NCBI GenBank assembly: GCA_018238155.1 | Contig: JABCTZ010000046.1 | Location: 318,784-382,783 of the forward strand | DNA length: 64,000 nucleotides | Direction: 5' to 3' | Source: Candidatus Heimdallarchaeota archaeon | Lineage (GTDB): Archaea; Asgardarchaeota; Heimdallarchaeia; JABLTI01 | Shown here: positions 1-64,000 of the stretch, one piece after another | How positions within the stretch are numbered: the first letter of the stretch is position 1 | Layout: each line of letters begins with the position of its first letter | Program-made: the position numbers and the translations under genes | The notes under the pieces: model-generated | Told to the model about the DNA's origin: nothing | What the model saw: the letters and a program-made list of their open reading frames with translations, nothing else | Databases searched by the model: none

Positions 1-1094
1 ATGATTTTAGAATTATTACAAATTTAGGAAGTAATTTATTCGCACAAAATAGTAATAATGCAATCGAATCAGAAAAATTGTTTCGAAAAGCTTTAGAGAT
101 TAATCCAAAGTATAACACTGCTTGGATTAAATTGAGTTCAATTTTGAGAACAAAAAAACAGTTGGAAGAAGCAGAAAAAGCTTGTTTACAAGCAATTCAA
201 AATGATCAAGAGGATTATTTTGCATGGAATGAATTGGGAAGAGTATACAAAACCTATTATGATCAATACAGGAAAAAAAGAAATGATGAAACTAGCAAAG
301 AAAAAGTAAAGCAGTATCAAGAGAAATTTATGGATGCATTTTGGAAATCCTTGAAAATCAAACCAGATAACCCTCAAGCATTAGCGAATATTGCTCACAT
401 ACATAGTTCAAGTAATGAATTTGCCAAAGCAATTAAACTTTATAAAAAGATATTGAAAGTTCAACCTCAAAATTATGGAGCATTGATGAGCCTTTCTATT
501 ATCTATATTCAAAAGAATGAATTCGATAATGCAGCAACAATGTGTGATGAAGCATTAAAAATTAGACCTGATACAAAGAAAAATCCAATCGTACATCTAC
601 TCTTTAGGCAAGGGTATGTATTTGAGCCCTTAAAAGAAAATGAGCTAGGTGAATATCACAATATTAAGTTAGCTAAAAATGAAATTCAAAAACTGACTGA
701 TATAGAAGAAGTGATAGGAGAACCACTTGTTAGAAAAATTTGTGATAGATGGGATTTTACTCGAGTAAAAAAACACTTCTTTGAACGAATAATGGGATCA
801 CCCCAAAATGCATCTCAAGGAAAATTTGTTGAAGGACCAAATTTTGATCTAGAAGATTTTCGTATTAGCTCACTTGATTTGGGTTATTGTAATTTGAGTG
901 ATCTACCAGCAAGTATCGGAAATCTCTATAATTTGAAAAGAATAAATTTAGAGCAGAATAAACTAAAGACCTTACCTAAATCATTTTTCCATATGGAAAA
1001 ATTGCAAGTTATTCGTTTAACAAACAATCCTGATTTTATTTTTGATAAGAAAACTAAAAAATTGGAACAAAAGGGATGTGAAATAATAAAATGA
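1..1094 (+). CDS. TPR-repeat protein with C-terminal leucine-rich repeats (5' end lies outside the window)
   Basis: Frame is open from position 3 (DFRIITNLGSNLF...), so TTG at 78 is probably internal. TPR repeats (ALEINPKYNTAW, ALANIAHIH, ALMSLSIIY) and LRRs (LDLGYCNLSDLPASIGNL). Confidence 0.85.
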   Translation, partial: DFRIITNLGSNLFAQNSNNAIESEKLFRKALEINPKYNTAWIKLSSILRTKKQLEEAEKACLQAIQNDQEDYFAWNELGRVYKTYYDQYRKKRNDETSKEKVKQYQEKFMDAFWKSLKIKPDNPQALANIAHIHSSSNEFAKAIKLYKKILKVQPQNYGALMSLSIIYIQKNEFDNAATMCDEALKIRPDTKKNPIVHLLFRQGYVFEPLKENELGEYHNIKLAKNEIQKLTDIEEVIGEPLVRKICDRWDFTRVKKHFFERIMGSPQNASQGKFVEGPNFDLEDFRISSLDLGYCNLSDLPASIGNLYNLKRINLEQNKLKTLPKSFFHMEKLQVIRLTNNPDFIFDKKTKKLEQKGCEIIK

Positions 1095-2041
1095 ATAATG
1101 ACTACGATCTAATAGATGAAAGCAAAATCGATTCTGTAGATTATCATTTCATTCAAGATTTTAAACTCTATTTAGGAGAAAATCTACAAAAAAGGCAAAT
1201 CAAAATTCAGAATGGGAGAATTGTTAAGATAGATTTATGGCATGAGAAAAAAAGAGGAAATTTTCCGGAAAATATTGGAGATCTAACTGAACTTCTCATT
1301 CTAAATTTAGTAAACATAGACTTGAAGAATCTACCAGATTCGATTGGAAAATTACTTAATCTTGAGGAAATGAATATCTCATCCAATCATCATATTAGAT
1401 TATTAGATTCAATTGGAAATCTAACAAGATTAAAAAAACTCAATATGAGTAGATGTAATCTAACTGAATTACCAAAATCATTTGGAAATTTACTAAATTT
1501 AGAATGTCTTAATTTAGAATTTAATAATTTAAATCAGCTACCAAATAATTTTGGCAATCTACAAAAGTTAGAAATTTTGGATTGTGAAAATAATAAACTA
1601 ACAACACTCCCTGATTCATTTTTTCGATTAAAGAATCTATCACGGTTGAATTTAAGAAATAATCCGTTAAAGGTTCTTTCAAACGAGATTATCAATTTTA
1701 TAAATTATCGAAAATCATTGAACCCAGAGAAATGGATGATTTGTCAATATTGTAAAAGAACAATAACTAATTTTGAAAGAAAAGGTTCAGAACCATGGTG
1801 TATTTCGTGTGGCTTGGATGATGTCAATGTTTATAACGAATATGGATTCAATCTTCCACCCAATTTACTGAAAGACGAGAATTCCTTGAGTACTAAAGGT
1901 ATAAAAATTTGCATGTATTGTGGAGGTCCTGCAGATTATTTCTGCCCAAAATGTCAAAAAAATGCGATTTGTGAATTTGAGGGTGATTCCTATTGTCCCT
2001 ACTGTGGAACAGAAGGGCAATGGGAAGAAATAATCAAGTGA
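1091..2041 (+). CDS. Leucine-rich repeat protein with C-terminal Cys-rich Zn ribbons
   Basis: Six or more LxxLxLxxNxLxxLPxxFG repeats; CQYC, CISC, CMYC, CPKC, CPYC at the C-terminus; ATGA overlap with the upstream gene. Confidence 0.85.
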   Translation: MNNDYDLIDESKIDSVDYHFIQDFKLYLGENLQKRQIKIQNGRIVKIDLWHEKKRGNFPENIGDLTELLILNLVNIDLKNLPDSIGKLLNLEEMNISSNHHIRLLDSIGNLTRLKKLNMSRCNLTELPKSFGNLLNLECLNLEFNNLNQLPNNFGNLQKLEILDCENNKLTTLPDSFFRLKNLSRLNLRNNPLKVLSNEIINFINYRKSLNPEKWMICQYCKRTITNFERKGSEPWCISCGLDDVNVYNEYGFNLPPNLLKDENSLSTKGIKICMYCGGPADYFCPKCQKNAICEFEGDSYCPYCGTEGQWEEIIK

Positions 2042-2204
2042 ATGGGATTTGCATATATCATTGATTTCAAAAAAAATACTTTATTTGATAAAAAAAGAAC
2101 ATTTAATTTCAAAATTAACATTTGTCTAAAAGCAATTTAATACTTGATTAACTTGATTTAAAAAAAATATTTTTTGTAGAAACAATGGATTAATTTTGTA
2201 GGAA

Positions 2205-2759
2205 TTGGAATCAATGGCAGATAATGAAATGAAGAGATTTATTATTATGTTATTAGGTGATAAGTTTGAAGGAGAAAGATCACTTCGAGAGAGAATTGGT
2301 GTATCTAATCCTCTCGATCAAATAATGTGTGTGGGCGGTTTTTCAACAGCAATTAATATCTTTAAAATCAATAATGAAAAAATCAAATTTGAAATACGAA
2401 CTGTAAATAGTTCGAAGTCATTCGAGACTATGAGAAAGACATATTATCCTGGAGCAACTGGAGCAATTCTAGTCTTTGATAATACAAATCAAAACTATAC
2501 TAGTAACGTACTTGAAATGTGGTTAAAAGAACTAAGGGTAGTTAATAGAAAAATGGCTGTAGTTCTTGTTAACAATTTAATAGATAGAGAAGGTAAGGAG
2601 TTAATTGTAGATGTTGAAGAAATGGTTGAGAGACTTTCAATGAAATACAAATTAGAAATTACTGCTTTTGAAATTAAAGCAATCACAACAGAATTTATTG
2701 ATAAAATATTGCTAACTCTTGGTGAAAAAATTATTCTACGACAAGAAAAAACCATTTGA
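2205..2759 (+). CDS. Rab/Ras-like small GTPase-fold protein with degenerate G motifs
   Basis: Ras-family scaffold (YYPGATGAILVFD, WLKEL, VVLV), but G1 = GDKFEGERS, G3 = TVNS and G4 = NNLID. Confidence 0.75.
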   Translation: MESMADNEMKRFIIMLLGDKFEGERSLRERIGVSNPLDQIMCVGGFSTAINIFKINNEKIKFEIRTVNSSKSFETMRKTYYPGATGAILVFDNTNQNYTSNVLEMWLKELRVVNRKMAVVLVNNLIDREGKELIVDVEEMVERLSMKYKLEITAFEIKAITTEFIDKILLTLGEKIILRQEKTI

Positions 2760-2852
2760 ATCTAAAGGTAAACAAATTATTCTTTTATCGAAAAAAGAGA
2801 AATGCTTAAAACTGAATAGGTTAAGAAAAAACCATAACCTCTAGGCAACAAT

Positions 2853-3025
2853 GTCGAGGTAGCTTAGCTTGGTTACGGATGTCCACGCGTGCACGTTCGC
2901 CAGAATGGGCGCCTGACTCATAATCGAAATCTCACAGTGGCCAGATTTGATGGGACATCAGGAGGTCGCGGGATCGAAAATCCATTAACATTTTTAATGG
3001 TTCGGTTTGCCCGCCCTCGACACCA
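2853..3025 (+). tRNA. Elongator tRNA-Met (CAU) with three introns (about 2875-2905, 2923-2956, 2979-3008) and encoded CCA
   Basis: Acceptor GTCGAGG/CCTCGAC-A-CCA; anticodon arm CCTGA-CT-CAT-A|A-TCAGG; T arm GCGGG/CCCGC. Each insert is flanked by a 4-bp helix with 3-nt bulges. Removing all three leaves 78 nt. Confidence 0.9.
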
Positions 3026-3139
3026 ATTTTCAACTATCTTTTATTATGATTTTCAATGTGTTTACGATTTGAAATTTAAAATCTATTATGTAACATTTTC
3101 AAATTCAGCTACCATTTGGCAAAAAAATCGTATTGTTAG

Positions 3140-4255
3140 CTAATTGAAGAACTCGCATATATCTCTAGTTTTAGTTATACTATCATAAGTTTCATCTAAA
3201 TCCTCAACGGAGCTTTGATAAACATTCTTAGGTAAGATGAAAAATGTATCTTCATTATTTTCAATAATCTGCAATACATAAGAAATCAATTTATCTACTT
3301 CAATATTATACATAGATCCTCGAGCACCGTAAAAACTACAATTGATAGCACTAAGAGCTTGACCAAACTTTAGAGCATTATCGATTAGGTTTTTGTCAAG
3401 ATTCTGAATTCCTGCTAGACCTTTTCTCGCTAATTGATTGATAATTCCAGCAGTACACCAATCTCCAGCACCTGCTGTATCATGTATGTTAGCGATTGGA
3501 AAGGACTTAACAAATTGCCAATTAGAATCTTTTCTTCTATACTTTAAACCATCTGCTCCAAGGGTAACAATTTCGAGATCGGGCAGAGATTTTAGTTCAA
3601 TTATATCCTCAATAACTAAATTGGTATCATTTCTCTGATTTGAGTATTTCAGAACATTGCTGAGCTCAATTGCTTTCCTCATTTTTTTTGTATCTTTAAC
3701 GACTTGAGGTTCAAATATTATTAGAGTACCCTCACCAGCAAATTTCTCCGCCATTTTGAGTATACTAGGAGCAATACGATCAAAGTAAAAAACATCGGGA
3801 ATAGTTTTAATTTTGGGTAATAAATCACTATATTGTTTTAGCGTTATAGGTTGAAATCTTGGTAAATAATCACCACAAGTTGGACATCTAAAGCTAAAGG
3901 AGTGAGTTGGCGGATTTTTATTTAGATTTATTTTTTCTATCACAACAGGTATTGAGTTTGAATCTGTTCTAACAAGGAAATCCGTTTTCACATTCCATTT
4001 TTCTAAATCTTCGAGCATTATTTCTACTAAAGGACCTTTACCTAATCTTGCTAACGGATAAGTGTTCCAACCCAAATAGGATAAGATTGTTAGGATATTA
4101 CCACATGAACCACCAGCTGCGGTAGAGAATTGTTCTAATGTGGAACCATTCCTCTTATAGATGATATCTAATGCTACTAAACCACTACCATAGATTATTG
4201 GTTTTTTTAGTATAGTTGAATCATCTTGTAAATCATTATTCATAATAACATTCAC
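3140..4255 (-). CDS. PfkB/ribokinase-family carbohydrate or nucleoside kinase with a CxxC insert
   Basis: AGGSCGN and DTAGAGD PfkB signatures; CPTCG insert. Confidence 0.85.
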   Translation of the reverse strand: MNVIMNNDLQDDSTILKKPIIYGSGLVALDIIYKRNGSTLEQFSTAAGGSCGNILTILSYLGWNTYPLARLGKGPLVEIMLEDLEKWNVKTDFLVRTDSNSIPVVIEKINLNKNPPTHSFSFRCPTCGDYLPRFQPITLKQYSDLLPKIKTIPDVFYFDRIAPSILKMAEKFAGEGTLIIFEPQVVKDTKKMRKAIELSNVLKYSNQRNDTNLVIEDIIELKSLPDLEIVTLGADGLKYRRKDSNWQFVKSFPIANIHDTAGAGDWCTAGIINQLARKGLAGIQNLDKNLIDNALKFGQALSAINCSFYGARGSMYNIEVDKLISYVLQIIENNEDTFFILPKNVYQSSVEDLDETYDSITKTRDICEFFN

Positions 4256-5390
4256 CCTCTAACCAAATTGCAAAGTGCTCACTTTCAATTTGATTATGAT
4301 TATCCAGATCTTTGTCTGTAATATTATAACCTTTTGCTTCAGTATAAGCTATACCAACATTACTTTTATTATTTTCGTGACAAGAGTAAACTGCAAGTAG
4401 TGCTCCTAGTGATAAGATTTTACTGGATAATGGTGAAATAACAAACTGACAACCTTCTAATAAAGCCAATGTCTTTTCATATTTTCTAATTGTAGCTAAA
4501 ATTATTCTATATACATCAAAAGGATCTTGCTCAGCTGCATAGAGAATCTGATCTTTGCTTTTAATTACTTCTTTAAATTCTTTGTAAATATCATCACCTC
4601 TTCTTGGGTTTTTAGAAGGAAAAGGGAGAATATAACAAATATCTTTTGGTGTTATCAGAGAGCTAATTTCATTGTACTGTTCAGTTTTTTGTTCTCCTAA
4701 AATTGGAATCCAAATTTTTGGAATATGATCTTTAGATTGATTTTTCAAATCTCCTTCTAATCCCAACATATATTGAGCTTTTACTACTTCTTTTGGGTGA
4801 ACACTAATATCATATTTTGAGCTTTCTGTGATTAGCACAAATAAGTTCTTTTTACTCACATTGTTATTATTGAAATTTTCAACATATTTAAGTAAAATTT
4901 GTATTATCGGAAAGTATAAAGAATATGGTATTGCACTTATATCAATTAGAATGTCAGAATAATCTTGGTATAAAGTAGGATTAGTAAATAAATTCCTTAT
5001 ATTTTGAGGTCCTGTTCTTTTTTTCCCAAGATCATCTATTACCATTTCAATTTTCTCTTCTTTTATTTGAATTTCATTTTTCTTGATTAAATCAATTAAT
5101 CTGTTGTAATTATCAATAATTAAATCATCATGTTTATGAGATGGAGAATTAACCCCCTCGTTGTATTCAATTAATAAACATTCCAACTTTCCTTCAAAAT
5201 TTAAACCTAATATTTTTTCTAGACCTATGCACATTCTATGATCAAAACCTTTACCTAAAATGAAAAGTATTTTCCTATCATTCTTTTTAAGAAATTCTTC
5301 CCAGAAAATATTGAAATCTTTGTTTTTACAAATAAAATTGATTGATTCCCACTTATTATTACAGTTCAATATTTCCATTTTCTTAACCAC
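4236..5390 (-). CDS. Uncharacterised Rossmann-like (possibly tandem CARF-like) protein of the PRTase/ATPase island
   Basis: 384-aa ORF overlapping both neighbours; IDISAIP and SPLSSKILSLGALLA motifs resemble CARF-like nucleotide-binding folds. Confidence 0.5.
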   Translation of the reverse strand: MVKKMEILNCNNKWESINFICKNKDFNIFWEEFLKKNDRKILFILGKGFDHRMCIGLEKILGLNFEGKLECLLIEYNEGVNSPSHKHDDLIIDNYNRLIDLIKKNEIQIKEEKIEMVIDDLGKKRTGPQNIRNLFTNPTLYQDYSDILIDISAIPYSLYFPIIQILLKYVENFNNNNVSKKNLFVLITESSKYDISVHPKEVVKAQYMLGLEGDLKNQSKDHIPKIWIPILGEQKTEQYNEISSLITPKDICYILPFPSKNPRRGDDIYKEFKEVIKSKDQILYAAEQDPFDVYRIILATIRKYEKTLALLEGCQFVISPLSSKILSLGALLAVYSCHENNKSNVGIAYTEAKGYNITDKDLDNHNQIESEHFAIWLEGECYYE

Positions 5391-7320
5391 CTTTCGCTCT
5401 TACCGTATATCCATAATTTATCCAATTATGCAATGTTCTTAAAGAAACTTCACGATATCCCCCATATTCCAAAGGTAAACCATATTTAACACAAAGTAAA
5501 CGGTTAAGATATAGTACTAACCAATAAGTTCCTTTACACTTAACTTCTCTTTGTTCAAGAATATTACTAACTAAACAGTTATGTAGAACAGTATTTAATT
5601 TCTTATCTTCATTTGTAGAAAGAACATTGTTTCTATTAAGACGTATTGCATCTTTTGAAGAAATCGCAATTCCAGTAACTCCTGGAGCATATGGAGCATT
5701 AGGTTTATCTGTTTCATATTTCGATAATTTTCCAATTGCATCAATTAAATTTCGAATTTCTGTCTCAAATGATAAATTTTGAAAATTTCTTTCTAGAAAG
5801 TTATTTGATATACCTCTCAATAAGTTTTCTTGTGTTTTGGGAGAAAGTTTAGTGACCCTAGCTTTCATAAGATTATTTGTTAAAAATGTATCAAAGAGCT
5901 TCTCTGAGATATTTAAAAATTGTTCAATATTATTTGAAGCAACTTGAGATACTTTTTCCAATCCAAAATAATAAGGTATTTTCTCTTCAATTGAAATTTT
6001 AAAAGCAGCAGCTTTCCTAATTGCAGATGATATTTTTCTCATTGGTTTTTCTTCAACTTGAGAATCTATTAAAGTAGTTTGAATTGAACCTCTTATTTTA
6101 CGATCATATAGAATTTGAATAGATCTTAATAATATAATTTTCTCAATTAAAGTATCCAAATTATTTTGTTTGTATTTTTTATCTATTAAAGAAATTTGTT
6201 CTTTATAAAAATTCATTAAAGAATCTATGTTTTCAACTTTTGGAAGTATTCGTTTTTTCAAGTTACTAATTATTTCCTTCCATTTTTCTATTGGTAAATT
6301 TTCTTGTAAACTTTCTGAAAATCGAGAAACCAATATGTGTGAAGATTCATTGATTCTTCTATTAGCTATAGATTTTACTAATTTAATAAATGATGACTTA
6401 TTATTATACCAGTATTCATCTAGATTAATTTCAACAAAATCTCTTTCCATTCTTGAATTTCTATTTCGTGTTGATTTGAAAATTTCATCTTTCTGTAATG
6501 ATTCTATTCTGCTAGATAGCCACCAATTACTTGCTCTATTTTTGAGTAGGAAATTTGATAAATTATTGATTTGATTTTTTGATAATGTATCTACTTCGTC
6601 TAACATTATTAATACTGATTCATATAATTGGTTGCCATTATAAAGAAAGCATTTGGGATTAAATAGGTGAAAAATCTCATGGAAATTTGGTAGATTTATA
6701 TTTCCGTTCTTTTCATTATATCCATAGATGTTTAGATCCAATGTTTGTTTTTCTAATTGTGAGGCCCATGAAAACAATTCTTTACCAGTACAGTTTGTGG
6801 GTATTTCACTTTCAGGATTCAATTCTGGAATTTTTAAAATCTTAATTTCAGATAAATCATTAGGGTATAATATACCAGCAAATACAGTTAATCCTTTTAG
6901 AAAACTAATTACCAATCTAGCCATTAATAAACTATAAAAAGCACTTATTTTCATATTTTCAGCAAGAATTTGGTTGGTATCAAAAAGATAATAATCAACC
7001 ATGGATGTGTATATACCAAGTTTACTAGGTTTGTTATCAAAGATTTGAAAACTATTAACTTTTACATAGAGTTCATTATGAACTTCATTGTGTCTATTTT
7101 CAAATAATGTCATTAAGCTCTCAGGAGTAAACAGCCTTAGAAAAGTTGTTTTCCCGGAACCAGGAAGACTAAGCATTTTTACAGGACTATTCCATAAATG
7201 ATTTCGATATTTTAATAGTAAATCTAATGCTTTTGGTTCAAACAAACTTAGAAAAATACTATCATTTATTTTTTTTTCAGATGCTCTATAAGAGAATGGA
7301 TTTCTTTCATAAACACTCAT
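5383..7320 (-). CDS. STAND/ORC-CDC6-like P-loop ATPase
   Basis: N-terminal NPF motif, Walker A SLPGSGKT, Walker B VLIMLDE, C-terminal YLNRLLC..YGLP segment. Confidence 0.75.
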   Translation of the reverse strand: MSVYERNPFSYRASEKKINDSIFLSLFEPKALDLLLKYRNHLWNSPVKMLSLPGSGKTTFLRLFTPESLMTLFENRHNEVHNELYVKVNSFQIFDNKPSKLGIYTSMVDYYLFDTNQILAENMKISAFYSLLMARLVISFLKGLTVFAGILYPNDLSEIKILKIPELNPESEIPTNCTGKELFSWASQLEKQTLDLNIYGYNEKNGNINLPNFHEIFHLFNPKCFLYNGNQLYESVLIMLDEVDTLSKNQINNLSNFLLKNRASNWWLSSRIESLQKDEIFKSTRNRNSRMERDFVEINLDEYWYNNKSSFIKLVKSIANRRINESSHILVSRFSESLQENLPIEKWKEIISNLKKRILPKVENIDSLMNFYKEQISLIDKKYKQNNLDTLIEKIILLRSIQILYDRKIRGSIQTTLIDSQVEEKPMRKISSAIRKAAAFKISIEEKIPYYFGLEKVSQVASNNIEQFLNISEKLFDTFLTNNLMKARVTKLSPKTQENLLRGISNNFLERNFQNLSFETEIRNLIDAIGKLSKYETDKPNAPYAPGVTGIAISSKDAIRLNRNNVLSTNEDKKLNTVLHNCLVSNILEQREVKCKGTYWLVLYLNRLLCVKYGLPLEYGGYREVSLRTLHNWINYGYTVRAKGG

Positions 7321-7335
7321 AACTTATTACACCTA

Positions 7336-8463
7336 TCAACCATGTCTAGTAATTCTTGGAAATAATCCTTTAAATTTCAGATAATCATAACTCCAAAGAA
7401 TAAATATTGAATTGTTCGGAGTATTGTGATTTAAAATAACAGGTATCGCACATTCAGCAAAACCCAATTTCAGAATTTGCGATCCACCTTTATCTGTATG
7501 TTCACTTTGAACAGCTGGATCATAATAATCATCTTTTAAAATTAAATCATATATTTTTTCCGAATCAGTTATTGTTATATTATCCTCTAAAATCTGAAGT
7601 ACTTCAATTCTATATTCGACATTTGGCTTTCTTTTTAACAGCTCTCTCATATATTTGTCTATATGTCTACGTGCTTTATTCGTTGCGATGCACAAAACAA
7701 TAACTACTAAATATTTTCTTTGAAAAAAACCCTTGTTCTTTTCTATTACTTTTATTGATTTGGCAATTTTTCCTTTGAATCTTCTTTTTTTCTTGTCAAT
7801 AAAACTTTTGCCACTTGCAGTGAAATCATCAAGTAAAAACAGCACTTCAAATCTATTACGTTTTTTTTCCCTTTTAAGCTTCAAATCATTTTCCTCCACA
7901 GGAATCTCTAGTAAACCTTTTTTCAATTCCTTTTGTAAATCTAGACGTTTATCTCTATTGATATAATATATTGAACAAATTTGCTCGTGACTTATTGAAT
8001 TTTTCTTATTCTCTCTCCTAAAATCACCCATCATTGATCCATCACTTAGACCCATGAATAAACATTTTCTAAGGAGAATTTTAAAGTAGGGATCACTAAT
8101 GTGCTGATTAATTAGATACTTGGGTTTTTTATTTCTATCAGCAACAATATCAATTAGTACTGGTAAAATTGACTTGTAGTAAATTAGCGAAACAAGGTGC
8201 AATATTTCTTGACGAGATATATAGATTAGTTTACTAGTAATGAAGTCATATGAAATCTTCTTATCATTATCATTATTGAACTGATCCAACCAAATTACAA
8301 AACTTTCTAAAAATCGCATTCCAATTGAGAAGTTTTGATAATTATCATATTTATATTGTGCAATAGCTCTTAATTCTTTAAGCTCATTTGCTATAGAGCT
8401 TTCATTCATCCATAAGAGAGTTTGCTTTAATATTGCTTCTGCGATTTCTTCGTTTATGTTCAA
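7336..8463 (-). CDS. Type I phosphoribosyltransferase-fold protein (conflict-system type)
   Basis: PRPP-binding loop LFLLDDFTASGKS; C-terminal HNTPNNS...LFPR motif. Confidence 0.75.
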   Translation of the reverse strand: MNINEEIAEAILKQTLLWMNESSIANELKELRAIAQYKYDNYQNFSIGMRFLESFVIWLDQFNNDNDKKISYDFITSKLIYISRQEILHLVSLIYYKSILPVLIDIVADRNKKPKYLINQHISDPYFKILLRKCLFMGLSDGSMMGDFRRENKKNSISHEQICSIYYINRDKRLDLQKELKKGLLEIPVEENDLKLKREKKRNRFEVLFLLDDFTASGKSFIDKKKRRFKGKIAKSIKVIEKNKGFFQRKYLVVIVLCIATNKARRHIDKYMRELLKRKPNVEYRIEVLQILEDNITITDSEKIYDLILKDDYYDPAVQSEHTDKGGSQILKLGFAECAIPVILNHNTPNNSIFILWSYDYLKFKGLFPRITRHG

Positions 8464-8467
8464 TCCC

Positions 8468-10429
8468 TCACTCCATTTTCAAGTTTAAATGAAATGTATT
8501 TTCACCGAATATTATTCTATTTAAGTAAAATAAAGTTATCGGAACTCCTCTATAACCCATTGGTCCCAAATTCCAACAATTGAAAGGGTTTGAAGAAACC
8601 TCATCTACACTTAATGATAAGTTTCGATTTAATAAATCAAAATCGTTACCATCTATTGAACCTTTATCACCTATGGTCAAAACAGAATGATTTTTAGCCA
8701 ATGAATTTTGTATTAAATCTATAACCACTGTTTTTGTTACAGTTTTTGGTATTATATCTATAGAATGATCTGAAAGTACCATTTTCACTTCTTTATTTTG
8801 TCCAAGTTTTGTATTTAAGTATGAAAATATCGATAACAAATCACTATTTGGAGCTATTATTGTGAGTTGAGTAGGTTTATGTCTTATATCTTTTTCAAAT
8901 AGACTAAGATATTTATCATCACAAAGTAGTTCATTAATTTCATTAACATATGCATTTATTGAAATGTTATCGAAATCAATCTTTTCTGAAAGAAAACCAC
9001 AAATACTCCCATTATGATAACCAACAAAAATTTTCTCATGATATTCCTTTGGAATTTTCTCTATCAAGTCGCGGTTTAGAGAACCTCCTCTACCTGAAGC
9101 AATTCCTATCTTGATATTATGATCTATTAAATGTAGAAGATTGCTAACAACATCATCAGCGATACCAATTTTTCTTCTTTCAGAGGGACATAATGTGCCA
9201 TCAAAATCAAAAACTATTCCACCGAATTTTTCTTCTGTAAAACTGGCTTGGTAATCATCGAATGATTTTTTCCAAAAATTTCGAACTTGTTTAGTTGAAA
9301 AATCAAAATTTGGGAATTTTCTTAAAATATATGCTCTATTTGGTTCTTTTCTCCATAATTGATATTTGCTCAATTCTGAAGTTGTTACTGACATTCGATA
9401 TAGTTTCCTACCAAATTCAGGAATACCTTGACTTGAAGGGTCAATATTTCTATAAACACCTGCAAGATTTACTAAAAAATATGTTTTTATAAGTAAATCA
9501 ATAGCTGATAATGGACCTTCAGAATATTTGGACTTAAAAATGTATTTTGGAATTTTCTCAGGAATTAATGAGAAAGTTCGTTTGAGATTTTTTTCCGATT
9601 TTCTATCAGCAAATGCTAACAAAGAAGATATTTGCCATTTTTTATCAATCCAATTATGTCTTCCATGTCCAAAATTACGATAATCGCTCAGACTAACATT
9701 TCCTAATGCTGATTCACTATATTTTGATTCCAAATCAATTGCAGCAAATCTACCCCAATTCCCAAATAATACAATAATTGTATCTTTACAAATAATATGC
9801 TTCAAATTATTTCTTAGTGTGTTTTCAAATTCATCAAAATCTTTTGAATCCAAAGCAAACTCATCAAATTCCTTTGGTAGGAAAAGTATTTTCTTATTTG
9901 ATTTGTAATAAGCTCGTAGAAATAAAATACTAAATATTAATATAGAATTAACAGCTAGAAAACCATCTTTTTTTGTAGGTAATTTGAAATTAAAATAAGA
10001 AATAATTGTGTAATTAGAGAATTTGGTTATAATAGGTGCATTTGGATTTGCACACACTACAATAATGTGTTTATGCTCTCTTGCTACTGCTTCATTCAAA
10101 ACGTTAATTATATCAGTATTTTTACCAGAAGTTGTAATTAAGATAACAGCTGAATTTGAGGAAGTATTGGTACTAATATAATCCAAAGGTGTCATTGCTT
10201 TGGCAATTTGACTTGTAAATTCACTATGTAATGAAGAAATATAGCTGGCAACTGAATAAGAACCACCAGAACCAATAACAATTAAAGATTCCTCTTTAAT
10301 CTTCTTAAGATACTTTATCAAATTATCAATAGGGTATTTTGTTGCCCAATTATATGCTTTATCCATTTCCTGTAATCTCGTTCTATATTTAGACATTATT
10401 AGCACCAAATTTTTTCTCTCTTCTAGCAC
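8468..10429 (-). CDS. Double-SIS sugar isomerase domain fused to a Cof-type HAD phosphatase
   Basis: SIS motifs VIGSGGS, ITTSGKNTD, DLESKYSE..NFGHGRH; HAD motifs DFDGTL, ASGRG, GDKG..GND. Real start may be the ATG at 10396. Confidence 0.8.
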   Translation of the reverse strand: MLEERKNLVLIMSKYRTRLQEMDKAYNWATKYPIDNLIKYLKKIKEESLIVIGSGGSYSVASYISSLHSEFTSQIAKAMTPLDYISTNTSSNSAVILITTSGKNTDIINVLNEAVAREHKHIIVVCANPNAPIITKFSNYTIISYFNFKLPTKKDGFLAVNSILIFSILFLRAYYKSNKKILFLPKEFDEFALDSKDFDEFENTLRNNLKHIICKDTIIVLFGNWGRFAAIDLESKYSESALGNVSLSDYRNFGHGRHNWIDKKWQISSLLAFADRKSEKNLKRTFSLIPEKIPKYIFKSKYSEGPLSAIDLLIKTYFLVNLAGVYRNIDPSSQGIPEFGRKLYRMSVTTSELSKYQLWRKEPNRAYILRKFPNFDFSTKQVRNFWKKSFDDYQASFTEEKFGGIVFDFDGTLCPSERRKIGIADDVVSNLLHLIDHNIKIGIASGRGGSLNRDLIEKIPKEYHEKIFVGYHNGSICGFLSEKIDFDNISINAYVNEINELLCDDKYLSLFEKDIRHKPTQLTIIAPNSDLLSIFSYLNTKLGQNKEVKMVLSDHSIDIIPKTVTKTVVIDLIQNSLAKNHSVLTIGDKGSIDGNDFDLLNRNLSLSVDEVSSNPFNCWNLGPMGYRGVPITLFYLNRIIFGENTFHLNLKME

Positions 10430-10516
10430 ATATATTTGATTGTTATTATTAAAACCAATCGAATGTATCCTTGTTTATTTTACTTAAATAGAGCTAATAA
10501 AAAATAAAATTAGTGA

Positions 10517-10843
10517 TTATTTGAAACATCTTTTGAGCTCATTTTCAAATTCACTTGATGATGAAATAATATGAAACATCTCTAATATCCAAGCAATTTC
10601 ATTTAAATCTTCAAAAGTGATTTTTTGAGATATCTTAGATAATTCTTCAGAATATTTTGTGAAATTGTTTACTCTAGTTGTTTGTATAGAGTCATAAATA
10701 GTTTCTATTAGTTTTATCAGACAATCAAAATCTACGTTAGTTTTATTTCGCTGTTTACCGATTATTGATCCTACTGTTTGCCAAATTTCATTGTCTTCAA
10801 AAACAGGTTTCTTGTTTTTGGTTTTGCTGCACCTCTTTCCTTC
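10517..10843 (-). pseudogene. About 108-codon open frame with no ATG/GTG/TTG start near its 5' end (remnant or non-canonical start)
   Basis: Manual translation ...KKPVFEDNEIWQTVGSIIGKQRNKTNVDFDCLIKLIETIYDS...ELKRCFK*; a GAGGTG SD-like sequence lies near its 5' end. Confidence 0.4.
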
Positions 10844-10882
10844 TCAATTGAAGATGTAGAGCAAAAACCAGTTTCTGGTTCA

Positions 10883-12247
10883 TTAGAATAAACAATTATG
10901 AATAGCTTTCACTGTTTCTTTAACATCTTTTCTTCTAACAATAAAATAGTAAGCGATTTCAGATGCTCCTGCGGAAATCATTTCGATATTAATCCCTTTT
11001 TGTGCAACTGCTGTAAACACATTGGCAGCCATTCCTGAAGTTTTCATTAAGCCCTCTCCAACAATACCAATTAAGCTAATATCCTCCTCCAAAGTGATAT
11101 TTTGAATAGTATCACCAATTAAATCAGTAATAACCTTGTAGCTCTTCTGTGAATCATTTGGATTGATGAGCAAATTAATGCATGTTTGTGAAGTAATAAT
11201 TGAATAAATATTAACATCAATTTTTGCTAATAGATTACCAATATCACCTATGATACCGGGTTTGAATCCAACACCTGGACCTTGAATTCGCAAAACGGCT
11301 ATATTGTTATTATATGTTACACTTTTGATAGAAGGTTTGCTCTTTTCAAATTTTGATAATATTATTGTTCCTTCGTTTTGTGGTTGAGAGAAATTACGAA
11401 TAGTAACATTTATCTTTGAGTCTATTAAAGGCTCTAAAGCTCTTGGGTGAAGTATTTTCGCTCCAAAATATGCAAGTTCAGCTGCTTCATAATATGATAA
11501 TTGATTGATTTTCTTTGCTGTTTTTACTATCGTAGGATCAGCACTCATAAATCCATCAACATTTTTCCAAAGAATGATTGTTTCAGCCTCTAATCCACAT
11601 GCTACTACTGTGGCACTATAATCTGAACCATTTCTACCGAAAGTGGTAATTTTATTATTTTCAGAACAACCAAAATATCCTGTTATAATCGGTGTAATTC
11701 CTTTTTGGATTTTAGGTAGAAGCTTTTGCTTCAAATTCTTCTTTACAACTGAAATATTAGCTGTTGCATTTTCAAAACAGGAATCTGTTATTATTCCTAT
11801 TGTATCTGCTTCAAAAGCAAGAGCAACATGATTTTTATCATTTAAAACCCCTGCTAAAAGTATAGCTGCAAGTCTTTCACCAAAACTCAAAATATGCATT
11901 TTAACTGAATCTGTCACTTCTTCTGTAAATGCTATTCCATAAAGTAATCGCTCTAATTTTACTATTTTGATATCTAAAGTATCAATTACTTCTTGTCTTA
12001 TGATATCATTAGTGATTATTTCATCAGCAAACTCCCTATGCTTTTTTCGGATGTTTTGAATAATTGGTTCAATATTACTTTCAGATTTTTGTGCGAACTC
12101 GATACCATTTAGCAATTCATTTGTAATGCCATTTACTGCAGAGACGACTAACACACAATCATCTTTCTCATTTTTAACTATCTCAACAACTTTCAGGAAA
12201 TCTGAAACAGAGCATAAACACCCACCACCGAATTTCATAACTTTCAA
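10883..12247 (-). CDS. lysC: Aspartate kinase
   Basis: VMKFGG, VVSAV, TFGRNGSDYSA, ELAYFGAKILHP; two C-terminal ACT domains. Confidence 0.95.
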   Translation of the reverse strand: MKVMKFGGGCLCSVSDFLKVVEIVKNEKDDCVLVVSAVNGITNELLNGIEFAQKSESNIEPIIQNIRKKHREFADEIITNDIIRQEVIDTLDIKIVKLERLLYGIAFTEEVTDSVKMHILSFGERLAAILLAGVLNDKNHVALAFEADTIGIITDSCFENATANISVVKKNLKQKLLPKIQKGITPIITGYFGCSENNKITTFGRNGSDYSATVVACGLEAETIILWKNVDGFMSADPTIVKTAKKINQLSYYEAAELAYFGAKILHPRALEPLIDSKINVTIRNFSQPQNEGTIILSKFEKSKPSIKSVTYNNNIAVLRIQGPGVGFKPGIIGDIGNLLAKIDVNIYSIITSQTCINLLINPNDSQKSYKVITDLIGDTIQNITLEEDISLIGIVGEGLMKTSGMAANVFTAVAQKGINIEMISAGASEIAYYFIVRRKDVKETVKAIHNCLF

Positions 12248-12285
12248 TCTAAATCCACCTCTGAAAAACTCAACCCTCTTGTAAT

Positions 12286-13335
12286 TTACTTAAGAAACCC
12301 CTCTTGTAAAGCATATTCAGCATTTAGAATAGATGCTCCCGCAGCACCTCTTAGAGTGTTATGTACTAGCAAGAAGAAATTCACACTAGTACCTTTTCTA
12401 CGAACACGACCAATTGTAATTGCCATGCCCAAATTTTTCTCTGTAAGTAAATCACGAGTGGGTTGTGGTCGATCATCCTCAAGTGTGAGTATTATTGGAT
12501 TCATGGGGGCAGTAGGGAATGTGTTAGTATCTAATCCATTAAATGATTTGAAGGATTGATTAATTTCTTCCAAAGAAACATCTTCATTAAAATTTACTAC
12601 AATACTCTCGAGATGACCTTCTAAGACAGGAACTCTTGCACAACTTGCATTGATATCAAAATCAGCATCTTGTATCTGCTCACCATCAAATGTTCCAAGT
12701 ATCTTCTTTGTTTCTAACTCCATTTTCTCTTCTTCACCAGATATGAATGGTATGACATTACCTAAAATATCCATGGAAGCAACACCTTTTTTCCCTGCTC
12801 CTGAAATAGATTGATAGGTTGTAACATAAACTTCTCTAATGTTAAATTTTTGAAGTGGACGCAAACCGAATACTAAACCAGAAGTAGAGCAATTTGAATT
12901 AGTAACAATGAACCCGGTACCAAATTTTTGCTTGCCTACTAATTGTAAATGATTGGCATTTATTTCAGGTATCAAAATTGGAACATCAATATCCATTCTG
13001 TGAGCATTTGTATTGGAAAAAACTGCTATGCCTTCTTTTGCCAGATCTATTTCTATATCATAAGCTAATTTGCTAGGAAGTGCACTAAAAACAATATCAA
13101 GATTCTCTCGAGATATTTCTTTGTCCGTATTGTTAACGATAATAGTTTCTCTGACATTTTCAGGAATATCATTTCTCATATACCAATCAACAATCTCACT
13201 ATACTTTCTCCCGGCAGATTTCTTGGAAGCAGTTAAACTAACGATTTCAAAGTGAGGGTGTGAACCTAATAAGCTCACAAATCTTTGACCGACTATTCCG
13301 GTAGCACCAAGTATTCCAATACGATATTTCTTCAT
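12286..13335 (-). CDS. asd: Aspartate-semialdehyde dehydrogenase
   Basis: ILGATGIVGQRF, NSNCST, QSISGAG, RVPVLEGH, HNTLRGAAGA. Confidence 0.95.
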   Translation of the reverse strand: MKKYRIGILGATGIVGQRFVSLLGSHPHFEIVSLTASKKSAGRKYSEIVDWYMRNDIPENVRETIIVNNTDKEISRENLDIVFSALPSKLAYDIEIDLAKEGIAVFSNTNAHRMDIDVPILIPEINANHLQLVGKQKFGTGFIVTNSNCSTSGLVFGLRPLQKFNIREVYVTTYQSISGAGKKGVASMDILGNVIPFISGEEEKMELETKKILGTFDGEQIQDADFDINASCARVPVLEGHLESIVVNFNEDVSLEEINQSFKSFNGLDTNTFPTAPMNPIILTLEDDRPQPTRDLLTEKNLGMAITIGRVRRKGTSVNFFLLVHNTLRGAAGASILNAEYALQEGFLK

Positions 13336-13352
13336 TTTGTTTACTTTTCTCC

Positions 13353-14069
13353 TTAATTTTTTGTTATCTTTTCATAGTCCTCTTTAGCCAGAATAATAGG
13401 AGGAATGTTTCCCCATGAACAAAGGATATCATCATAAATGACCATCATGCCATCAATTCCATCGGTCATTTTTTGTTGCATAATTGAGAGAATGACTGTT
13501 TGGCTCTTTTCCATTATCTCATTTCCTAAAGCAGTAGCCATAGCATCAGCAAGAATAACATCATCACAAACAACTATTGCTGCATCTGCATTTCCCAGAC
13601 TAATAGAAGGTCCCACTGTTGCAGAAGAGGTACAGATTCCCATTATCTTTTCACTTGGTTCTATTTTGAATCCAAGATTATTGAATTCGTTATTCAATCC
13701 AGAATATATCCCAACTGTAATTGGTGCATCAATATGACAAGCAATATCTCCCCCATTATCTACTACAATATAATCTGCTCCAGCATCTTTTACTGCTTTC
13801 ACAGCAAAATACGCAATTGCTCCTGCAACACAAGCCATAGGACCAACATCTGCAATCGCACTTGCAGTGAACATTCTATCTATGATTTCTGGCACATTGT
13901 TATTTGGTTTATACGATAGAAAAGTTGTACCAAATAAAGCATCTCTCAAAATATACTCTTTAAGAACATCCCTTTGGAAAAGGATCTCATCTTTTACTAC
14001 TTTCAGATACTTGTCTTCAGCCAGAATAGTAACAATTGTTTCCTCAATTCGTAAATGATGTCTTTTCAA
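13353..14069 (-). CDS. UPF0280/ApbE-like protein linked to sulfide assimilation
   Basis: VGPMACVAGAIA, VDNGGDI, GICTSSATVGPSISLGNAD. Confidence 0.85.
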   Translation of the reverse strand: MKRHHLRIEETIVTILAEDKYLKVVKDEILFQRDVLKEYILRDALFGTTFLSYKPNNNVPEIIDRMFTASAIADVGPMACVAGAIAYFAVKAVKDAGADYIVVDNGGDIACHIDAPITVGIYSGLNNEFNNLGFKIEPSEKIMGICTSSATVGPSISLGNADAAIVVCDDVILADAMATALGNEIMEKSQTVILSIMQQKMTDGIDGMMVIYDDILCSWGNIPPIILAKEDYEKITKN

Positions 14070-14082
14070 GTTCTCATCTCAT

Positions 14083-15435
14083 TCAATAGTGTAAAATAGC
14101 TTGTTGTGGACAAACAGCATCACATTGATGACAAGCTGTACATTTTGTTGTGTCAGCGCTAATTTTCCAATCAGACATTCGTACAAAAACATTTGATGGG
14201 CAATAAGCAATACAAAGACCACAATGGATACATCGTTTTTCGTCTCTGAAAACAACTGCATTTTGCACTTGTCGTTTAGGAAAGCTAAACGTTTTCTCTT
14301 TCATTTCAAGCTTTTTCTCTTTCATTGGATTACATCCACCACTAGTTTGCAATGGCTGAACAGCTTGACTAAGAAAGAATTTTCTCTGAGCAATTCTATT
14401 CTTCAAAATTGATGCAATTTCTTTTGCTTTTACGAGACTTGAAATTGAAGCAGTTTTTACATCCTTACCTGATAGTTCTACAATACCAGATTGTAAGTCA
14501 GCATAGCTTGTTGTTTTCATCGAGGGTCTATCTCGAGACTGTATAGAATAATCAATAATATCAGTCAAAATTTGTTCATTTCTCTTAGCTGTACTTTGAG
14601 CAAGTGAAGCATTCAAAATTGGTATGGGAACACCTATCCCCACATATAATGAACAACCGTAGCCTTGAATTGAAGCACCACGTATAAATTCTGGAGTCAT
14701 TTCCTTTAGATTACCTTGTACCATAAGGGTGCTGAAATGAGCATCAGGACTATGCTGCGTGCCATTTCCAGTAATATGACCGGTTCCTCCACCTAGAAAA
14801 ATCCGTGTCCCAAGACCAATTGTTTGTAGAGATGGGTCATTGTTTATTGGAGAAAGTTCACCTGCACCTGAATAGTTAACATTTCCGTGATTCGGTAACA
14901 ACTGACCCATATAAGTAAACAAAGTTTTATTTCCAGAATTTGTTGCAGCATTGTATCGTTCATAGCAATTTCTAGGATTGCTCATAACTGCTTGATTGAG
15001 GTCTGCAAGGGTTATTTCTGTCTCTAACCTTTCTCGAGGATAACAGTCAGTTTTAGATCCTGTTGCTTTTAAGTAGATTGTTTTACCTCGAACAAGATCC
15101 TCTATTACATGTCCTCCACCGTATTTATCACCCAATATTGTTGAAGTTTGTGTTGCACCAATATAAGCATCTACAGCAGCAACGCCTGAATATGCTTCAA
15201 CATCATTTAACCAAGTTTGAGTCATTTTTATAGGAGGATCTGCATGACCAAAGTTTAACCAAACTCCAGAAGAACACATTGCCCCAAAAGTTCCGGTAGT
15301 AACAACATCAACTTCTTGGGCTGCTTTTTCTGCTCCGATTTCTGATACAATATCTTTCATTTCTTCAGCAGTAATAACCACTGCATTTCCTTCAGCAATC
15401 TTCTGGTTGATTTCAGCTATTGTTTTATCTGTCAA
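14083..15435 (-). CDS. L-aspartate-semialdehyde sulfurtransferase (DUF39 homocysteine synthase) fused to a 2x[4Fe-4S] ferredoxin
   Basis: VDVVTTGTFGAMCSSG, YGGGHVIEDLV, NPRNCY; C-terminal CIHCGLCIAYCP and CTACHQCDAVCP. Confidence 0.9.
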   Translation of the reverse strand: MTDKTIAEINQKIAEGNAVVITAEEMKDIVSEIGAEKAAQEVDVVTTGTFGAMCSSGVWLNFGHADPPIKMTQTWLNDVEAYSGVAAVDAYIGATQTSTILGDKYGGGHVIEDLVRGKTIYLKATGSKTDCYPRERLETEITLADLNQAVMSNPRNCYERYNAATNSGNKTLFTYMGQLLPNHGNVNYSGAGELSPINNDPSLQTIGLGTRIFLGGGTGHITGNGTQHSPDAHFSTLMVQGNLKEMTPEFIRGASIQGYGCSLYVGIGVPIPILNASLAQSTAKRNEQILTDIIDYSIQSRDRPSMKTTSYADLQSGIVELSGKDVKTASISSLVKAKEIASILKNRIAQRKFFLSQAVQPLQTSGGCNPMKEKKLEMKEKTFSFPKRQVQNAVVFRDEKRCIHCGLCIAYCPSNVFVRMSDWKISADTTKCTACHQCDAVCPQQAILHY

Positions 15436-15441
15436 AAAAAA

Positions 15442-16242
15442 TCACCCTCGCGGAATATTTGAATTCACCATTTGTTCGGAGGGAGTGTTATTCTCATTTT
15501 GAATCTGTTTTGCAAAATCTACAATTGCCATTTTCAATGGAGAGGTCTCAGGGAGGTCAACTAAGGGTGTCCCTTCTTCATCATAAATCGTTGCTTGGTC
15601 ATCTTGAGGTAAAGCTAAGATATTGTTAAAACCTAACGTCCTTGCATTTGTTATTATCTTTTCAGTATTCTCCTTACGAAGTTTGTTTATAACAAGAAGC
15701 TGTTTTTTAATGGGAATGTTAAGTTCAATAACAAGGGAATGAATCCTTTTTGCAGTCAATAATCCTCGTTTGCTGGGATCTGAAATAATTATCAGCAAGT
15801 CAACATCTCGAGTTGTCATTCTACTAAGATGTTCCATACCCGCTTCATTATCAATTACAACATACTTGTATTGTTCAGAAAGCACATCTAAATGCCTACG
15901 TAAGAGATTGTTCACGAAGCAATAACAGCGCTTGCCTTCTGGTCTTCCCATTGCAAGGAGGTCAAATGAGTCTGTCTCAATTAGTGTTTGATGAAGCAAG
16001 TATTCAATTAGTCTGTCTTTTGGCATAGAATCGAATTTAGGATTTCTTTTCAGCGCTTCCTCTCGAATATCGGCAATGCTACTTACAACTGAAATACCTA
16101 GAACTTCATTCAAATTCATACTTGGATCTGCATCTACAGCTAATAATGCTTCTTTCTCATTTATTAAAGAATCAATTAATAAACCCGTAAAGGTCGTTTT
16201 ACCTGTTCCTCCTTTTCCTGCGACCGCTATTGTATAAGTCAA
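15442..16242 (-). CDS. acsF: CooC/AcsF-type nickel-insertion ATPase
   Basis: GKGGTGKT, VDADP, GRPEGKRCYC, DNEAGMEHLSR. Confidence 0.9.
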   Translation of the reverse strand: MTYTIAVAGKGGTGKTTFTGLLIDSLINEKEALLAVDADPSMNLNEVLGISVVSSIADIREEALKRNPKFDSMPKDRLIEYLLHQTLIETDSFDLLAMGRPEGKRCYCFVNNLLRRHLDVLSEQYKYVVIDNEAGMEHLSRMTTRDVDLLIIISDPSKRGLLTAKRIHSLVIELNIPIKKQLLVINKLRKENTEKIITNARTLGFNNILALPQDDQATIYDEEGTPLVDLPETSPLKMAIVDFAKQIQNENNTPSEQMVNSNIPRG

Positions 16243-16251
16243 TTTTTCTAA

Positions 16252-17271
16252 TCACCTCAATGAATAATTTTCTCTTATTTTATCGGATAAACCTCTAGTC
16301 ATTTGGAATACTGCTAATGCGGTATCTTCATCTCTAGCTCCTAATCCACAAGCAGGAGTTATCAATGATGATTGAATGATCTTCTCTTGAGAGATATTGA
16401 TACTATTTTCAAGTGTAGCTAACAGCTCCTCGAATTTTGAGAAAAGAGATTCGACTGTTTCTCTCTCAATTTGATCTTTTGCTGTAGGAACTAATCCCCA
16501 AGCGATTACACCATCTCTTTTGAGGAAATTTGACAATTCTTTTCGATATAAAAGAAAATTATCACTGTATTCGTAAGCATCAAAAGATATGATTTGGATA
16601 TCGGTTTCTAACAAGAAAGACCAATCTGTATTTGCACAACAATGAACACCTATTTTGCTTTTTGAACTAGAGAGAAGTTCATTTAATGCGTTCTTTATTT
16701 TTTGTTGATCTAGAGAAACAATTGTTGTGCCCATCAAAGACATATAAGGTTCATCAATAAGGATCAACGTTTCTTTTCCGGCTTGAGAAAGAAATCTCTC
16801 TTGCCATCGAATAATACTCGAGAGAGTTTTTACGGTAACATCCATTAATAATTCATTATAGATTATTGGTTTGCCATTTTCATCATTAAGATGCAAACCA
16901 AAACTTACTGGTCCTGTTACATGCCCTTTAATTGCTAAACAGTCTTGAAGATCTAATTCGAGAAAATCATAGATTGATGCAGAATATTCTTTACTTATAG
17001 CAAGTTCCCTTTCAGAGTTAAGCACATATTCAGAGTAAAAAGATTCTATGGATTCAATTTGTGTAGAATCGATATTTACACTTCCATTATTATCTACAAA
17101 ACCAGGGAAGTGTTCAGTAAACATTGTATACATGTTTTCTTTTGAATTTCTATTTGGCAGCTGTGGCCAGAAAGGTAATTCTTTACAGTAATTCTTCACA
17201 AATTCACATGCTTTTTTTGAATCTTTGAATGGTAAACTTCCAATGCCCGTTGGGAGACAGTTAAACTTAAT
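16252..17271 (-). CDS. Core (folate-independent, methyl-corrinoid-dependent, MesB-like) methionine synthase; probable ATT start at 17271
   Basis: Frame extends 5' of the ORF-track start to IKFNCLPTGIGSLP; WPQLP, KGHVTGP, DEPY, Zn ligands GVHCC and TPACGL; no N-terminal folate-binding half. Confidence 0.85.
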   Translation of the reverse strand: MKFNCLPTGIGSLPFKDSKKACEFVKNYCKELPFWPQLPNRNSKENMYTMFTEHFPGFVDNNGSVNIDSTQIESIESFYSEYVLNSERELAISKEYSASIYDFLELDLQDCLAIKGHVTGPVSFGLHLNDENGKPIIYNELLMDVTVKTLSSIIRWQERFLSQAGKETLILIDEPYMSLMGTTIVSLDQQKIKNALNELLSSSKSKIGVHCCANTDWSFLLETDIQIISFDAYEYSDNFLLYRKELSNFLKRDGVIAWGLVPTAKDQIERETVESLFSKFEELLATLENSINISQEKIIQSSLITPACGLGARDEDTALAVFQMTRGLSDKIRENYSLR

Positions 17272-19162
17272 TTTTGATTCCTCCTTTCTTAACTAATAAT
17301 TCAATTGTTGGGAATAGTTCAAGATTTGTATGTGGAATAAAAGAAGCAAGTGTATACTCATCCATGAACTCATAATTGTTGGATAATTCGATATTTGTAA
17401 CAGTTCGAGATAGCTCTTCAGCTTCTATCTGTTTCTCTCTGGATAGAAGAGCAATTCTGGCACCTCCAAGTGAGCCATTTCCAAGGAATTTGATCCGTTC
17501 ATGAGGGATATCCGGAAATAGTCCAATTGTTATCGAAGCTTTGATATTTAGATTGTTGCCAAACCCTCCAGAAACATAGAAGGAATCAAGATCATCAAAG
17601 GATAGACCAAATGATTTTAGCAAGATTAAATAACCTGCATAAAATGCCCCTTTAGTTTTCAAAAGATTTGAGATATCATATTCTGTTAATATAATGTCTT
17701 TTCCTGTTTGAGTTTCCGAACCTTCTAAGAGTAGATATTCTAAACCATGTTCTCCCTTTCGAATACGTCTATTCCCACCCATCTTCAATCTCCCTGCTTT
17801 AGTAAGAACATTGGCTCTGAATAATTCAGCAAGAATATCTACTAAACCTGAACCGCATATGCCTGTTGGTTTCCCTTCACCTATGACAGAAAAAACAGGA
17901 TCCAATGATAGGTAATCTAGAGATACCTTTTCGATTGCACCTACTGCAGCTCTCATACCACACTGTACTTCTGCTCCTTCGAGAGCAGGTCCCGCGGGTA
18001 CGGAACATGATAGAATCCAAGAGCTACATCCAAGAACTATTTCTCCATTTGTTCCAATATCAACTAACATGCTTGGTTTTTCTTTCAGATGTAATTCAGA
18101 GAGGAGCATATTAGATACGATATCCCCACCAACATAGCTTGAAACACAAGGAAGAATGTAAACAAATGCTGAAGAAGCAATATTTAAACCTAATTTACTA
18201 GCTTTGATTTTTGGCAGATGTCTAAAAACCGGAGTATACGGTTCCTTCCAGATATAGGAAGGATTTACTTTGAGTAATAAATGACTCATAACAGTATTTC
18301 CCGAGATAGAGACAGCTTTGATATCATTAGAATCCACTGAGAAACCTTTGATAAGGTTATTAATATCGTTTATAAGAAGCTCTTGAATTTTCTTCAGATT
18401 TTGTTCTGAAGAAGATGCAAAATGTATTCGAGTGATCACATCTTCACCGTAAATCATCTGACTATTGATTGCTGTAGTTGTATCAATGATTTCTCCTGTA
18501 GATAGTTTCAGAAGATTGATTGCTATTGTTGTGGTACCAATATCAATTGCTAAACCTAACAATTCTTGGTTTTTCACTTTAGATATTTCAGATACTTCTA
18601 CGAATCCTTGAACAATACTCTCGAGAGTAACTTCTACTTTCCAATTATTTTCTCTCAATAATTGAGGAAGTTTTTGAAGCAAAGCAAAGGGTATAGATAT
18701 CTTACTTTCAGAGTAATGTTTATTTAATTCTGCTAGAAGCCTGTCCATATCAGAGAGATTGCTGTAATTTTTTGGTGGAGCGATATTAACAATAATTTGT
18801 TTGATTGAAGGATTTATTTTTATTTCAGAGCCAACACACTTCACGAGTATTTTTTGATTTGTAACAATACTTTCATTTGGAACGTAGACTTTCGCATTCC
18901 CTTTCACTTTTGTTTGGCAAGCTAAACAATAACCTTGATCTAGTTCTTCTTGAGTGAATATTTTCTCATGAAAAATGCCTTTTTTGGTTATTTTTCCTGA
19001 TAATACCAGTACAACACATTTTCCACACTTTCCATGTTCACCACAGGGAATATTAAGAATAATACCTGCTTTCTTTGCAGCTGTTAGGATGGTCTCTCCC
19101 AAAGGTATTTCTATACTTTGATTATTGGGTTGAAATATAACTGAAACCATTTTATCAACCAT
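17267..19162 (-). CDS. acsV: Reductive activator of corrinoid protein (RACo/AcsV; [2Fe-2S] plus ASKHA ATPase)
   Basis: CGEHGKCGKC..LACQ, DIGTTT, DIGTNGE, AGPALEG, GICGSG. Start placed at the TAATG overlap with the upstream stop. Confidence 0.88.
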   Translation of the reverse strand: MVDKMVSVIFQPNNQSIEIPLGETILTAAKKAGIILNIPCGEHGKCGKCVVLVLSGKITKKGIFHEKIFTQEELDQGYCLACQTKVKGNAKVYVPNESIVTNQKILVKCVGSEIKINPSIKQIIVNIAPPKNYSNLSDMDRLLAELNKHYSESKISIPFALLQKLPQLLRENNWKVEVTLESIVQGFVEVSEISKVKNQELLGLAIDIGTTTIAINLLKLSTGEIIDTTTAINSQMIYGEDVITRIHFASSSEQNLKKIQELLINDINNLIKGFSVDSNDIKAVSISGNTVMSHLLLKVNPSYIWKEPYTPVFRHLPKIKASKLGLNIASSAFVYILPCVSSYVGGDIVSNMLLSELHLKEKPSMLVDIGTNGEIVLGCSSWILSCSVPAGPALEGAEVQCGMRAAVGAIEKVSLDYLSLDPVFSVIGEGKPTGICGSGLVDILAELFRANVLTKAGRLKMGGNRRIRKGEHGLEYLLLEGSETQTGKDIILTEYDISNLLKTKGAFYAGYLILLKSFGLSFDDLDSFYVSGGFGNNLNIKASITIGLFPDIPHERIKFLGNGSLGGARIALLSREKQIEAEELSRTVTNIELSNNYEFMDEYTLASFIPHTNLELFPTIELLVKKGGIKN

Positions 19163-20511
19163 TATTTTTTCCTCCAAATTTTGTTCAAATAATAAGCAAT
19201 ATCTGCTGAATCTGCAGGTCCAACAAGAACTTTCCATGAAGACGCATCCTCAATTTCTGAGGACATTGGAGAAAGAAAACCAGGGATGATGATTGTATTA
19301 TGGTCTACTTTTGAAGTAAGGTTCTCAGAATTTATTGCCTCAGCAATCTTCTCTGCTGATAATTTATCTGCAGCATAAGCTGTTAGAACAGATGTACCTT
19401 CTGTATCTAAAACAAGTAAATAGCTAGGGTAACCACATGATTCGATATCATTTGAAACGGTGAAATAAGTCAATGAAAAATTAGTTGTAAGAAATACAGG
19501 TGAATTCTTATCAACTTCACCAAAGGTGTATACTCCAGGATCTACTTGTATTGGTTTTTGAGGGTCTGTAAAGATGTTTTGACGTAAAACTAATAGAGGT
19601 GCCAATTGATTGAGTGCATTATCACTCAGCACCATTATTGAAGAATATTTTATTGATAATAGACCCGCAAGTAATATTTCTTGTGCAAACTCTTCTTGGG
19701 AGTGTTTAAACGGAAAACTAATAATTGGATAACCAAAATCACGTTTTTTGTTGTAAACAGCATTCCATCGTATCAAAATTTGATTTTCTATTGTCTCTTG
19801 AATATTACTTCCTGTACAATCCAACACTAGATCTTTAATTCCTTGTTTTTTAGCTAATGAAACTAACTGTACTAATCCATCAATCCCTTTTTGTGAGGAT
19901 AGAATAACTGATGTTTGATATTTTTCCGCTAATCGCAAAATCTCCTGCAGATTGTCCTCTCTTCCAAAACCAATTAACACTTGAGAATTACTAAGTAATT
20001 GTAGAGCCTCTTCTAATACTTCTGCTCTAACACTAAGAAGACAAATTGGTAATCCAGTTGCATTCTGAACATTTTTCACCAATTTGACGAATGGTTCTTT
20101 TTTCTTGGAATCATTAGATAAAGCAATCATATTTGTTGAAAGTTGATCTGCAAGGCGCTCTATTGATTTCTTCTTAATTTTCCTCTTAATGGATTCTTCT
20201 GAATCTAAATCTGAAATCATTATACAAAGAACTGTTTCGTTAAAGAATTTCTTTTCGTGACGATAGAATACAGTTTCACCACCAAAATGTATTTCTTCGT
20301 TCCCTCTTTTTGTAGTAATTTCTTTAACAGGAGGTAAAGTTGCTTCATCTAATTGAGTTTTAATTTCATCTGCTAAATACGGGCATTCAGATGCTTTTGC
20401 ATTTTTTTGTGCTAATCTCATTGCAAATGCTAAACATGTAGGCAGTCCACATTCTCCACAATTTGTTTTCGGAAGCAATTTATAGTAATCGAGTGTATTA
20501 GACATTCTCAA
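19162..20511 (-). CDS. acsC: Corrinoid iron-sulfur protein large (gamma) subunit
   Basis: LPKTNCGECGLPTCLAFAM..CP, IFTDPQKP, TTNFSLTYF, SVLTAYAA. Confidence 0.93.
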   Translation of the reverse strand: MRMSNTLDYYKLLPKTNCGECGLPTCLAFAMRLAQKNAKASECPYLADEIKTQLDEATLPPVKEITTKRGNEEIHFGGETVFYRHEKKFFNETVLCIMISDLDSEESIKRKIKKKSIERLADQLSTNMIALSNDSKKKEPFVKLVKNVQNATGLPICLLSVRAEVLEEALQLLSNSQVLIGFGREDNLQEILRLAEKYQTSVILSSQKGIDGLVQLVSLAKKQGIKDLVLDCTGSNIQETIENQILIRWNAVYNKKRDFGYPIISFPFKHSQEEFAQEILLAGLLSIKYSSIMVLSDNALNQLAPLLVLRQNIFTDPQKPIQVDPGVYTFGEVDKNSPVFLTTNFSLTYFTVSNDIESCGYPSYLLVLDTEGTSVLTAYAADKLSAEKIAEAINSENLTSKVDHNTIIIPGFLSPMSSEIEDASSWKVLVGPADSADIAYYLNKIWRKK

Positions 20512-21384
20512 TCATACTCCAATTGTTTTTCGGAAAAGAGCCAACGATTCTGGATGTCTAAAAACAAGCAAATCGCCTCCAGCAGCATAGAGAGATGCAG
20601 CTGTTGATGCTTCCCATAAAAATCCTCGAGGAGCAATAGGGCCCCAATCGGGATATTCAAATGCTGTTTCTCTTGCCCGCCATGCATCTTGCACGAAACA
20701 AATCATTGGTGAGGAAAGCATTTCATCCCCAGATAATGCTAAGGCTCGGATTCGTTCCATCGCAGAGAAAGTATATTCCAATCCATAACCTAAACAAGCA
20801 ACCATCGGATCGATTACAATTCTCTTTAGTGGTAGACCAAAATCAGATAGCAGTATATTCAATTGCTTTGCAATATTCACATCAATTGGAGATAAAGCTA
20901 CAATACAATGATTATATGCAAGAGCTATAGCTGTAATTGACTTGTATGTCTCAAGCTCAGCAGCACATAGTAGTAAATTGTATCCCTGCCCTAATTCCCC
21001 ACAAAGGTTAAGTATTGGTTGATCTTTTCCTACTTCGCCTGGACCGGAAATAATTAATGGGATAGAAATCTCTTGTAAAATATCCGGAAGATAATTGGTG
21101 ACATTAGATTCAGTAGAGAAATTTATGTGTAATGCATCTATCTTGAATTTTCTTTCACATAATTTTGCCCATTCAACCAGATTATCATATTGATCTTTGT
21201 ATGGATCATTTACTGTATTAGGGAATGCTAATCCACTATCTGAGATATGTAATGCTAATTTGGGTTTGTAATTTGGATCGAGAAATGGAAGGGTGGTTTG
21301 TCCACCTAAACTAATAGAGTTATTTTTTGAACCAAGAGTAACTTTGGCTATATTCCCATTAAAGGATAACTTTTCAAGACTCAT
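20512..21384 (-). CDS. acsD: Corrinoid iron-sulfur protein small (delta) subunit
   Basis: SPIDVNIAKQLN, LGYGLEYTFSAMERIR. Confidence 0.92.
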   Translation of the reverse strand: MSLEKLSFNGNIAKVTLGSKNNSISLGGQTTLPFLDPNYKPKLALHISDSGLAFPNTVNDPYKDQYDNLVEWAKLCERKFKIDALHINFSTESNVTNYLPDILQEISIPLIISGPGEVGKDQPILNLCGELGQGYNLLLCAAELETYKSITAIALAYNHCIVALSPIDVNIAKQLNILLSDFGLPLKRIVIDPMVACLGYGLEYTFSAMERIRALALSGDEMLSSPMICFVQDAWRARETAFEYPDWGPIAPRGFLWEASTAASLYAAGGDLLVFRHPESLALFRKTIGV

Positions 21385-21395
21385 TTCATATCCTC

Positions 21396-23474
21396 CTAAA
21401 AAATTGAATCCATTTTCAATGCCGGATGTTTTACTCGGTCAAGGAAACTCATTAGATCATCTAAAGATTGGACTAAGTCTTCATCAGCTATTTTCTCAAT
21501 CAACCCTGGAGCAAGATCTTCAACTCGATCGTGTAGAAACGATTTGAGTTCTTTAGGCATCCAAACTATGCGCTGTATTCCCCCCTCCGCTAACAGGAAT
21601 TTCTCAGAAACAATATAGTTTTTCCCTATACCAATAAATCCTGGAGATTGTACTCCTCCGCCCACAGTTCCTGCAAGAGTGCTAAAGGTAATACCTAGTG
21701 GTGTTGTTCCTGAGTATTCTCGAGGAACAATCATTATTCCATTTGCTTCAGGTATCACTGCAGCTATACATTCAAAACAACCACAAGATGTGAGAGGATT
21801 ATTCATAATACTATAAAGACAAATATCATCTATTGCTCCATGAGATTCTTTGCGAACGTATTGATTCACTCCTGCCCATCTACCTAGTTTAGCATCTAGT
21901 TGTTCACCAACAGAAACGGGTTGATTACCACCTGTAGGATTAATTTCAAAACTAGTTTTAGCATCTAACCAATTGACTGCTCCACATAAGCCAGTTCTTT
22001 CGGGAGAAATAATGCAAACATGATTTGGTGCGAAAGATTGACAGAGAAGACAAGAATAGAAAGTTGATACAGATTCATCCACTAAATTCTTCAGACGGTT
22101 ATCTCTTAAAAGATAGCTTTCTTTCGCTGTTGGTAAAAGCTCCTCAACTTTTGGCAGGGTAGTATAAAGCTTGACTTGAACTTTATCAACAATGCTAGAA
22201 AATAGGGAATGGATTTTGGAATAAATTATTACCCCTAGATGTCTAATTTGGAATCCTTTAGCAACAGCTTCTTTACTTATTCGGAACCAAATGAGATCAC
22301 GTTGAGCATTGTGCCATAACCCATCGGCGAAGTTAATGAAATGATGGATTTGTCTTTCAAAAACAGGCTCGAAATCTGATTGCATTTTTTTACCGGCAAC
22401 TTCTACAATAATTGCGATAGGAAGACTGGTACCTTCCTGAATATCTTTTATCTCAGGACCAATAACAGATATTTCTCCATCGTTTACTTCATCCAAAGGT
22501 TTTGTTTGTAGAAATTCAAAGGCAAGAGTTCGTCCTCCACCAAATTCAACATAAGTGTCTGGTTTTCGAATTGCTTGCCCTTCAAAAGCAAAACTATAAT
22601 TAATTGGGATGGGAATATCGTCAATAATTGGTTTAATATCTCTTAGAGCAAGACTCTGATCCACTAATTCCTTTCGCTCTTGATCTGTAAAAGTAGGTGA
22701 CAAGTAATCGATAAATGGAATGCCTGTTGCTTTTAATCCTGCAGAAATCGTCTGTAATAGATTTGTTTTCTCGCCCATAAATATAACAAATGCAGGTATT
22801 TTTTCTCCCAAATAAGCTATTAATGCTTCACTATCGCCGGGTTTCACTCCTCCAAATGATAAAGCTAAACGAATAGCAAGGTTTACTGCATGAGTAAATG
22901 CATAAAATTCATCTCCTAAGGGAACAACTAAACATTCTAAACCTGAATGTACTTTAGCTTCAAATAATTGTTTGGCTATCCCTCCAACAAATAGTGAAAG
23001 AATATTTCTCTTTTGAAAATCACTGACTAAATTCTTAACATCCTCGTTTGAATTTGCTTTACCAACAACAATTGCTAATCCGGCTATTGAACCATCAACA
23101 AGAGGAACGCCTAGCTTTCGAAAAATAGCATCAGGAATGAATCCGGTAAATGGTTGAGTGAATTTTTGATTTTTACTAAATTGTACACTCTCAATTATCT
23201 CAATAAAAACTAATGAGAACAAACCCATTTGTGTAACAGTAATTTCAACAGTATTATTTATTTCTTTTATTAGTGAATTTAGAAATGTCTTTAGGTGATC
23301 AGCAGTAGCTATTTTCTCGTTGAAAATGCTATAAATTGTTGGAAGATAATAGCCTGTTTCAGGGAAGGAAATGGTCATTTCCCCCTCTAGTTGATTCACA
23401 ACAGTTTTTGCATTCTCAAACAATTCCGTAAACCCTAGCTTGATTTGTTCTTGGTACAATTTGCGATTATTCAT
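21396..23474 (-). CDS. acsB: Acetyl-CoA synthase, bacterial-type long form
   Basis: A-cluster ligands FYSCLLCQSFAPNHVC..LCG and TSCGCFE intact; N-terminal domain FPETGYYLP / GVPLVDG, which short archaeal CdhC lacks. Confidence 0.93.
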   Translation of the reverse strand: MNNRKLYQEQIKLGFTELFENAKTVVNQLEGEMTISFPETGYYLPTIYSIFNEKIATADHLKTFLNSLIKEINNTVEITVTQMGLFSLVFIEIIESVQFSKNQKFTQPFTGFIPDAIFRKLGVPLVDGSIAGLAIVVGKANSNEDVKNLVSDFQKRNILSLFVGGIAKQLFEAKVHSGLECLVVPLGDEFYAFTHAVNLAIRLALSFGGVKPGDSEALIAYLGEKIPAFVIFMGEKTNLLQTISAGLKATGIPFIDYLSPTFTDQERKELVDQSLALRDIKPIIDDIPIPINYSFAFEGQAIRKPDTYVEFGGGRTLAFEFLQTKPLDEVNDGEISVIGPEIKDIQEGTSLPIAIIVEVAGKKMQSDFEPVFERQIHHFINFADGLWHNAQRDLIWFRISKEAVAKGFQIRHLGVIIYSKIHSLFSSIVDKVQVKLYTTLPKVEELLPTAKESYLLRDNRLKNLVDESVSTFYSCLLCQSFAPNHVCIISPERTGLCGAVNWLDAKTSFEINPTGGNQPVSVGEQLDAKLGRWAGVNQYVRKESHGAIDDICLYSIMNNPLTSCGCFECIAAVIPEANGIMIVPREYSGTTPLGITFSTLAGTVGGGVQSPGFIGIGKNYIVSEKFLLAEGGIQRIVWMPKELKSFLHDRVEDLAPGLIEKIADEDLVQSLDDLMSFLDRVKHPALKMDSIF

Positions 23475-23520
23475 AGAAGCGTTTTTATTGGATTCTATTT
23501 ATAATATTTTGTGAGAGTAT

Positions 23521-23536
23521 TATTCCAATTGGAATA
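23521..23536. promoter_or_regulatory. Perfect 16-bp palindrome, putative operator of the HTH-CBS regulator
   Basis: TATTCCAATTGGAATA in the 80-bp divergent intergenic region, next to a TATA-like ATTTATAA (23497-23504). Confidence 0.65.
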
Positions 23537-23554
23537 TTTGGGATATGGCAAAAA

Positions 23555-24130
23555 ATGTTTCCAGATTTGTCTGAAATTAAACGAAGAAGGAAAATATTGG
23601 GACTAACTCAAAAAGAATTAGCTGAAATTGCTGATGTTAGTCAATCTCTGATAACAAAAATCGAAAAAGAGATGATTAGTCCTTCGTATCACTTGGTTAT
23701 TAAAATCTTTGAGAGTATTAGAGATTTGGAGAACGAAACTAATCAAAAAGCAAAGGATATTATGTCTTATCCAATTGTTACAGTATCTCCTGATGATACT
23801 TTGGAGAATGTTACGATGGTAATGCGAAAACATGCTTTCTCTCAATTACCAGTTTTAAACTCAAAAGATTCATGTATCGGAAGTATCAGCGACCGAATAA
23901 TAATTAGTCTTGTATCAAAGTCACTTGATGAGAAATTTGATTTTGATTCGGTAGCAGATCTTAAAGTAAAAGAAGTAATGGGTGATTCTTTTCCAGTTAT
24001 ACCATCAAAAACACCTCTAAACGCAATTTCTACATTATTGCAAACAGTGCCTGCAGTTTTAGTGATGGAAGGTAGAGAAATAATGGGAATTATAACACGA
24101 GCAGACATGTTCGAGATCTTCATAAAATAA
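23555..24130 (+). CDS. XRE-HTH plus CBS-pair transcriptional regulator
   Basis: RRKILGLTQKELAEIADVSQSLITKIE followed by two CBS domains. Confidence 0.9.
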   Translation: MFPDLSEIKRRRKILGLTQKELAEIADVSQSLITKIEKEMISPSYHLVIKIFESIRDLENETNQKAKDIMSYPIVTVSPDDTLENVTMVMRKHAFSQLPVLNSKDSCIGSISDRIIISLVSKSLDEKFDFDSVADLKVKEVMGDSFPVIPSKTPLNAISTLLQTVPAVLVMEGREIMGIITRADMFEIFIK

Positions 24131-24197
24131 TCTATTGTTGGTATTCATTCAAAGCTATTTTTCTTATTTATTATTCTTAACTAGGTAAAAAAATGAG

Positions 24198-24286
24198 TGT
24201 GTCTCCGAGTAACTATGATCAGTCCTTATCGGGTGCTAGCCAAGCATTGGTCCCGACTCAACTTGTCGGATTTCTTCACAGACACA
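24198..24286 (-). ncRNA. Probable box C/D guide sRNA targeting 23S rRNA (H69 and H70-71 region)
   Basis: Terminal stem TGTGTC/GACACA; k-turn GTGAAGA/TCGGA; guides antisense to CTTGTCGG and GTAACTATGA, which I recall as conserved 23S segments; internal stem GTCGGG/CCCGAT. Confidence 0.65.
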
Positions 24287-24439
24287 TATAACCTTTCAAG
24301 CTAATCTCTCAAAAGCTTTTCTAAACATATACATTAAATATTAAAGAAAAAAAGACTTTAGATTTAATTTAACTAGGACAAGCTATAATAACGTGTATTG
24401 CTATATTTCATGTAATGAACAAAGGAGCTGAATTTCATA

Positions 24440-25081
24440 ATGACCAATGATACAAACAACGATTCAAAAGTTCATATGGAAATATCTGAAGTAATGACTT
24501 CAACTGTTCATACTATTTCTCCTAGTGAATCTGTAGAAGCAGCTGCAAAGAAAATGCTAGAACATAAAGTTGGTAGCATAATAATACAATCAAAAGAAGT
24601 TAAACCGAAACCTTTGGGTATTATAACAGAACGTGATATTGTTACTCGAGTAGTCGCCATTGGAAAGAATCCTGCAAAAATACCTGTTGATGAAATAGCT
24701 ACTCGTCCTGTTATCACAGCTCCTCCATCCCTAGATGTTGCTGAAGCAATGTCATTAATGGCTCGTTTAAATATTAGAAGATTAATTGTTGTTGAAGGAA
24801 ACAATGTTAGTGGTATTTGTACCTATCGAGATCTATTAAGAGTTGCTCCAAGTTTAATTGAAGTAGCATTTGAATATGAAAAAATTGGTTTTAGAAAAAA
24901 ACAACATCCAAATGAAATCGACACTGTATATGAAGATTATGACAAAGATTCAGAGCTAAATAATCAAGATTTAACTCTTGGATTCTATTGTACGATGTGT
25001 GGTGACAGGTTTGATGACGCTCCTTTTGGAGATGACGATCAACCATTATGTAGTGATTGCTTTGCTTCTCGAGACAATTAA
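24440..25081 (+). CDS. CBS-pair protein with C-terminal Zn ribbon
   Basis: Two CBS domains (GIITERDIV); CTMC..CSDC. Confidence 0.85.
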   Translation: MTNDTNNDSKVHMEISEVMTSTVHTISPSESVEAAAKKMLEHKVGSIIIQSKEVKPKPLGIITERDIVTRVVAIGKNPAKIPVDEIATRPVITAPPSLDVAEAMSLMARLNIRRLIVVEGNNVSGICTYRDLLRVAPSLIEVAFEYEKIGFRKKQHPNEIDTVYEDYDKDSELNNQDLTLGFYCTMCGDRFDDAPFGDDDQPLCSDCFASRDN

Positions 25082-25198
25082 CTTTTGAGTAAGTAATAGC
25101 AATGAATAAAAAAGTGATTATTAAATCACAACACAAGATAATCATAAAGTTGAAAGAAGGAAATTAAAAGAAAAAAAGTATTATTTTGGAGGAATTTT

Positions 25199-25999
25199 AT
25201 GAAAGTTTCAGAAGTAATGTCAATAAACTATGGTACTATCGATAAAGAACAAATGCTCTCCAATGCACTTACCGTTATGCGAAAGAAAAAACATATTTCG
25301 CGATTGGTTGTGCTAGACAAAGATAAACCAGTAGGAGTCATCTCTTTTAGAGATGTCGCTGATCGGTTAGGAACATATAAAACAGACGGCATTTCTCCAA
25401 CAAGCCTTAGAGTTTCAAGTGCAATGTCCTTCCCTATTATCTCTATTGAATCAGATACTGAACTAATAGATGCAGCTAAAATGATGACAGAGCAGAATAT
25501 TTCATCACTTCTAGTTATAGATGAAGAAGAATTGAAAGGATTATTAACAAAGCACAATCTTTTAACAATTGCTCTTCGTTGCAAGAAGATTAAAGTTAAA
25601 GATATGATGACTCCCGAACCAAAGCAAATAAGCTCTAGTGAAAGAGTTATGGCAGCACGAAATATTATGTTTACTAATAATTTCAGCGCTTTGCCAGTTG
25701 TTGACGAAGATAAATTAGTCGGTATTGTAGATGATCAAATAATTGCAGATGCATTAGCAAAACTTCGTGAAAAAGTACCTAGAAAACACCAAAAGCATCG
25801 TTTAGATGAATATTATATTGGACAAGTAATGAGATTGTTACCTCCAACTATTGATGAAAATGCTCCACTATGTGATTTAATTCAAGTATTCATCAATACA
25901 CATGCGAAAGCCGTTTTTGTTATAAACAAAGATGAACAATTGGTTGGAATATTATCTGTAACAGATATTGCCCATGCAATTGCAGAAGAAAGAATTTAA
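25199..25999 (+). CDS. Four-CBS-domain protein
   Basis: Repeated VxxVM...LxVxD..LxGI motifs. Confidence 0.85.
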   Translation: MKVSEVMSINYGTIDKEQMLSNALTVMRKKKHISRLVVLDKDKPVGVISFRDVADRLGTYKTDGISPTSLRVSSAMSFPIISIESDTELIDAAKMMTEQNISSLLVIDEEELKGLLTKHNLLTIALRCKKIKVKDMMTPEPKQISSSERVMAARNIMFTNNFSALPVVDEDKLVGIVDDQIIADALAKLREKVPRKHQKHRLDEYYIGQVMRLLPPTIDENAPLCDLIQVFINTHAKAVFVINKDEQLVGILSVTDIAHAIAEERI

Positions 26000-26005
26000 T
26001 TTTAA

Positions 26006-27370
26006 ATGAATTTGGAGTTCTTCCCATTGACAATCGATCTCAATATTGTTAATGGAAATCTCTTCCTTGGCTCTGAATTTCGACAAGGAGGAATTTCCAT
26101 TGAAGGTGAACGTATAATTAAGATTGGGAAAGAACCTTCCCTACCTAAAGCGTCTCAAAAAATTGATGCTAAAGGAGCAATTGTTATTCCGGGGATAATA
26201 GATATCCATGTTCATTTTCGTGATTTACAACAAAAGTATAAAGAAACCTTAGTAACAGGAACGAAGTCCGCTCTCGCGGGTGGAATAACAACAGTTTTGG
26301 ATATGCCAAATAACAAACCCCCCACAGATTCTGTTAGAAAACTACAAGAAAAAAAAGCTCTCATTCAAAACAAAGCAGCAGTAAATATTGGATTTTATAG
26401 TTTATTCCCAAAAAATAATTCAGAAATTGCAAGGTTAGCAAATGAAGGAATATTTGGATTTAAAATATATCCCGCAGATAAAAATTATCCACCAAAAGAT
26501 TTTGATTCCTTAAATATAGCATTAAAGGAAATTGCTAGCACAAAACTACCTGTTATCATTCATCCCGACAATGGATTTGCAGGTGAAACTGAAGAACAAT
26601 TATTTGCTACTGATTTGCCACTAATTGATGGTTTTATTAAAGCTCATAATCAACTGGAAGAAGCACAAGCACTCAAGACTTTTATTGATTTATCAAACAA
26701 AGTAGATGGAAAACTACATTGTGCTCATGTAACAGCCAAAGAAACTGTTGAGATAATTACTAAAAATAAAGAACTTCAAATGCTCTCAAGTGAAGTATGT
26801 CCCCATCATCTAATTCTAAGTGTAAAGGAATTACATAAATTAAAGTCCCAAGCGAAGTGCTTACCACCTCTAAGAACAAAGCAAGATCAAGATGCTCTTT
26901 GGGATGCATTGAATAATGATTTGATTAATATTATTTCAACAGATCATGCTCCTCACTCATATGAAGAAAAGCATTGCGAGTTTGAAGTTGCTGCATCTGG
27001 TATCCACGGTCTTGAAACACTGCTGCCAATCATGTTCACACAAGCATTAAGAGGTATGATTTCTTTTGAGAAACTAATACCAAAAATGACGACAAATCCT
27101 GCAAAATTAATGGGTATTACTCAGAGAGGAGAATTATTGGAAGGCAACTTTGCTGACATTGTTATTCTCAAAAAGAAGAAATACCAAATTGTTTCAGATG
27201 AATTTGAATCTAAAGCAAAATGGTCCCCCTTTGATGGATTTACAGTTAATTTTCTTCCGGATTATGTACTAGTTAACGGAGCTGTATCAAAAGAAGATGA
27301 ATACATCTGTTCTAAAGTTTCTTCTGGAAAAATAATTAATAATTCAAACGAAAAATTAATTATTGAATAA
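26006..27370 (+). CDS. pyrC: Dihydroorotase (amidohydrolase family)
   Basis: IDIHVHFRD, AGGITTVLDMPN, EVCPHHL, TDHAPH. Confidence 0.85.
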   Translation: MNLEFFPLTIDLNIVNGNLFLGSEFRQGGISIEGERIIKIGKEPSLPKASQKIDAKGAIVIPGIIDIHVHFRDLQQKYKETLVTGTKSALAGGITTVLDMPNNKPPTDSVRKLQEKKALIQNKAAVNIGFYSLFPKNNSEIARLANEGIFGFKIYPADKNYPPKDFDSLNIALKEIASTKLPVIIHPDNGFAGETEEQLFATDLPLIDGFIKAHNQLEEAQALKTFIDLSNKVDGKLHCAHVTAKETVEIITKNKELQMLSSEVCPHHLILSVKELHKLKSQAKCLPPLRTKQDQDALWDALNNDLINIISTDHAPHSYEEKHCEFEVAASGIHGLETLLPIMFTQALRGMISFEKLIPKMTTNPAKLMGITQRGELLEGNFADIVILKKKKYQIVSDEFESKAKWSPFDGFTVNFLPDYVLVNGAVSKEDEYICSKVSSGKIINNSNEKLIIE

Positions 27371-27397
27371 TCAAATAAAAGTAGATTTAATCAGTAG

Positions 27398-27913
27398 GTG
27401 AAGGTTATTAGTAACGAAAGTCTTAGGAAACAAAAATTCATTGTTGATAAAATGTATCGTAAATTATCAAGGTGGTTACGAATTTTAGGGTATGATACGA
27501 TTTTTGTTTCACTTCTTAATGATAATGAAGTTCTAAATTTAGCAAGTTCAGAGAACAGGTTTCTGATTACTCGAGATGAAGATTTAGAACAAAAAGCAAA
27601 AAAGTTGAAAATTAAAACATTCAATGTAAATGGAAAAACAATTGAAGAGAGATTGGTTAAATTGCAAAAAACAACAGGAATAGAGTTAACTATGCCAAGT
27701 GAAATAATCTCTCGTTGTTCAAAATGTAACAGTAAAATTGAATCTATTAATAAAGAAAAAATTCTTGACCGAATTTTGGACGGAACAGAAAAACAATTTG
27801 ATGCTTTCTGGATATGTACAAATGATAAATGTAAACATATATTTTGGAAAGGACATCATTGGGAAGAAATCGCTAACTCCCTTAAAATTTGTCAAGAATT
27901 GATAGATTCATGA
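27398..27913 (+). CDS. Mut7-C family PIN RNase
   Basis: FIVDKM..LSRWLRILGYD, ITRD, RCSKCN, FWKGHHW. Confidence 0.85.
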   Translation: MKVISNESLRKQKFIVDKMYRKLSRWLRILGYDTIFVSLLNDNEVLNLASSENRFLITRDEDLEQKAKKLKIKTFNVNGKTIEERLVKLQKTTGIELTMPSEIISRCSKCNSKIESINKEKILDRILDGTEKQFDAFWICTNDKCKHIFWKGHHWEEIANSLKICQELIDS

Positions 27914-27977
27914 AAAGATGTTTGCTGAAAAGTAAAAATATAATTGAAAAGTATGTAATCGATATTGCATAATTTAT

Positions 27978-28625
27978 TTGGTGAGTAAAATGTCAAACGA
28001 AAACACTGATCAAGAATATAGCTTAGAGGATGGTCAATTTCTTGTTAAGTTAGCAAGAAATTCAATAATCCATTACTTGACATTTGATGAACTGATAGAA
28101 CAACCAAAAAAAACTCCAGAGAAGTTCTTACAAGATTCAGGTGTTTTTGTTACACTAAATAAATTAGAGCAAAATAAGTCCAAAAGTCTTAGAGGATGTA
28201 TTGGATTTCCATTACCAGTTTATCCCTTAGTAACTGCTATAATTCAAGCATCAAAAAGTGCTGCTATTGGAGATCCGAGATTTCCCATAGTAACTATTGA
28301 GGAATTGAAGAACATCGTTGTAGAAGTTACCGTTTTAACCCCCCCTCAAGAATTGAAGGTAAATGATCCAAAGGAATACCTTCAGAAAATCAAAATAGGT
28401 CGAGATGGTCTTATCGTTCGGAACGGTATAAGAAGTGGTTTGCTTTTACCCCAAGTTCCAATAGATTGGGGATGGAATGTAAAAGAGTTCCTAGAACATA
28501 CTTGTAATAAAGCTGATCTGCCAAAAGATTGCTGGAAAGACTCCAAAACAACTATTAAATCTTTCAGTGGAATTATTTTCCAAGAAGAAGAACCAAATGG
28601 TAAAGTTGTTCAAGAGGAAATATGA
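27978..28625 (+). CDS. AMMECR1 family protein
   Basis: LRGCIG, DPRF, GLLLPQVP. Confidence 0.92.
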   Translation: MVSKMSNENTDQEYSLEDGQFLVKLARNSIIHYLTFDELIEQPKKTPEKFLQDSGVFVTLNKLEQNKSKSLRGCIGFPLPVYPLVTAIIQASKSAAIGDPRFPIVTIEELKNIVVEVTVLTPPQELKVNDPKEYLQKIKIGRDGLIVRNGIRSGLLLPQVPIDWGWNVKEFLEHTCNKADLPKDCWKDSKTTIKSFSGIIFQEEEPNGKVVQEEI

Positions 28626-28825
28626 ATAAAATAAGAATAGTTTCTAATGAATTTTCATATCGCTAGATGTACCTGATATGAAATTCAATGTAAAAAAGAG
28701 AGAACTTAAAACGATATTTTGAGTATATTAGACATAATCCCCATCTAATTAATTAAACAAAATATTAATAAAATATTCTTTCTAAGCATATAATGAAGAA
28801 ACAATCGCTTTGATTTTTTAAAAAT

Positions 28826-29827
28826 TTGAAGAATGGTGGAAATTATATGGAATATCAAAAGTTAGGCAATACAGGCTTAAAGATTTCAAAAATGGTTTTA
28901 GGAACAATGCAAATGGGATGGAGAATAGATGAAGAAACTTCATTTCAAATAATGGATAGAGCGATAGAGCTCGGAATAAACATGTTTGACACCGCAGACA
29001 TTTACAGCAAATGGTCAGATGATAGTTATCCCGGAAAAACAGAAGAAATAATCGGCAAATGGTTAAAAGACAGAGAAACTCGAGACGATCTAATATTAGC
29101 AACAAAATTGTACGGAGAAATGGGTGAAGATGTTAATAATCGAGGATTATCTAGAAGGCACATCCACCAAGCAGTTATTGCTAGCCTAAAGAGATTGCAA
29201 ACAGATTGGATAGATATCTACTTCACACATACTTTTGATGAAGATACACCTGCAGAGGAAACATTACGAACATTTACTTCACTAATTGAAAAAGGAAAAA
29301 TAAACTATATTGGAGCCTCGAATCACCCTGCTTGGAGAATTATGCAATCATTATGGATAAGTGATAAATATAATTTAGCAAGATACGAACTATTACAACC
29401 AGTCTACAATATTGCCAGAAGAAAAACATTCGAACAAGAAATAGAACCAATTGTACAAGAATATAATCTAGGAGTAACTACATATAGTCCATTAGGAGGA
29501 GGGTTTCTAACAGGAAAATATTCACCAACAAAAAAAGTGGAGACACCAAGATATGATAATGTTAAGAAAAGATACTTCAAAGATAAGAATTTTGAGATTC
29601 TCAAAACGATAAAGAAAATGGCTACAGAAAAGGATGCTTCAATGGCTCAAATTGCTTTGCTGTGGGTTATTCATAAAGAGAATATTACCGCGCCAATTAT
29701 TGGAGCAAACTCAATAGAACAGCTGGAAGAAAATATTGGCGCAATGGATATAAAACTCTCAAAAGACAATTTGAAAGAATTAGAAGAAGCCTCTGAATGG
29801 GTGACTTTAGATCAATTAACTCGGTAA
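28826..29827 (+). CDS. Aldo/keto reductase
   Basis: FDTADIY, ILATK, SLKRLQTDWID, YSPLGGGFLTGKY. Confidence 0.92.
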   Translation: MKNGGNYMEYQKLGNTGLKISKMVLGTMQMGWRIDEETSFQIMDRAIELGINMFDTADIYSKWSDDSYPGKTEEIIGKWLKDRETRDDLILATKLYGEMGEDVNNRGLSRRHIHQAVIASLKRLQTDWIDIYFTHTFDEDTPAEETLRTFTSLIEKGKINYIGASNHPAWRIMQSLWISDKYNLARYELLQPVYNIARRKTFEQEIEPIVQEYNLGVTTYSPLGGGFLTGKYSPTKKVETPRYDNVKKRYFKDKNFEILKTIKKMATEKDASMAQIALLWVIHKENITAPIIGANSIEQLEENIGAMDIKLSKDNLKELEEASEWVTLDQLTR

Positions 29828-29838
29828 AGGGGCATAAA

Positions 29839-30028
29839 TTACAGTTTAGAATTTACGATTAAGAAGAATCCGTACCTTTGTTTCTAAACTGTAAATTTAA
29901 TATAAGATTAAGACTAATGATAACTTGGAGAGTAAAAATATATTTTTAATTTACTCTCCGAATCCCATAAACCTCTCTCCCCAATAAATAACTCCCTTTT
30001 CCTGTGACGGGGGATTAAATCCCTCGTC
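29839..30028. repeat. Cluster of three inverted repeats
   Basis: 13-bp IR 29839-29851/29882-29894; 10-bp IR 29927-29936/29950-29959; 11-bp near-palindrome 30006-30016/30018-30028. Confidence 0.6.
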
Positions 30029-30127
30029 CTTAAATTACCTTCAAACGATTTTGATGTAACCAAAAAAATTATCCAGCGGTTCATGTCATTTTAAATACTC
30101 TAATAAATAATAAGAAAATAATAGCTT

Positions 30128-30868
30128 ATGAATTTCCCTCACGTTATAGTTCCTCATTCTAAAACATGCCTTAATCGACTATCACCCAATATGCTATATG
30201 GTTTATTTGTGAAGGAATTTATATATCAAGCTAAATTTAGAAAATTACTAACACAAAAGAATTGGACTGACCTTAAAATAGAACCACGAGGTTACGCAGC
30301 CAATTGCTCACTTCTTTATTTTCTTATTAAATTTCTTGATGAAAAAAAACCAAACAAAGTCCTTGAGCTTGGTTCTGGACAAACAACAAAATTGTTGTTT
30401 AGATATGTTAAAGAAAACAGCAATAGTTATGTTCTCGTATTAGAAGACAATATTGAGTGGTTCAATAATATCAAAAGAAATTTCATTTCTGAAAGATTTA
30501 GCTATCTCCATAAACCTTTGGAGGAGCTAGAAGTAAATGATAGAATGTGTAATTGGTATTCATATGATTTCGCGAATATAAATCAACAAGAGAAAAAATT
30601 CAACTTAGTTCTAATAGATGGGCCCAAAGGTATTAGACGATTCTCTAGGTTAGGAATTACTAAATTTCTTCTTGAAATCATTGATCAAAATAATTTCGTC
30701 ATTATTTTTGATGATTCATCCAGAAAAGGTGAAGAAGATACCATTAAGATTCTTCTAGAAAAATTCGATTCTATTGGTTTAGATTACATCAAATTTAATC
30801 TCTATGGTTCTAAAAAACAGACATGTTTTGCATCCAATAATCATCAGATTTTTTTTGATAATTTATGA
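30128..30868 (+). CDS. Class I SAM-dependent methyltransferase-like protein
   Basis: VLELGSG, LVLIDGP, IIFDD. Confidence 0.75.
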   Translation: MNFPHVIVPHSKTCLNRLSPNMLYGLFVKEFIYQAKFRKLLTQKNWTDLKIEPRGYAANCSLLYFLIKFLDEKKPNKVLELGSGQTTKLLFRYVKENSNSYVLVLEDNIEWFNNIKRNFISERFSYLHKPLEELEVNDRMCNWYSYDFANINQQEKKFNLVLIDGPKGIRRFSRLGITKFLLEIIDQNNFVIIFDDSSRKGEEDTIKILLEKFDSIGLDYIKFNLYGSKKQTCFASNNHQIFFDNL

Positions 30869-31202
30869 ATAACATTTCCTGCTCTCTTAATAATACACAT
30901 AATTACTTTAGTATACTTGGTTCCAAAACCAAATGGATTTATAGGTCCTGAGAAACATTTCTTAGAGCCAAGAAAAAAAATCATTTTCAATTATAATTCT
31001 AGTAATTTTCTCTTGTAAATCTAAAAGACAAAAGTAGTTCTTCAAAACTAGAAGAGAAGAACGATGGTATTTATCGTTCTCCTCATTTGAAGGCAGTAGA
31101 ATCTATCCCCCGAAAAAATTCGGGTTTTAGAATCAGCGTGTACAATTGATGTTTGATACAAGTGTCTAACTTGCAGTATCTATTATATAATGAAATATTT
31201 GA

Positions 31203-31304
31203 TCAGCGGAATATGATAATTGATTGAGTTGTTTTCTTTCTAAACTCATCGACATCAATATATTCTCGCTTTTTGAATCGCTTTTTTTCTTTGTAACCTT
31301 TCAT
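31203..31304 (-). CDS. Unannotated 33-aa basic small protein
   Basis: MKGYKEKKRFKKREYIDVDEFRKKTTQSIIIFR; GAGGT SD and a TTAAATA box upstream. Confidence 0.45.
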   Translation of the reverse strand: MKGYKEKKRFKKREYIDVDEFRKKTTQSIIIFR

Positions 31305-31481
31305 CGTTTCAACCTCGTTTTTGTTCTAGCTATATCTATAGCTGGGCACTCTATTTAACAAAAGTGAGTAAAAATGACCATATAGATTTAAATCAGAAGC
31401 TTATGAAAAAACGAAAAAAGAGAAATAAAATGCTCATATTATAACAAAACAAATATGAGAATAATAGGAAAAAAAGTCAAA

Positions 31482-32342
31482 CTAGTCGGTTTCTTCAGTT
31501 GCTGTAGTCCTTTCCAATTCTTCAACTAACGACCTGATTTCATTTATGCTTTCTCTTTCATGCTCAATGAATCTGCGAATAATTTTCTTTATTGTCCATT
31601 GCTCTTTTGGGTACTCTGGAAGTTTTTCAGAAATTAATATCTCATTTGCATGATTTGCATATTTAGATCGTAGTAAAGCAATTGCTCCAAGTTGGACTTT
31701 GAAAATTCGTTCGTAAAGTGATAGTGATTCAAGTTCATCTGTTGTTAAATTTATTACACCAAAAAATTTCTCTTCTAGCTCTGCTCCAAAACGAGAAATA
31801 TAAAACAGTTGCGATTTGTATATCTTCGCAAGTAATTGGTTTATTGTTGGTTTTTCTTCTAAGATTTTTAGTTCTCTTTGTTCTTTCGAAAATTGAAAGA
31901 CTATTCTCATCAGTGCTTCTGGAAGGGATTTTATTACTTCTAAATAGAATTCAAAATCTTCTTCACATATTTCTTCATGATCCGTTTTGAATAATGCCAA
32001 TTTATTAGTTGATGCATTTTGCTGTGTTATGTTAGTGATTTCTTCGACTACTTCTAATTCGTTGATTCCTGCAAGAAAACCTTTTGATTTTAGTATGTAA
32101 TCATTTTTTGAAAAATCCTTTGAAAGCAGCCATTCACTATATTTCCTTACATCTTTGAGCAATGCTTCAATTGCAGCCTCTTTTGTTGATGCTCTTGCAC
32201 AGCATCCAAGAAATTCTGCCGCATGGGCATAGAAAATCTCTTTCCCTTCTTCTAGGTTAATTTTTAGTTCAGCCAAATTGTTTAACGACCATCTGAATAC
32301 TTTAGTTTTCTTCTTTCTTTTCTCTCTAAAATTTTCTGTCAA
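31482..32342 (-). CDS. HicB-like N-terminal plus DinB-like protein
   Basis: AHAAEFLGCCARASTKEAA and WTIKKIIRRFIEHE. Confidence 0.55.
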   Translation of the reverse strand: MTENFREKRKKKTKVFRWSLNNLAELKINLEEGKEIFYAHAAEFLGCCARASTKEAAIEALLKDVRKYSEWLLSKDFSKNDYILKSKGFLAGINELEVVEEITNITQQNASTNKLALFKTDHEEICEEDFEFYLEVIKSLPEALMRIVFQFSKEQRELKILEEKPTINQLLAKIYKSQLFYISRFGAELEEKFFGVINLTTDELESLSLYERIFKVQLGAIALLRSKYANHANEILISEKLPEYPKEQWTIKKIIRRFIEHERESINEIRSLVEELERTTATEETD

Positions 32343-32428
32343 AGTACGTTATTATAGACTAATTTCTCCTCTATTAGTATTTTAACATTTGTTATTGAGA
32401 TAATTATGACAATTTTGGGTTTTTGAGC

Positions 32429-34297
32429 TCATTCTTCGTCTCTTTCTATCCATGAGAACTTATTTTGCAATGTTTTTGAGTAATAATTTCTCCAGTCATA
32501 GTCTACTTCTTTCCCCCAAGCATGATATACTCTTGGATCAATGTATGATTTCAAGCTAGTTCCTAAATTCCACTCCTTAGTTTTCTTGGAAATTCGCTCT
32601 TGTGATTCTATTTTCTTAAATGCTTCTTTTGCCTTGTAAACACGTTCCTTTGCAGTACCTACGCTATTCTTTCCTCTAACGATTTGACTTTGAGCGGTTT
32701 CTATACGTTTCTTAGCTGTGCCAATGCGTTTCCTTTGTGTTTGTACTTTCTTTTTTTGTTTCAAACTTGCTCGAATGAGTTTCTCTTTCTCCTTTGAATT
32801 TTGCTCAGAAGTAGAAAGATCATCTAGCTCAAGTAAATCAGCTTTCTTTTGCTCGAGAATTTTTTGTTGAGTTTTTTCTTGTTTTCGTCTTTCTTTTAGG
32901 TTCTTCTTAAGCTCTTCAAGACGTTCTTCTCTACCACTTTGATTTAGTTTTGCTTTTTCAATACGTTCAGTTGATTTAACCTTACGTTCTCTAAATCGTT
33001 GAATTCTATTATCCCAATTTTTGGGTACTTGTTTCATATGAGTACATACAACTGCTGCCTCTCTATTGGCCATCGTTGCAGCTTCTTTCTTTTTATACTC
33101 TGGATCATCTGCAGAAGTATCAGATTCTTCTAAATGAGCTGAAACGATATTTGTTGCATGAAACGTTCTAAATACTTTTGCTGTAAGACCGGGTACAATA
33201 TTACTGAAGAATTCATTTACATGAGTACTTCCTATTTTCGAGAAAATCTGAGGTTTATCTTGTAAACTCTTTTCAGCTTCATCAATTAGAAATTGCAATT
33301 CTTTCACAATATATAATGGAAAAGTAGTATTTTTATTCCATTCCACAGAATCTTTTCCAAGAAAATTAAAATTAACTTTTTCACCATCAATTGTTATATG
33401 TTCAGGTCTTAAAGTAGTTGCACCAACGGTATCTGCTTCATCTTCGTCCTTTTCATCACCGACTCTTAAAATTAATTGATCAATGATGTAACAAGCAAGA
33501 GCAATTTTCCTTGTGCGGGAATTATCACTTCTAATACCATTTTCTATTTCTAATCGAATTTTCTCTAAATGATTGTTAATTTTCCGGGCTTTGTTGAATT
33601 TTTCAATTTCTCTATCTTGTTTTATTGGTGTGTTATCGGATAACCACACATATTTTGTTCTTTTAGAAAGTTTATCTTCCCATTTTGCAACCCAAAGACA
33701 TTCTGGTTCCCATACTATCTCTTTCCATTTTTCATTCCAATTCTTTTCCTTTTGTTTTTCTGATAACTCACTTAAATTAAGAATTATATCTTTTGAACAA
33801 GGACCTTCTTTCCATTTACCTCTCATTGGATGTTCTCCCCGACCCATAAATATACTACTTGGTTCAGCGGTCCAAGCTCCAATTTCTACTTTCATTCCAT
33901 CTAAAGAAGCTGTGCCATAATATTCTTTTAACTCTTCTCGAACAATCTTTCGGTCTTCTCTTGCTTGCTTCTTTTGTTCTTTAGTTAAGCTTTCTCTCTT
34001 AGCTCTTTCAGATTCAATATGATCGATTACTTCAGAAAAATCAATATCTTCATCTGTGAGATTTTCATGCCCTAATTTTCTGCTGAAGTCAGCAAAGAAA
34101 TTCTTGCAAAAAACAGGATCATCTACATAGACTGTAGAAAGTTTTCTCACCCAGGCAATAGCCATTTGTTCTTGCATGGGATCGAGTTCTATCCTAGAAT
34201 CTTTTAGTCCGATTGTCAACCCAAGATGAGGAATATCTGAAATCATGATTCCGTTGTGAATTAATTTATTTATTTTTGCCAAGGGACTGAACCTCAC
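32429..34297 (-). CDS. Eukaryote-like DNA topoisomerase IB
   Basis: FMGRGEHPMRG, LRVGDEKD, ADTVG, FLGKDS, TAKVFRT, VCTH, long coiled-coil linker, catalytic Tyr in SLKSYIDPR. Confidence 0.95.
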   Translation of the reverse strand: MRFSPLAKINKLIHNGIMISDIPHLGLTIGLKDSRIELDPMQEQMAIAWVRKLSTVYVDDPVFCKNFFADFSRKLGHENLTDEDIDFSEVIDHIESERAKRESLTKEQKKQAREDRKIVREELKEYYGTASLDGMKVEIGAWTAEPSSIFMGRGEHPMRGKWKEGPCSKDIILNLSELSEKQKEKNWNEKWKEIVWEPECLWVAKWEDKLSKRTKYVWLSDNTPIKQDREIEKFNKARKINNHLEKIRLEIENGIRSDNSRTRKIALACYIIDQLILRVGDEKDEDEADTVGATTLRPEHITIDGEKVNFNFLGKDSVEWNKNTTFPLYIVKELQFLIDEAEKSLQDKPQIFSKIGSTHVNEFFSNIVPGLTAKVFRTFHATNIVSAHLEESDTSADDPEYKKKEAATMANREAAVVCTHMKQVPKNWDNRIQRFRERKVKSTERIEKAKLNQSGREERLEELKKNLKERRKQEKTQQKILEQKKADLLELDDLSTSEQNSKEKEKLIRASLKQKKKVQTQRKRIGTAKKRIETAQSQIVRGKNSVGTAKERVYKAKEAFKKIESQERISKKTKEWNLGTSLKSYIDPRVYHAWGKEVDYDWRNYYSKTLQNKFSWIERDEE

Positions 34298-34378
34298 ATT
34301 TCTTCATTCTATGGTATTTTTAAAAGCTGTGAATAGTCCATTTAAATGAATTAAAGAAAGACTAGATAAAAGATGGTA

Positions 34379-35083
34379 TTATCTTACCTCACATACTTTA
34401 AAATTAGCTTTAATTTTTTCACAAGCATCTTCAAGAATACCTAATCGATATGGTTGAAGTTTTTCAAATTCCTTATCATAACACTTCAGAGGTCTAAATT
34501 GTTGTATATATAACCTCTTTGCTCCTTTAATCATCTCAGCAATGATTGGTATGTCATGTTCTGGATCAATTATTGTAGGAACAATTGTTGTTCTAAATTC
34601 ATAATCAATATCAGAATTAATTATTATTTTAATAGACCTTAGAATATTTTTGATGTTAACTTTTTTACCTGCAGCGAGATGATATTTCTCTGGAATAGCT
34701 TTAACGTCCATTGCAATATAATCAAGCAATTTGTCATCTATAAGTTTCTGAATTACAGCAGGATGATTACCATTGGTGTCAATTTTTGTTTTTAGACCCA
34801 TTCCTTTGATAATTTTCAGAAATTCAGGCAATCTTTTACTGATCGAAGGTTCTCCTCCTGTAATAGATACTCCATCCAACCATTTGCTTTTTGATCTCTT
34901 TTCAATTTCTGCAAGAATTTCATCAATATCAAAACTTTTTACTGCATCTAAAGGAATTAAATCCGGATTATGGCAGAATGGGCATCGAAAATCACATCCT
35001 GCAAGAAAGATACTATCTACGATTAGACCAGACCACTCAATAATTGAACCTTGCTTATACCCCTTAATTTCAAGTCCCGGCAA
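34379..35083 (-). CDS. nrdG: Anaerobic ribonucleotide reductase activating enzyme (radical SAM)
   Basis: GCDFRCPFCHN, ITGGEP, DTNG, YEFRTT. Confidence 0.92.
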   Translation of the reverse strand: MPGLEIKGYKQGSIIEWSGLIVDSIFLAGCDFRCPFCHNPDLIPLDAVKSFDIDEILAEIEKRSKSKWLDGVSITGGEPSISKRLPEFLKIIKGMGLKTKIDTNGNHPAVIQKLIDDKLLDYIAMDVKAIPEKYHLAAGKKVNIKNILRSIKIIINSDIDYEFRTTIVPTIIDPEHDIPIIAEMIKGAKRLYIQQFRPLKCYDKEFEKLQPYRLGILEDACEKIKANFKVCEVR

Positions 35084-35102
35084 TTGTTATTTCATCTCGA
35101 TT

Positions 35103-35363
35103 TTATTTTGCTTGAAGCTCTTTTTGTACAAGATCTATTGGAGGTACTTCGCCTCTCCAAGCTTTGACTTCACTATCAGCTTCATCAACGATAATCATTG
35201 AAGGGGTTGAAAGAACATCAAAATAAACTGATTCTGATAAACCTTCTTCATCATCTAAATTAAACCACTCTACAGTAGTGCCTTTTTCTTCAAGTTTTTT
35301 TGCTAAATCTTTTGCTTGTGGGCATTTTGGACAATCTATTTTTGTAAATACTTTTAGTTTCAT
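35103..35363 (-). CDS. nrdH: NrdH-like thioredoxin/glutaredoxin
   Basis: CPKC redox motif, VLSTP cis-Pro; located in the nrd cluster. Confidence 0.8.
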   Translation of the reverse strand: MKLKVFTKIDCPKCPQAKDLAKKLEEKGTTVEWFNLDDEEGLSESVYFDVLSTPSMIIVDEADSEVKAWRGEVPPIDLVQKELQAK

Positions 35364-35478
35364 TTTCTGTCTATCCTCAAATTTTTTTCTGTCTATTATA
35401 CTATTAATCTAAAAAATAAATATAAAAAGATAAAGAAAGAGAAGGGGCGGACATGGTGGTCCGACTTGATTAAGCACC

Positions 35479-35712
35479 CTATACGTCATCAGACCAATAA
35501 TTGCCTTTTTGTCTTCTCTTTAACTCTGATTTCTTAGAGTTGTTCCAATTATCAATTATACTAAAGTATCCTACTACTCTGCTTATACCGTAAACATTGT
35601 CGCTGTTACAGTATGGGCAATTAGGAGTAGAACACGTTTCACCTACATGTTCTATATTTTGTTCTGTTCTTACAGTGGTTATTTTTGTTATAGTTGTTTT
35701 TGCCTGTTCCAT
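35479..35712 (-). CDS. Stand-alone glycyl-radical domain of class III RNR
   Basis: CPYCNSDNVYGISRVVGYFS..NWNNSKKSELKRR; own SD (GAGG) and TATAAAT box (35753-35759). Confidence 0.85.
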   Translation of the reverse strand: MEQAKTTITKITTVRTEQNIEHVGETCSTPNCPYCNSDNVYGISRVVGYFSIIDNWNNSKKSELKRRQKGNYWSDDV

Positions 35713-35792
35713 ACGATTTTTCCTCTATAGTTGATTTTTTCTTTTTTAAGCCATTTATACTGTTTTTTTTATTATTTCTTTTTTTTAGCCCA

Positions 35793-38213
35793 CTATTGAC
35801 TTTGTGCAGAAGAGCTTGTTGATCTACCAAAGCCCCTACTAACTTGTCCACAATCTCTACAGACTGTAAACTCTGGGGAAAACACTATTTGTGCGCTCTG
35901 GGTATTATCCCATGTTTTCTTAACCAGATTCATAATTGATTCCGCCGAAGGCTTTTGCTCACCGACGAAAATATGTGTGATAGAACCGCTTTCAATAAGA
36001 GTATTGAATTTTCCTTGTTTAGAAATTCTATCAATGATATCAATAGGTGCATCAGCTGCGAAGTGTGCACTATTGGTATAGTAAATTGATCCTTCGTTAA
36101 TATCACCTTTGACATAATGAATACTGTCAGGATATTCCTTTAGATCAGTTCTCGCGAATTTAAATGGAGCACTTTCTCCTGGTGTTTCTTCAAGAGTAAC
36201 TGTCAAACCATGAAGCTTTTGGAGAGCTTTTGCTTTCAGGTTCATTCCAGCGATAACTTTCAAACCTAATTTGTAGGCTTTTTCACTGTCATGTAATTCT
36301 TCATCAATGAGATATTGCACACATTCATTTAATCCAATAACGCCAATGATGTAAGTTGCTTTTTCCAAATCAACATAGGGTCGTCCATCTTCAGCATTCA
36401 TACCAATTTGCCAAAGGGTGCCATTTTCTTGAGTCATAAGTTGAGTAATGAATGCCTTCTTCTCAAGATGAGCTTCCATCGCTAAATCCATTGCTCGTCT
36501 AATTTCTTCGATTGTCTTCTTTACGTTGCCTTTTCCAGCACGATATGCTGCTTGTGGTAAATTAATGCTTACATTTTGGAATCCACAATAGCGCATGCTT
36601 TCAGGATGTTCAATCATGTACATGTCAGTGATTGTTGTTTTTAGTCGACAACACATTGAAAGATTGATTTCATCACGATCAAATATGAAATAAGTTGAGC
36701 CATTCTCAGAAGATATCTTACAAGCCAGTTGTAACAATTTGTACTGTTTTGGGTCATCAAAGGAGCTTTGATCAACGTGTAAATCGAATTTTGGAAAGGG
36801 GAAAACTTTCGATTCAGAATCTCCTTCTAACCAAACTTCCATTAATGCTTTAGCAAACAATTGAGTTTCTTTTTCGTACTCGCCATAATTTTTTCCAGTG
36901 TATTTACCACCAGGACCAATTGCGGGAATATTTTTGAGATATCTAGGAATGCCTAGATGAATATTAAAATCTACAAAAAGGGTTTGTCCCCCTCTTGAGA
37001 ACGCATTTTGACTACAAGAATAAATCAATCGTTGTGCTTCTTGTTTAATTTGTTTATATGGGACACCAACAAAATATGGGGCATAAAAGATATTCAGATA
37101 AGCTAATCCTAAAGCACCGGCATAGTATGCTTGCATTGAAGCTAAGAATGTATTAAGATGCCCAGTAAGAGTATCTGCATGATTTGCTGGGTTTGAAACG
37201 GTTGAGAGATTTAACAAGTTCAGACCATATTTTTTGATATATTCCAAGCTATGTGCAGAGCAATATACCCTTACAGGGAAACCCAAATCATGCAGGTAAA
37301 TCATTCCTTTTCTATGTGCATTTGCTACTTCTGGAGAGAAAAGCTCCTGAAGAGCATATTTTTTCAAAACTGCTTCTGCAATAGCAAGGTTCACCGCCTC
37401 TGGATTATTGGCGACTACATTACTATTTTCTTTGCTTTTTGAATGAATAAGTTGTTTAAGATCGAAAATAGGCATACCAACAGATTTCTGTTGAGTTAAT
37501 TTTGATTTATACCCACGAATAAATAATTCATTATCAACTAAACTTCTGATAAGGTCAACCGAAATTACATCATAACCTGAAGCGAAAATCTTTCGCTCTA
37601 CTTCTGTAGAAACAGAATCGGCATCAGCTTGATCTAAACCAGCTTCTTTGACCAAAGCAGCAGAAATTTTCACTCGATCCCAGCTAGAAATTTCTTCACG
37701 AGTATCACCTGAAACCATTAAAAGAAGTTCAGTAGAATCACGACTTTTTACATCTACTTCTTTTACTACTTTTAGCTTCTCCAACTCACGTTCAAATGAA
37801 GCGATATCAGTGAATCGTCTATAAACTGAAGCATAACGAATATAGGCGACTTCGTCGAGTCCTCTGAGTTTTTTCATAACTAACTCTCCTACGATATTAG
37901 CTTCGATTTCCAATTCTTCGTTTTTTCTCAATTCACTTTCTATTTCATCAATAACTTCTTCAATTTCCTCAGAAGAAATAGGTCTTTTTTCGCAAGCCTT
38001 TACTATTCCTCTTTTAACTTTCTCACGATCAAATGGTTCCCTACGTTTATCCTTCTTTACAATAGTAAGCTTCACTTGTTCTATTCGTTCATAAGTTGAA
38101 AATCGCTTCTTACATTGAAGACATTCTCTTCTTCGTCTATTTGCTTTCATGTCTTCTGATGATCGTTTATCAACGACTCTTGTATTGGGCGATTGACAGT
38201 AAGGACATTTCAT
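35793..38213 (-). CDS. nrdD: NrdR-NrdD fusion: NrdR repressor plus second ATP cone plus class III RNR core, lacking the glycyl-radical loop
   Basis: MKCPYC..RRRRECLQC..RFSTYE and VAYIRYASVY (NrdR); YLHDL, VYCS, FPFP, SMCCRL, ETPGES, YYTNS (NrdD); ends shortly after TVCRDCG. Confidence 0.92.
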   Translation of the reverse strand: MKCPYCQSPNTRVVDKRSSEDMKANRRRRECLQCKKRFSTYERIEQVKLTIVKKDKRREPFDREKVKRGIVKACEKRPISSEEIEEVIDEIESELRKNEELEIEANIVGELVMKKLRGLDEVAYIRYASVYRRFTDIASFERELEKLKVVKEVDVKSRDSTELLLMVSGDTREEISSWDRVKISAALVKEAGLDQADADSVSTEVERKIFASGYDVISVDLIRSLVDNELFIRGYKSKLTQQKSVGMPIFDLKQLIHSKSKENSNVVANNPEAVNLAIAEAVLKKYALQELFSPEVANAHRKGMIYLHDLGFPVRVYCSAHSLEYIKKYGLNLLNLSTVSNPANHADTLTGHLNTFLASMQAYYAGALGLAYLNIFYAPYFVGVPYKQIKQEAQRLIYSCSQNAFSRGGQTLFVDFNIHLGIPRYLKNIPAIGPGGKYTGKNYGEYEKETQLFAKALMEVWLEGDSESKVFPFPKFDLHVDQSSFDDPKQYKLLQLACKISSENGSTYFIFDRDEINLSMCCRLKTTITDMYMIEHPESMRYCGFQNVSINLPQAAYRAGKGNVKKTIEEIRRAMDLAMEAHLEKKAFITQLMTQENGTLWQIGMNAEDGRPYVDLEKATYIIGVIGLNECVQYLIDEELHDSEKAYKLGLKVIAGMNLKAKALQKLHGLTVTLEETPGESAPFKFARTDLKEYPDSIHYVKGDINEGSIYYTNSAHFAADAPIDIIDRISKQGKFNTLIESGSITHIFVGEQKPSAESIMNLVKKTWDNTQSAQIVFSPEFTVCRDCGQVSRGFGRSTSSSAQSQ

Positions 38214-38342
38214 TATTCTAGTTCACTCGTTTTTTCTTAGGCACTATTTTCTTGCACCGAATTTTCCTTAGGGGTTTTATGTCGGGTTTAGGAGACGGTC
38301 TCGCCTCTGAGCGAGTTTGTTTCCATTGGAATGCACCAGAGA

Positions 38343-38389
38343 ATACCACATCTGGTGGTTTGTGTTCCCTCAAACACAACATATTGTAT
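38343..38389. promoter_or_regulatory. Tandem NrdR boxes
   Basis: ATACCACATCTGGTGG (38343-38358) and ACACAACATATTGTAT (38374-38389), 31 bp start-to-start, just downstream of a minus-strand TTTAAATA box (38415-38422). Confidence 0.8.
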
Positions 38390-38553
38390 ATAATACTGTG
38401 TTCTGAATCAATTGTATTTAAAGGTTATGAGAATAAAGTCATTTAAAAAAAGGAGTAATTGTCTATTATAATCGATAAAGAATTCAGTAAAGAGTTTTTC
38501 ACTTGAACAATTTGTAAAATAAAAAAAGAGAAATTGTCCTATAAATATTTCAT

Positions 38554-40320
38554 CTACAAGACAGTAACAGATTTGGCCAAGTTACGAGGGAAATCAGGAT
38601 CATTTCCACGAAGTACTGAAAGATGATAAGCAATTAACTGCAAAATTGGGATCATAGCAATTGGTTCAAGAGCAACTTTTCCAAGAGAGATATAATGATC
38701 AAAGATGTCTAACTTTTCAGAGGATATTCCAGTGATAATTCCACCACGAGCTTTAATTTGCATGATATTATTAATCATATCATCTTTGGTTTCATCATTT
38801 GGAACAAGTGCAATACAAGATATGCCGGGTTCAATGAGTGCAAGGGTATGATGTTTTAATTCACCACCTGCTAAAGCATCAGCGTGAATATAGGCAATTT
38901 CTTTGATCTTAAGTTCGCCTTCCATTGCAACAGGAAAAGCAACACCACGCCCAATTAAAAATAAGTTTTGTTTATTCAGTACTTTTTTAGATAACTCCTT
39001 GATGAAATCAGATTGTTTAATAATAATTTCAAATTGGTCGATGACTTCATTGAGTTGATCTTTACCCTCAGAAAGTTGATTGTTTAAGGCAAATGCTAAC
39101 AATACTAGTATAATCACTTGAGAAGTGAATGCTTTTGTGGAAGCAACTGCAATTTCGGGTCCGGCATTTAATGTAAGATATTGATCAGACTCGCGCATTA
39201 TAGTACTGCCCATTACATTTACTAAGGAAATAACCTTTGATCCTTTGCTTTTAGCAATTCTAATTCCTTCTAAAACATCAGCTGTTTCTCCGGATTGACT
39301 AATAGCAAAAAGAACAGTTTCATTATCAAACAAGTTTTGATAGGTTTTAAATTCAGACCCTAAAATTGGCATGAAATTCCGATGAGTAAATTTAGCAAAA
39401 TAAATCGATGCAATTAGACATGCACGATAAGAAGTTCCCGAACCGAGGAAATAAACATTTTTTGCTTGATGTAACAATTTCACAATGCCGGCTAATTTTA
39501 TAGGATCCTGGTCTAATGCATGCTTTGATACTTCAACTTCTTCTACAATTTCTTTTAACATGAAATGTGGATAGCCGGTTTTTGTAGCTTGTTCAGCAGT
39601 CCATTCGATTATAGAAATGTCCTTTTCAATTTCTTTTTCAGCTACTAAATCATAGATTTTACATTCATCATTAAGGATTGCTAATTCATAATTCTCTAAA
39701 ATAATTGCTTTATTGGTATATTCTAAAAAAGAAGTTATATCAGAAGAAGCAAAGAATTCATTGTTGCCTACGCCTATGATTAATGGGGAATCCTTTCTAA
39801 AACAATAAATTTCGCCCGAGTCTTGACTTAACAACAAAAAAGTGAAAGCTCCTTCTGCTTGTTCAGAAGTTTTCTTAATAGCGTCAATAAGATCTTTAGC
39901 TTGTTTCATATTTTCTTCTATTAAATGAACTAATACTTCAGTATCAGTTGTTGAATTGAAATGGTGCCCCTTTTCAATTAATTGCTTTTTTAATTCGACA
40001 TAATTTTCTAAGATACCATTGTGTATAAGAGCATATTTCTGGTCACATGAAGTAAAAGGATGAGCATTTTCCATAGTAACATTGCCATGTGTTGCCCAAC
40101 GAGTATGGGCGATACCTACTTTACCTGATAAAGATAAGAAATCTACTTTACCATTTACTTCCTCGATTCGACCTGTCCCTTTCTTAACATCAATAACTTT
40201 ATTTCCGTTTAATAATGCCATACCACAGGAATCATAACCACGATATTCTAATCGTTTCAATGAAGCTAGTAATATTGGTGAGGCTTGTCTTGTTCCAGAA
40301 TAACCTATAATTCCACACAT
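38554..40320 (-). CDS. glmS: Glutamine-fructose-6-phosphate transaminase
   Basis: MCGIIG, LEYRGYDS, HTRWATHG, SQSGETAD, PRNLAKSVTV. Confidence 0.97.
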   Translation of the reverse strand: MCGIIGYSGTRQASPILLASLKRLEYRGYDSCGMALLNGNKVIDVKKGTGRIEEVNGKVDFLSLSGKVGIAHTRWATHGNVTMENAHPFTSCDQKYALIHNGILENYVELKKQLIEKGHHFNSTTDTEVLVHLIEENMKQAKDLIDAIKKTSEQAEGAFTFLLLSQDSGEIYCFRKDSPLIIGVGNNEFFASSDITSFLEYTNKAIILENYELAILNDECKIYDLVAEKEIEKDISIIEWTAEQATKTGYPHFMLKEIVEEVEVSKHALDQDPIKLAGIVKLLHQAKNVYFLGSGTSYRACLIASIYFAKFTHRNFMPILGSEFKTYQNLFDNETVLFAISQSGETADVLEGIRIAKSKGSKVISLVNVMGSTIMRESDQYLTLNAGPEIAVASTKAFTSQVIILVLLAFALNNQLSEGKDQLNEVIDQFEIIIKQSDFIKELSKKVLNKQNLFLIGRGVAFPVAMEGELKIKEIAYIHADALAGGELKHHTLALIEPGISCIALVPNDETKDDMINNIMQIKARGGIITGISSEKLDIFDHYISLGKVALEPIAMIPILQLIAYHLSVLRGNDPDFPRNLAKSVTVL

Positions 40321-40542
40321 AATTGATCCTCAAAGTAATACTTGCCATTTAGGATTCTATCTCGCAATTAAAGAAAAGAGATTGTTTAATAAAAGCAATT
40401 CTAAAATTATTTTTAGACCATTATGACTTTTTTAGTAATGGTTAATATTATAAATGAAGGCTTTGGCTTTAATATAGAGACAACCATTATGAAATAAATG
40501 TTAGTGGTAGCTGATAGACAAGAAATAATGTGAGATTGTAAA

Positions 40543-41511
40543 ATGCAAAGAAAACTTCTTACTGAAACCTCCAAAGGATTAACAGCAAAAGATATTCATA
40601 TTTTCACAGATCCGGAAAAAATGAAACCAATTCTGAATAAAATTCGATGGGAGATATTACAACGATTATCAAAAGAGCCAAGGTTTCCGGCTGATCTTGC
40701 AAGGGAAATGGATGTCCATGAACAAAAAATCTACTACCATATTCGGCAATTAATTCAAAATGGTTTAGTAACTGTTGCATTTGAAAAGGAAATTCGAGGA
40801 GCAATTGCAAAATATTATACGGTAACAGAGAAAGCTTATGGTATTGAGTTACACCCAGAGAAGAAAGGACTACAGTTCAAATCAATGGAAACAACAAATG
40901 AATTATTGATACGATTCTTCAGTGAGTTTTCTGACAATTCAAAATATGATGGGTTAATAGTAGTTGGCTCTCCTGAAGCTCATGGTCCCCACAAAACTTG
41001 GGCTCGAGATGGACACTACGCAATTTATTTAGGGATGTTCATTGGTCAATTTCTCCCACCTAAGAAAGAGCTTTACGTAAAATTAGATGTTGAAGTTCGT
41101 GCGGAAAAAGTTTATGATCAAAATATGATTCTAATTGGCGGACCTGCGGTCAATTTGGTTACTAAAGACATCAATTCAAAAATGAAAAAACCAGCATTTG
41201 ACAATCACATTCAAGGTATCGCACCTGATGCGAGATTCGGTCGAGGAATAACCTCTGTACAATCAAATACTTACTTTTCTCAAAATAACGCAGGGATAAT
41301 TTTCAAAATACCTAATCCATTCAATGCTGATAAAACAATAGTAGCATTTGCGGGTCAAGGAAGAAGAGGTACAAAAGCAACGATTATTGCCTTGACACAA
41401 CGTTGGGAAGAGATTTTGAATGGATACAAAGGTGGAAATTTTAGAAAAGTGGTCGAAGGGTATGACCTCGATGGAGATGGAACAATTGATTCAGTGGAAA
41501 TACTTGAATAA
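40543..41511 (+). CDS. ArsR-like wHTH transcriptional regulator with C-terminal domain
   Basis: IRWEILQRL..ADLAREM..KIYYHIRQL; NMILIGGPAVN; divergent from glmS. Confidence 0.75.
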   Translation: MQRKLLTETSKGLTAKDIHIFTDPEKMKPILNKIRWEILQRLSKEPRFPADLAREMDVHEQKIYYHIRQLIQNGLVTVAFEKEIRGAIAKYYTVTEKAYGIELHPEKKGLQFKSMETTNELLIRFFSEFSDNSKYDGLIVVGSPEAHGPHKTWARDGHYAIYLGMFIGQFLPPKKELYVKLDVEVRAEKVYDQNMILIGGPAVNLVTKDINSKMKKPAFDNHIQGIAPDARFGRGITSVQSNTYFSQNNAGIIFKIPNPFNADKTIVAFAGQGRRGTKATIIALTQRWEEILNGYKGGNFRKVVEGYDLDGDGTIDSVEILE

Positions 41512-41566
41512 AGAAAAAATAGAAAGAAAGGCTTCTTTCTAAACTTAATGACAAAGAAAAACCAAA

Positions 41567-42334
41567 TTAGCTTTCCTTTGATTTCTCATCTTCTTTCGAT
41601 TTTTCCTGTTCAGCAGGTTCATCTTTTGATTTGTTAATCAATGCATCCAATTTCTTTTGATCTTCTTCTGAAAGACGGCTGACAGATTCTTGAGATTGTT
41701 TCATAAAGTGACGAATAAACATTCCTTGCAATGGAACCATTGAAAGAGTTGTTTCTGCACGTTGATTATAATCAGTTATTGCTGTTCCACGTAATTCTAA
41801 AAGTGCTTCTTTTGTCATTGAACCTTTACCGAGTCCCTCACAAGTTGAGTCAGATACATAGAATTTTTGACCATTATATGAAAGTGGAAATGTTTTACAA
41901 AAAATGGGCATTGTGAAATAAATGTTGCAGATTTTATTATCAATATCATAAAATGGACAAATACCTTTTCCATGTTCATCAACATCCTTCATCTTGATAA
42001 AAGGAATAATCGCTATTTTGGAAAGTTCATCTACATCGCTCATGCTTTCAAGTTCTAAATGAGGGAGAATTATTTGAATGAAACTACCTTGCTTAGTCCA
42101 TCGAGCAAGATCAGTGAAGGTAATTGGAATTGAGGTTCGATTCTGGCAGCACGTACCACATTTCGTACATTCAAACTTAAACTTGGTTGTTTCTTTTGGC
42201 TTTTCTTTTGACTTGCCTTTTGACTTGCCTTTTGACTTGCCTTTTGGCTTTTCTTCGACTTTTTCTTCGGGTTTATCTTCAACAGGTTGTTCTGTTTTTT
42301 TTGTTTCCTTTTTATCAGACATAGTAAAATGCAC
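41567..42334 (-). CDS. YkgJ-family Cys-cluster (Zn/Fe-S) protein
   Basis: FECTKCGTCC, CPFY, CNIY..P..CKTFP; N-terminal KGKS tandem repeat. Confidence 0.85.
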   Translation of the reverse strand: MHFTMSDKKETKKTEQPVEDKPEEKVEEKPKGKSKGKSKGKSKEKPKETTKFKFECTKCGTCCQNRTSIPITFTDLARWTKQGSFIQIILPHLELESMSDVDELSKIAIIPFIKMKDVDEHGKGICPFYDIDNKICNIYFTMPIFCKTFPLSYNGQKFYVSDSTCEGLGKGSMTKEALLELRGTAITDYNQRAETTLSMVPLQGMFIRHFMKQSQESVSRLSEEDQKKLDALINKSKDEPAEQEKSKEDEKSKES

Positions 42335-42494
42335 CTATAGTATGTATGACAACCAGAAAAAACAAAAGAAAAAACTTGCTATTCAACCGAAATTAATGCT
42401 TAATAGGAAAATATTTTGAAAGGAAAGAAACCATTAAAACAAAAAGTCTTTTAACTTCAACAATTGGCAACAAATATGTGATTACAATAAATCG

Positions 42495-44075
42495 ATGAGC
42501 GATTTTTTGATTATAACTGAATTGGAGGAATTAGAAGTTTCAAATAAAGAAAACAAACCGTTATTAGATAAAATTCAAGATGTATCATTCCGAAGAGGAA
42601 TTATTTTTCCAACAGCAGATATTTACGGAGGAATAGCAGGTGCATTTGATTATGGACCAATTGGTACTCTGATGAGACAAAAACTAATCAATTTCTGGCG
42701 TGATTATTTCGTAAAGAGCGAAGGACATTATGAGATAGAAGGTTCGCTCATCTTGCCACCAAAAGTTTTCGAGGCATCAGGACATTTAGCATTATTCTGT
42801 GACCCTCTTGTTCAGTGTAAAGAATGTAAATCAATGTTTAGAGCAGATAAAATAATCGAAGATAAAATAGAGCAAAATGCAGATGGGCTTTCTCCAAAAG
42901 AACTTGATGAGAAGATAACTAAAAATAAAATCACATGTCCAAATTGTGATGGGGATTTTATGAAGGCTCGAGAGTTCAATTTGATGCTTAAAACTCAAGT
43001 TGGTTCAGTGGAAGGCAATGTCGCCTATCTCAGACCGGAAACAGCACAGAATATTTTCATTAATTTCAAAAGAGTTGCTCATTCAATGAGAGCCAAACTA
43101 CCTTTCGGAATTGCTCAAGTAGGGAAAGTTTATCGAAATGAAATCTCTCCAAGACAATTCATTATTCGAGTTAGAGAATTTGAGCAAATGGAAGTGGAAG
43201 TGTTTTTTGCAAAAGAACAATTAGACAATCCACCTCACTTCGAAGAATTAGCAGATGAAATATTACCTCTACTCACTCGAGAGATGCAAGCAAAAGGCAT
43301 AATAAAAGGCAAGAATATTACAGTAGCAGAAGCAGTGGAAAAGAAATTAATTCCAAATGCTGCTATGGGTTATTATCTTGTAAAAGAAAAAATTCTCTTT
43401 GAAGAAGTGGGAATAAATCCAGAATTAATCAGATTCAGACATATGCTACCAAAAGAAACTCCTCATTATAGTGGAGGAAATTTCGATCTTGAAATAGAAT
43501 TATCAATTGGTTGGACTGAAATTGTAGGAAACGCTTTCAGACAACAACATGATCTAATCAATCATGAGAAATATAGTGGAACAAAAATGGCTGTGCAACA
43601 CACAGATGGGAATGTTATCCCCTATGTCATCGAACCTTCGATTGGTGTTGGGAGAACTCTTTATTGTATTTTAGAAAGCTGTTATAGAGAAACAGAAGAT
43701 AGAGAATGGACATGGTTCCAATTTCCACCAACAATCTCACCTTATGACGTACATGTTTACCCCTTAATGAAAAAAGACGGACTAGAAGAAAAAGCACAAG
43801 AAATATTCGAAGAATTAAAGGGAGAAGGACTTGAAGTAGTATTCGATACTTCTGGAAAAATTGGTAAAAGATATGCTCGAGCAGATGAAATTGGTACACC
43901 ATATTGTGTAACTGTTGATTACGATTCATTAAAAGATGAAACAGTAACCATCCGAGATAGAGATACAATGAAACAAATAAGAGTTCATTTGGATGACCTT
44001 AATGATGTACTTGTTCTGTTACTCTCGAGTGAATATGAGTTCAATGAAATAGAAAATATCATCGCAGAACAATAA
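42495..44075 (+). CDS. glyS: Glycine-tRNA ligase (alpha2 type)
   Basis: YLRPETAQ, RNEISPR, REFEQME, VIEPSIG, GKRYARADEIG. Confidence 0.96.
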   Translation: MSDFLIITELEELEVSNKENKPLLDKIQDVSFRRGIIFPTADIYGGIAGAFDYGPIGTLMRQKLINFWRDYFVKSEGHYEIEGSLILPPKVFEASGHLALFCDPLVQCKECKSMFRADKIIEDKIEQNADGLSPKELDEKITKNKITCPNCDGDFMKAREFNLMLKTQVGSVEGNVAYLRPETAQNIFINFKRVAHSMRAKLPFGIAQVGKVYRNEISPRQFIIRVREFEQMEVEVFFAKEQLDNPPHFEELADEILPLLTREMQAKGIIKGKNITVAEAVEKKLIPNAAMGYYLVKEKILFEEVGINPELIRFRHMLPKETPHYSGGNFDLEIELSIGWTEIVGNAFRQQHDLINHEKYSGTKMAVQHTDGNVIPYVIEPSIGVGRTLYCILESCYRETEDREWTWFQFPPTISPYDVHVYPLMKKDGLEEKAQEIFEELKGEGLEVVFDTSGKIGKRYARADEIGTPYCVTVDYDSLKDETVTIRDRDTMKQIRVHLDDLNDVLVLLLSSEYEFNEIENIIAEQ

Positions 44076-44135
44076 AGGAATAAAAATGGATTTTTCCTAA
44101 AATGGAAAAATTCTCACTTACTTTTTTTAGTAATC

Positions 44136-44282
44136 TTAACGAGCTTTTAATTTCTTGATAATGGGGGGTCTGGTTTTCATAAGGATTCTATGACCACAAT
44201 CAGGACATTTGGAACCTGGCATAAGATTTAACGATTCTGGAGAAATTAATTTACCACATCGGTGACATACGTATTTTGTCAT
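44136..44282 (-). CDS. rpo12: RNA polymerase subunit Rpo12 (P); below the ORF-track length cutoff
   Basis: MTKYVCHRCGK...KCPDCGHRILMKTRPPIIKKLKAR. Confidence 0.9.
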   Translation of the reverse strand: MTKYVCHRCGKLISPESLNLMPGSKCPDCGHRILMKTRPPIIKKLKAR

Positions 44283-44641
44283 TATAATTTAACCTCTGAT
44301 AACTTTTCGATTTTTTCCTTTTAAAACCTTATTCACTGTTACCGTTTTTTAATGTATTTGTTGACTTTTGGATAATTGATTGTAAGCTCTTTACCATACT
44401 CCTAATTGAATTGTTATGATAACAGAACTAACTAGATAGAGACTAAAAATACTAAATGAGAAAATCTCCCAAGTAGATTCCGAGATCAATATTTGAAAAC
44501 AATCAATGGTAACCAACATCAATTAATAGACTACGAAAGATATAAGATATTAGAATAGTTGGACCATTAAAATAGTCTTTCTTCTGATTATTGTTTCGCT
44601 CTAAAAGATATGAACGAAATTTGTTGAATTTCAAGAAATTG

Positions 44642-44907
44642 TTATACAGATGATAAAAATAGATAGATAAAACCACCAATGCCTAAAATGAAAAAGGAAA
44701 TCAGAAACCATTTGAGAAAACTACGAGGCTCCAAAGAGCTTAAATATGGTTCTCGATGTGATTCATTTCCTATAGCAGTCTCACTCTGTTCAAATTTTTG
44801 GAATAGATTATCTTTTTCCCACAATGTGGACAGAAAATCTCATTCCGTTGAACAGGTTGATTACATTCAGAACAAACAAAATCATGTAGCAGTGATCTCT
44901 TTCTCAT
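44642..44907 (-). pseudogene. Zn-ribbon plus TM protein split by a -1 frameshift at an A5 run
   Basis: Frame 0 gives MRKRSLLHDFVCSEC...FCPHCGKK; the -1 frame continues DNLFQK... to a TM helix; junction GGGAAAAAG at 44812-44820. Confidence 0.6.
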
Positions 44908-45111
44908 CAAAGAGAAAAACATCAATTAGTTATATATACAAATCAAATTTGAGCTGTGACAATCATTTTCTTTCATAAATAGTATTTAAAAAACAATCTC
45001 ACTTCGAAAGTAATATCTCTAAGGAGTATAAACTTAAGCGAAAGCTTATAAATCTAAAGTCTAAAAAAAGACAGTAGAAAAACGCCTAAACGCGTTTTAA
45101 AAAGAAGCCAA

Positions 45112-45190
45112 AGCGCGGTGGGGTAGCTAGGTTGTGCCCACAGGGCTCATAACCCTGGGATCGGTGGTTCGAATCCACCCCGCGCTACCA
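45112..45190 (+). tRNA. Initiator tRNA-Met (CAU)
   Basis: A1-U72 AGCGCGG/CCGCGCT, GGG/CCC in the anticodon stem, TTCGAAT T loop, encoded CCA. Confidence 0.96.
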
Positions 45191-45237
45191 ATTCTTCTTA
45201 ACTGTTTTCCACTCAAGTAAATAATGTTTTTTTCAAA

Positions 45238-45726
45238 TCAAGAAGTGTGAATATGTTTAGGATGTTCAGGAATTTTCTTTAATGCATCTTTAAGGAATTT
45301 CGGTTTGAGAACAATGTCATCTAGTTGTTCCATAGTAAACCACCGGAAGATGAGTTTGAATTTCCCATATTTTTCTGTATTGAAATATTCTTCTATTCCA
45401 ATAAATTCGTCTTGTAGCAATTTTTCTTCCGAATCTAGTGGTTCTACTAAAAAATATAATCCAATTTCATGACATTTCTCTTTATTGTATTCAAAGAAAT
45501 TTTCTACCACCCAGAGAAGCCTTTCCACTTCAATTGCTATACCAGATTCTTCGAGAAATTCTCTTTTTATTACTTCTTCTGACGTTTCAAATAGTTCTGC
45601 ACTACCACCAGGAAGCGCTCAGAAGTCATCAAATTCAGATCTATGTAAGAGTACTTTATTATCTTTAAGTACTACTCCTGCAACTCGATAAGCAAAAAGT
45701 CCTTTAGGTGTTTTGAAAACAGTCAT
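45238..45726 (-). pseudogene. NUDIX hydrolase with an in-frame TGA at codon 36
   Basis: MTVF..AYRVAGVVL..DDF*ALPGG..E...VIKREFLEESG; the stop (45619-45621) sits at the Trp usually found before LPGG. Confidence 0.8.
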
Positions 45727-45787
45727 TTGAATCTCATTACTTTTCTAATTTTATAAGCTTTTATCTTTTCTTTGGATTAATTGTGAT

Positions 45788-47293
45788 TCACTTAAGGTTT
45801 GTTTGTTTCTTCCTTTTCTTGTTTCCAATAATTGAAAATAATGTAACCCCAAGAATAACAAGTCCTGTTGTAGGCAAGATTATCAAAATTGCTAATTTCC
45901 AACCGGATAATGAGTTCATTTCTGTTTCCTTTAGAATTCCATGACTATAATAAATATCCATTTCATTATCTCGTCCATCTGTCCAAACAACATGAGGGAT
46001 ATCACTAGAATCTACTCTAACGGTAAAGTAATCTCCTGGTCTTGGGAAAATGTTAGAAGTGTTTACTAAAGTAATAGGAATTGCATCACTAAGAATCAGT
46101 TCATCTGTTGTTTCATTGATATCAAATAATGTTCTATAATAAGGTCTGAAAGTGTCTCCTCTTTCATCATAATAAGTAATATGAACTCTTCCTTGAGAAT
46201 CTATATCCATATCTGGTTGCCATTGATTTCCTTCAACTATAGGATTGATTTGATATTTCCTACTCCAAGTGACACCATAATCATCTGAATAGCGTAAGAA
46301 TATTCCAAATGATTCATCTGAATCTATTAGATCTGACCATAGACAAAAGAGACGATCATTTTGATCAAATCTAATCACAGGTAAAGTAACTCTTTCTGGT
46401 CCATCATAAATACTCGTTGTGAATGTTGAATTCTCACTTTCGGAGTTTATATCAATAGGTGTAGTGAAAGTTACGCCGTGATCATATGAGCTTGTAAAAT
46501 AAACATCACCCCAATTATCACCTGTAAGCCATGTCCATGCAACATGAACATTATTATTATTATCAGTTGTAACATAAGGACCAACGTGATTTACGGGATT
46601 GTCAGCTGAATTAGCTATTTCACCCATCTCTACAAAAGTTGTAGCATTGTTTATTGATCTTGTTAATCGAACAGCTACTTCTGTTCCAACATCATCGTAA
46701 GCAATGTAAATAATGCCATTATTTCCTATGGTCATTGTTTCTTTATCTGCAAATCTGGTTCCCCAGGTTCCAGTTGAAATAGACCAAGTTTTCCCCTCAT
46801 CAGCACTTTTAGCTACAGTTATCTGTGAAAGAAAAGGACTTCCACCTCCCATTGAGTATTCTAAATAAGCATAATATAAAACACCATTATGATAAACCAT
46901 CCAAGGATCGGATTGCCCGGTGTATTGTCCATTAAACATTGGCATATAGATTGGAGATGACCAAGTAAGTCCATTATCCAATGATTTAGAGAAGCCTACT
47001 CTTACTCCACCAGATTCATTGCCATAGGCATTTTTCCACCCAACAAAGATAGTTTTTTCTTCACCCATTGCGATTGTAGGTTCTACATGATGGGGATAAC
47101 TTAAATCGTCCGTAGATATAAGAAATGCTTCTGAAAAGTTTGATATTAAATATGACTCCACAGATTCATTCAATAAAGATAATTTAGCATTAGACTCCAC
47201 TGAAGATTTCTTAACAATTATCCCTGAGAAACTTACAATTGGTAATAAAATAATAATGAAAAATATTTTTCTTTGAGGTATCATATCAACCAA
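45788..47293 (-). CDS. Membrane-anchored BNR/Asp-box (sialidase-like) beta-propeller surface protein
   Basis: Signal-like N-terminus, repeated SxDxGxTW boxes, C-terminal TM plus basic tail. Confidence 0.8.
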   Translation of the reverse strand: MVDMIPQRKIFFIIILLPIVSFSGIIVKKSSVESNAKLSLLNESVESYLISNFSEAFLISTDDLSYPHHVEPTIAMGEEKTIFVGWKNAYGNESGGVRVGFSKSLDNGLTWSSPIYMPMFNGQYTGQSDPWMVYHNGVLYYAYLEYSMGGGSPFLSQITVAKSADEGKTWSISTGTWGTRFADKETMTIGNNGIIYIAYDDVGTEVAVRLTRSINNATTFVEMGEIANSADNPVNHVGPYVTTDNNNNVHVAWTWLTGDNWGDVYFTSSYDHGVTFTTPIDINSESENSTFTTSIYDGPERVTLPVIRFDQNDRLFCLWSDLIDSDESFGIFLRYSDDYGVTWSRKYQINPIVEGNQWQPDMDIDSQGRVHITYYDERGDTFRPYYRTLFDINETTDELILSDAIPITLVNTSNIFPRPGDYFTVRVDSSDIPHVVWTDGRDNEMDIYYSHGILKETEMNSLSGWKLAILIILPTTGLVILGVTLFSIIGNKKRKKQTNLK

Positions 47294-47445
47294 CCATCAA
47301 CGATAGTTATTTAGTAGCATTTCGATGTTTATTACTTTCTTGTAATTCTTGTTATTCCCTTAAAATTTTTAAACAAATGTGTTCGTTGATAATAGTTAAG
47401 AACAAAATTATCATATAAATTGAATAATTACTTTGAGGTTTACTA

Positions 47446-48633
47446 ATGTCTGAAGATATGAAAACACCCATTTATAATTGGCATAAAGATCATGGTGATA
47501 TGGCTTCTTTTGGAGGATGGGCTCTCCCGATGCAATTTTCATCCATTAAAGAAGAACATATGGCTGTTAGAGAGAACGCGGGATTATTTGATGTAAGTCA
47601 TATGGGCAGATTTCGCTTCACAGGTAAAGATGCCTTCCCTATTTTGGACAAGATCCTCCCTCGTAATTTAATGAAACTTGCAGATGGACGCTGTGGATAT
47701 AGTTTCTTACTTGATGAGAACGGAGGTATGATTGACGATTGTGTAACCATGCGAAAGAAAGAGGATTATGCTATTTTTGTTTGTAATGCAGGACCACGAG
47801 TAAAAGATTGGAACTGGATGATTAAATTCATTGATTCTGAAAAGCAAAAGAACTCCAAACTTGATATCAACTATTATGATTTTACACTTGAGTCTGCAAT
47901 GTTTGCTCTTCAAGGTCCAAAAGCAATCAAAATTATGGAATCAATGACAGATGTTGAAATTCCAAGAGGGTGGGGTTATTTTGAAACAACTTTAGCAGGT
48001 TTTGAAGTCTTCGCTTCAAGAACAGGTTACACCGGAGAAGACGGATTTGAAATTACTGTTATAGCTACTAAAGATACCATTAGTGAAAAAGCAATAAAAC
48101 TTTGGGAAGCTATTTTAGAAGCAGGCAAACCTTTTGGATTGCTGCCATGTGGTTTAGGCGCTCGAGATACTTTGCGCTTGGGTGGTGGTTTACCACTATC
48201 AGGTCAGGATTTCAATCCAGAATTCGATCCATTTGAAATGGATTTAGGCATTCAAGGAATTTTCATTGACTTAAACAAACCATTCTTTATTGGTATGGAA
48301 GCCCTTAAAGCAAAATATCCTTCAATTAACGAAGAGAAGAAACGCACTCTAAAAGAGTTGACTCGAAAGAGAGTAGGTATCGAGCTTCTCAAGAAAGGCA
48401 TTCCAAGACATGGTTATACCATCGAAAAGGATAATAAGAAAATTGGTGAAGTAGCTAGCGGTTCTATTTCTCCACTTACAAATAAGGGAATTGCTATGGC
48501 TATTTTACCTCTTGAATACACCGATCTTGATACAGAATTAACAATTATCATTCGTGATAAACCCTATCAAGCAAAAGTAGTAAAATATCCATTCTTTGAT
48601 ACAACAAAATATGGCAGAAGAAGAACTCAATAA
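47446..48633 (+). CDS. gcvT: Glycine cleavage system T protein
   Basis: LFDVSHMG, ALQGP, SRTGYTGEDGFE, GLGARDTLR. Confidence 0.95.
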   Translation: MSEDMKTPIYNWHKDHGDMASFGGWALPMQFSSIKEEHMAVRENAGLFDVSHMGRFRFTGKDAFPILDKILPRNLMKLADGRCGYSFLLDENGGMIDDCVTMRKKEDYAIFVCNAGPRVKDWNWMIKFIDSEKQKNSKLDINYYDFTLESAMFALQGPKAIKIMESMTDVEIPRGWGYFETTLAGFEVFASRTGYTGEDGFEITVIATKDTISEKAIKLWEAILEAGKPFGLLPCGLGARDTLRLGGGLPLSGQDFNPEFDPFEMDLGIQGIFIDLNKPFFIGMEALKAKYPSINEEKKRTLKELTRKRVGIELLKKGIPRHGYTIEKDNKKIGEVASGSISPLTNKGIAMAILPLEYTDLDTELTIIIRDKPYQAKVVKYPFFDTTKYGRRRTQ

Positions 48634-48697
48634 AGGTCCTACAAAAATAAATAACGATGATTAATTTCATCGTATAGTTTTTTTTATTAGAAATCAA

Positions 48698-48931
48698 TTA
48701 AATTTCTTCTACTGTTGCGCTATAAATTGCATCTCCATCGCACATGCCGCTTGCTCTTACTTTTTTGCCAACAAAAACAGCGAATTTACCAGTATCAAAA
48801 TCTGGTGAAACAGCTTCCATTGGGCGTATTGAAAATAATTGGAATTCTTTACCAATTTCAGTTTTAACTATAAATCCATTTGAACGTTCTTCAAGAACAC
48901 CTACAATTGTTATGTCTTTCACAATTATCAC
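48698..48931 (-). CDS. Small hypothetical protein (OB-fold-like)
   Basis: 77-aa ORF with an AGGTG SD-like signal at its start. Confidence 0.55.
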   Translation of the reverse strand: MIIVKDITIVGVLEERSNGFIVKTEIGKEFQLFSIRPMEAVSPDFDTGKFAVFVGKKVRASGMCDGDAIYSATVEEI

Positions 48932-48966
48932 CTTTCTTTATTAATTAGTTTATGTTCTAAAGTTTA

Positions 48967-49845
48967 CTATTCTAGCAACTCATTAACCATTTGATCGAAT
49001 TCCTTCTCTTCTTTTGCTTTTAAATCAGCAATTTCTTTGTGAGAGAGATTTTTGAATTCCTTCATTTGTTCTTCCGTGAGGATCATCACAGGTTTTTCTT
49101 TTTTAAGACTAGAAAGAATCATTTTAAGAGATTTTCTAACAGCTTTTCTTTGGTCAATAAAAAGACCTTTTATGGTTTTTTTATCTTTCCCATCTTGCAT
49201 TAATTTCTTTATTTCCCCTTCAAGTTTAAAAACCTCACTTATAGCTCTCTCAAGACTTCCTCTTAAATCATAGAGAAGAAACTTAGACATTAAATCATCC
49301 ATTGGATTAGTATCTTCCTCGAATTCTTTTAGCAAATCTCTAACACTATCACCAAAAGTTTGTGCTTCGTTTAAATCGTCTTTTATTGCTTGAAGACTAA
49401 AATCTTCTGCAGAGGCTTCAAAAGCTAACGTCATTTCATCTGCTGTTTCAAGATCCATATCCATCTCAAGCATTTCCATCTCAAGTTCAATTATTTCATT
49501 TGTACCTTCTTCTGAAGCTAGACTCTTTTCACTTTGTTTTTCAAGCCAAATTATCTTTCCGTCAAGAAGAATTAATCTTTGCTTGATCTCTTTTGTTTTC
49601 AATAGGTTGATTTCTTTCGAAAATAGATTCACTTCATCAAACAATTGATTATAGACATTCAAATCTATTTTAGCTTGTTTTTTGGATTTTTGTTTTTTCT
49701 CTTCTTTTTCTTTTTTCTGTTTCTTTCTTCGGAGCTCTTTCTTTTCTCGTACTTTTCTTATTCGTTTATTTTTTACTTTCTTTTCTCGTTTCTGTGATTC
49801 TTTATTTTCTGTTTGATTATTTTTATCCTTCTTCTTTCGAGCCAT
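48967..49845 (-). CDS. Hypothetical coiled-coil protein with Lys/Arg-rich N-terminus
   Basis: Long ORF, highly charged, helical pattern. Confidence 0.65.
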   Translation of the reverse strand: MARKKKDKNNQTENKESQKREKKVKNKRIRKVREKKELRRKKQKKEKEEKKQKSKKQAKIDLNVYNQLFDEVNLFSKEINLLKTKEIKQRLILLDGKIIWLEKQSEKSLASEEGTNEIIELEMEMLEMDMDLETADEMTLAFEASAEDFSLQAIKDDLNEAQTFGDSVRDLLKEFEEDTNPMDDLMSKFLLYDLRGSLERAISEVFKLEGEIKKLMQDGKDKKTIKGLFIDQRKAVRKSLKMILSSLKKEKPVMILTEEQMKEFKNLSHKEIADLKAKEEKEFDQMVNELLE

Positions 49846-50028
49846 AAGTAAAACTCCAGCAACAAGTCTTTCGAGTTGAGAGTGGTAACTCCTACTTTCA
49901 GATAGCTTTTCTCTATACTAAAATCTTTTCAAATCTAGAAGAAAATGATTAGATAGCACGTTGAGGAGAAAAATTTAAGTTTACAAATAATTATATTTGC
50001 AGAAACAGATATAATCAGGAGAAACAAA

Positions 50029-50925
50029 ATGGTAATTTATCAAGTTGATGCATTTTCGGACACTCCCTTCTTTGGTAATCCAACGGTCATTGTACTTGAT
50101 GCAGAAGATTACACGGATATATTGAGACAGTATATAGCAAGTGAGATGAACGTCCCTGTAACCTCTTTTGTTACAAAATCAGAAAAAGCAGATTATAAAG
50201 TGGAGTTCTATACACCCAAAAAGAGAATTCCCCTTGGTGGTCATGCCTCAATTGCAACATTTTGGTTATTAGCAGAAATAGGCAGAATTAAACCTGAGAA
50301 CGATTTTGCAAAAGTTACTCAAGAAACTGAGAAGGGAATTTTCACAATGGAAATTTTCTGGAAAGATGGAGAACTTGACAAAGTTGTTATGATTCAAGAA
50401 AAGCCAATTTTCAAAGAAATAGATATAACAAAAGACAAACTTGCAAATATATTGGGTATTAGGTCTGATAAAATAGAAACAAACGAACAGCTTCCAATAA
50501 CTATTGCTTCAACTGGGAGTCCAAAATTACTTGTTCTTATCACTAGTAAAGAAATGACAGATGCCTTAGTTCCAAAATATGATGATATTGAACGTTTATG
50601 TTTACGACTAAATGTTTCAGGCATTCATCTGTACACTTTTGATACCTATTTCGAAGGCTCCACGTGCTATACAAGGCATTTTGAGCCGTTCAGAGGTGCA
50701 CCTGAAACAGCAGTTTCTGGATTAGCAAATGGAGCATTGGGTGCCTTCTTAGTTGCGAGAGGTTTTGCTCAATCGAGTAAAATGATTATTGAACAAGGCG
50801 AATCTATGGATAGAGCTGGAATTGTTGAAGTTGAAATCAAAGCAACAAAAAAAGGCGTAAAAGAAGTCAGGGTGGGCGGAAAAGCAAAAACAGTTTTTGA
50901 GATACAATTTAAAGAGAAAGTCTAA
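50029..50925 (+). CDS. PhzF/DapF-family isomerase-like protein with divergent active site
   Basis: YQVDAF..FGNP, FYTP..E-less, GHASIA, IEQG..MDR, VRVGG. Confidence 0.85.
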   Translation: MVIYQVDAFSDTPFFGNPTVIVLDAEDYTDILRQYIASEMNVPVTSFVTKSEKADYKVEFYTPKKRIPLGGHASIATFWLLAEIGRIKPENDFAKVTQETEKGIFTMEIFWKDGELDKVVMIQEKPIFKEIDITKDKLANILGIRSDKIETNEQLPITIASTGSPKLLVLITSKEMTDALVPKYDDIERLCLRLNVSGIHLYTFDTYFEGSTCYTRHFEPFRGAPETAVSGLANGALGAFLVARGFAQSSKMIIEQGESMDRAGIVEVEIKATKKGVKEVRVGGKAKTVFEIQFKEKV

Positions 50926-51002
50926 AATTTTCTCTTTAAGAATTCAGATAACAATATTTAATAATAGATTCTTTTGTTTGAAAGATATTGATCTCAAAAA
51001 GA

Positions 51003-51119
51003 GACCAAGGTAGCTGAGATGCTATCTGTTCGCAGTCGGATCACTTTTTCCTAAGGATGCCAAATCCGTTTGAAGGAAAAGAAATGGAGTTCAGATGCGA
51101 AACATCAGCAGTAACTGGT
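51003..51119 (+). promoter_or_regulatory. Structured 5' leader upstream of uS15 (candidate ribosomal protein leader)
   Basis: Nested helices GCTGA/TCAGC, TGTTCGCA/TGCGAAACA, TTTTCCT/AGGAAAA, GGAT/ATCC. Confidence 0.5.
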
Positions 51120-51582
51120 GAATACTATGGCAAGAATGCATACAAGAAAGAAAGGCAAATCAAGTTCAAAGCGACCTCCTCATGCAACAATTCCAGAGTG
51201 GGTCAATCAAACTCCAGAGGAAATTGAATCAAAAATTGTAGAACTTGCAAAACAAGGATTAACTTCTGCAATGATTGGTAATATTTTAAGAGATACATAC
51301 AGTATTCCTTCTACAAAACTTGTAATCAAGCAACAAATTACAGAAGTTATGAAACGTGAAGGAGTCTATCCTGAGTATCCTGAAGATTTTAGAAATTTAG
51401 TTAGAAGAGCAATAGCTTTGCGAAGACATTTAGATGGCCATCCAAAGGATCTTCATTCAAAATATGGCTTACAGAAAATGGAATCAAAAATCAGACGCCT
51501 TATGAGATATTATCAGAAGAAGGGTGTCATTCCAAAGAGTTTCAATTACATTCCAAAATCTGCTGCAACAATCGTAAGATAA
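51118..51582 (+). CDS. rps15: 30S ribosomal protein uS15 (S13e-like); likely start at ATG 51127
   Basis: MARMHTRKKGKSSSKRP, HPKDLHSKYGL..ESKIRRL..YY. Confidence 0.97.
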   Translation: MNTMARMHTRKKGKSSSKRPPHATIPEWVNQTPEEIESKIVELAKQGLTSAMIGNILRDTYSIPSTKLVIKQQITEVMKREGVYPEYPEDFRNLVRRAIALRRHLDGHPKDLHSKYGLQKMESKIRRLMRYYQKKGVIPKSFNYIPKSAATIVR

Positions 51583-51744
51583 ATCAGTGGATTAAAGCAA
51601 AATATCTCTTCATTTTTGAAGAGAACTCTTTTCTTTTATTTTTACTTTATCATTATTGATACTCATTTAAAAATGGGTTATTATGGGTCCTTTTTAAAGA
51701 TAAATTAACAAAAGTAATTATATAGCAAGTTAAATTATACCAAC

Positions 51745-53313
51745 GTGGTGTTGTCTTTGTCCGCCGATTCAGAAAAACCAGATTTCAAAGGATTTATTGC
51801 CAAAATAAAAAAGGGAATTGATTCTGTAAAGGATGCAAAAGGTACTGTACTTTGTATTAGTCACATTGATGCAGATGGACTTACATCTGCAGGAATCATT
51901 GGGAAAGCACTTCATAGAGCCAATATTCAATATCAGGTTCGAGGTGTTCGTCAATTGGAACTCCCAATTATCAGTGAATTATCAATGATGAAGAATATCA
52001 AGAATATTATTTTCTCCGATTTGGGTGGTGGACAAATTGAAGGAATAAATAAATATCTAATTGATAGGAACATATTGATTTTAGATCATCACCCAGTTAT
52101 TACCCCTCCGAAATCAGAATCAATAATTAATGTAAGTCCTTTTTCATATAATTACGATGGTGCACATCAAATAAGTGGTGCGGGAATCAGTTACTTTTTT
52201 GCTAAAACGTTAGATCCAAAAAATATTGATTCTGCAGCTATTGCTGTTGTTGGTGCATTAGCGGACCGTCAGGATAAAGGTGAGAAAAATGCTCTCACAT
52301 CGTTAAATCAGAAAATAGTTAAAGATGGCATTAAAGCGGGTGTTTTGGAAGAGAATATGGACATTCGATTATTTGGAAGAGAAACTAGAAGAATATATCA
52401 AGCATTAGAATATACCACAGACCCATTTTATCCCGGATTAACAGGAGATGGAGATATGTGTATTCGCTTCATGAGAGATACAGGTATTCCTCAACAGAAG
52501 GGAGATAAATGGCGAACAATTCAAGATTTATCTGAAGATGAAAGAAGATCCTTAGTTCAAGCACTTTTAACATATGGATTGCAAATGGGCATGACTGCTG
52601 AAGATGCTCAAAGTATTCTTGGGAAGGTGTATACACTTACACATGAAGAGCCAGGAACACTACTGAGAGATGCAAGAGAATTTGGTTCATTATTGAACTC
52701 ATGTGGGCGTTTAGGTGCTACAGGTATAGCAATAGGAATTTGTATGGGAGAAAGGAAGTATCTTTTAGAAGAAGCAGAAACCATCATGCGGGAATACCGG
52801 AAGAAAATTTCCCAATACTTGGAACTTGTTAGCCTTGAAAGTGAGCATGTAAAAGAATATAATAACCTCATTGTTTTTGATGGAAAAGATGTAATTGATG
52901 ATACGATGATTGGAACAATTATTTCAATAGCAATTTCCACAAGAAGTTTTGCAGATAAGAAGAAACCACTGATTGGATTAGCAGAATCTAACGATGGTAC
53001 CGTTAAAATTAGTTGTAGAGGAACAGGACCATTGGTGACAATGGGTTTAGACCTCGGTTTAGCATTGAGAAGTGCAGTGGAATCAATTGGTTCAAATGCA
53101 GAAGGTGGTGGACACAATATTGCTGCAGGAGCACGTATACCGCAAGGAACAGAGCAATTACTAATTGAAAGTTTGAATATTGCTATCGAGAAACAATTGA
53201 AAAAGGATAATCCAAAACCAAAAAAACAAAGTAGTGCTAAAAAAACAACGGAAAAAACGACGACTACATCTAAAACAAAAACTACTTCGAAGAAAAGCAC
53301 ATCAAAAAAATAG
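51745..53313 (+). CDS. RecJ-like DHH phosphoesterase
   Basis: HIDADG, SDLG, DHH, GGGHNIAAG; conserved archaeal rps15-DHH-pcc1-rps3ae context. Confidence 0.9.
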   Translation: MVLSLSADSEKPDFKGFIAKIKKGIDSVKDAKGTVLCISHIDADGLTSAGIIGKALHRANIQYQVRGVRQLELPIISELSMMKNIKNIIFSDLGGGQIEGINKYLIDRNILILDHHPVITPPKSESIINVSPFSYNYDGAHQISGAGISYFFAKTLDPKNIDSAAIAVVGALADRQDKGEKNALTSLNQKIVKDGIKAGVLEENMDIRLFGRETRRIYQALEYTTDPFYPGLTGDGDMCIRFMRDTGIPQQKGDKWRTIQDLSEDERRSLVQALLTYGLQMGMTAEDAQSILGKVYTLTHEEPGTLLRDAREFGSLLNSCGRLGATGIAIGICMGERKYLLEEAETIMREYRKKISQYLELVSLESEHVKEYNNLIVFDGKDVIDDTMIGTIISIAISTRSFADKKKPLIGLAESNDGTVKISCRGTGPLVTMGLDLGLALRSAVESIGSNAEGGGHNIAAGARIPQGTEQLLIESLNIAIEKQLKKDNPKPKKQSSAKKTTEKTTTTSKTKTTSKKSTSKK

Positions 53314-53357
53314 CGCAACAATAGAATTGAAATTTAGAAGTTTGAGATGATATCGAA

Positions 53358-53624
53358 ATGAATAAAAAGAAAAAAATCATTGAAGCTGAAATCAAGATAC
53401 AATTATCTTTTGCTAACGATAAAGTAGCTGAAAGTATCTGCTCAGCAACTGCTCCTGAAAATCTGGAAACCCCAGATGGAGTAATAGCTAAATCAAATCT
53501 ACAAGATTCAGTAATTTATTTTACAGTAGATTTAAAGGCACCTTTTTGGGATTTAGTTGCTACAACAGAAGATTTTTTTGAAAAAGTATCTATTTCAATG
53601 AAAACAGTAGAAGCTCTCAAATAG
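53358..53624 (+). CDS. pcc1: KEOPS complex subunit Pcc1
   Basis: Size, APEN motif and conserved gene context. Confidence 0.75.
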   Translation: MNKKKKIIEAEIKIQLSFANDKVAESICSATAPENLETPDGVIAKSNLQDSVIYFTVDLKAPFWDLVATTEDFFEKVSISMKTVEALK

Positions 53625-53781
53625 AGAGAGATGAAGAACCTAAATTATTCTTCGATAATAAGGAAAATATTTTAAAAGAGTTGAATGATTTCCGATATAG
53701 CGCGTATATAGAGCATAATTACAGATTCTCTAATATACAGCAAAACTAATAAAGTGATTTAAAAATCAAAACTTTATACTT

Positions 53782-54504
53782 GTGTTATGTAACAATGGAG
53801 AAAACAAAATGAGTAGTAAAAAAAAGAAAGAATCTCAAAGTAGAAGGGTAATAGACAAATTTAGTTTAAAAACATGGTACACTGTTCATGCTCCAGAATT
53901 ATTTGGAGGAGATGAACTCGCTGAAACACCATCTGCAGAAGAAGAATACCTTATAGGTAGAACTCTCAGCACAACCATGATGGATTTAACTGGCGATTAT
54001 AAGAAAATGCATGTCAAGCTTACTTTTAAAATTAGAGGCTCAAAAGGTGATCATTGTTATTCAGACTTTTATGGCCATGAGTATACTCGTGATTATCTGC
54101 GATCAATGATCCGAAGAAGAAGAACAAGAATTGATGGTATCTTTAATATTACAACTAAAGATGGAGCCAGATTACGTTTAAGTGTCATCGCTTTAACACC
54201 ATTCCGATGTAAAGCAAGTCATGAAAGAGGTATCAGAAAAGCAATGTTGGAAGTTATTAATAATAGAGCAGCTAGAACACCATTTGATGTTTTTGTCAAA
54301 GATTTAGTTAGTGGTAGAGTTGCTACAGAAGTCTATAAAGCTTCCAAGAAAATTCATCCAACACAAAATGTTGATGTCTGGAAATCAAGAGTACTAAATC
54401 AACCAACAATGAAACTTGAACCAGAGAAACCTAAAGCTGATAAACCTGAAGATGCAAAAAAGGAAGAAGCAGCACCAGTTGAAGTTAAACCAACAGAAGC
54501 ATAA
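53782..54504 (+). CDS. rps3ae: 30S ribosomal protein eS1 (S3Ae)
   Basis: KTWYTVHAP, LIGRT, DYLRSMIRRR. Confidence 0.95.
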   Translation: MLCNNGENKMSSKKKKESQSRRVIDKFSLKTWYTVHAPELFGGDELAETPSAEEEYLIGRTLSTTMMDLTGDYKKMHVKLTFKIRGSKGDHCYSDFYGHEYTRDYLRSMIRRRRTRIDGIFNITTKDGARLRLSVIALTPFRCKASHERGIRKAMLEVINNRAARTPFDVFVKDLVSGRVATEVYKASKKIHPTQNVDVWKSRVLNQPTMKLEPEKPKADKPEDAKKEEAAPVEVKPTEA

Positions 54505-54692
54505 GTGATTCTTATCAACAGTTTCCAGAAGTATTCTGGAAATATTCTCTCTTTTTATAACTCTTATTTCACTGCAAGCTAATGAAATTTGTTTACTTTT
54601 TACTTTTGATTTTAATATTTTATAAATCAAAAAAACAATAAGAAGTCCATTACATTGTCAATTAAACCAATAATTTTGAGAGTACGTTAACT

Positions 54693-55739
54693 ATGACCTT
54701 GGAAAATAATAGGAACAAATCATTGCCACAAAAAAAAGATAAAATGAAAAGTTCAATAACCGCCTTTGGTGAATGTTTTAGAAGTTGGGAACCGTATCAA
54801 AAGAAGGGATCGGATCCAAATGAAGTTAGGATGCTAGATATTCTTGAATGTTGGACAGGCGAATTAGGACCGGCAATTGGACTTGTTGGTATACCTTTTG
54901 ATGCAGCGGTTTTGGGACGAAAAGGCGCTAAGGCGGGTCCAAAGAAAATTCGTGATTCGATCAGATATTTCAAAGCATATAGTTGGGATTTAGATTATTG
55001 GTTTGGTGATAAAAAAGTATATGATTTTGGAGATATTGTTACAGAAGGGAATTCAGTAACAGAAGCTCATGAAAATATTGCAGAAATTATTCGCAAAATA
55101 GCCGAGAAGGGATTTACTACTTTGACACTTGGAGGGGATCATTCAATAGGGTATCCAATTTTAAAGGGATTACAAAATGCCCACAAATCAAAAAAAATAG
55201 GTCTCATTAATATTGATGCTCATTTGGATGTTCGGGAAGTCATTGATGGGAAAATAACCAGTGGTACTCCATTTCGAAGAGTATTAGATAATAATATTGT
55301 TAATGGAGAAAATTTCGTAGAAATAGGAATTAGAGATTTTACGAATGCCAGAACATATAGACATTATTTAGAAGAAAAAGGTGCTACAATTTTTACTATG
55401 AATAACATCCGAAAAAGAGGTTTAGAGAATATCATCCAAGAAGCAATAACCATTGTCGGGCGAAAAACTGATGTAACCTATTTATCAATTGATATGGACA
55501 GCCTTGATCAGATATATGCACCAGGTGTTAGTGCACCAACACCAGATGGATTATCTCCACATCAAATAAATCAAATTATTCATGAAATAGTAGTCAATAC
55601 AAATATCATTGGAATGGATATTGTAGAGCTAAATCCTCTTTTTGATACTGCAGACACAACAGCTATCAATGCAGCAAATTTCCTCGTGCAATTCGTAGCA
55701 TCCATTTATTGGAAAATGGATAAAGACAAAACAGAATAA
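54693..55739 (+). CDS. hutG: Ureohydrolase, probably formimidoylglutamase
   Basis: GGDHS, DAHLD, SGTPF, SIDMD, APGVSAP. Confidence 0.75.
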   Translation: MTLENNRNKSLPQKKDKMKSSITAFGECFRSWEPYQKKGSDPNEVRMLDILECWTGELGPAIGLVGIPFDAAVLGRKGAKAGPKKIRDSIRYFKAYSWDLDYWFGDKKVYDFGDIVTEGNSVTEAHENIAEIIRKIAEKGFTTLTLGGDHSIGYPILKGLQNAHKSKKIGLINIDAHLDVREVIDGKITSGTPFRRVLDNNIVNGENFVEIGIRDFTNARTYRHYLEEKGATIFTMNNIRKRGLENIIQEAITIVGRKTDVTYLSIDMDSLDQIYAPGVSAPTPDGLSPHQINQIIHEIVVNTNIIGMDIVELNPLFDTADTTAINAANFLVQFVASIYWKMDKDKTE

Positions 55740-55740
55740 C

Positions 55741-56817
55741 TTAGCGCCTTCTATTTCTGATGAAAAATATTCCATAAACCGAAACAGCGATGAACCCCAA
55801 ACCTCCGAGAGTGGATCCTGCAATAATGAGTGCAAGTTCCCATTTCAAATATTTTGGCTTAAAATAGAGATCATTTACCACTTCTTGAATAGCATCCAAA
55901 CATTTAGCGAATTGTTCAGGTCGAATGAAATAATCCATTGATTCTTCTGCCTCTCGCCAAACGTCTACATTATCTGAATCAATAGATATTTGATAATACG
56001 ATTGCACTAAATAATCATAACTTGGAGCTAAGTAAGCATCATCCATTTGGAAATAACCTAAGGAGATTAACTCACCAATCAAAGTTTGTGCATCTATAGC
56101 AGATAAATCACTATTAGAATATAACTCTCTATCACCATATTTGAACTCTATATATCCATCTTGGTAAATTTTAAAATGGTAATAAGGATTCGCTGCAGTT
56201 GGATTATAATCTAAATAATAACCGCTGGAATAATATGAACCAGGCCAGTGAAATAAATTAATAGAAAAATCGTCAAAATTAATTATTGGTGTCGTTCTAA
56301 TGGTATCAATTGTAATTCCAATTGAAGCAGAATGATTTAAACTTGAATCAGATTCTTGATAGAAAAATACTGTAATATTCAAATTTGTTCCAAGAGTGTA
56401 GTGACTTACATTCCAATCATAACCTATTTCCCAAAAATAAGCATTATATTGTGAATATTCGTAACTGGAATTAAAAATAGTACTTTCATTAACAAACATT
56501 TCGAAAATATATTCTTCATTTGAATCGTAAAATGATAACTCATCCCAATAATTGTGATTAACATAAAGAGAAACAGGACTATAATCTATAATGTCTCCAT
56601 CTTTTATATTCCAGAATATTGGTTTATCTGTAACAAAACTAGAGAAACTATTTCCATCATCGAATTTATTTATTATTTCTCGACCTGTTAATTCGCTTGC
56701 ATTCAAGTCATTGAATGTTTTTGCATGAACGTTAGCCACTTGATTTAATACAACTAACGTTGATGAAAGAATGGAAAGTATAAAGAAGCTTACATAGATA
56801 TTTCTAGATTTTAGCAA
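55741..56817 (-). CDS. Hypothetical membrane-anchored surface protein
   Basis: Signal peptide, Tyr/Asn-rich body, C-terminal TM plus RNRRR. Confidence 0.7.
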   Translation of the reverse strand: MLKSRNIYVSFFILSILSSTLVVLNQVANVHAKTFNDLNASELTGREIINKFDDGNSFSSFVTDKPIFWNIKDGDIIDYSPVSLYVNHNYWDELSFYDSNEEYIFEMFVNESTIFNSSYEYSQYNAYFWEIGYDWNVSHYTLGTNLNITVFFYQESDSSLNHSASIGITIDTIRTTPIINFDDFSINLFHWPGSYYSSGYYLDYNPTAANPYYHFKIYQDGYIEFKYGDRELYSNSDLSAIDAQTLIGELISLGYFQMDDAYLAPSYDYLVQSYYQISIDSDNVDVWREAEESMDYFIRPEQFAKCLDAIQEVVNDLYFKPKYLKWELALIIAGSTLGGLGFIAVSVYGIFFIRNRRR

Positions 56818-56894
56818 TAAGGGAACCTCAGCATTATAAACGATTTTTCAATGTATAAATATAGATTAACTGTATCAAATGTCTATTTTTTCAA

Positions 56895-57740
56895 TTATTC
56901 ATTCAAATTTAACTTTTGATACACATTGCGTGCTCTTCTAGTTCTTCGTTGTTTTCTCTTTTTTGCAGGTAAATCATAGTGCCAAGCAATATGTTCATTA
57001 AAGACTTCTTGCCAACTCCTTTCCAACATGATTAAAACAATGCCTGAAAGTATTGCTAAGGTAAATACTGTTGCTGCAACCAAAAAGAAAACTGCGGTAA
57101 TACTTGCGGTATTAAATTCAAAAAACCAGTCAGCAATTATTGAGCTTAAACCAAAAAACAACATCGTTCCAGTTCCTAAGAAGAAAAAATCATATACAAC
57201 ATAAATCCAGAATATTTTGGTTCCATTAATGGGTATATTTTGATTTTCCATCTGGGGAGCTTTAAGTAAATGATTTCGAAGTTTCTCATATCGAATATAT
57301 TGAATAAAGGGTACACTAACAAAAGTCGTTAGAGTTAAAGCTACTAATAGAATAAAAGTATCATTTTTTGTTGTTACCTCATATCTACCATGAGGATGAC
57401 ACCAATGATCATTCAAATCTTGTAGAGTAAGCAGAAGATAATAAAAATAATAAAGACCCAATGTGAGAATGCTCAATACAAGAATTTTTTCATAATCTCT
57501 TTGTTTAATTTCAATTTTTGTTGAAATAAATTGTTTTTTTTCAACAGGTTTGGTTGGAAAATATTGTTCAAGATAACCAAAAAGATCATTTCGACTATAA
57601 GATTTTCTTTGAACAGCAAAACAATATGGGCAAATGGGTTTTCCAATAATTAATGTTTTTTGACAATTAAAACATGTACTGTTCAAGATATTTTTCATCC
57701 CATAAGTATTAATCTCTATTAGGGTTAATTGACTACACAT
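56895..57740 (-). CDS. Zn-ribbon plus multi-TM protein (DUF4234-like)
   Basis: CFNC..CPYC; LSILTLGLY; WQ..FN.H. Confidence 0.6.
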   Translation of the reverse strand: MCSQLTLIEINTYGMKNILNSTCFNCQKTLIIGKPICPYCFAVQRKSYSRNDLFGYLEQYFPTKPVEKKQFISTKIEIKQRDYEKILVLSILTLGLYYFYYLLLTLQDLNDHWCHPHGRYEVTTKNDTFILLVALTLTTFVSVPFIQYIRYEKLRNHLLKAPQMENQNIPINGTKIFWIYVVYDFFFLGTGTMLFFGLSSIIADWFFEFNTASITAVFFLVAATVFTLAILSGIVLIMLERSWQEVFNEHIAWHYDLPAKKRKQRRTRRARNVYQKLNLNE

Positions 57741-57754
57741 TTAAAATTAACCCA

Positions 57755-58207
57755 ATGAACTATAGATTAAAACAAGATTTCGTAACAATAAATGAAAGAA
57801 ATAACACCGTGCAAAAAATGAAGACTATTAATGACTCAGGACGAGGACCAAAGATTAAGATTAAGAAATCAATTTTTATCACAACTATTTTTCATATTAG
57901 TTCTCAAGATGAAGCACAACAGCATCTTATAAAAATACAAGAGGAATTTAGAAAAGCAACTCACAATGCATATGCCTTTAGATTAGGCAACCCAATTTCA
58001 TGGGAAGAAAGCTCAGATGACGGAGAAGTGAAAGGTTGTGCCGGAAAACCGATAATGAATATTTTGCAGAAACAAGAATTAACGAATATTCTAGTAGTAG
58101 TTACAAGATTTTATGGTGGAGTAAAATTAGGTCCCGGAGGGTTAATTCGCGCTTATTCCAAGTCTGCAGCAGGTTTAATTAAAATTATTGGTTTAAAAGA
58201 GCTCTAG
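57755..58207 (+). CDS. YigZ/IMPACT family protein
   Basis: ATHNAYAFR, SDDGE, VVTRFYGGVKLG.GGLIRAY. Confidence 0.92.
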   Translation: MNYRLKQDFVTINERNNTVQKMKTINDSGRGPKIKIKKSIFITTIFHISSQDEAQQHLIKIQEEFRKATHNAYAFRLGNPISWEESSDDGEVKGCAGKPIMNILQKQELTNILVVVTRFYGGVKLGPGGLIRAYSKSAAGLIKIIGLKEL

Positions 58208-58351
58208 TTTCTTAGATGGCAAAGAAAGAAATCTTTTTAGCGAATGTGGTACTCATATGATATTTATTCGTAAAACACTCAAAATATATCTTAAGTATAT
58301 TTAAACAAAGAACAAATATTAAATGAAAGAGTTATTGGGAAAGTAACTACA

Positions 58352-59479
58352 TTGGTCAACATTAAACTTATTATCGATGGAATTGCAATTCCATTTGGTA
58401 TAATCGCATCGACTGTTATTATTTCCCGCAACAAACGTAACATAGCAAATATTTTGATAGGATTAATTGCTTTTCTTGCAGGAGTAGTTTCTGTTACATT
58501 TGGATTGTTGAAAGAAATATTTTTTCCGATCAATGTTGAAATTGCTATGATTTTTGTAAAATTAGCCTTTTTATCTATGTTTCTAATGACAATTCCAGCA
58601 TTGAGTTTTTCGATTTTTTTCTGGAAAGCTAAATATAAGAAAATACCTAATTTCCTCCATATTGGATCATTTATTCCTTCAATAATTCTTGCTATTTGGT
58701 TATTTGCAGAAGCGAATTGTATTCAATTTATTGAAACAGATTATGGTATAAACAATTTTTTAACAGAGCCCCTGATTATCTATAGCCTTGTTATAATTTT
58801 GTCAACATTGCTTCTTACAGTAATTGAATTACGATTTATGGCAAAAAATGCTAAATCTTTTCCACAACTAAGAAGAAGAATGAATTTATTTACTTTAGGT
58901 TTCGCAGTAGGTTTTGGTGGTTCTTTCGTTTCTCTATATCTTCTTGAATACCTTTTTCAAGATATTATACAACCTTATGCTCTCTTTGTTATTTTTACAA
59001 CCATTAGCTTAACACTAGCCTTTTCCACTTCCTTAAGTGAAGAGGAAGTAACATTATGGCACGGTTGTCCAAAGCTACTGCATAACAATGGGAACTCAAC
59101 TATGTGCATAAATACTGATGATGGTCTTCCTATAGATGTGAAATTACTCGATATTGGGAATATAATTGAAAGAATACAAATTGATACTGAAGTATTGAAA
59201 ACAGGATCAGGAAATTGTACCAATACCGTTTTTTCTGATGAAGATAATATTGTTCGATGTTTAACAACACATAGACCAATCAAAGTATTAGATGAGCAAG
59301 TTACGAGAGAGGAAATGGAGCTTGCACGCCAAATGGATATTATGAATGGAAATGAATTATGTTCAGATTGTCTACATAAAATCATTAGTTATAGAAAAGA
59401 GCATAAAAACAAAACGGATTCAGAAATTAAAATGCTCTTTCTTGGGATACGAGCCGAAGAATTCTTTGGTATTTGTTAG
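58352..59479 (+). CDS. Seven-TM membrane protein with Cys-rich cytoplasmic domain
   Basis: About seven hydrophobic segments, then GCP, MC, GNC, RC, LCSDC. Confidence 0.65.
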   Translation: MVNIKLIIDGIAIPFGIIASTVIISRNKRNIANILIGLIAFLAGVVSVTFGLLKEIFFPINVEIAMIFVKLAFLSMFLMTIPALSFSIFFWKAKYKKIPNFLHIGSFIPSIILAIWLFAEANCIQFIETDYGINNFLTEPLIIYSLVIILSTLLLTVIELRFMAKNAKSFPQLRRRMNLFTLGFAVGFGGSFVSLYLLEYLFQDIIQPYALFVIFTTISLTLAFSTSLSEEEVTLWHGCPKLLHNNGNSTMCINTDDGLPIDVKLLDIGNIIERIQIDTEVLKTGSGNCTNTVFSDEDNIVRCLTTHRPIKVLDEQVTREEMELARQMDIMNGNELCSDCLHKIISYRKEHKNKTDSEIKMLFLGIRAEEFFGIC

Positions 59480-59491
59480 CGAATATTTTTA

Positions 59492-59995
59492 CTATGTTTT
59501 CCAACTTGTAGAATGGTAAGATCGAACAATAGGATCAAAATTAATTAACAATTCTAAATCTTCAAAATCTACTTGACCTATTTTAAATCCCTTTATACCA
59601 CATTGGTTCATTTTCTTTGAAAGCTTTCCCTCATCAATAAGTGAATGAATATGATTTAGAGAATACCCACGACTTAATTTTGTATGGATTCTTAAAACAA
59701 TTTGATTCCCGAGTTTACTTACTACTTTGAAAATAAATTTGATTTGATTTGGGGAATGAGGTACCAATGAATTACAATAGACAATAAAATAATCATTTAT
59801 TTTCACTTTCTCATAATCTTGATTGTTCTTCATTGATTCAGCATCAATTTTAAATCGATTGTGAAGTAAAACATCTTCAGCGAAGATTGGCTTACCAAGG
59901 GTTTCGTTAAACTTGCTAGGCACATAATTTTTACGTGTGCTATCAACTTGGATTAAAAACGCATTCGTTCTCTTCAGTAAGTTCATCTTAATCAC
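59492..59995 (-). CDS. Hypothetical protein, possibly EVE/PUA-like
   Basis: KVKINDYFIVYC...IKFIFKV pattern. Confidence 0.5.
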   Translation of the reverse strand: MIKMNLLKRTNAFLIQVDSTRKNYVPSKFNETLGKPIFAEDVLLHNRFKIDAESMKNNQDYEKVKINDYFIVYCNSLVPHSPNQIKFIFKVVSKLGNQIVLRIHTKLSRGYSLNHIHSLIDEGKLSKKMNQCGIKGFKIGQVDFEDLELLINFDPIVRSYHSTSWKT

Positions 59996-60152
59996 TAACT
60001 ATGTCCAAATGAAGGAGCTATTAATATTCTCCGATACTCTTCGTATTGTTTGGATAGTAGAGGAATACTTACAGAACCAATATTCATATTTAAAAGGAAA
60101 ATTAAAAAAATAGAAAAGGAATAAACTAGCTATTAGTTAGGATTGAAGAACA

Positions 60153-61082
60153 ATGAGCGATGATCTAATACCAATCTATTACTCAGATATGGCTGATGCA
60201 TTATATTTCTTTGAATATCATGGTCCTCTTTACAAAAAGATAAATTGGAAAGAACGAGATAGCCACGTGAAAGAGCTTTACAAAATTATCAGACAAATCA
60301 AATTTCCAAGATTGAAAATGCTTTTACCTTGGGCGAGAACACAAGCAGTTCTTCATGATTTAACAACACCAAAGAGCTTGACAAAATATATTAAAAACAA
60401 CCCACCAAAAGGGAAATTCGCAGAAAAATGGTTAGCTGAAATTGGAAAAATGACTGATATTTTTCAAGAAATCTTAAACATCTATACTAAGAAAATATTG
60501 ACTCGAGAGAAAAGAAAGGAGCTAGAACATAACAGAAAAATGATTGTAAAAAAATATTCTAAGACATGGGACAAATTAAAAAGAGAGACTGAAAAAATTC
60601 ACGGATTTACTTGGAAAAGAAAGGAACCAATGATCTGTTTGTTGTATCCAATAGATGGCAGATTATCTCATAAATTGAAATTTGCTGATATTGCATTTAT
60701 TGAAACTTCTGATAAAATGTTAAAAAATAAGAGTATGTTTTTACATGAAGTAGTTAAGCTTCTAAATTACACTAAAACGATTTTTGCTTGGGTGAAACAA
60801 GATAGAAGAGGAATACGTGCAATTGCTTATGAATTATTCACAGAAATGCAAACAATGCTTTTAGTTGAAAAAATATTCAAAAAGAAACCTAATTTTCAAG
60901 TAATGTTAGAAAAACTAGACACTCTTTGGATTCCATTTATTCGCTCAGGAACATCTTTTGATGATGATGAACTAGAAAGAATTTTAGAAAATAGCTACGA
61001 ATTAATACCAAATACAGAATATGAACCTCTTTATCAATTAGGTGAACTCTATACTGAAATGAATATTATTTTACTTGAATAA
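60153..61082 (+). CDS. Hypothetical protein
   Basis: 309-aa ORF; FLHE resembles a partial zincin motif only. Confidence 0.65.
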   Translation: MSDDLIPIYYSDMADALYFFEYHGPLYKKINWKERDSHVKELYKIIRQIKFPRLKMLLPWARTQAVLHDLTTPKSLTKYIKNNPPKGKFAEKWLAEIGKMTDIFQEILNIYTKKILTREKRKELEHNRKMIVKKYSKTWDKLKRETEKIHGFTWKRKEPMICLLYPIDGRLSHKLKFADIAFIETSDKMLKNKSMFLHEVVKLLNYTKTIFAWVKQDRRGIRAIAYELFTEMQTMLLVEKIFKKKPNFQVMLEKLDTLWIPFIRSGTSFDDDELERILENSYELIPNTEYEPLYQLGELYTEMNIILLE

Positions 61083-61206
61083 TGCAAAAAAAAGTAACCC
61101 TCATTTGGTTTACTTTCTTTTATTCATTATCAATTAAAGTAAGTATCTTTTTGGAAATAATTTGTAATGGTTTTTATAGTTATACAGACTAGATAATATT
61201 AGATAA

Positions 61207-61737
61207 TTGGTAAAGAGGGAAATGAAATTGAACAAATTTAATTCACTTTATTGTCCGTATTGTGGTTCAGATCAAGAGAATGAAAACCGTTTTTGTATTG
61301 CGTGTGGTGCAGATATAAGTGAAACTGCAGAGGAAAAATCAACTAATATTCGGATTATTACTGAACGCCCTATGAATTCTAATGATTACCAAAGATTAAA
61401 TGCATCATCAGCTACTTTGGGAAGTTTTGCAATACAACAGGCTTCAAGTACAGCATCAGGTAGTTCTCCTGTTTATAGCTCAACACCTAAACGAACTTCA
61501 AATACAAGCAATGCTACAATTGCTATTATCCTAGGAATCATTGGATACTCTATCAGCTGTTTTATTGTTCCACTTGTTGGACTCCTTTTCGTTAGAAAAG
61601 CAGAAGAACAGCACGAAGATCCGTCAACAATAAAAATAGCCAAAGTATTGAATTGGGTTCAATTGATTTTGGTTCTAATAGGTACAGTATCAGTATTCGT
61701 CTATTATACGGTTTATTTTGGATTCAGGTTTTTGTAA
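61207..61737 (+). CDS. Zn-ribbon plus Ser-rich linker plus 2-TM protein (paralog 1)
   Basis: CPYCG..FCIACG; two C-terminal TM segments. Confidence 0.75.
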   Translation: MVKREMKLNKFNSLYCPYCGSDQENENRFCIACGADISETAEEKSTNIRIITERPMNSNDYQRLNASSATLGSFAIQQASSTASGSSPVYSSTPKRTSNTSNATIAIILGIIGYSISCFIVPLVGLLFVRKAEEQHEDPSTIKIAKVLNWVQLILVLIGTVSVFVYYTVYFGFRFL

Positions 61738-61836
61738 TTTAAATTACAAAACCAAAATTTTTTTCAAAAAAATTCTAATCGTTTATATACTAGTAAATTA
61801 ATTATAAATCAAAATAATGGAAAGAGTGTATTAAGA

Positions 61837-62334
61837 GTGAGTAATTCTGAATCCACAATTTGTTCTAAATGTGGGAAAAAACAGGAAGAAGAAAGCATAA
61901 TCTGCAGTTCATGTGGTGCAGATTTAAGAATGAAAACAGAAGTACGTTCAATTGATAATCGAACTCTAACTCATAGACCAGTAGAAGAAGAGAAATTCAA
62001 TTGGAAGAGTACAACTTCTAAAAAAATCGGTAGGTTTACTCCGGGCAGTCAAGAATCTGGAGAATTTAGCTCATCATCTTTTGCTAAAGCAAGCTATATT
62101 CCATCGAGAGATAATGCACAAAGAGCATTAATTTTAGGCTTCATTGGTCTCATCATTAACTTCCTCTACATATTTACAATTATTGGTTTACAATTCGTAA
62201 AAAACGCAGAATTAGATAATGAGGATCCAAAAATGATTGGCATTGCCAAAATCCTTCTTTGGTTGCAAGTCTTTGGTTGGTCAATTATTTATATTGGATT
62301 AATCATTTGGGGATTAATTGCGTCAGGAAAATAA
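61837..62334 (+). CDS. Zn-ribbon plus 2-TM protein (paralog 2)
   Basis: CSKCG..CSSCG; shares FVxxAE..EDP..I.IAK with paralog 1. Confidence 0.75.
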   Translation: MSNSESTICSKCGKKQEEESIICSSCGADLRMKTEVRSIDNRTLTHRPVEEEKFNWKSTTSKKIGRFTPGSQESGEFSSSSFAKASYIPSRDNAQRALILGFIGLIINFLYIFTIIGLQFVKNAELDNEDPKMIGIAKILLWLQVFGWSIIYIGLIIWGLIASGK

Positions 62335-62902
62335 AACGACTGGAAATAATTGTATTAGTGATTTCGATTTTATTAAATATAACGGAAAAAAATTACTAAT
62401 AATTATCAAGGAGAAAAAATCATTGAGAGAAAATGCAAGCCATTGTCCATTCTGTGGTTCTTTAATAGAACCAGACAGTGAATTTTGTAATAATTGTGGT
62501 GCATCTTTAAATGGATCACACAAAACTGAAAGGCAAAGTACTGTTTACAGAACTACAGGAACACCTACCGAGTCTACAAATGAAAATTTCTCTAGTAGCG
62601 TTCCTCCTTCACATCAATATGGAGCTACATATTCAAAATACCCAAATTCACAAACAGTTTATGTACCTCAAGAATCAAATAGCAGCTCAGCAGGGTTAAT
62701 TGCTCTAATCTTTGGTATATTAGGGTGTATAGGATGTTTACCAGGTATTGGAAGTGTGGTTGCAATTTTTGCTGGAACCTTAGCAAGAAAAGAAGATACA
62801 TCAGACAATATAGGGTTTTTACTTGGTTGGCTTGGATTATGTTCTTTCATACTTTTAGTTGTAGCAGCTTGTATTTTAATTCCGATATTTTTACGTATGT
62901 AA
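62318..62902 (+). CDS. Zn-ribbon plus TM protein (paralog 3); true start uncertain, probably downstream
   Basis: CPFCG..FCNNCG; ALIFGILG TM motif. Confidence 0.7.
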   Translation: MRQENKTTGNNCISDFDFIKYNGKKLLIIIKEKKSLRENASHCPFCGSLIEPDSEFCNNCGASLNGSHKTERQSTVYRTTGTPTESTNENFSSSVPPSHQYGATYSKYPNSQTVYVPQESNSSSAGLIALIFGILGCIGCLPGIGSVVAIFAGTLARKEDTSDNIGFLLGWLGLCSFILLVVAACILIPIFLRM

Positions 62903-62948
62903 TAAATTTGAGGAGAACAATTAATTAATTAACTCCTCAGAATTTTTA

Positions 62949-63596
62949 TTAAAAGGCACTTTTAATTACAGGGAATAACTCAAATTGTTCAGAACCATCA
63001 GGAAATTCTACTCTCATTATATGTTTTCGCTGCTCTAATATTTGTACAGTATCATTAGCTTCTTCATCAGATATTCTGAGATATTGAACAATATCATTTA
63101 TTGAAACCTTACGTTTGTATCTAATAAATGAGACCAACCTTGATTCATGTGAATCAAAACCAAATTTTTTCTGTTGTTGTATCTGAACAGAGGGATTTTG
63201 TAATGAATTATCTGGTAAAGCAAATAATCTGTTAACTGTTGGAGCAATTTTTCTGAAATTATCAATAGGTATTGGACTATTTTCAGATTCAAACAGCTTC
63301 TTTTCAAACATTATATTGAAATGCTCTGAGATTCTCACCAACCTCTTATAAGTTAAGTTTGGATTTGCATCTGTCGAAGTACTCGCTACAAAAATCAATT
63401 GATCACTGATATTAAATACAAAACGACTTTTGTTTGTTTCAATCCATTTCATTTCAGCACCAAATGAACCTACAAAAGAGTTAACAGCGCTAAGAAATCC
63501 ACTTATCAAATTTTCATCATTAGTATTGTTATCATATTTTTTATGAAATATACAAGTACCTGATATTTGCATTATCCATATTTGTTGCAAACTCAC
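62949..63596 (-). CDS. Longin-like domain plus C-terminal wHTH protein
   Basis: IWIMQISGTCIF..DENLISGFLSAVNSF longin pattern; wHTH-like C-terminus. Confidence 0.7.
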   Translation of the reverse strand: MSLQQIWIMQISGTCIFHKKYDNNTNDENLISGFLSAVNSFVGSFGAEMKWIETNKSRFVFNISDQLIFVASTSTDANPNLTYKRLVRISEHFNIMFEKKLFESENSPIPIDNFRKIAPTVNRLFALPDNSLQNPSVQIQQQKKFGFDSHESRLVSFIRYKRKVSINDIVQYLRISDEEANDTVQILEQRKHIMRVEFPDGSEQFELFPVIKSAF

Positions 63597-63873
63597 TATT
63601 TTTTCACCTTCACTATTACTACAATCCGATGAATTGATAATATTCGATATAAGATTAAAATCAACGTAACATCTACATTATCTTAAAATAATATGGTCCT
63701 TCCTTTGCTACCTCATCTTGGTTTTTCATTTCATTTATTAGCATTTTAGAGCTTTCAGAACAATTATATATTGTTGAGCCGATATATTGTGTTAACAATA
63801 TGTGTATTAGACGATATATTGGGCTTTAGTAACAGAAGATGAAAAAAGAAAAAATTACCAAGGTGATTAAAAG

Positions 63874-64000
63874 ATGTCTATGAGAAGCTATGCCATAAGG
63901 CGATTTCTATATATCATCCCAACCTTAATGGGTATATCAATATTCAGTTTCATATTAATTGCACTATCTCCAGGAGATCCAATTATGATTAGAATGGGGC
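63874..64000 (+). CDS. ABC peptide/nickel transporter permease (OppB/DppB-like), truncated by the window end
   Basis: MSMRSYAIRRFLYIIPTLMGISIFSFILIALSPGDP; AGGTGA SD. Confidence 0.85.
   Translation, partial: MSMRSYAIRRFLYIIPTLMGISIFSFILIALSPGDPIMIRMG

What the first reader, a model, noticed from the sequence alone, without database searches (positions are those of the whole stretch)
3140..10429. Five-gene tRNA-adjacent island: SIS-HAD, PRTase, STAND-like ATPase, CARF-like protein and PfkB kinase
Seen: five co-directional genes with overlaps or gaps of at most 15 bp, visibly AT-richer than the metabolic genes, ending 115 bp from the tRNA-Met 3' end. PRTase, Walker A/B, HAD and PfkB motifs look intact. 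Established: tRNA 3' ends are integration hotspots, and PRTase plus ORC/CDC6-like ATPase pairs and PRTase/HAD modules recur in predicted conflict and stress systems. Inference: an anti-viral or stress system that makes, senses and removes an unusual (phospho)ribosylated sugar or nucleotide signal, or drains nucleotide pools. I cannot match this composition to a validated named system, and it has no nuclease effector.
Basis: partly seen in the sequence, partly recalled or inferred. Interest (0 to 1): 0.8.

Follow-up and report, generated by a model that had tools for sequence, protein, structure and literature searches.

The report
Mobile PRTase-CARF five-gene defence-like cassette
A 7.5-kb block inserted beside a tRNA gene of an Asgard (Heimdall-group) archaeon is one copy of a rare five-gene cassette that moves between bacteria and archaea, and it most likely acts as an untested anti-virus or anti-plasmid system in which a small-molecule sensor controls a nucleotide-precursor-draining enzyme.

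Summary
Five tightly packed minus-strand genes (3140-10429) encode a double-SIS/HAD-IIB fusion, a retron-type PRTase (PF24390), an ORC/Cdc6-like AAA+ ATPase (PF24389), a stand-alone tandem-CARF protein and a PfkB kinase. They end 115 bp from a tRNA-Met(CAT) that standard tools miss because it has three introns.

A same-genus genome has the empty site, so window 3031-10513 is an insertion. None of 40 relatives searched carries the ATPase.

The same five genes, in the same order, occur in 73 of 80 fetched loci from about ten bacterial phyla and four archaeal lineages, out of 157 of 185,579 species. Nothing else is conserved around them. Flanks often hold integrases, relaxases, transposases, conjugation genes or defence genes.

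New here: the CARF protein folds like Can1, with two CARF domains in one chain. It is predicted to bind the PRTase (score 0.91, best control 0.00). At least 39 of 49 host genomes lack Cas10.

Best reading (about 0.55): an abortive-infection-type system whose PRTase effector is gated by CARF and the ATPase, with the sugar-phosphate enzymes making or clearing the ligand or product. It is untested and unnamed, though its families are catalogued. This scan has already found the cassette on other DNA at least seven times.

The parts
2853..3025 (+). tRNA-Met(CAT) gene with three introns (2875-2905, 2923-2956, 2979-3008). Its 3' flank is the insertion site.
   Evidence: Not found by ARAGORN or Rfam. 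The spliced form is called tRNA-Met(cat), 78 nt. It is 92-94% identical, introns included, in same-genus genome G009.
3031..10513 (.). 7.48-kb insertion relative to same-genus genome G009. It holds the five-gene cassette and about 190 bp of its own flanks.
   Evidence: Window 2771-3030 and 10514-10898 align to L096 8273-8540 and 8590-9008, which lie 49 bp apart there. GC is 0.284 against 0.330.
8468..10429 (-). Fusion of a double-SIS domain (GlmS/NagB-II-like phosphosugar isomerase or deaminase type) to a HAD-IIB (Cof/PMM-type) phosphatase. The start is uncertain: GTG at 10429 or ATG at 10396.
   Evidence: Pfam SIS and Hydrolase_3. NCBIfam HAD-IIB. A profile search of the PDB gave NagB-II/GlmS-like chains at E = 7.5e-5 and Cof/PMM HAD chains. 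Conserved motifs: GSGGS 53-57, DxRxFxHGRHxW 249-260, DxDGT 408-412, K566, GD588...ND596.
7336..8463 (-). Retron-type PRTase (PRTase-CE), the probable effector.
   Evidence: PF24390 6e-22 and PADLOC PRTase_III-A 7e-11. PRPP loop LLDDFTASG 209-218. G334-x14-PNN motif in 64 of 69 cassettes. AF2 pLDDT 88, and the top structural matches are all type I PRTases at Z 8-9.
5383..7320 (-). ORC/Cdc6-like AAA+ ATPase, the probable sensor or switch.
   Evidence: PF24389 1.5e-19 across the whole profile. Walker A GSGKT 54-58 and Walker B D241-E242 are conserved. The nearest Atlas clusters are all 'ORC-CDC6 family AAA ATPase'.
4236..5390 (-). Stand-alone tandem-CARF receptor: two CARF-like Rossmann domains, about 40-200 and 220-380, with no effector domain.
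   Evidence: PADLOC PDLC01910 'CARF6' 1.2e-92. AF2 pLDDT 91. The best structural match is Can1 6sce (Z 15.3, 229 residues), followed by Csm6, Cam1, Can2, Card1, Csa3 and SAVED. It is predicted to bind the PRTase.
3140..4255 (-). PfkB-family sugar or nucleoside kinase of unknown substrate.
   Evidence: PF00294 9e-20. It lies far below every NCBIfam equivalog cut-off. D30, GG48-49 and DTAGAGD 259-265 are conserved.
3094..3107 (+). Left copy of a 14-nt perfect direct repeat (CATTTTCAAATTCA) that brackets the cassette. It may be a recombination scar.
   Evidence: About 1.5 such pairs are expected by chance anywhere in 8.2 kb, by my own estimate, so it is suggestive only.
10540..10553 (+). Right copy of the 14-nt direct repeat. 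It lies in host sequence shared with G009.
10517..10843 (-). Host-side flank: a 108-codon open frame without a usual start. It is a homologue of a 117-aa ORF that lies directly after the tRNA in G009.
   Evidence: tblastn gave 75.5% identity over 98 aa to L096 8596-8889. No significant Pfam family (T4_baseplate, E 0.0079, 16.3 bits against a 24.5-bit cut-off).

Best explanation
Window 3031-10513 is a horizontally acquired copy of a rare, self-contained five-gene conflict cassette. It is most likely an abortive-infection-type anti-virus or anti-plasmid system.

Proposed mechanism:
- The retron-type PRTase is the effector. When switched on it consumes PRPP, or phosphoribosylates a target, and so starves nucleotide synthesis.
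- The PRTase sits in a complex with a stand-alone tandem-CARF receptor. This pseudo-dimer, like Can1 or SAVED, reads a small nucleotide-like or phosphosugar ligand.
- The ORC/Cdc6-like AAA+ ATPase is the invader-sensing or licensing switch.
- The double-SIS/HAD-IIB fusion and the PfkB kinase form a separable sugar-phosphate module. It makes, or more likely clears, the ligand or the PRTase product, which would reset or protect the host.

Shown: the insertion, the conservation and mobility of the cassette, the domain identities, the intact active sites, and independence from Cas10.

Supported by prediction only: CARF-PRTase binding.

Inferred: the defence role, PRPP depletion, the ATPase as sensor, and the role of the sugar module.
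For: Insertion and recent gain:
- Empty site in same-genus G009.
- The ATPase was not found in 40 relatives, 10 of them in the same genus.
- Lowest GC of the window.

A conserved unit:
- 157 of 185,579 species encode the CARF protein.
- 73 of 80 loci hold all five genes in the same order, with median spacings of -4 to -11 nt.
- No sixth conserved gene.

Mobility:
- Integrase in 7 loci, relaxase in 5, excisionase-like HTH in 5.
- 19 plasmid records, 9 of them conjugative. On the Sulfitobacter plasmid the cassette lies between the relaxase/T4CP genes and the virB operon.
- The ATPase tree mixes phyla. Archaea need 4 label changes, at least 2 of them forced by well-supported branches.

Defence context:
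- Nearest neighbours include BrxL, a type I MTase, mad2, DrmD, SoFic, Zeta toxin and transposases.
- The closest relative lies beside RAMP, MazE, NucS-like, Nmad2 and PDDEXK genes.
- A dCTP-deaminase-like gene is inserted into the operon in 4 loci.

Effector:
- PF24390 and PADLOC retron III-A PRTase hits.
- PRPP loop and the retron-specific G-x14-PNN motif (the motif is described in PMC12746101).
- The Retron-Eco11 PRTase gives abortive infection with about a 50% fall in PRPP.

Sensor:
- Can1-like tandem CARF, with the loops after the first and fourth strands of both domains conserved.

Coupling:
- Predicted CARF-PRTase complex score 0.91 in three runs, best of 3 controls 0.00. That mark was reached by 58 of 80 solved complexes and 2 of 110 mismatched pairs. 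The runs agree in at least 95% of their contacts, and the partner's pLDDT is at least 87.
- The interface uses invariant CARF residues 257-266, 282-292 and 376-384.
- A sequence search of the PDB found no solved relative of the PRTase. The CARF protein was compared with the PDB by fold only.

Modularity:
- The PRTase-ATPase-CARF triad stays contiguous while the sugar module changes position (L018; pTC2).
Against: - There are no experimental data for this cassette anywhere in the library searched.
- No signal-making cyclase is present, so the CARF ligand is unknown.
- The defence-neighbour tally has no matched control and includes housekeeping neighbours such as NrdD, AccA, SRP54 and MoeA.
- In this genome the flanks are a tRNA and a methionine-biosynthesis operon, not a defence island.
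- PRPP depletion in Retron-Eco11 was modest, about 50% with P = 0.04, and that effector is only a distant relative.
- Three conserved sugar-phosphate enzymes are more than a simple toxin needs.
- The complex score is a model's confidence, not a measurement.
Confidence: 0.55

Rival explanations
1. Self-made second-messenger pathway. The PRTase, with the kinase, isomerase and phosphatase, synthesises a new phosphoribosyl or sugar-phosphate signal. The tandem CARF reads it, and the output goes through the ATPase or an unlinked effector. The PRTase is a synthase here, not a toxin.
For: - All four enzyme active sites are strictly conserved.
- CARF ligand loops are conserved, yet at least 39 of 49 host genomes lack Cas10, so the ligand must come from somewhere else.
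- Double-SIS, PfkB and HAD repeat the isomerase-kinase-phosphatase logic of ADP-heptose synthesis. This is established pathway knowledge and an analogy only.
- Some PRTases, such as HisG, build N-ribosyl nucleotides. This too is established knowledge.
Against: - No effector would remain in a cassette that is otherwise self-contained.
- The PRTase is of the retron effector type.
- The CARF protein is predicted to bind the PRTase itself. That fits sensor-effector coupling better than synthase-receptor coupling.
Confidence: 0.17
2. Accessory metabolic operon. It would be a mobile salvage or catabolic pathway for an unusual amino-sugar, ketosamine or nucleoside, with the CARF-like and ORC-like proteins acting as regulators.
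For: - A PfkB kinase with a double-SIS enzyme is the established kinase/deglycase logic of fructosamine catabolism (FrlD/FrlB, FraD/FraB). This is established knowledge.
- The SIS profile matches NagB-II/GlmS-like chains.
- Metabolic islands also move on plasmids.
Against: - No transporter or transcription factor is conserved with the cassette.
- It sits inside a plasmid conjugation module.
- Neighbours include defence genes and transposases.
- A dCTP-deaminase-like gene or a NADAR gene is added in variants.
- The CARF and retron-type PRTase families are otherwise known from immunity.
- The distribution is very sparse: 157 of 185,579 species.
Confidence: 0.1
3. Mobile-element weapon or addiction module. 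The cassette serves plasmids and ICEs, through exclusion of rivals or post-segregational killing, and does not protect the host against viruses.
For: - 9 of 19 plasmid records are conjugative.
- On one plasmid it lies between the relaxase/T4CP genes and virB.
- Integrases and relaxases are the commonest neighbours in Bacteroidota.
Against: - Many copies, including this one, are chromosomal with no mobility gene nearby.
- Defence systems are typical cargo of such elements, so this context does not separate the two readings.
Confidence: 0.1
4. Type III CRISPR accessory acting in trans. The tandem CARF would sense cyclic oligoadenylate made by Cas10 encoded elsewhere in the genome.
For: - The closest structural relatives all bind cOA.
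- The closest relative's contig has a RAMP gene about 5 kb away.
Against: - The Cas10 palm domain scores over its cut-off in only 10 of 49 cassette genomes and gives no match in this genome, which is 90.7% complete. The control search also rings in E. coli, so 10 is an upper bound.
- No cas gene is conserved beside the cassette.
Confidence: 0.04

Closest known systems
Type III-A retron PRTase-like effectors, for example Retron-Eco11 (PMC12746101); Pfam PF24390 PRTase-CE; PADLOC PRTase_III-A
   Same: Same PRTase subfamily by HMM. Both have the PRPP-binding loop and the subfamily-specific G-x14-PNN motif. The effector is kept silent in a complex until triggered. The likely output is disturbed nucleotide-precursor supply.
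   Different: None of the five cassette genes is a reverse transcriptase. An ncRNA was not looked for. The retron-type C-terminal winged helix was not assessed. The partners here are a tandem-CARF protein, an ORC/Cdc6-like ATPase and three sugar-phosphate enzyme domains. The N-terminal helical region that is predicted to contact CARF has no counterpart that I could test.
Can1 (PDB 6sce) and other CARF or SAVED sensors of type III CRISPR and CBASS signalling
   Same: Two CARF-like Rossmann domains in one chain form a pseudo-dimer (Z 15.3, 229 aligned residues). The conserved loops lie where CARF proteins bind their ligand.
   Different: No fused nuclease or other effector. No Cas10 or CD-NTase is linked. 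The effector is predicted to be a separate polypeptide, the PRTase. The ligand is unknown.
PADLOC 'CARF6--CARF_CARF_CARF' models and Pfam PF24389 ORC-CDC6-like
   Same: The window proteins match these catalogue models, so the component families had already been noticed by comparative genomics.
   Different: PADLOC offers no system built from these five genes. The source papers (Makarova 2020 NAR; Burroughs 2015 NAR) are not in the library, so I could not check what they say about the neighbourhood. The model's name implies three CARF domains, but my model shows two.
Fructosamine kinase/deglycase pairs (FrlD/FrlB, FraD/FraB) and the GmhA-HldA-GmhB steps of ADP-heptose synthesis
   Same: A PfkB kinase combined with a (double-)SIS enzyme, plus a HAD phosphatase. 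The SIS profile's best solved relatives are NagB-II/GlmS-type amino-sugar enzymes.
   Different: The resemblance is at superfamily level only. No equivalog model is reached. There is no transporter and no nucleotidyltransferase. The enzymes are fixed parts of a mobile PRTase-ATPase-CARF operon.

Membership tests
CARF superfamily (PADLOC 'CARF6') | Match to the family's sequence model | tested here: met
   PDLC01910, E = 1.2e-92, covering 13-382 of 384.
CARF superfamily (PADLOC 'CARF6') | CARF-type Rossmann-like fold | tested here: met
   AF2 pLDDT 91. Can1 Z 15.3, then Csm6, Cam1, Can2, Card1, Csa3 and Sso2081 at Z 9-13, well above unrelated rows at about 7. Foldseek alone gave only generic tandem Rossmann hits.
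CARF superfamily (PADLOC 'CARF6') | Conserved polar motifs after strands 1 and 4 that form the ligand pocket | tested here: met
   G46-x-G-F-D-x-R52 and D150-x-S152 in domain A, and W227-x-P-x-L-G-E233 and S322-x-K324-x-x-S327 in domain B, are at least 93% conserved in 77 sequences. Their placement in the pocket is inferred from the secondary structure.
CARF superfamily (PADLOC 'CARF6') | Binds a cyclic or linear oligonucleotide | not testable with these tools
   Needs binding assays.
Type III CRISPR-Cas ancillary module | Linked to, or co-occurring with, Cas10 | tested here: not met
   PF22335 scores over its cut-off in 10 of 49 cassette genomes and gives no match in G000. No cas gene is conserved in the flanks.
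PRTase-CE / retron III-A PRTase effectors | Pfam or PADLOC model match above the cut-off | tested here: met
   PF24390, 79.1 bits against a cut-off of 27. PRTase_III-A, 7e-11.
PRTase-CE / retron III-A PRTase effectors | PRPP-binding loop and the G-x14-PNN motif | tested here: met
   LLDDFTASG at 209-218. G334-x14-P349-N-N, present in 64 of 69 cassettes. The motif is defined in PMC12746101. The final Pro of the published motif is absent.
PRTase-CE / retron III-A PRTase effectors | Type I PRTase fold | tested here: met
   The top 12 structural matches are almost all PRTases at Z 7.9-8.9, a modest score.
Retron (type III-A) system | Reverse transcriptase and msr-msd ncRNA next to the effector | tested here: not met
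   None of the five genes has an RT domain. No further gene is conserved beside the cassette in 80 loci. Rfam finds nothing in the region.
ORC-CDC6-like AAA+ ATPases (PF24389) | Model match and intact Walker A and B motifs | tested here: met
   70.6 bits against a cut-off of 27, over profile positions 42-567 of 571. GSGKT and D241-E242 are conserved.
PfkB / ribokinase family | Model match, GG switch and DTxGAGD catalytic motif | tested here: met
   PF00294, 71.7 bits. G48-G49 and D259...G264-D265 are conserved. No substrate-specific equivalog is reached.
Double-SIS amino-sugar enzymes (GlmS isomerase domain, NagB-II, FrlB) | Sequence or profile similarity across the SIS domains | tested here: inconclusive
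   Profile hits to 8eol and 3hba at E = 7.5e-5 cover only profile positions 24-229. Pfam SIS scores 31 bits. The catalytic residues were not compared.
HAD-IIB (Cof/PMM-type) phosphatases | HAD motifs I-IV and a subfamily model | tested here: met
   DxDGT 408-412, S450, K566 and GD588...ND596 are conserved. TIGR01484 scores 36.1 bits, just under its cut-off of 41.8, and Hydrolase_3 scores 32 bits against 20.9.
tRNA-targeted integrative island | Insertion at the tRNA 3' flank with an empty site in a relative | tested here: met
   A different 1.7-kb insert lies at the same site in G006, with a tRNA-fragment repeat.
tRNA-targeted integrative island | Integrase and flanking att repeats | tested here: not met
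   No integrase lies in or beside the insert. The only flanking repeat is a 14-nt direct repeat of uncertain significance.

The most novel reading that the evidence does not exclude
The cassette is a CRISPR- and cyclase-independent immune signalling pathway that reads a new kind of messenger. That messenger would be a phosphoribosyl- or ketosamine-type sugar-phosphate compound, made or destroyed by the double-SIS/HAD/PfkB module. It would bind the tandem CARF, which directly gates a PRPP-consuming or phosphoribosylating PRTase. This would be the first CARF ligand not made by Cas10 or a CD-NTase, and the first split CARF-effector pair.
Probability: 0.2. Interest if true: 0.9.

Novelty: new variant of a known kind. 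Interest (0 to 1): 0.62.

Why it matters
CARF sensors are known almost only as parts of type III CRISPR signalling. Retron-type PRTases are known only as retron effectors. Here the two are joined, apparently as a physical complex, in a rigidly conserved operon. The operon has no cyclase, no CRISPR and no retron. It carries three conserved sugar-phosphate enzyme domains and an ORC-like ATPase.

Working out its ligand and its output could reveal new immune chemistry, such as PRPP depletion, phosphoribosylation or a sugar-phosphate messenger.

The copy described here shows that the module reaches Asgard archaea through a tRNA-flank insertion hotspot. The system is small (7.3 kb), has many bacterial homologues on plasmids, and can be tested directly in laboratory strains.

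Tried and rejected
- **Literature.** Eight searches found no description of the five-gene combination. The two most relevant papers, NAR 2015 gkv1267 and NAR 2020 gkaa635, are not held. I therefore cannot exclude that the neighbourhood was already noted there.
- **Sequence search of the PDB.** Single-sequence searches for the PRTase, the ATPase and the SIS-HAD fusion gave nothing significant. A PRTase profile also gave nothing.
- **Foldseek on the whole CARF model.** It returned only generic tandem Rossmann proteins such as USP, KaiC and KCC tails. The CARF relationship appeared only with the exhaustive aligner.
- **Word-based homologue search with the AT-rich ATPase.** It saturated and returned only 10 proteins, so it says nothing about family size.
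- **Phage collection.** No match to the CARF protein.
- **Sequencing runs.** None was listed for the insert, and no RNA holder was listed.
- **att sites.** No copy of the tRNA 3' part lies at the far junction. Only the 14-nt repeat was found.
- **STAND label for the ATPase.** Rejected in favour of ORC/Cdc6-like AAA+.
- **ShosT and other PADLOC PRTase models.** Not matched at E <= 0.1.
- **Second half of the nearest-neighbour list.** It was not scanned, and no matched random-gene control was run. Defence-island enrichment is therefore stated qualitatively only.

Full report
**1. Observation**

The window carries five minus-strand ORFs at 8468-10429, 7336-8463, 5383-7320, 4236-5390 and 3140-4255. 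They are spaced by +4, +15, -8 and -20 nt. Pfam and PADLOC assign them as follows:
- SIS plus HAD (Hydrolase_3).
- PRTase-CE (PF24390, 6e-22), which also matches PADLOC retron PRTase_III-A at 7e-11.
- ORC-CDC6-like (PF24389, 1.5e-19).
- No Pfam family, but PADLOC model PDLC01910 'CARF6--CARF_CARF_CARF' at 1.2e-92.
- PfkB (9e-20).

ARAGORN and Rfam see no tRNA nearby. However, 2853-3025 has a perfect 7-bp acceptor stem, a CCA end and a CTCATAA anticodon loop. Removing three short insertions (2875-2905, 2923-2956, 2979-3008) yields a 78-nt tRNA-Met(CAT) that ARAGORN accepts. The tRNA 3' end lies 115 bp from the PfkB stop. The block has GC 0.284 against 0.330 for the rest of the window, the lowest of any 7.5-kb stretch in the 64 kb. 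The only correction is that the ATPase is an ORC/Cdc6-type AAA+ protein, not a STAND.

**2. It is an insertion**

The window lies on a long contig of a 4.08-Mb assembly that is 90.7% complete. Earlier notes of this scan and the source names of the nearest homologues place the assembly in the Heimdall group of Asgard archaea.

The ATPase was not found in any of 40 relatives searched: 10 of the same genus, 1 of the same family and 29 of the same class. The intron-bearing tRNA is conserved in 8 of 10 congeners.

In G009, window 2771-3030 aligns at 92% and window 10514-10898 at 82-84%. Only 49 bp lie between these two segments there, against 7,483 bp here. So 3031-10513 is an indel that holds exactly the five genes. 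Given its absence from all relatives searched, it is a gain.

A 14-nt perfect direct repeat brackets the cassette at 3094-3107 and 10540-10553. By my own estimate, about one such pair is expected by chance somewhere in 8 kb of this composition. Its position is therefore suggestive but not proof. No integrase is present.

In G006 a different 1.7-kb insert occupies the same site. It carries a metallo-beta-lactamase-fold gene and ends in a 34-nt copy of part of the tRNA. The site is therefore a hotspot.

**3. It is one copy of a conserved, mobile cassette**

The CARF protein has 221 homologues in the 5.8-billion-protein collection. The 120 listed are 333-400 residues long, and those that carry a source name are called hypothetical or uncharacterised. 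A scan of one genome per species found relatives in 157 of 185,579 species.

In the 80 loci fetched, tblastn finds all five genes on one strand in the order SIS-HAD, PRTase, ATPase, CARF, PfkB in 73 loci. The others are cut by contig ends or truncated. Median spacings are -4 to -11 nt.

All-against-all clustering of 1,283 ORFs shows that no other gene is conserved. The next clusters are:
- a tyrosine integrase in 7 loci;
- a MobA/VirD2 relaxase in 5 loci;
- an excisionase-like HTH_17 protein in 5 loci;
- a dCTP-deaminase-like gene in 4 loci, inserted inside the operon between SIS-HAD and the PRTase;
- DUF488 in 3 loci.

Hosts span Bacteroidota, Acidobacteriota, Planctomycetota, Cyanobacteriota, Chloroflexota, Bacillota, Nitrospirota, Verrucomicrobiota and Armatimonadota. 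They also include Methanoregula, Bathyarchaeota and Nitrosopumilaceae.

In an ATPase tree, phyla are interleaved. Archaea need four label changes, at least two of them forced by well-supported branches. The window's sequence sits on a long branch whose placement is uncertain.

Nineteen plasmid records carry the CARF protein, nine of them conjugative. No phage record carries it. Three plasmid copies were inspected:
- On a Sulfitobacter plasmid the cassette lies between the relaxase/coupling-protein genes and the virB operon.
- On a Burkholderia gladioli plasmid a NADAR gene is coupled upstream.
- On Paenarthrobacter pTC2, as in locus L018, the order is PRTase-ATPase-CARF followed by the sugar enzymes.

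The triad is therefore the fixed core, and the sugar module is a separable unit.

The immediate neighbours in 32 loci include BrxL, a type I methylase, mad2 (three loci), DrmD (two), SoFic, Zeta toxin (two), TniQ and IS transposases. Ordinary housekeeping genes are mixed in. I ran no matched control, so this is qualitative.

The closest cassette is 61-73% identical and lies in another Heimdall MAG, in a different neighbourhood beside Nmad2 and PD-(D/E)xK genes. The matching contig from a sequencing run also shows RAMP, MazE and NucS-like genes. In that copy the PRTase is split by a frameshift near residue 282.

**4. The parts**

*CARF protein.* The AlphaFold2 model is confident (pLDDT 91) and has two alpha/beta domains. 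An exhaustive structural comparison puts Can1 first (6sce, Z 15.3, 229 residues aligned across both domains). Can1 is the enzyme with two CARF domains in one chain. Next come Csm6, Cam1, Can2, Card1, Csx1-Crn2, Csa3, VC1899, Cdn1, Cad1 and the ring nuclease Sso2081 (Z 9-13), then SAVED domains at about Z 8. The loops after the first and fourth strands of both domains are nearly invariant in 77 sequences. There is no effector domain.

*PRTase.* It carries the PRPP loop and G334-x14-PNN, which is present in 64 of 69 cassettes. The Retron-Eco11 paper gives this motif as the hallmark of retron-associated PRTases (PMC12746101). Its model (pLDDT 88) matches type I PRTases at Z 8-9.

*ATPase.* It has intact Walker A and B motifs and a conserved N-terminal R-N-P-F motif.

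*SIS-HAD fusion.* A profile search of the PDB hits NagB-II/GlmS-type double-SIS chains (E = 7.5e-5) and Cof/PMM-type HAD-IIB enzymes. All HAD motifs are conserved.

*PfkB kinase.* It keeps its catalytic motifs but reaches no substrate-specific model.

**5. Tests of mechanism**

(a) *Is the CARF fed by Cas10?* The Cas10 palm domain scores over its cut-off in only 10 of 49 cassette genomes and is absent from this genome. The control search also rings in E. coli, so 10 is an upper bound. The cassette therefore does not depend on type III CRISPR.

(b) *How can an effector-less CARF act?* A complex prediction of CARF with the PRTase, using my own alignments of 35 and 29 sequences, scored 0.91 in all three runs. 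The best of three controls scored 0.00. That mark was reached by 58 of 80 solved complexes and 2 of 110 mismatched pairs. The runs agree in at least 95% of their contacts, and the partner's pLDDT is at least 87.

The interface uses the invariant CARF segments 257-266, 282-292 and 376-384. On the PRTase it uses the N-terminal helical region (29-38, 79-96, 114-123) and residues 289-296.

The PRTase has no solved relative by sequence. The CARF protein has no hit in any Pfam family. A pass from memory of a solved complex is therefore unlikely. This supports binding but does not show it.

(c) *What does this PRTase type do?* In Retron-Eco11 the effector causes abortive infection once phage helicases activate it. 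PRPP was the only metabolite that changed significantly, falling by about 50%.

**6. Reading**

The most likely reading is a conflict system that works as a split CARF-effector pair. The tandem CARF reads a small ligand and gates the PRTase. The PRTase then drains PRPP or phosphoribosylates a target. The ORC-like ATPase senses or licenses, and other recent comparative work treats ORC-CDC6-like components as DNA sensors.

The sugar module resembles two established enzyme logics: isomerase-kinase-phosphatase, as in ADP-heptose synthesis, and kinase-deglycase, as in fructosamine catabolism (FrlD/FrlB). The second logic, together with the NADAR N-glycosidase present in some variants, suggests that this module removes an N-(phospho)ribosyl-amine product or ligand. 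That is inference from family knowledge and has not been tested.

The rival readings are scored separately. They are a self-made messenger, an accessory metabolic operon, a mobile-element weapon, and a CRISPR accessory acting in trans.

**7. Novelty**

The component families are catalogued in Pfam (PF24389, PF24390) and in PADLOC (CARF6). No named or validated system with this composition was found in PADLOC or in the literature I could search. Two key papers could not be read.

This scan has already reported the same cassette on other DNA at least seven times. Those notes gave me the Retron-Eco11 lead, the double-SIS reading and the NADAR lead, and I checked each of them here.

Specific to this copy:
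- the Asgard host;
- the three-intron tRNA hotspot with a demonstrable empty site;
- the Cas10 tally;
- the strongly supported CARF-PRTase complex prediction.

Noticed in passing
window 2853-3025: A tRNA-Met(CAT) gene interrupted by three introns, in the D-arm region, at the canonical 37/38 position and in the T-arm. ARAGORN and Rfam do not see it. It is conserved with its introns (92-94% identity) in a congener.
   Followed up: yes
L098 (G006:C77) 8956-10760: In another species of the genus, the same tRNA flank holds a different 1.7-kb insert. It carries a metallo-beta-lactamase-fold gene (9552-10433) and ends in a 34-nt copy of part of the tRNA (10691-10724). This tRNA flank is therefore a recurrent insertion hotspot.
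   Followed up: partly
window 10517-10843 (-): A 108-codon open frame without a normal start codon, between the cassette and lysC. Its homologue is a 117-aa ORF in G009 and a 234-aa ORF in G006. It has no significant Pfam family (one weak hit, T4_baseplate, below the cut-off). It may be a decaying or mis-started small gene.
   Followed up: partly
L002 5047-5709, L005 6250-6912, L026 6266-6916, L018 6973-7377: A dCTP-deaminase/dUTPase-fold gene is inserted inside the operon, directly upstream of the PRTase (between SIS-HAD and the PRTase in L002, L005 and L026; ahead of PRTase-ATPase-CARF in the rearranged L018), in four Bacillota and Armatimonadota loci. This points to nucleotide-pool chemistry.
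   Followed up: partly
L102 4054-5191 (Heimdall MAG GCA_016927615.1): In the closest relative of the cassette, the PRTase gene is split by a frameshift near residue 282 while the other four genes are intact. This is either real inactivation of the putative toxin or an assembly error.
   Followed up: partly
L021 8949-9956: In a Nitrosopumilaceae genome, an IS630-like DDE transposase has inserted between the ATPase and CARF genes.
   Followed up: partly
L103 (Burkholderia gladioli plasmid bgla_2p) 2364-2957: A NADAR-family gene overlaps the start of the SIS-HAD gene of a distant cassette variant. The plasmid's partial gene table lists no PfkB gene after the CARF gene there.
   Followed up: no
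window 2771 leftwards, and beyond 10898: Homology with the congener G009 is limited to the tRNA plus the small ORF, about 730 bp. The LRR gene cluster to the left and the lysC-asd methionine operon to the right are not syntenic there. The tRNA thus sits between two variable regions.
   Followed up: no
window 45112-45190: A second, intron-free tRNA-Met(CAT) gene on the plus strand.
   Followed up: no

Follow-up and report, generated by a model that had tools for sequence, protein, structure and literature searches.

A likely transferable module for methionine synthesis from the methyl group of acetyl-CoA in a Heimdallarchaeon

Introduction

What do the "carbon-fixation" genes of acetyl-CoA synthase (ACS) and its corrinoid protein (CFeSP, AcsCD) do in an Asgard archaeon in which they share one operon with genes of amino acid biosynthesis? 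The question is raised by a window of 64,000 nt (the whole stretch of DNA analysed here) from Candidatus Heimdallarchaeota archaeon (GCA_018238155.1, contig JABCTZ010000046.1, 318,784-382,783 of the forward strand). An earlier sequence-only reading had proposed that this operon encodes the full route from aspartate, sulfide and acetyl-CoA to methionine, independent of folate. This proposal is supported by our analysis, as no methyl-pterin-forming enzyme was found in the genome: the region is probably a transferable module that suffices on its own for making methionine de novo with the acetyl-CoA methyl group, and it is most likely this pathway that the acs genes serve, as they do in Dehalococcoides. 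The biochemistry itself has a precedent in that genus (MesB, CoFeSP). What is new is how the genes are packaged, that they are mobile and that the host is an Asgard archaeon.

Organization of the operon

The cluster consists of ten minus-strand genes (10883-23474), separated by gaps of 0-38 nt or overlapping slightly, in the order AcsB, AcsD, AcsC, AcsV/RACo, MesB, AcsF/CooC-like ATPase, DUF39-ferredoxin, COG2122/UPF0280, Asd and aspartokinase. The co-directional packing and the order described previously were confirmed by family assignments for all ten genes, each of which is single-copy genome-wide, and the cluster indeed contains no CODH, AcsE or folate/H4MPT enzyme. The previously delimited stretch (10883-24130) does hold the ten-gene operon, but its last part (23555-24130) is a divergent plus-strand gene that does not belong to it.

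The first gene, acsB (21396..23474, minus strand), encodes a bacterial-type long ACS (NF040764, 884 bits) with about 50% identity to the C. hydrogenoformans enzyme (7zkj/1ru3; E 1.6e-191), in which the A-cluster motifs CLLCQSFAPNHVC...GLCG and SCGC are conserved and all A-cluster ligands of the C. hydrogenoformans ACS are kept. It is followed by acsD (20512..21384, minus strand; NF003376, 290.7 bits against a cut-off of 280; CdhD domain) and acsC (19162..20511, minus strand; NF003195, 516 bits; FeS and CdhD domains). No second ACS or CFeSP was found elsewhere in the genome, the operon copies being the sole ones.

Two accessory genes accompany this core. The corrinoid-protein reductive activase AcsV/RACo (17267..19162, minus strand; Fer2, RACo_linker, Raco_middle and RACo_C_ter domains; NF040756, 591 bits) has a longest ORF of 17267-19237, but its start is likely the ATG at 19162, which overlaps the acsC stop (TAATG) and is preceded by GGAGG 8 nt upstream. 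RACo proteins combine a 2Fe-2S with an ASKHA domain and carry out the ATP-dependent reductive activation of corrinoid proteins; AcsV would accordingly re-reduce corrinoid that has been accidentally oxidised. The AcsF/CooC-family P-loop ATPase (15442..16242, minus strand; CbiA/AAA_31 domains) has CooC1 as best solved relative (3kje, E 8e-21), with which its Cys-x-Cys metal motif (CYC) aligns, and is predicted to load nickel into the A-cluster of AcsB.

A MesB-type core methionine synthase

Gene mesB (16252..17271, minus strand) encodes a core methionine synthase of 339 aa without folate domain. From a conventional start the ORF would span 16252-17199; the codons for the conserved N-terminus precede the first ATG/GTG/TTG. 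The true start is predicted to be the ATT at 17271, coupled to the acsV stop with which it overlaps (ATTAA); GGAGG is found 8 nt before this ATT in six loci, and this codon is ATG in a second carrier genome (G004). MesB shows ~40% identity (254-262 bits) to proteins annotated as 'methionine synthase' in Dehalococcoidia, Anaerolineales and Firmicutes, its invariant residues are G11-S12-x-P14, H210, C212, D231 and C308, and its AF2 model (pLDDT 92.9) has MetE barrels as top fold matches. In the proposed route MesB would take the methyl group off the corrinoid protein AcsCD and place it on homocysteine activated by zinc, yielding methionine and regenerating Co(I).

A MesB-like protein may alternatively methylate a thiol other than homocysteine, or demethylate a methyl thioether onto CFeSP, in which case the product would not be methionine. 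Such a role would agree with the lack of a Pfam family match and the weak NCBIfam matches (E 6e-11), with the MtaA-like and UroD-like methyltransferases that follow MetE among the fold matches, and with the MesB-like paralogues of unknown function noted by Price et al. (PMC7857596). We nevertheless regard it as highly improbable: the protein shares 39-44% identity with the Dehalococcoidia-type MesB group, its zinc ligands (H/C/D/C) and N-terminal Ser motif (GIGSLP) are spaced as published for the D. mccartyi enzyme, and in 8/8 ten-gene instances mesB lies directly between the CFeSP/RACo genes and four homocysteine-pathway genes.

Homocysteine branch

DUF39 enzymes form homocysteine from aspartate semialdehyde, sulfide and two electrons. 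The operon encodes a DUF39/COG1900 protein (14083..15435, minus strand; PF01837 HcyBio, 480 bits, residues 18-355) to which a 2x[4Fe-4S] ferredoxin is fused C-terminally (Fer4 motifs at residues 395-447), no NIL domain being detected in or beside it by domain search, which counts against the proposed route, and the ApbE-like accessory protein of this pathway, UPF0280/COG2122 (13353..14069, minus strand; NF003324, 279.9 bits against a cut-off of 275), orthologues of which in related loci carry PF27030 AbpE_bact. Next come an archaeal-type aspartate-semialdehyde dehydrogenase, Asd (12286..13335, minus strand; TIGR00978, 423 bits; NF006416, 459 bits), and the last gene, lysC (10883..12247, minus strand), for an aspartokinase with AA_kinase and ACT_9/ACT_7 domains (TIGR00657, 360 bits). 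DUF39, a ferredoxin protein and COG2122 have been shown to be genetically required for homocysteine synthesis (PMC5764234). LysC and Asd would convert aspartate into aspartate semialdehyde via aspartyl phosphate (the LysC step), and the DUF39-ferredoxin fusion with its COG2122 helper would add sulfide reductively to give homocysteine, bypassing homoserine. Genome-wide, Asd and LysC occur as operon copies only, Asd is present in 1/11 genus genomes (the present one) and homoserine dehydrogenase in 0/11, so that the module is literally self-contained.

Methyl supply in the rest of the genome

MetF, Mer, MtrH, Fhs, FolD and MetE were all absent from the genome, and AcsE was considered absent as well, since Pterin_bind domains occur only in DHPS and a DHPS-like protein. 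A genome-wide search for a complete CODH/AcsE methyl branch, the finding named beforehand as evidence against the proposal, recovered just a lone CooS and did not refute it. MetF was likewise found in 0/12 genomes of the host family and 0/31 of family f3, and G004 is without MetF, Mer, AcsE and CooS. Completeness of the genome is 90.7% and its contamination 5.9%, so each of these absences is probabilistic.

One copy of cooS is present, away from the operon, and it is a trait of the genus that is unlinked to the operon. CooS occurs in 5/10 congeners that lack ACS, at 80-95% identity to the host copy, and sequence comparison indicates vertical inheritance independent of the operon. The suggestion that the cell feeds CO to partners is weakened for this host, because CooS could oxidise CO, and CO export is doubtful here. 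The CO released would probably be oxidised by the pre-existing stand-alone CooS, and would escape in cassette carriers without CODH.

The same CooS could instead provide CO in trans to an ACS working in the synthetic direction, with an unrecognised methyl donor for CFeSP and MesB as a side tap of a Wood-Ljungdahl-like pathway. The N-terminal domain of bacterial ACS is the part that docks CODH, and this long domain is retained in AcsB; an H4MPT C1 pathway is moreover partly present in the genome (Ftr, two Mch genes), and a variant cluster (L043, see below) joins acs and mesB with CooS, MetF and a MetH-like gene. However, Mer, MetF, MtrH and AcsE were found neither in the host genome nor in G004, the latter has no CooS either, the host CooS is shared with congeners without ACS, and the acs genes are co-transcribed with homocysteine genes in 8/8 ten-gene instances and with CODH in 0/8. 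Synthesis is thus unlikely, and in the preferred cleavage direction AcsB would convert acetyl-CoA and Co(I)-CFeSP into CH3-Co(III)-CFeSP, CO and CoA.

Another methyl source could be methylated amines or glycine betaine, from which an MttB-family enzyme and its corrinoid protein would feed acetyl-CoA formation by ACS/CFeSP, the operon linking methylotrophy with methionine. On contig C21 an MttB-family gene (289 bits) does adjoin genes for a corrinoid protein, an S-methyl_trans protein and a Met_synt_B12-like protein. That cluster is on a different contig from the operon, though, S-methyl_trans proteins occur in 11/11 genus genomes, 10 of these without ACS, no methylcorrinoid:pterin methyltransferase or AcsE is available to hand the methyl group to CFeSP, and the cassette can be carried into unrelated backgrounds, which makes a methylotrophic role very improbable. 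The genus-wide MttB-family/corrinoid/S-methyl_trans system could nonetheless be a second route of homocysteine methylation, and MesB is therefore not the sole candidate methionine synthase.

Insertion and distribution of the cassette

Operon and regulator form a discrete insertion of ~13.3 kb (10899..24195, approximate limits) that is missing from the nearest congener (G077). The empty site is found on L054, where 13947-14007 corresponds to 10838-10898 of the window and 14147-14600 to 24196-24646; both flanks are collinear, and the flanking proteins are 85-96% identical. Identical ten-gene order was found on seven other contigs (including L011, L012, L013, L014, L040 and L057), and since it recurs with MesB just 43-73% identical the arrangement is not due to chance. 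The genes located in G004 are in consistent order. CdhC and HcyBio (DUF39) are present in the same 2/83 genomes of the class, and MesB of at least 50% identity in the same 2/400 of the phylum; ACS, DUF39 and a close MesB occur together in 2/83 class genomes only, G004 being the second carrier. This distribution suggests a portable cassette that may enter unrelated backgrounds.

The nearest relatives of AcsB and MesB outside the cassette group are bacterial, which, together with the estimated contamination of the genome (5.9%), could point to a mis-binned or chimeric bacterial fragment. The chance of such an artefact is negligible, as the cassette sits inside a 383-kb contig between the collinear flanks described above, and recurs in several MAGs labelled Heimdallarchaeota by NCBI.

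Comparison with known systems

In the account of Zhuang et al. (2014) given in PMC7005905, and in PMC7857596, D. mccartyi has an incomplete Wood-Ljungdahl pathway in which AcsB/AcsCD cleave acetyl-CoA, core-MetE/MesB is used and CO is released. There, C2 of acetate is the source of the methyl group of methionine, with metF, acsE and CODH missing (PMC7005905), and methylcobalamin is the methyl donor of core-MetE/MesB (PMC7005905, PMC7857596). The present genome resembles D. mccartyi in its bacterial-type AcsB, CFeSP and MesB-type core synthase, in lacking MetF and AcsE, and in a retained upper C1 branch that does not reach the methyl level (in Dehalococcoides Fhs/FolD, in the present genome Ftr/Mch). 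In D. mccartyi, however, mesB lies beside metK and ahcY, away from the acs genes (PMC7005905), whereas here a single operon includes the DUF39 homocysteine pathway, Asd and LysC, as a discrete insertion in an Asgard archaeal host that also has CooS and a second candidate homocysteine methyltransferase.

Some methanogens have mesB-acsC-acsD operons (Price et al. 2021, Fig 3B, PMC7857596), in which mesB adjoins the CFeSP genes as it does here, and this supports CFeSP as the methyl donor; direct transfer from CFeSP to MesB is still inferential in the literature for any organism (PMC7005905, PMC7857596). The description of these operons does not mention acsB, RACo, DUF39, COG2122, asd or lysC, all present here, and their hosts, unlike the present one, have a full archaeal Wood-Ljungdahl/ACDS pathway giving methyl-H4MPT. 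With the DUF39 pathway of methanogens and Desulfovibrio (PMC5764234) the operon shares DUF39, an Fe-S partner and COG2122 acting on aspartate semialdehyde, and the dispensability of homoserine dehydrogenase; it differs in the ferredoxin fused to DUF39 in place of the NIL-ferredoxin and in co-transcription with asd, lysC and methyl-supply genes. AcsB, AcsC, AcsD, RACo and the CooC-like maturase recall the canonical CODH/ACS cluster of Moorella and Carboxydothermus (acsA-acsB-acsC-acsD-acsE-cooC), from which the operon is set apart by amino-acid biosynthesis genes instead of acsA/cooS and acsE, in a genome without folate or complete H4MPT methyl branch.

The variant cluster of archaeal MAG L043 (GCA_043823195.1) reads acsD-acsC-RACo-mesB-cooC-cooS-acsB-asd-thrB-thrC, with DUF39, NIL-ferredoxin, metF, a metH-like gene and hom nearby. 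It likewise places acs and mesB (MesB 39% identical) among aspartate-family/methionine genes, but in a different order, and with CooS inside and MetF and the MetH-like gene nearby it is not CODH- or pterin-independent, so that mesB-acs clustering alone does not imply cleavage by ACS.

Regulator and candidate operator

The divergent gene (23555..24130, plus strand) encodes a protein with HTH_3 and CBS-pair domains. This gene belongs to the inserted module and is missing at the empty site of G077; orthologues are divergent and adjoin acsB in L011, L012 and L013/L014, and lie two genes off in L040. The 80-nt divergent promoter region contains a perfect palindrome, ATTCCAATTGGAAT (23522..23535), which occurs once in the window against 0.09 expected, and through which the HTH-CBS protein probably controls the operon. 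Its ligand might, as a guess, be an adenosyl compound such as SAM. The palindrome motif is also found upstream of acsB in L011, L012, L040 and L057.

Gene content of the operon

Ten minus-strand open reading frames (ORFs) lie within 10883-23474 of the window, spaced by 0-38 nt or slightly overlapping, and profile searches identified all of them, bearing out the co-directional ten-gene cluster proposed in the sequence-only reading. That reading set the end of the cluster at 24130, which is too far: the stretch takes in a plus-strand HTH_3+CBS regulator gene (23555-24130), divergent from acsB and outside the ten. The genes encode a long bacterial-type AcsB (NF040764, 884 bits), both corrinoid iron-sulfur protein (CFeSP) subunits (AcsC and AcsD, scoring above the NCBIfam cut-offs), AcsV/RACo with a 2Fe-2S domain and RACo domains, a methionine-synthase-like protein (MesB), a MinD/CooC-type ATPase, a DUF39 protein (HcyBio, 480 bits) fused to two 4Fe-4S motifs (2x4Fe-4S domain), a UPF0280 (COG2122) protein (NF003324, 280 bits, above cut-off), an archaeal-type Asd and LysC, an aspartokinase with ACT domains. 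Archaeal methionine synthase profiles matched MesB weakly, and no Pfam model matched either MesB or the UPF0280 protein. As had also been claimed, the cluster contains no CO dehydrogenase (CODH), AcsE or folate/H4MPT enzyme.

With the DUF39 catalytic domain, an Fe-S partner and the COG2122 protein, the gene set of the DUF39 pathway is complete in the operon; since no NIL domain was detected, the Fe-S partner is considered a variant form. In Desulfovibrio and Methanosarcina the DUF39, ferredoxin and COG2122 genes are genetically required to make homocysteine, and homoserine is no intermediate (PMC5764234). A look-up of sequencing runs for 14000-23500 of the window listed none. The predicted co-transcription of asd and lysC with the DUF39 gene, and the lack of a homoserine dehydrogenase, would fit aspartate semialdehyde (ASA) as the substrate, with no homoserine intermediate.

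MesB, AcsB and the ATPase

MesB (339 aa) comprises a single MetE-like barrel, the folate-binding N-terminal half being missing, and is encoded next to AcsC and AcsD. It shares 39-44% identity (254-289 bits) with Dehalococcoidia, Anaerolineales and Firmicutes proteins for which NCBI gives the name methionine synthase; these form the group described as MesB/core-MetE by Deobald et al. (PMC7005905) and by Price et al. (PMC7857596). For the MesB family of the latter authors, strong similarity to D. mccartyi MesB means at least 173 bits to DET0516 (PMC7857596), a criterion to be kept apart from our bit scores (254-262 at 39-41% identity), which refer to the homologues and not to DET0516 itself. Residues H210, C212, D231, C308 and G11-S12 are invariant across 26 MesB sequences, and the H/C/D/C spacing matches that of the published zinc ligands 214/216/235/311 of D. 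mccartyi MesB. Both a putative zinc-ligand pattern (H-x-C...D/E...C) and a predicted homocysteine-binding N-terminal Ser are thus present. Searched by sequence, MesB had no match among solved structures at E <= 0.01. In a fold search with an AlphaFold (AF2) model built from the 26 sequences (pLDDT 92.9), the top PDB matches were barrels of cobalamin-independent methionine synthase (MetE; probability 1.0), with TM-scores of 0.59-0.66 on the length of the query and of about 0.3 on that of the targets, which are twice as long; MesD and MtaA/UroD-like folds came after them. A complex prediction for MesB and residues 300-449 of AcsC, its corrinoid domain, scored 0.00, which carries no weight in either direction on binding.

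The alignment of AcsB to the solved acetyl-CoA synthase (ACS) of C. hydrogenoformans (7zkj, E 1.6e-191) spans 659 residues; its A-cluster is intact, with the motifs CLLCQSFAPNHVC...GLCG and SCGC conserved, and its N-terminal domain is retained. The closest AcsB relatives outside the cassette group are bacterial (Bacillota and Omnitrophota, 45-49% identity), and a bacterial origin of the acs part of the cassette would fit this. The closest solved relative of the operon ATPase is CooC1 (3kje, E 8e-21), with which its MinD-type P-loop (GKGGxGKT) and Cys-x-Cys metal motif (CYC) align. By these motifs it is a CooC/AcsF-like nickel-insertion ATPase.

Methyl supply elsewhere in the genome

The window lies inside a 383-kb contig of a 4.08-Mb metagenome-assembled genome (90.7% complete, 5.9% contamination), and absences are to be read within that completeness. 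Whole-genome searches for MetF, Fhs, FolD, MetE, Mer and MtrH were all negative. Pterin_bind matched two proteins only, one a DHPS and the other a DHPS-like TIGR00284 protein, and for this reason AcsE is considered absent as well. A pterin-binding MetH module, an ACS or CFeSP beyond the operon copies and a paralogue for any of the ten operon proteins were likewise not found. The genome thus encodes neither the complete CODH/AcsE methyl branch that, according to the sequence-only reading, would have told against it, nor a canonical Wood-Ljungdahl pathway in the sense of a CODH encoded with ACS together with a complete methyl branch.

What is present of C1 metabolism includes an Ftr gene adjacent to an Mch gene (contig C39:41506-43482; L058 5007-6983) and a second Mch gene that stands alone (C11:112697-113647; L059 6198-7148), indicating a putative H4MPT-type C1 pool lacking Mer, whose upper branch ends before the methyl level. 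Contig C15 groups a DmrX-like gene and GcvH with the gene of the DHPS-like TIGR00284 protein.

The genome holds another candidate for homocysteine methylation. A tightly packed six-gene cluster on the minus strand of C21 (90533-96356; L060 4533-10356) encodes a HEAT-repeat protein, a B12-binding corrinoid protein (221 aa), an S-methyl_trans homocysteine methyltransferase (295 aa), a Met_synt_B12-like protein (219 aa), an MttB-family methyltransferase (487 aa) and a GGR-like flavoprotein. The set resembles a methionine synthase fed by methylated amines or betaine and free of a pterin module. Every one of the eleven genomes of the genus has S-methyl_trans proteins (two in this one, of which one in the C21 cluster), and MesB is therefore not the sole candidate methionine synthase; the C21 system is a candidate second homocysteine-methylation route in the genus. 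In congeners without DUF39, this system could do no more than re-methylate recycled homocysteine, and the cassette would add net synthesis.

CO dehydrogenase

A single CooS (TIGR01702, 732 bits) is encoded in this genome. On contig C44 (22376-29808; L061 7377-14808) its surroundings include a PFL-like glycyl-radical enzyme (755 bits) with a radical-SAM activase, a lactate-permease-like gene and an MBL hydrolase, all unrelated neighbours, and no CooF or CooC is found alongside. This CODH may work in trans with the ACS of the operon, as the presence of CooS and the retained N-terminal domain of AcsB would allow. The phyletic pattern points elsewhere: CooS is found in five congeners that lack ACS as well (80-95% identity, with the same neighbour in the congener G079), while none was found in G004, the second genome of the class that carries the cassette. 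CooS is accordingly seen as a long-standing genus trait, and its candidacy as the missing CODH partner of the cassette was rejected. On gene content, G004, in which MetF, Mer and AcsE were not found either, independently provides a second example of ACS with neither methyl branch nor CODH. The earlier suggestion that CO is fed to partners is doubtful for the genome studied here, since CooS is present; where the cassette occurs with no CODH, its hosts would act as minor net sources of CO in anoxic sediments.

A variant cluster (L043, GCA_043823195.1, deposited as "MAG: archaeon") reads acsD-acsC-RACo-mesB-cooC-cooS-acsB-asd-thrB-thrC-serA, with DUF39, NIL-ferredoxin, metF, a metH-like gene and hom as neighbours of the block. 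It may be related to the ten-gene cassette, or be its forerunner, and differs in containing a CODH. With CooS inside the acs-mesB block, and MetF and a MetH-like gene beside it, this locus counts against the reading of the operon as an acetyl-CoA-cleaving route to methionine.

Distribution and surroundings of the cassette

CdhC was found in two of the 83 species genomes of the class (this genome and G004), the same two hold HcyBio, and they are also the only two among 400 genomes of the phylum with a MesB of at least 50% identity. ACS, DUF39 and Asd are missing from all ten congeners, and homoserine dehydrogenase is found in none of the 11 genomes of the genus. G077, the nearest congener, shows the same order of flanking genes, their proteins being 85-96% identical, and about 140 bp stand there in place of the 13.3 kb (~10899 to 24195) that hold the ten genes and the regulator. 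The synteny comparison proposed in the sequence-only reading revealed the same ten-gene order on seven further contigs (L011, L012, L013, L014, L040, L057 and the partly assembled contig of G004), with MesB 43-73% identical to that of the window and differing genomic surroundings.

The HTH-CBS gene divergently adjoins acsB in L011, L012, L013 and L014 and lies two genes off in L040. A perfect palindrome, ATTCCAATTGGAAT, is located upstream of acsB in the window as a candidate operator; the consensus ATTCC-NNTN-GGAAT is also found there in L011, L012, L040 and L057, with a near-match in L013. No integrase was seen in the cassette interior, and at its ends no direct repeats or att-like sites were found above the AT-rich background. 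The non-coding stretches that flank it (10514-10898 and 24196-24440) contain no long ORF and are 82-86% identical in G077. After the regulator and before pyrC (26006-27370) come two genes for CBS-domain proteins (24440-25081 and 25199-25999), which are not counted as part of the cassette because they are conserved in congeners, unlike the regulator.

Two further insertions, specific to this genome in the comparison with G077, lie just to the left of the cassette: one from window position -2377 to 2771, with a 1102-aa ORF and two smaller genes, and one from 3030 to 10514, with an AT-rich five-gene cluster (3140-10429). Between them, a conserved block (2771-3030, 92% identical in G077) carries an intron-bearing tRNA-Met. 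Judged by these comparisons, the locus looks like an insertion hotspot.

A probable route to methionine

The operon quite probably encodes a Dehalococcoides-type, acetyl-CoA-cleaving route to methionine, as no other reading both gives each of the ten genes a role and agrees with the absences. LysC and Asd would supply aspartate semialdehyde, which the DUF39-ferredoxin and COG2122 proteins would convert with sulfide into homocysteine, bypassing homoserine. AcsB, presumably working in the cleaving direction, would split acetyl-CoA, methylate CFeSP and release CO, and MesB would pass the methyl group, possibly taken directly from CFeSP, to homocysteine. RACo and the CooC/AcsF-like ATPase would maintain the metal cofactors, and the CBS domains of the regulator would bind a putative ligand.

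For D. mccartyi, labelling traced the methionine methyl group to C2 of acetate (PMC7005905). Its MesB uses methylcobalamin in vitro, and the step from CFeSP to MesB is a hypothesis in that organism also (PMC7005905, PMC7857596). The Heimdallarchaeota genome resembles Dehalococcoides in its truncated C1 branch (a folate branch there, an H4MPT upper branch here), in an AcsB with intact A-cluster, in both CFeSP subunits, and in that no MetF/Mer or AcsE/MtrH was found; unlike the Dehalococcoides-type route, it comes with CooS and with a further candidate methionine synthase (S-methyl_trans). Because all components are predicted to be co-transcribed and are co-inherited as a unit, the cassette offers the strongest comparative-genomic support so far for the hypothesised transfer from the corrinoid protein to MesB. 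Adjacency of mesB and acsCD was reported earlier in methanogens (PMC7857596).

The biochemical principle is already known. What is new is its complete packaging in a single operon with the DUF39 pathway, asd and lysC; the behaviour of that operon as a discrete, patchily distributed cassette that brings along a regulator and an operator; its occurrence in Heimdallarchaeia; the evidence for an ASA synthesis that in this host serves this pathway only; and the ATT-coupled mesB start. In the literature covered, which excludes most subscription journals, no earlier description of acsB with a methionine synthase in Asgard archaea or Heimdallarchaeia was found.

A wider reading, which we hold tentatively and at somewhat less than even confidence, is that the 13.3-kb cassette of operon, regulator and operator is a horizontally mobile island of methionine prototrophy, alone making a Heimdallarchaeon with no aspartate-family pathway at all a producer of methionine from nothing but aspartate, sulfide and acetyl-CoA, and that in this host oxidation of the released CO by CooS would provide the two electrons to the DUF39 ferredoxin domain for reductive sulfuration, so closing the redox loop of the cassette. 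The cassette itself is taken as a case of a whole amino-acid pathway, with cofactor-maturation genes and a regulator, moving between archaea as a single block.

Heimdallarchaeia are the class closest to eukaryotes, and acs genes are routinely taken as Wood-Ljungdahl markers in the Asgard metabolic reconstructions used for models of eukaryogenesis. The acs genes described here most likely serve methionine synthesis, which bears on Asgard genome annotation; if the island and redox reading is true, bacterial-type acs genes in Asgard genomes mark amino-acid biosynthesis rather than Wood-Ljungdahl autotrophy or acetogenesis. The ten genes and the regulator also make up a small, defined set from which methionine synthesis independent of pterins could be reconstituted.

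Translation starts

The longest mesB ORF with an ATG, GTG or TTG start has 315 aa and lacks the conserved N-terminus with its GIGSLP motif, which is encoded in frame upstream of that ORF. A GGAGG-N8-ATT arrangement is found at 17267-17285, in which the acsV stop codon begins on the last base of ATT (ATTAA or ATTAG); it is conserved in six loci (the window and five related ones), and G004 has ATG at the codon where other loci have ATT. Based on the in-frame N-terminus, the conserved arrangement and the ATG of G004, mesB likely starts at ATT 17271, giving a product of 339 aa. An N-terminally truncated mesB was considered and rejected, as the 24 missing residues are encoded in frame after ATT. 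The acsC/acsV junction (19160-19175) is of like design, with GGAGG-N8-ATG within TAATG, and together the two junctions point to putative translational coupling along the operon. Gene callers mis-start mesB and report 293-aa products.

Follow-up and report, generated by a model that had tools for sequence, protein, structure and literature searches.

Gene organization of the split nrdD locus

The minus strand of the window (the whole 64-kb stretch of DNA that was analysed, from a Heimdall-type Asgard archaeon) encodes the catalytic body of a class III ribonucleotide reductase (RNR), NrdD, which ends ahead of its radical domain; a small gene downstream, in another frame, encodes the missing part. 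The large and the small chain are denoted alpha and beta below. The features of the locus are:

35793..38213, minus strand: nrdD body (alpha chain, 806 aa); the genome has no other NRDD body
36648..36653, minus strand: finger-loop Cys521-Cys522 of alpha, motif MCCRL, the expected thiyl-radical site; matches SCCRL of Thermotoga maritima NrdD (PDB 4COI)
35850..35861, minus strand: first Zn knuckle CRDC (Cys785, Cys788) of alpha, read from the sequence
35713..35792, minus strand: 80-nt spacer with the alpha TAG stop context, TATAAAT (35759-35753), a TAG in the small frame (35727-35725) and GAGG (35725-35722)
35479..35712, minus strand: small chain (beta, 77 aa), matching positions 518-561 of the PF13597 profile (E 3.3e-9)
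35608..35619, minus strand: second Zn knuckle CPYC (Cys32, Cys35), on beta; aligned with CPVC in T. maritima and with CPKC in Prevotella copri NrdD
35566..35583, minus strand: radical loop SRVVGY of beta, with Gly48 (35569-35571) as the predicted glycyl-radical site
35103..35363, minus strand: thioredoxin/glutaredoxin-like protein (86 aa, CPKC; PF13192, E 1.1e-5)
34379..35083, minus strand: nrdG, radical-SAM activase (TIGR02495, NrdG2, 187.9 bits, cut-off 131.15)

In the alpha protein, an NrdR-like Zn ribbon and ATP-cone(s) accompany the NRDD catalytic barrel (matches to PF22811, PF03477 and PF13597). The barrel scores above the model cut-offs for the class III RNR family, with 378.5 bits against PF13597 (cut-off 26.2, E 7.5e-113) and 350.1 bits against TIGR02487 (cut-off 326.35). 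However, the alpha chain has a radical glycine nowhere along its length and no R-x-x-G-Y loop, and the loop that one-piece enzymes carry on the same polypeptide resides in the separate 77-aa protein. The alpha C-terminus reads ...SPEFTV-CRDC-GQVSRGFGRSTSSSAQSQ-TAG, that is, the chain stops after the first Zn knuckle, 18 residues beyond the second cysteine of CRDC and not 16 residues after this motif as originally counted. The SRG[FY]GR motif in this tail was considered as a vestigial radical loop and rejected, given that fused relatives (P0166, P0194) carry it between the knuckles; it is best read as an ordinary part of the zinc ribbon.

The family profiles are cut cleanly between the two proteins. 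Positions 1-517 of the 562 in Pfam NRDD (PF13597) align with alpha and 518-561 with beta, and TIGR02487 is covered from 1 to 537 by alpha and from 536 to 580 by beta. Alignment to solved NrdDs places the break between the two Zn knuckles, with alpha reaching residue 688 of 8P23 and residue 596 of 4COI, and beta starting at residues 695 and 603, respectively. The beta protein begins with about 28 variable residues, followed by the second Zn knuckle and the glycyl-radical loop, with an NWNxSKxxELKxRQxGxYW segment at its C-terminus. Its ATG is preceded by GAGG at a distance of 9 nt and by an in-frame TAG five codons upstream, as the original prediction had it. The frames of alpha and beta differ ((38213-35712) mod 3 = 2), and the gap contains four further stops in the beta frame and two more in the alpha frame, so that the two open reading frames (ORFs) cannot be joined by a single frameshift. 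Thus, the original prediction of a split nrdD, with CPYC and SRVVGY in a 77-aa ORF of another frame, is borne out by the sequence.

The prediction had also assigned beta a promoter of its own. A TATAAAT box is indeed present and is uncommon in an 80-nt spacer, because the window (32% G+C) contains only 23 such heptamers on both strands, but the box is part of 12 nt that the closest, 96%-identical relative lacks, which speaks against a dedicated promoter. Given this lack of conservation, and gaps of only 46-52 nt in relatives, co-transcription with nrdD is the more likely arrangement; the GAGG/ATG of the linked beta gene would then most likely serve for its separate translation from the shared transcript. 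The nrdG gene, the sole match to TIGR02495 above the cut-off in this genome, lies two genes downstream of the split pair and by its sequence encodes the cognate activase. The thioredoxin/glutaredoxin-like protein is probably the reductant of the enzyme; a thioredoxin-like gene is found in the same operon also in Woesearchaeota and in another lineage. Tn7 insertion next to nrdD is the topic of a preprint (bioRxiv 10.1101/2025.07.27.667033); Tn7 attachment at nrdD was examined as a link to the split and rejected, since there is no sign of a transposon at the split.

Conservation of the split and RNR gene census

The same split is present in nine related genomes. These nine linked loci have gaps of 46-80 nt and all three frame offsets (0, 1 and 2), with GAGG and ATG conserved throughout; in the loci with offset 0, three to four in-frame stops lie within the gap. 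The split is kept in every related genome examined, which is far beyond chance. Each family genome encodes one alpha that ends at profile position 516-519 (the exception is one row read through a stop) and, where assembled, two to three small genes; stand-alone beta homologs are present in 11 of the 11 family genomes. The genome analysed here encodes one alpha, three beta proteins and one NrdG. No one-piece NrdD was found in this genome or its 11 family relatives, and no class I or class II large subunit in this genome or 10 of the 11 relatives (11 of the 12 family genomes), the lone match being one of 16.8 bits at a contig end. In the absence of a detectable class I or II large subunit, the split enzyme is the only RNR found. 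The source is a metagenome-assembled genome (MAG; 90.7% complete, 5.9% contamination). A one-piece NrdD or an additional RNR might thus have escaped assembly, which would need to hold for all twelve family genomes.

The residues that matter for function are conserved on both sides of the break. Cys521, Cys522 and Arg523 of the finger loop and both cysteines of the first knuckle are invariant across 70 alpha bodies. Comparison of 20 small proteins from three paralogue groups identifies 25 invariant columns between C32 and W73 of beta, among them the two CPYC cysteines and S44, R45, V47, G48, Y49, F50 and S51. HMMER aligns SRVVGY with RIVGY of T. maritima NrdD (4COI residues 618-622, as counted from the alignment), in which Gly621 is the radical glycine. 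The third cysteine of beta (in CSTPNCPYC) was considered as part of the Zn site and rejected because it is absent in two homologs (L010 and L011) and in all unlinked paralogues. The dN/dS ratio of beta is 0.12-0.27 against orthologs and 0.12-0.50 over all three paralogues (small counts); hence, selection on all three small genes looks purifying.

Beyond the family, 98 of the 120 nearest NrdD bodies lack the radical domain and stop 9-94 residues after the first CxxC, where 'split' denotes a body without a radical loop, the small gene being confirmed at the individually inspected loci only. On this evidence, the split appears to be the majority state in this NrdD subclade, which the original prediction did not anticipate, and the tree requires at least 8 changes between the split and fused states. 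Linked small ORFs occur in Micrarchaeota, Woesearchaeota, Nanoarchaeota and Nanohalarchaeota as well as in other MAGs. Matches to beta form 117 clusters (50% identity) below E 1e-10 and, among the matches listed, most are 41-140 aa long. A tblastn search of 50,697 phage records with the 77-aa protein retrieves nothing at E 1e-3.

Unlinked copies of the small gene

Two further beta paralogues are encoded elsewhere in the same genome, at 60693-60866 of contig C11 and 113056-113232 of contig C1. They lie next to Roadblock/LC7 genes and an HD-domain gene, contexts unrelated to nucleotide metabolism; the copy that adjoins two Roadblock genes shows synteny in 11 loci from both genera. The SR[IV]VGYFS loop and both cysteines are kept without exception in the unlinked paralogues, and neither copy has an upstream exon. 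In the relatives, one paralogue group lacks a canonical start codon and one copy (L039) is truncated. Extra unlinked copies are also found in two other MAGs, one from Woesearchaeota and one from Methanosarcinales. Both unlinked paralogues of this genome retain every interface residue and should, for this reason, fit the same alpha. The original prediction, which was unaware of these genes, proposed separate control of activity; the two unlinked paralogues are the best candidates for such control.

Model of the alpha-beta complex

The complex of the two chains, modelled with Zn as the original prediction suggested, reaches an ipSAE of 0.87 in three runs, against 0.01 for the best control. Among 80 solved complexes, 58 attain the mark that it passes, as do 2 of 110 mismatched pairs, the calibration differing from the present model in that the latter had its own alignments and a riding Zn. 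The runs have at least 84% of the contacts in common, with a partner pLDDT of at least 65. The modelled contacts include C785-C32, C788-C35 and alpha residues 522-523 in the finger loop; the N-terminal 28 or so residues of beta are outside the interface. The model's memory of solved one-chain NrdDs may explain this pass. With regard to the proposed inter-subunit Zn site, each chain supplies two cysteines, all four are invariant, and the model pairs them; a Zn ion shared by the chains is predicted.

A putative two-chain class III ribonucleotide reductase

Taken together, these observations are best compatible with a naturally two-chain class III RNR, which we consider very probable: the locus appears to hold, as originally proposed, a real two-gene enzyme and not a broken gene. 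In such an enzyme, the zinc ribbon would be divided, its first half, with Cys785 and Cys788, lying on alpha and its second half, with Cys32 and Cys35, on beta. The regulatory N-terminus and the barrel, including the Cys521-Cys522 finger loop, would likewise belong to alpha, and the radical Gly48 and the C-terminal segment to beta. The chains would be joined by a common Zn(Cys)4 site and by a beta strand of alpha (780-788) that pairs with one of beta (37-44); as in one-piece NrdD, Gly48 would thereby come to lie beside the cysteines of the finger loop. The Gly48 radical would be generated by NrdG with S-adenosylmethionine, the electrons probably coming from the thioredoxin-like protein of the operon, and either unlinked beta paralogue could presumably take the place of the linked one.

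Two explanations would do away with a second chain. Rejoining of the ORFs, be it through a programmed frameshift, read-through of the stop, an RNA intron or splicing of the protein, has precedents in this gene family, in that phage T4 nrdD contains a group I intron and inteins are frequent in archaeal NrdDs; furthermore, Pfam intein domains are detectable in P0116 and P0157. Here, however, stops in both relevant frames of the gap imply that two shifts would be required, and the relatives display all three offsets, with gaps of 46-80 nt and little sequence conservation. A permissive Rfam scan of 34000-38600 detects no intron family, the one hit being a chance match (MALAT1, E 0.83), and the unlinked copies have no exon upstream to be joined to. 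A split intein was likewise rejected, the tails being far too short (18 aa follow the knuckle and some 28 aa precede CPYC). Rejoining in any of these forms is accordingly very improbable. Even less credit can be given to a pseudogene or to an artefact of assembly or sequencing: the source is a metagenome-assembled genome, but the same split recurs in nine relatives that were assembled independently and in dozens of contigs from metagenomes, selection appears to be purifying, and the only RNR found in this genome is the split one.

The remaining alternatives concern the role of the small proteins. The Roadblock/LC7 and HD-domain contexts, the missing canonical start codon in one group of relatives and the truncated copy would all fit unlinked proteins that carry no radical and act as regulators or decoys competing for alpha, or as partners of another enzyme. 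This seems improbable because the loop and both cysteines are always kept and because the sole other glycyl-radical enzyme found is a pyruvate formate-lyase (PFL)-like protein with its own fused radical domain. A different possibility, compatible with the two-chain reading, comes from the fact that O2 cleaves the chain of glycyl-radical enzymes at the radical, GrcA/YfiD serving as a spare part for pyruvate formate-lyase. By analogy, the betas might be replaceable radical cartridges, a beta cleaved at Gly48 being swapped on an intact alpha for a fresh one activated by NrdG, and the split might, as originally proposed, spare the large chain from O2 cleavage. The presence of three beta genes per alpha, two of them unlinked and one of these at a fixed position across the family, agrees with this idea, as do the interface residues invariant in all paralogues, the extra unlinked copies in the Woesearchaeota and Methanosarcinales MAGs, and the variable beta N-terminus outside the interface, which resembles the disordered N-terminus of YfiD (PMC13450708). 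On the other hand, for a body that lacks the tip the small chain is a regular part and no spare, several copies may be mere isoforms or a matter of dosage, and neither COX1 nor a cytochrome bd terminal oxidase was found in the genome, which thus gives no pointer to regular oxygen exposure. We therefore regard replaceable cartridges as a rather unlikely, tentative reading. No more likely is its elaboration, in which NrdG would charge free beta off the enzyme, the charged beta would dock on alpha via the common zinc site, and spent or cleaved beta would be replaced from three differently controlled genes. Were the cartridge reading true, dNTP synthesis in these archaea would be switched mainly through the supply of beta. 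The system would then be the class III equivalent of the division of labour between R1 and R2 of class I, and the first case of spare parts beyond pyruvate formate-lyase.

With the two-chain enzyme as the preferred reading, the radical domain of an essential enzyme, the sole RNR found in the lineage, would be an obligatorily separate small protein encoded by three genes. Such an arrangement would offer an experimental handle on the access of the activase to the radical loop, on the exchange of a radical-bearing domain, and on dNTP control in Asgard and DPANN archaea. For genome annotation, the small gene is easily overlooked or called in the wrong frame, so that bodies without the tip may be misread as pseudogenes and the respective genomes as lacking a working RNR.

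Comparison with known systems

The catalytic barrel is shared with one-piece NrdDs (T. maritima, 4COI/4U3E; P. copri, 8P23; phage T4, 1H78), and the double cysteine of the finger loop (CCRL) is identical to that of the T. maritima enzyme. The order of the elements, Zn knuckle 1, Zn knuckle 2 and the R-x-x-G-Y loop, is the same, as is the activase family, and the operon includes a thioredoxin-like gene. In contrast to these enzymes, the chain is cut between the knuckles, so that a 77-aa protein of its own carries the radical glycine together with two zinc cysteines out of four; beta has an added variable N-terminus and three genes, and the N-terminus of alpha is a complete NrdR-like module.

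To our knowledge, glycyl-radical enzymes are taught as single chains that include the radical domain, with GrcA/YfiD as the sole exception known. The full-text literature searched describes GrcA/YfiD and, among RNRs, a split enzyme of class II but none of class III, and a 2026 review states that the existence of spare-part proteins for other glycyl-radical enzymes "is yet to be determined" (PMC13450708). Small stand-alone radical-loop proteins similar to beta are GrcA/YfiD of E. coli and Y06I of phage T4, autonomous glycyl-radical cofactors for pyruvate formate-lyase that come from a separate gene and have a variable or disordered N-terminus (PMC13450708). GrcA, however, belongs to Pfam Gly_radical (PF01228) and has no half zinc site, whereas beta matches NRDD, with an additional weak Zn-ribbon match, and falls outside Gly_radical, to which the only match in this genome is a 790-aa PFL-like frame. 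Moreover, GrcA rescues an enzyme that has a radical domain of its own; alpha has none, and beta acts beside no full-length enzyme, given that one-piece NrdD was found neither in this genome nor in its 11 relatives, which would make beta obligatory.

Pseudomonas aeruginosa has a split class II RNR, NrdJa+NrdJb, with a gene of its own for the cysteine-rich, zinc-binding C-terminal part (PMC4520616, PMC5704485). Both systems are thus RNRs with a C-terminal zinc-binding part on its own gene, but the class and the fold element differ: NrdJb is a reductant-shuttling domain and not a radical carrier, and no glycyl radical is involved.

In class I RNR (NrdA/NrdB), a stable radical is held on a small separate subunit, the supply of which can be controlled apart from the catalytic chain. 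The logic of a separate radical-storing subunit is alike in the enzyme proposed here, although the proteins and the chemistry are unrelated: class I relies on a ferritin-like subunit with a tyrosyl or metal radical and long-range transfer, whereas beta would insert a glycyl radical into the barrel.

Domain layout of the split nrdD

The class III ribonucleotide reductase (RNR) gene nrdD heads an operon-like row on the minus strand of the window, followed by a 77-aa ORF, a thioredoxin-like gene and nrdG.

Genes of the operon-like row
38213-35793, minus strand: nrdD, 806 aa, matching Pfam NRDD profile positions 1-517 of 562
35712-35479, minus strand: small ORF, 77 aa, matching NRDD positions 518-561, with CPYC (C32, C35) and SRVVGY (G48)
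35363-35103, minus strand: thioredoxin-like gene
35083-34379, minus strand: nrdG (TIGR02495, 187.9 bits versus a cut-off of 131)

The nrdD product (the body) ends with SPEFTV-CRDC, 18 residues and TAG. The small ORF starts 80 nt beyond this end in a different frame, its ATG being preceded by TAG at a distance of five codons and by GAGG at 9 nt. Both sequence reading and the partition of the NRDD profile thus bear out the original prediction that the second CxxC (CPYC) and the radical loop (SRVVGY) reside on a separate ORF in another frame, with its own SD and an upstream in-frame stop five codons away; the predicted stop of the body past the first CxxC stands as well, the distance being 18 residues rather than 16. 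The promoter (TATAAAT) assigned to the small ORF is not supported: the box lies in a stretch missing from a 96%-identical relative, and other relatives lack enough room for a promoter. A lysine/asparagine-rich third-frame ORF of 70 aa (35639-35851, minus strand) overlaps both genes and covers the whole spacer; most likely, it is a by-product of the A-rich spacer, not a gene.

The body aligns with solved structures up to residue 688 of Prevotella copri NrdD (8P23) and 596 of Thermotoga maritima NrdD (4COI), and the alignments of the small protein start at 695 and 603, respectively, with SRVVGY matching the RIVGY radical loop of 4COI. The C-terminal zinc ribbon is thus cut precisely between its two CxxC knuckles.

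The body starts with a complete NrdR of 147 residues (37770-38213, minus strand; TIGR00244, 197 bits versus a cut-off of 125; E = 5e-39 against structures of NrdR); in a Woesearchaeota locus (L042), nrdR stands as a gene of its own that ends 2 nt ahead of nrdD. Directly downstream of nrdG (32429-34297, minus strand) lies a gene for a eukaryote-type topoisomerase IB of 622 aa (PF02919, PF01028, PF14370).

Evidence that the split is genuine

Judged from the sequences, the split of nrdD is real. In a six-frame search of 40 relatives, the small protein stands alone, in frames of 70-104 aa, in each of the 11 same-family genomes; elsewhere it is found in long frames. Sampling 301 genomes from the phylum gives the same result: all strong stand-alone matches fall within the family, and nearly all other listed matches are in frames of about 640-2,470 aa, the few short frames being weak matches. 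In each of nine linked loci, which together with these stand-alone proteins provide the anticipated recurrence of the split in related genomes, the body stops 16-22 residues past the first knuckle, and GAGG[AT]A and ATG precede a protein starting with MEQ (MAK in locus L011). The spacer in these loci is 46-80 nt long with a frame offset of 0, 1 or 2, and those with offset 0 contain three or four in-frame stops. A single frameshift could not join the ORFs in the window because the spacer contains further stops in both relevant frames. No Rfam family matches the locus, and halves of a split intein would need much longer tails. Two more copies of the small gene in the source genome (G000) stand alone, with nothing nrdD-like upstream, and for each of the three copies dN/dS relative to orthologues lies within 0.12-0.50, from small counts.

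The source genome, a Heimdallarchaeota-labelled MAG (90.7% complete, 5.9% contamination), encodes a single NRDD body, three small genes, one NrdG above the family cut-off and one PFL-like glycyl-radical enzyme whose radical domain is fused to it; no class I or II RNR large subunit is found in this 90.7% complete assembly. Each of the 12 genomes of the family has, where assembled, one body ending at profile position 516-519 (one row, read through a stop, is an exception) and carries two or three copies of the small gene. PF02867 is not found in 11 of the 12, the lone match scoring 16.8 bits at a contig end. No RNR other than the split enzyme is thus found in the family, an argument for its being functional.

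Unlinked copies of the small gene

Between C32 and W73, 25 columns are invariant in the 20 small proteins, which fall into three paralogue groups; the N-terminal ~28 residues are variable, and the third cysteine of the window copy is not conserved. One unlinked copy of the source genome (contig C11, 60693-60866; locus L023, about 59200-62360) is flanked by a pair of Roadblock/LC7 genes on one side and by a gene for a lysine-rich 252-aa protein on the other. This neighbourhood is kept in 11 loci from both genera, so that this copy dates to the ancestor of the family; a T/A-rich upstream stretch is conserved in three genomes. The other (contig C1, 113056-113232) adjoins an HD-domain gene and shows synteny with the closest relative only. 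Separate control as originally predicted, for the linked small ORF, is not supported; these two paralogues, which the original prediction did not cover, are the best candidates for it.

In other genomes, a third copy occupies other sites, in some cases without any ATG, GTG or TTG start: five unlinked genes of relatives (L012, L025, L027, L028, L029) contain none of these between the upstream stop and CPxC. In their conserved start region, TGA GGG AT[AT] AAA ATA, GAGGG may be a ribosome-binding site and ATA perhaps the start. One copy (L039, 2465-2675; genome G007, contig C57) is cut by TAA soon past the radical loop, with loss of the conserved C-terminal segment, and is probably a pseudogene.

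Distribution beyond the family

Among the 120 nearest NrdD bodies, drawn from a 90%-identity protein collection, 98 lack the radical loop and stop 9-94 residues past the first knuckle; 22 are one-piece. An unrooted tree of 108 bodies, built without the columns of the trait itself, implies at least 8 changes between the two states, 6 of them forced by well-supported branches. Thus, fission and/or fusion is frequent, the direction not being given by an unrooted tree. The split state is found in all 21 rows from the Asgard clade; a long-branched one-piece protein is sister to them. Among species-representative genomes, a small ORF follows the body in MAGs labelled Micrarchaeota, Woese-, Nano- and Nanohalarchaeota, Methanosarcinales and Saccharibacteria, and the one-piece form is present in Brocadia, Jettenia, other Planctomycetota and Omnitrophota. 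A profile search of 1.84 billion representatives yields 117 clusters below E = 1e-10, most of those listed being 41-140 aa long.

In another archaeal lineage (L040, L041), the radical-tip gene (about 7741-7881, plus strand) is found downstream of the body at a distance of 1.26 kb, with three small ORFs in between; it was missed by the gene caller in one record, and the opposite strand was called in the other. Such uncalled or wrong-frame small genes may be one reason why this layout went unnoticed. In the same locus, class I RNR genes nrdA/nrdB adjoin the split nrdD. A contig from another Asgard family (G228, contig C6, 4711-11305) contains three radical-tip matches within 7 kb, one in a 724-aa frame and two in short frames with TAA, and may represent another lineage with loose or decayed tips.

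Predicted complex and comparison with known systems

The two chains were modelled with one Zn from body residues 150-806 (alignment of 70) and the small chain (alignment of 20). The ipSAE is 0.87 in three runs, a mark reached by 58 of 80 solved complexes and 2 of 110 mismatched pairs, and the best of three controls gives 0.01; contact agreement between runs is at least 84%, and partner pLDDT at least 65. The lowest-error predicted contacts join body residues 780-788 to small-chain residues 37-44, C785 to C32 and C788 to C35, and finger-loop residues 522-523 fall within the modelled interface. The expected pairing of cysteines is thus reproduced in the model; these contacts look as they would in a one-piece NrdD severed at that loop, so the high score may stem from solved homologues memorised by the predictor. 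The model accordingly indicates likeness to one-piece NrdD, not binding.

The interpretation with the most support is that of an obligate alpha-beta enzyme, in which the small chain (beta) would contribute the radical glycine together with one half of the zinc site, NrdG with SAM would form the radical, and the thioredoxin-like protein would be the likely reductant. The proposal that the split spares the large chain from oxygen is not supported: neither COX1 nor cytochrome bd oxidase is found in the source genome, so nothing suggests regular oxygen exposure. The names of related MAGs refer to cold seeps and sediment.

A full-text literature search finds no split class III RNR. It identifies the split class II enzyme NrdJa/b (PMC4520616) and GrcA/YfiD, such spare parts being known only for formate lyases according to a 2026 review (PMC13450708). 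The finger loop of the enzyme described here is of the CCRL type, like that of the T. maritima enzyme.
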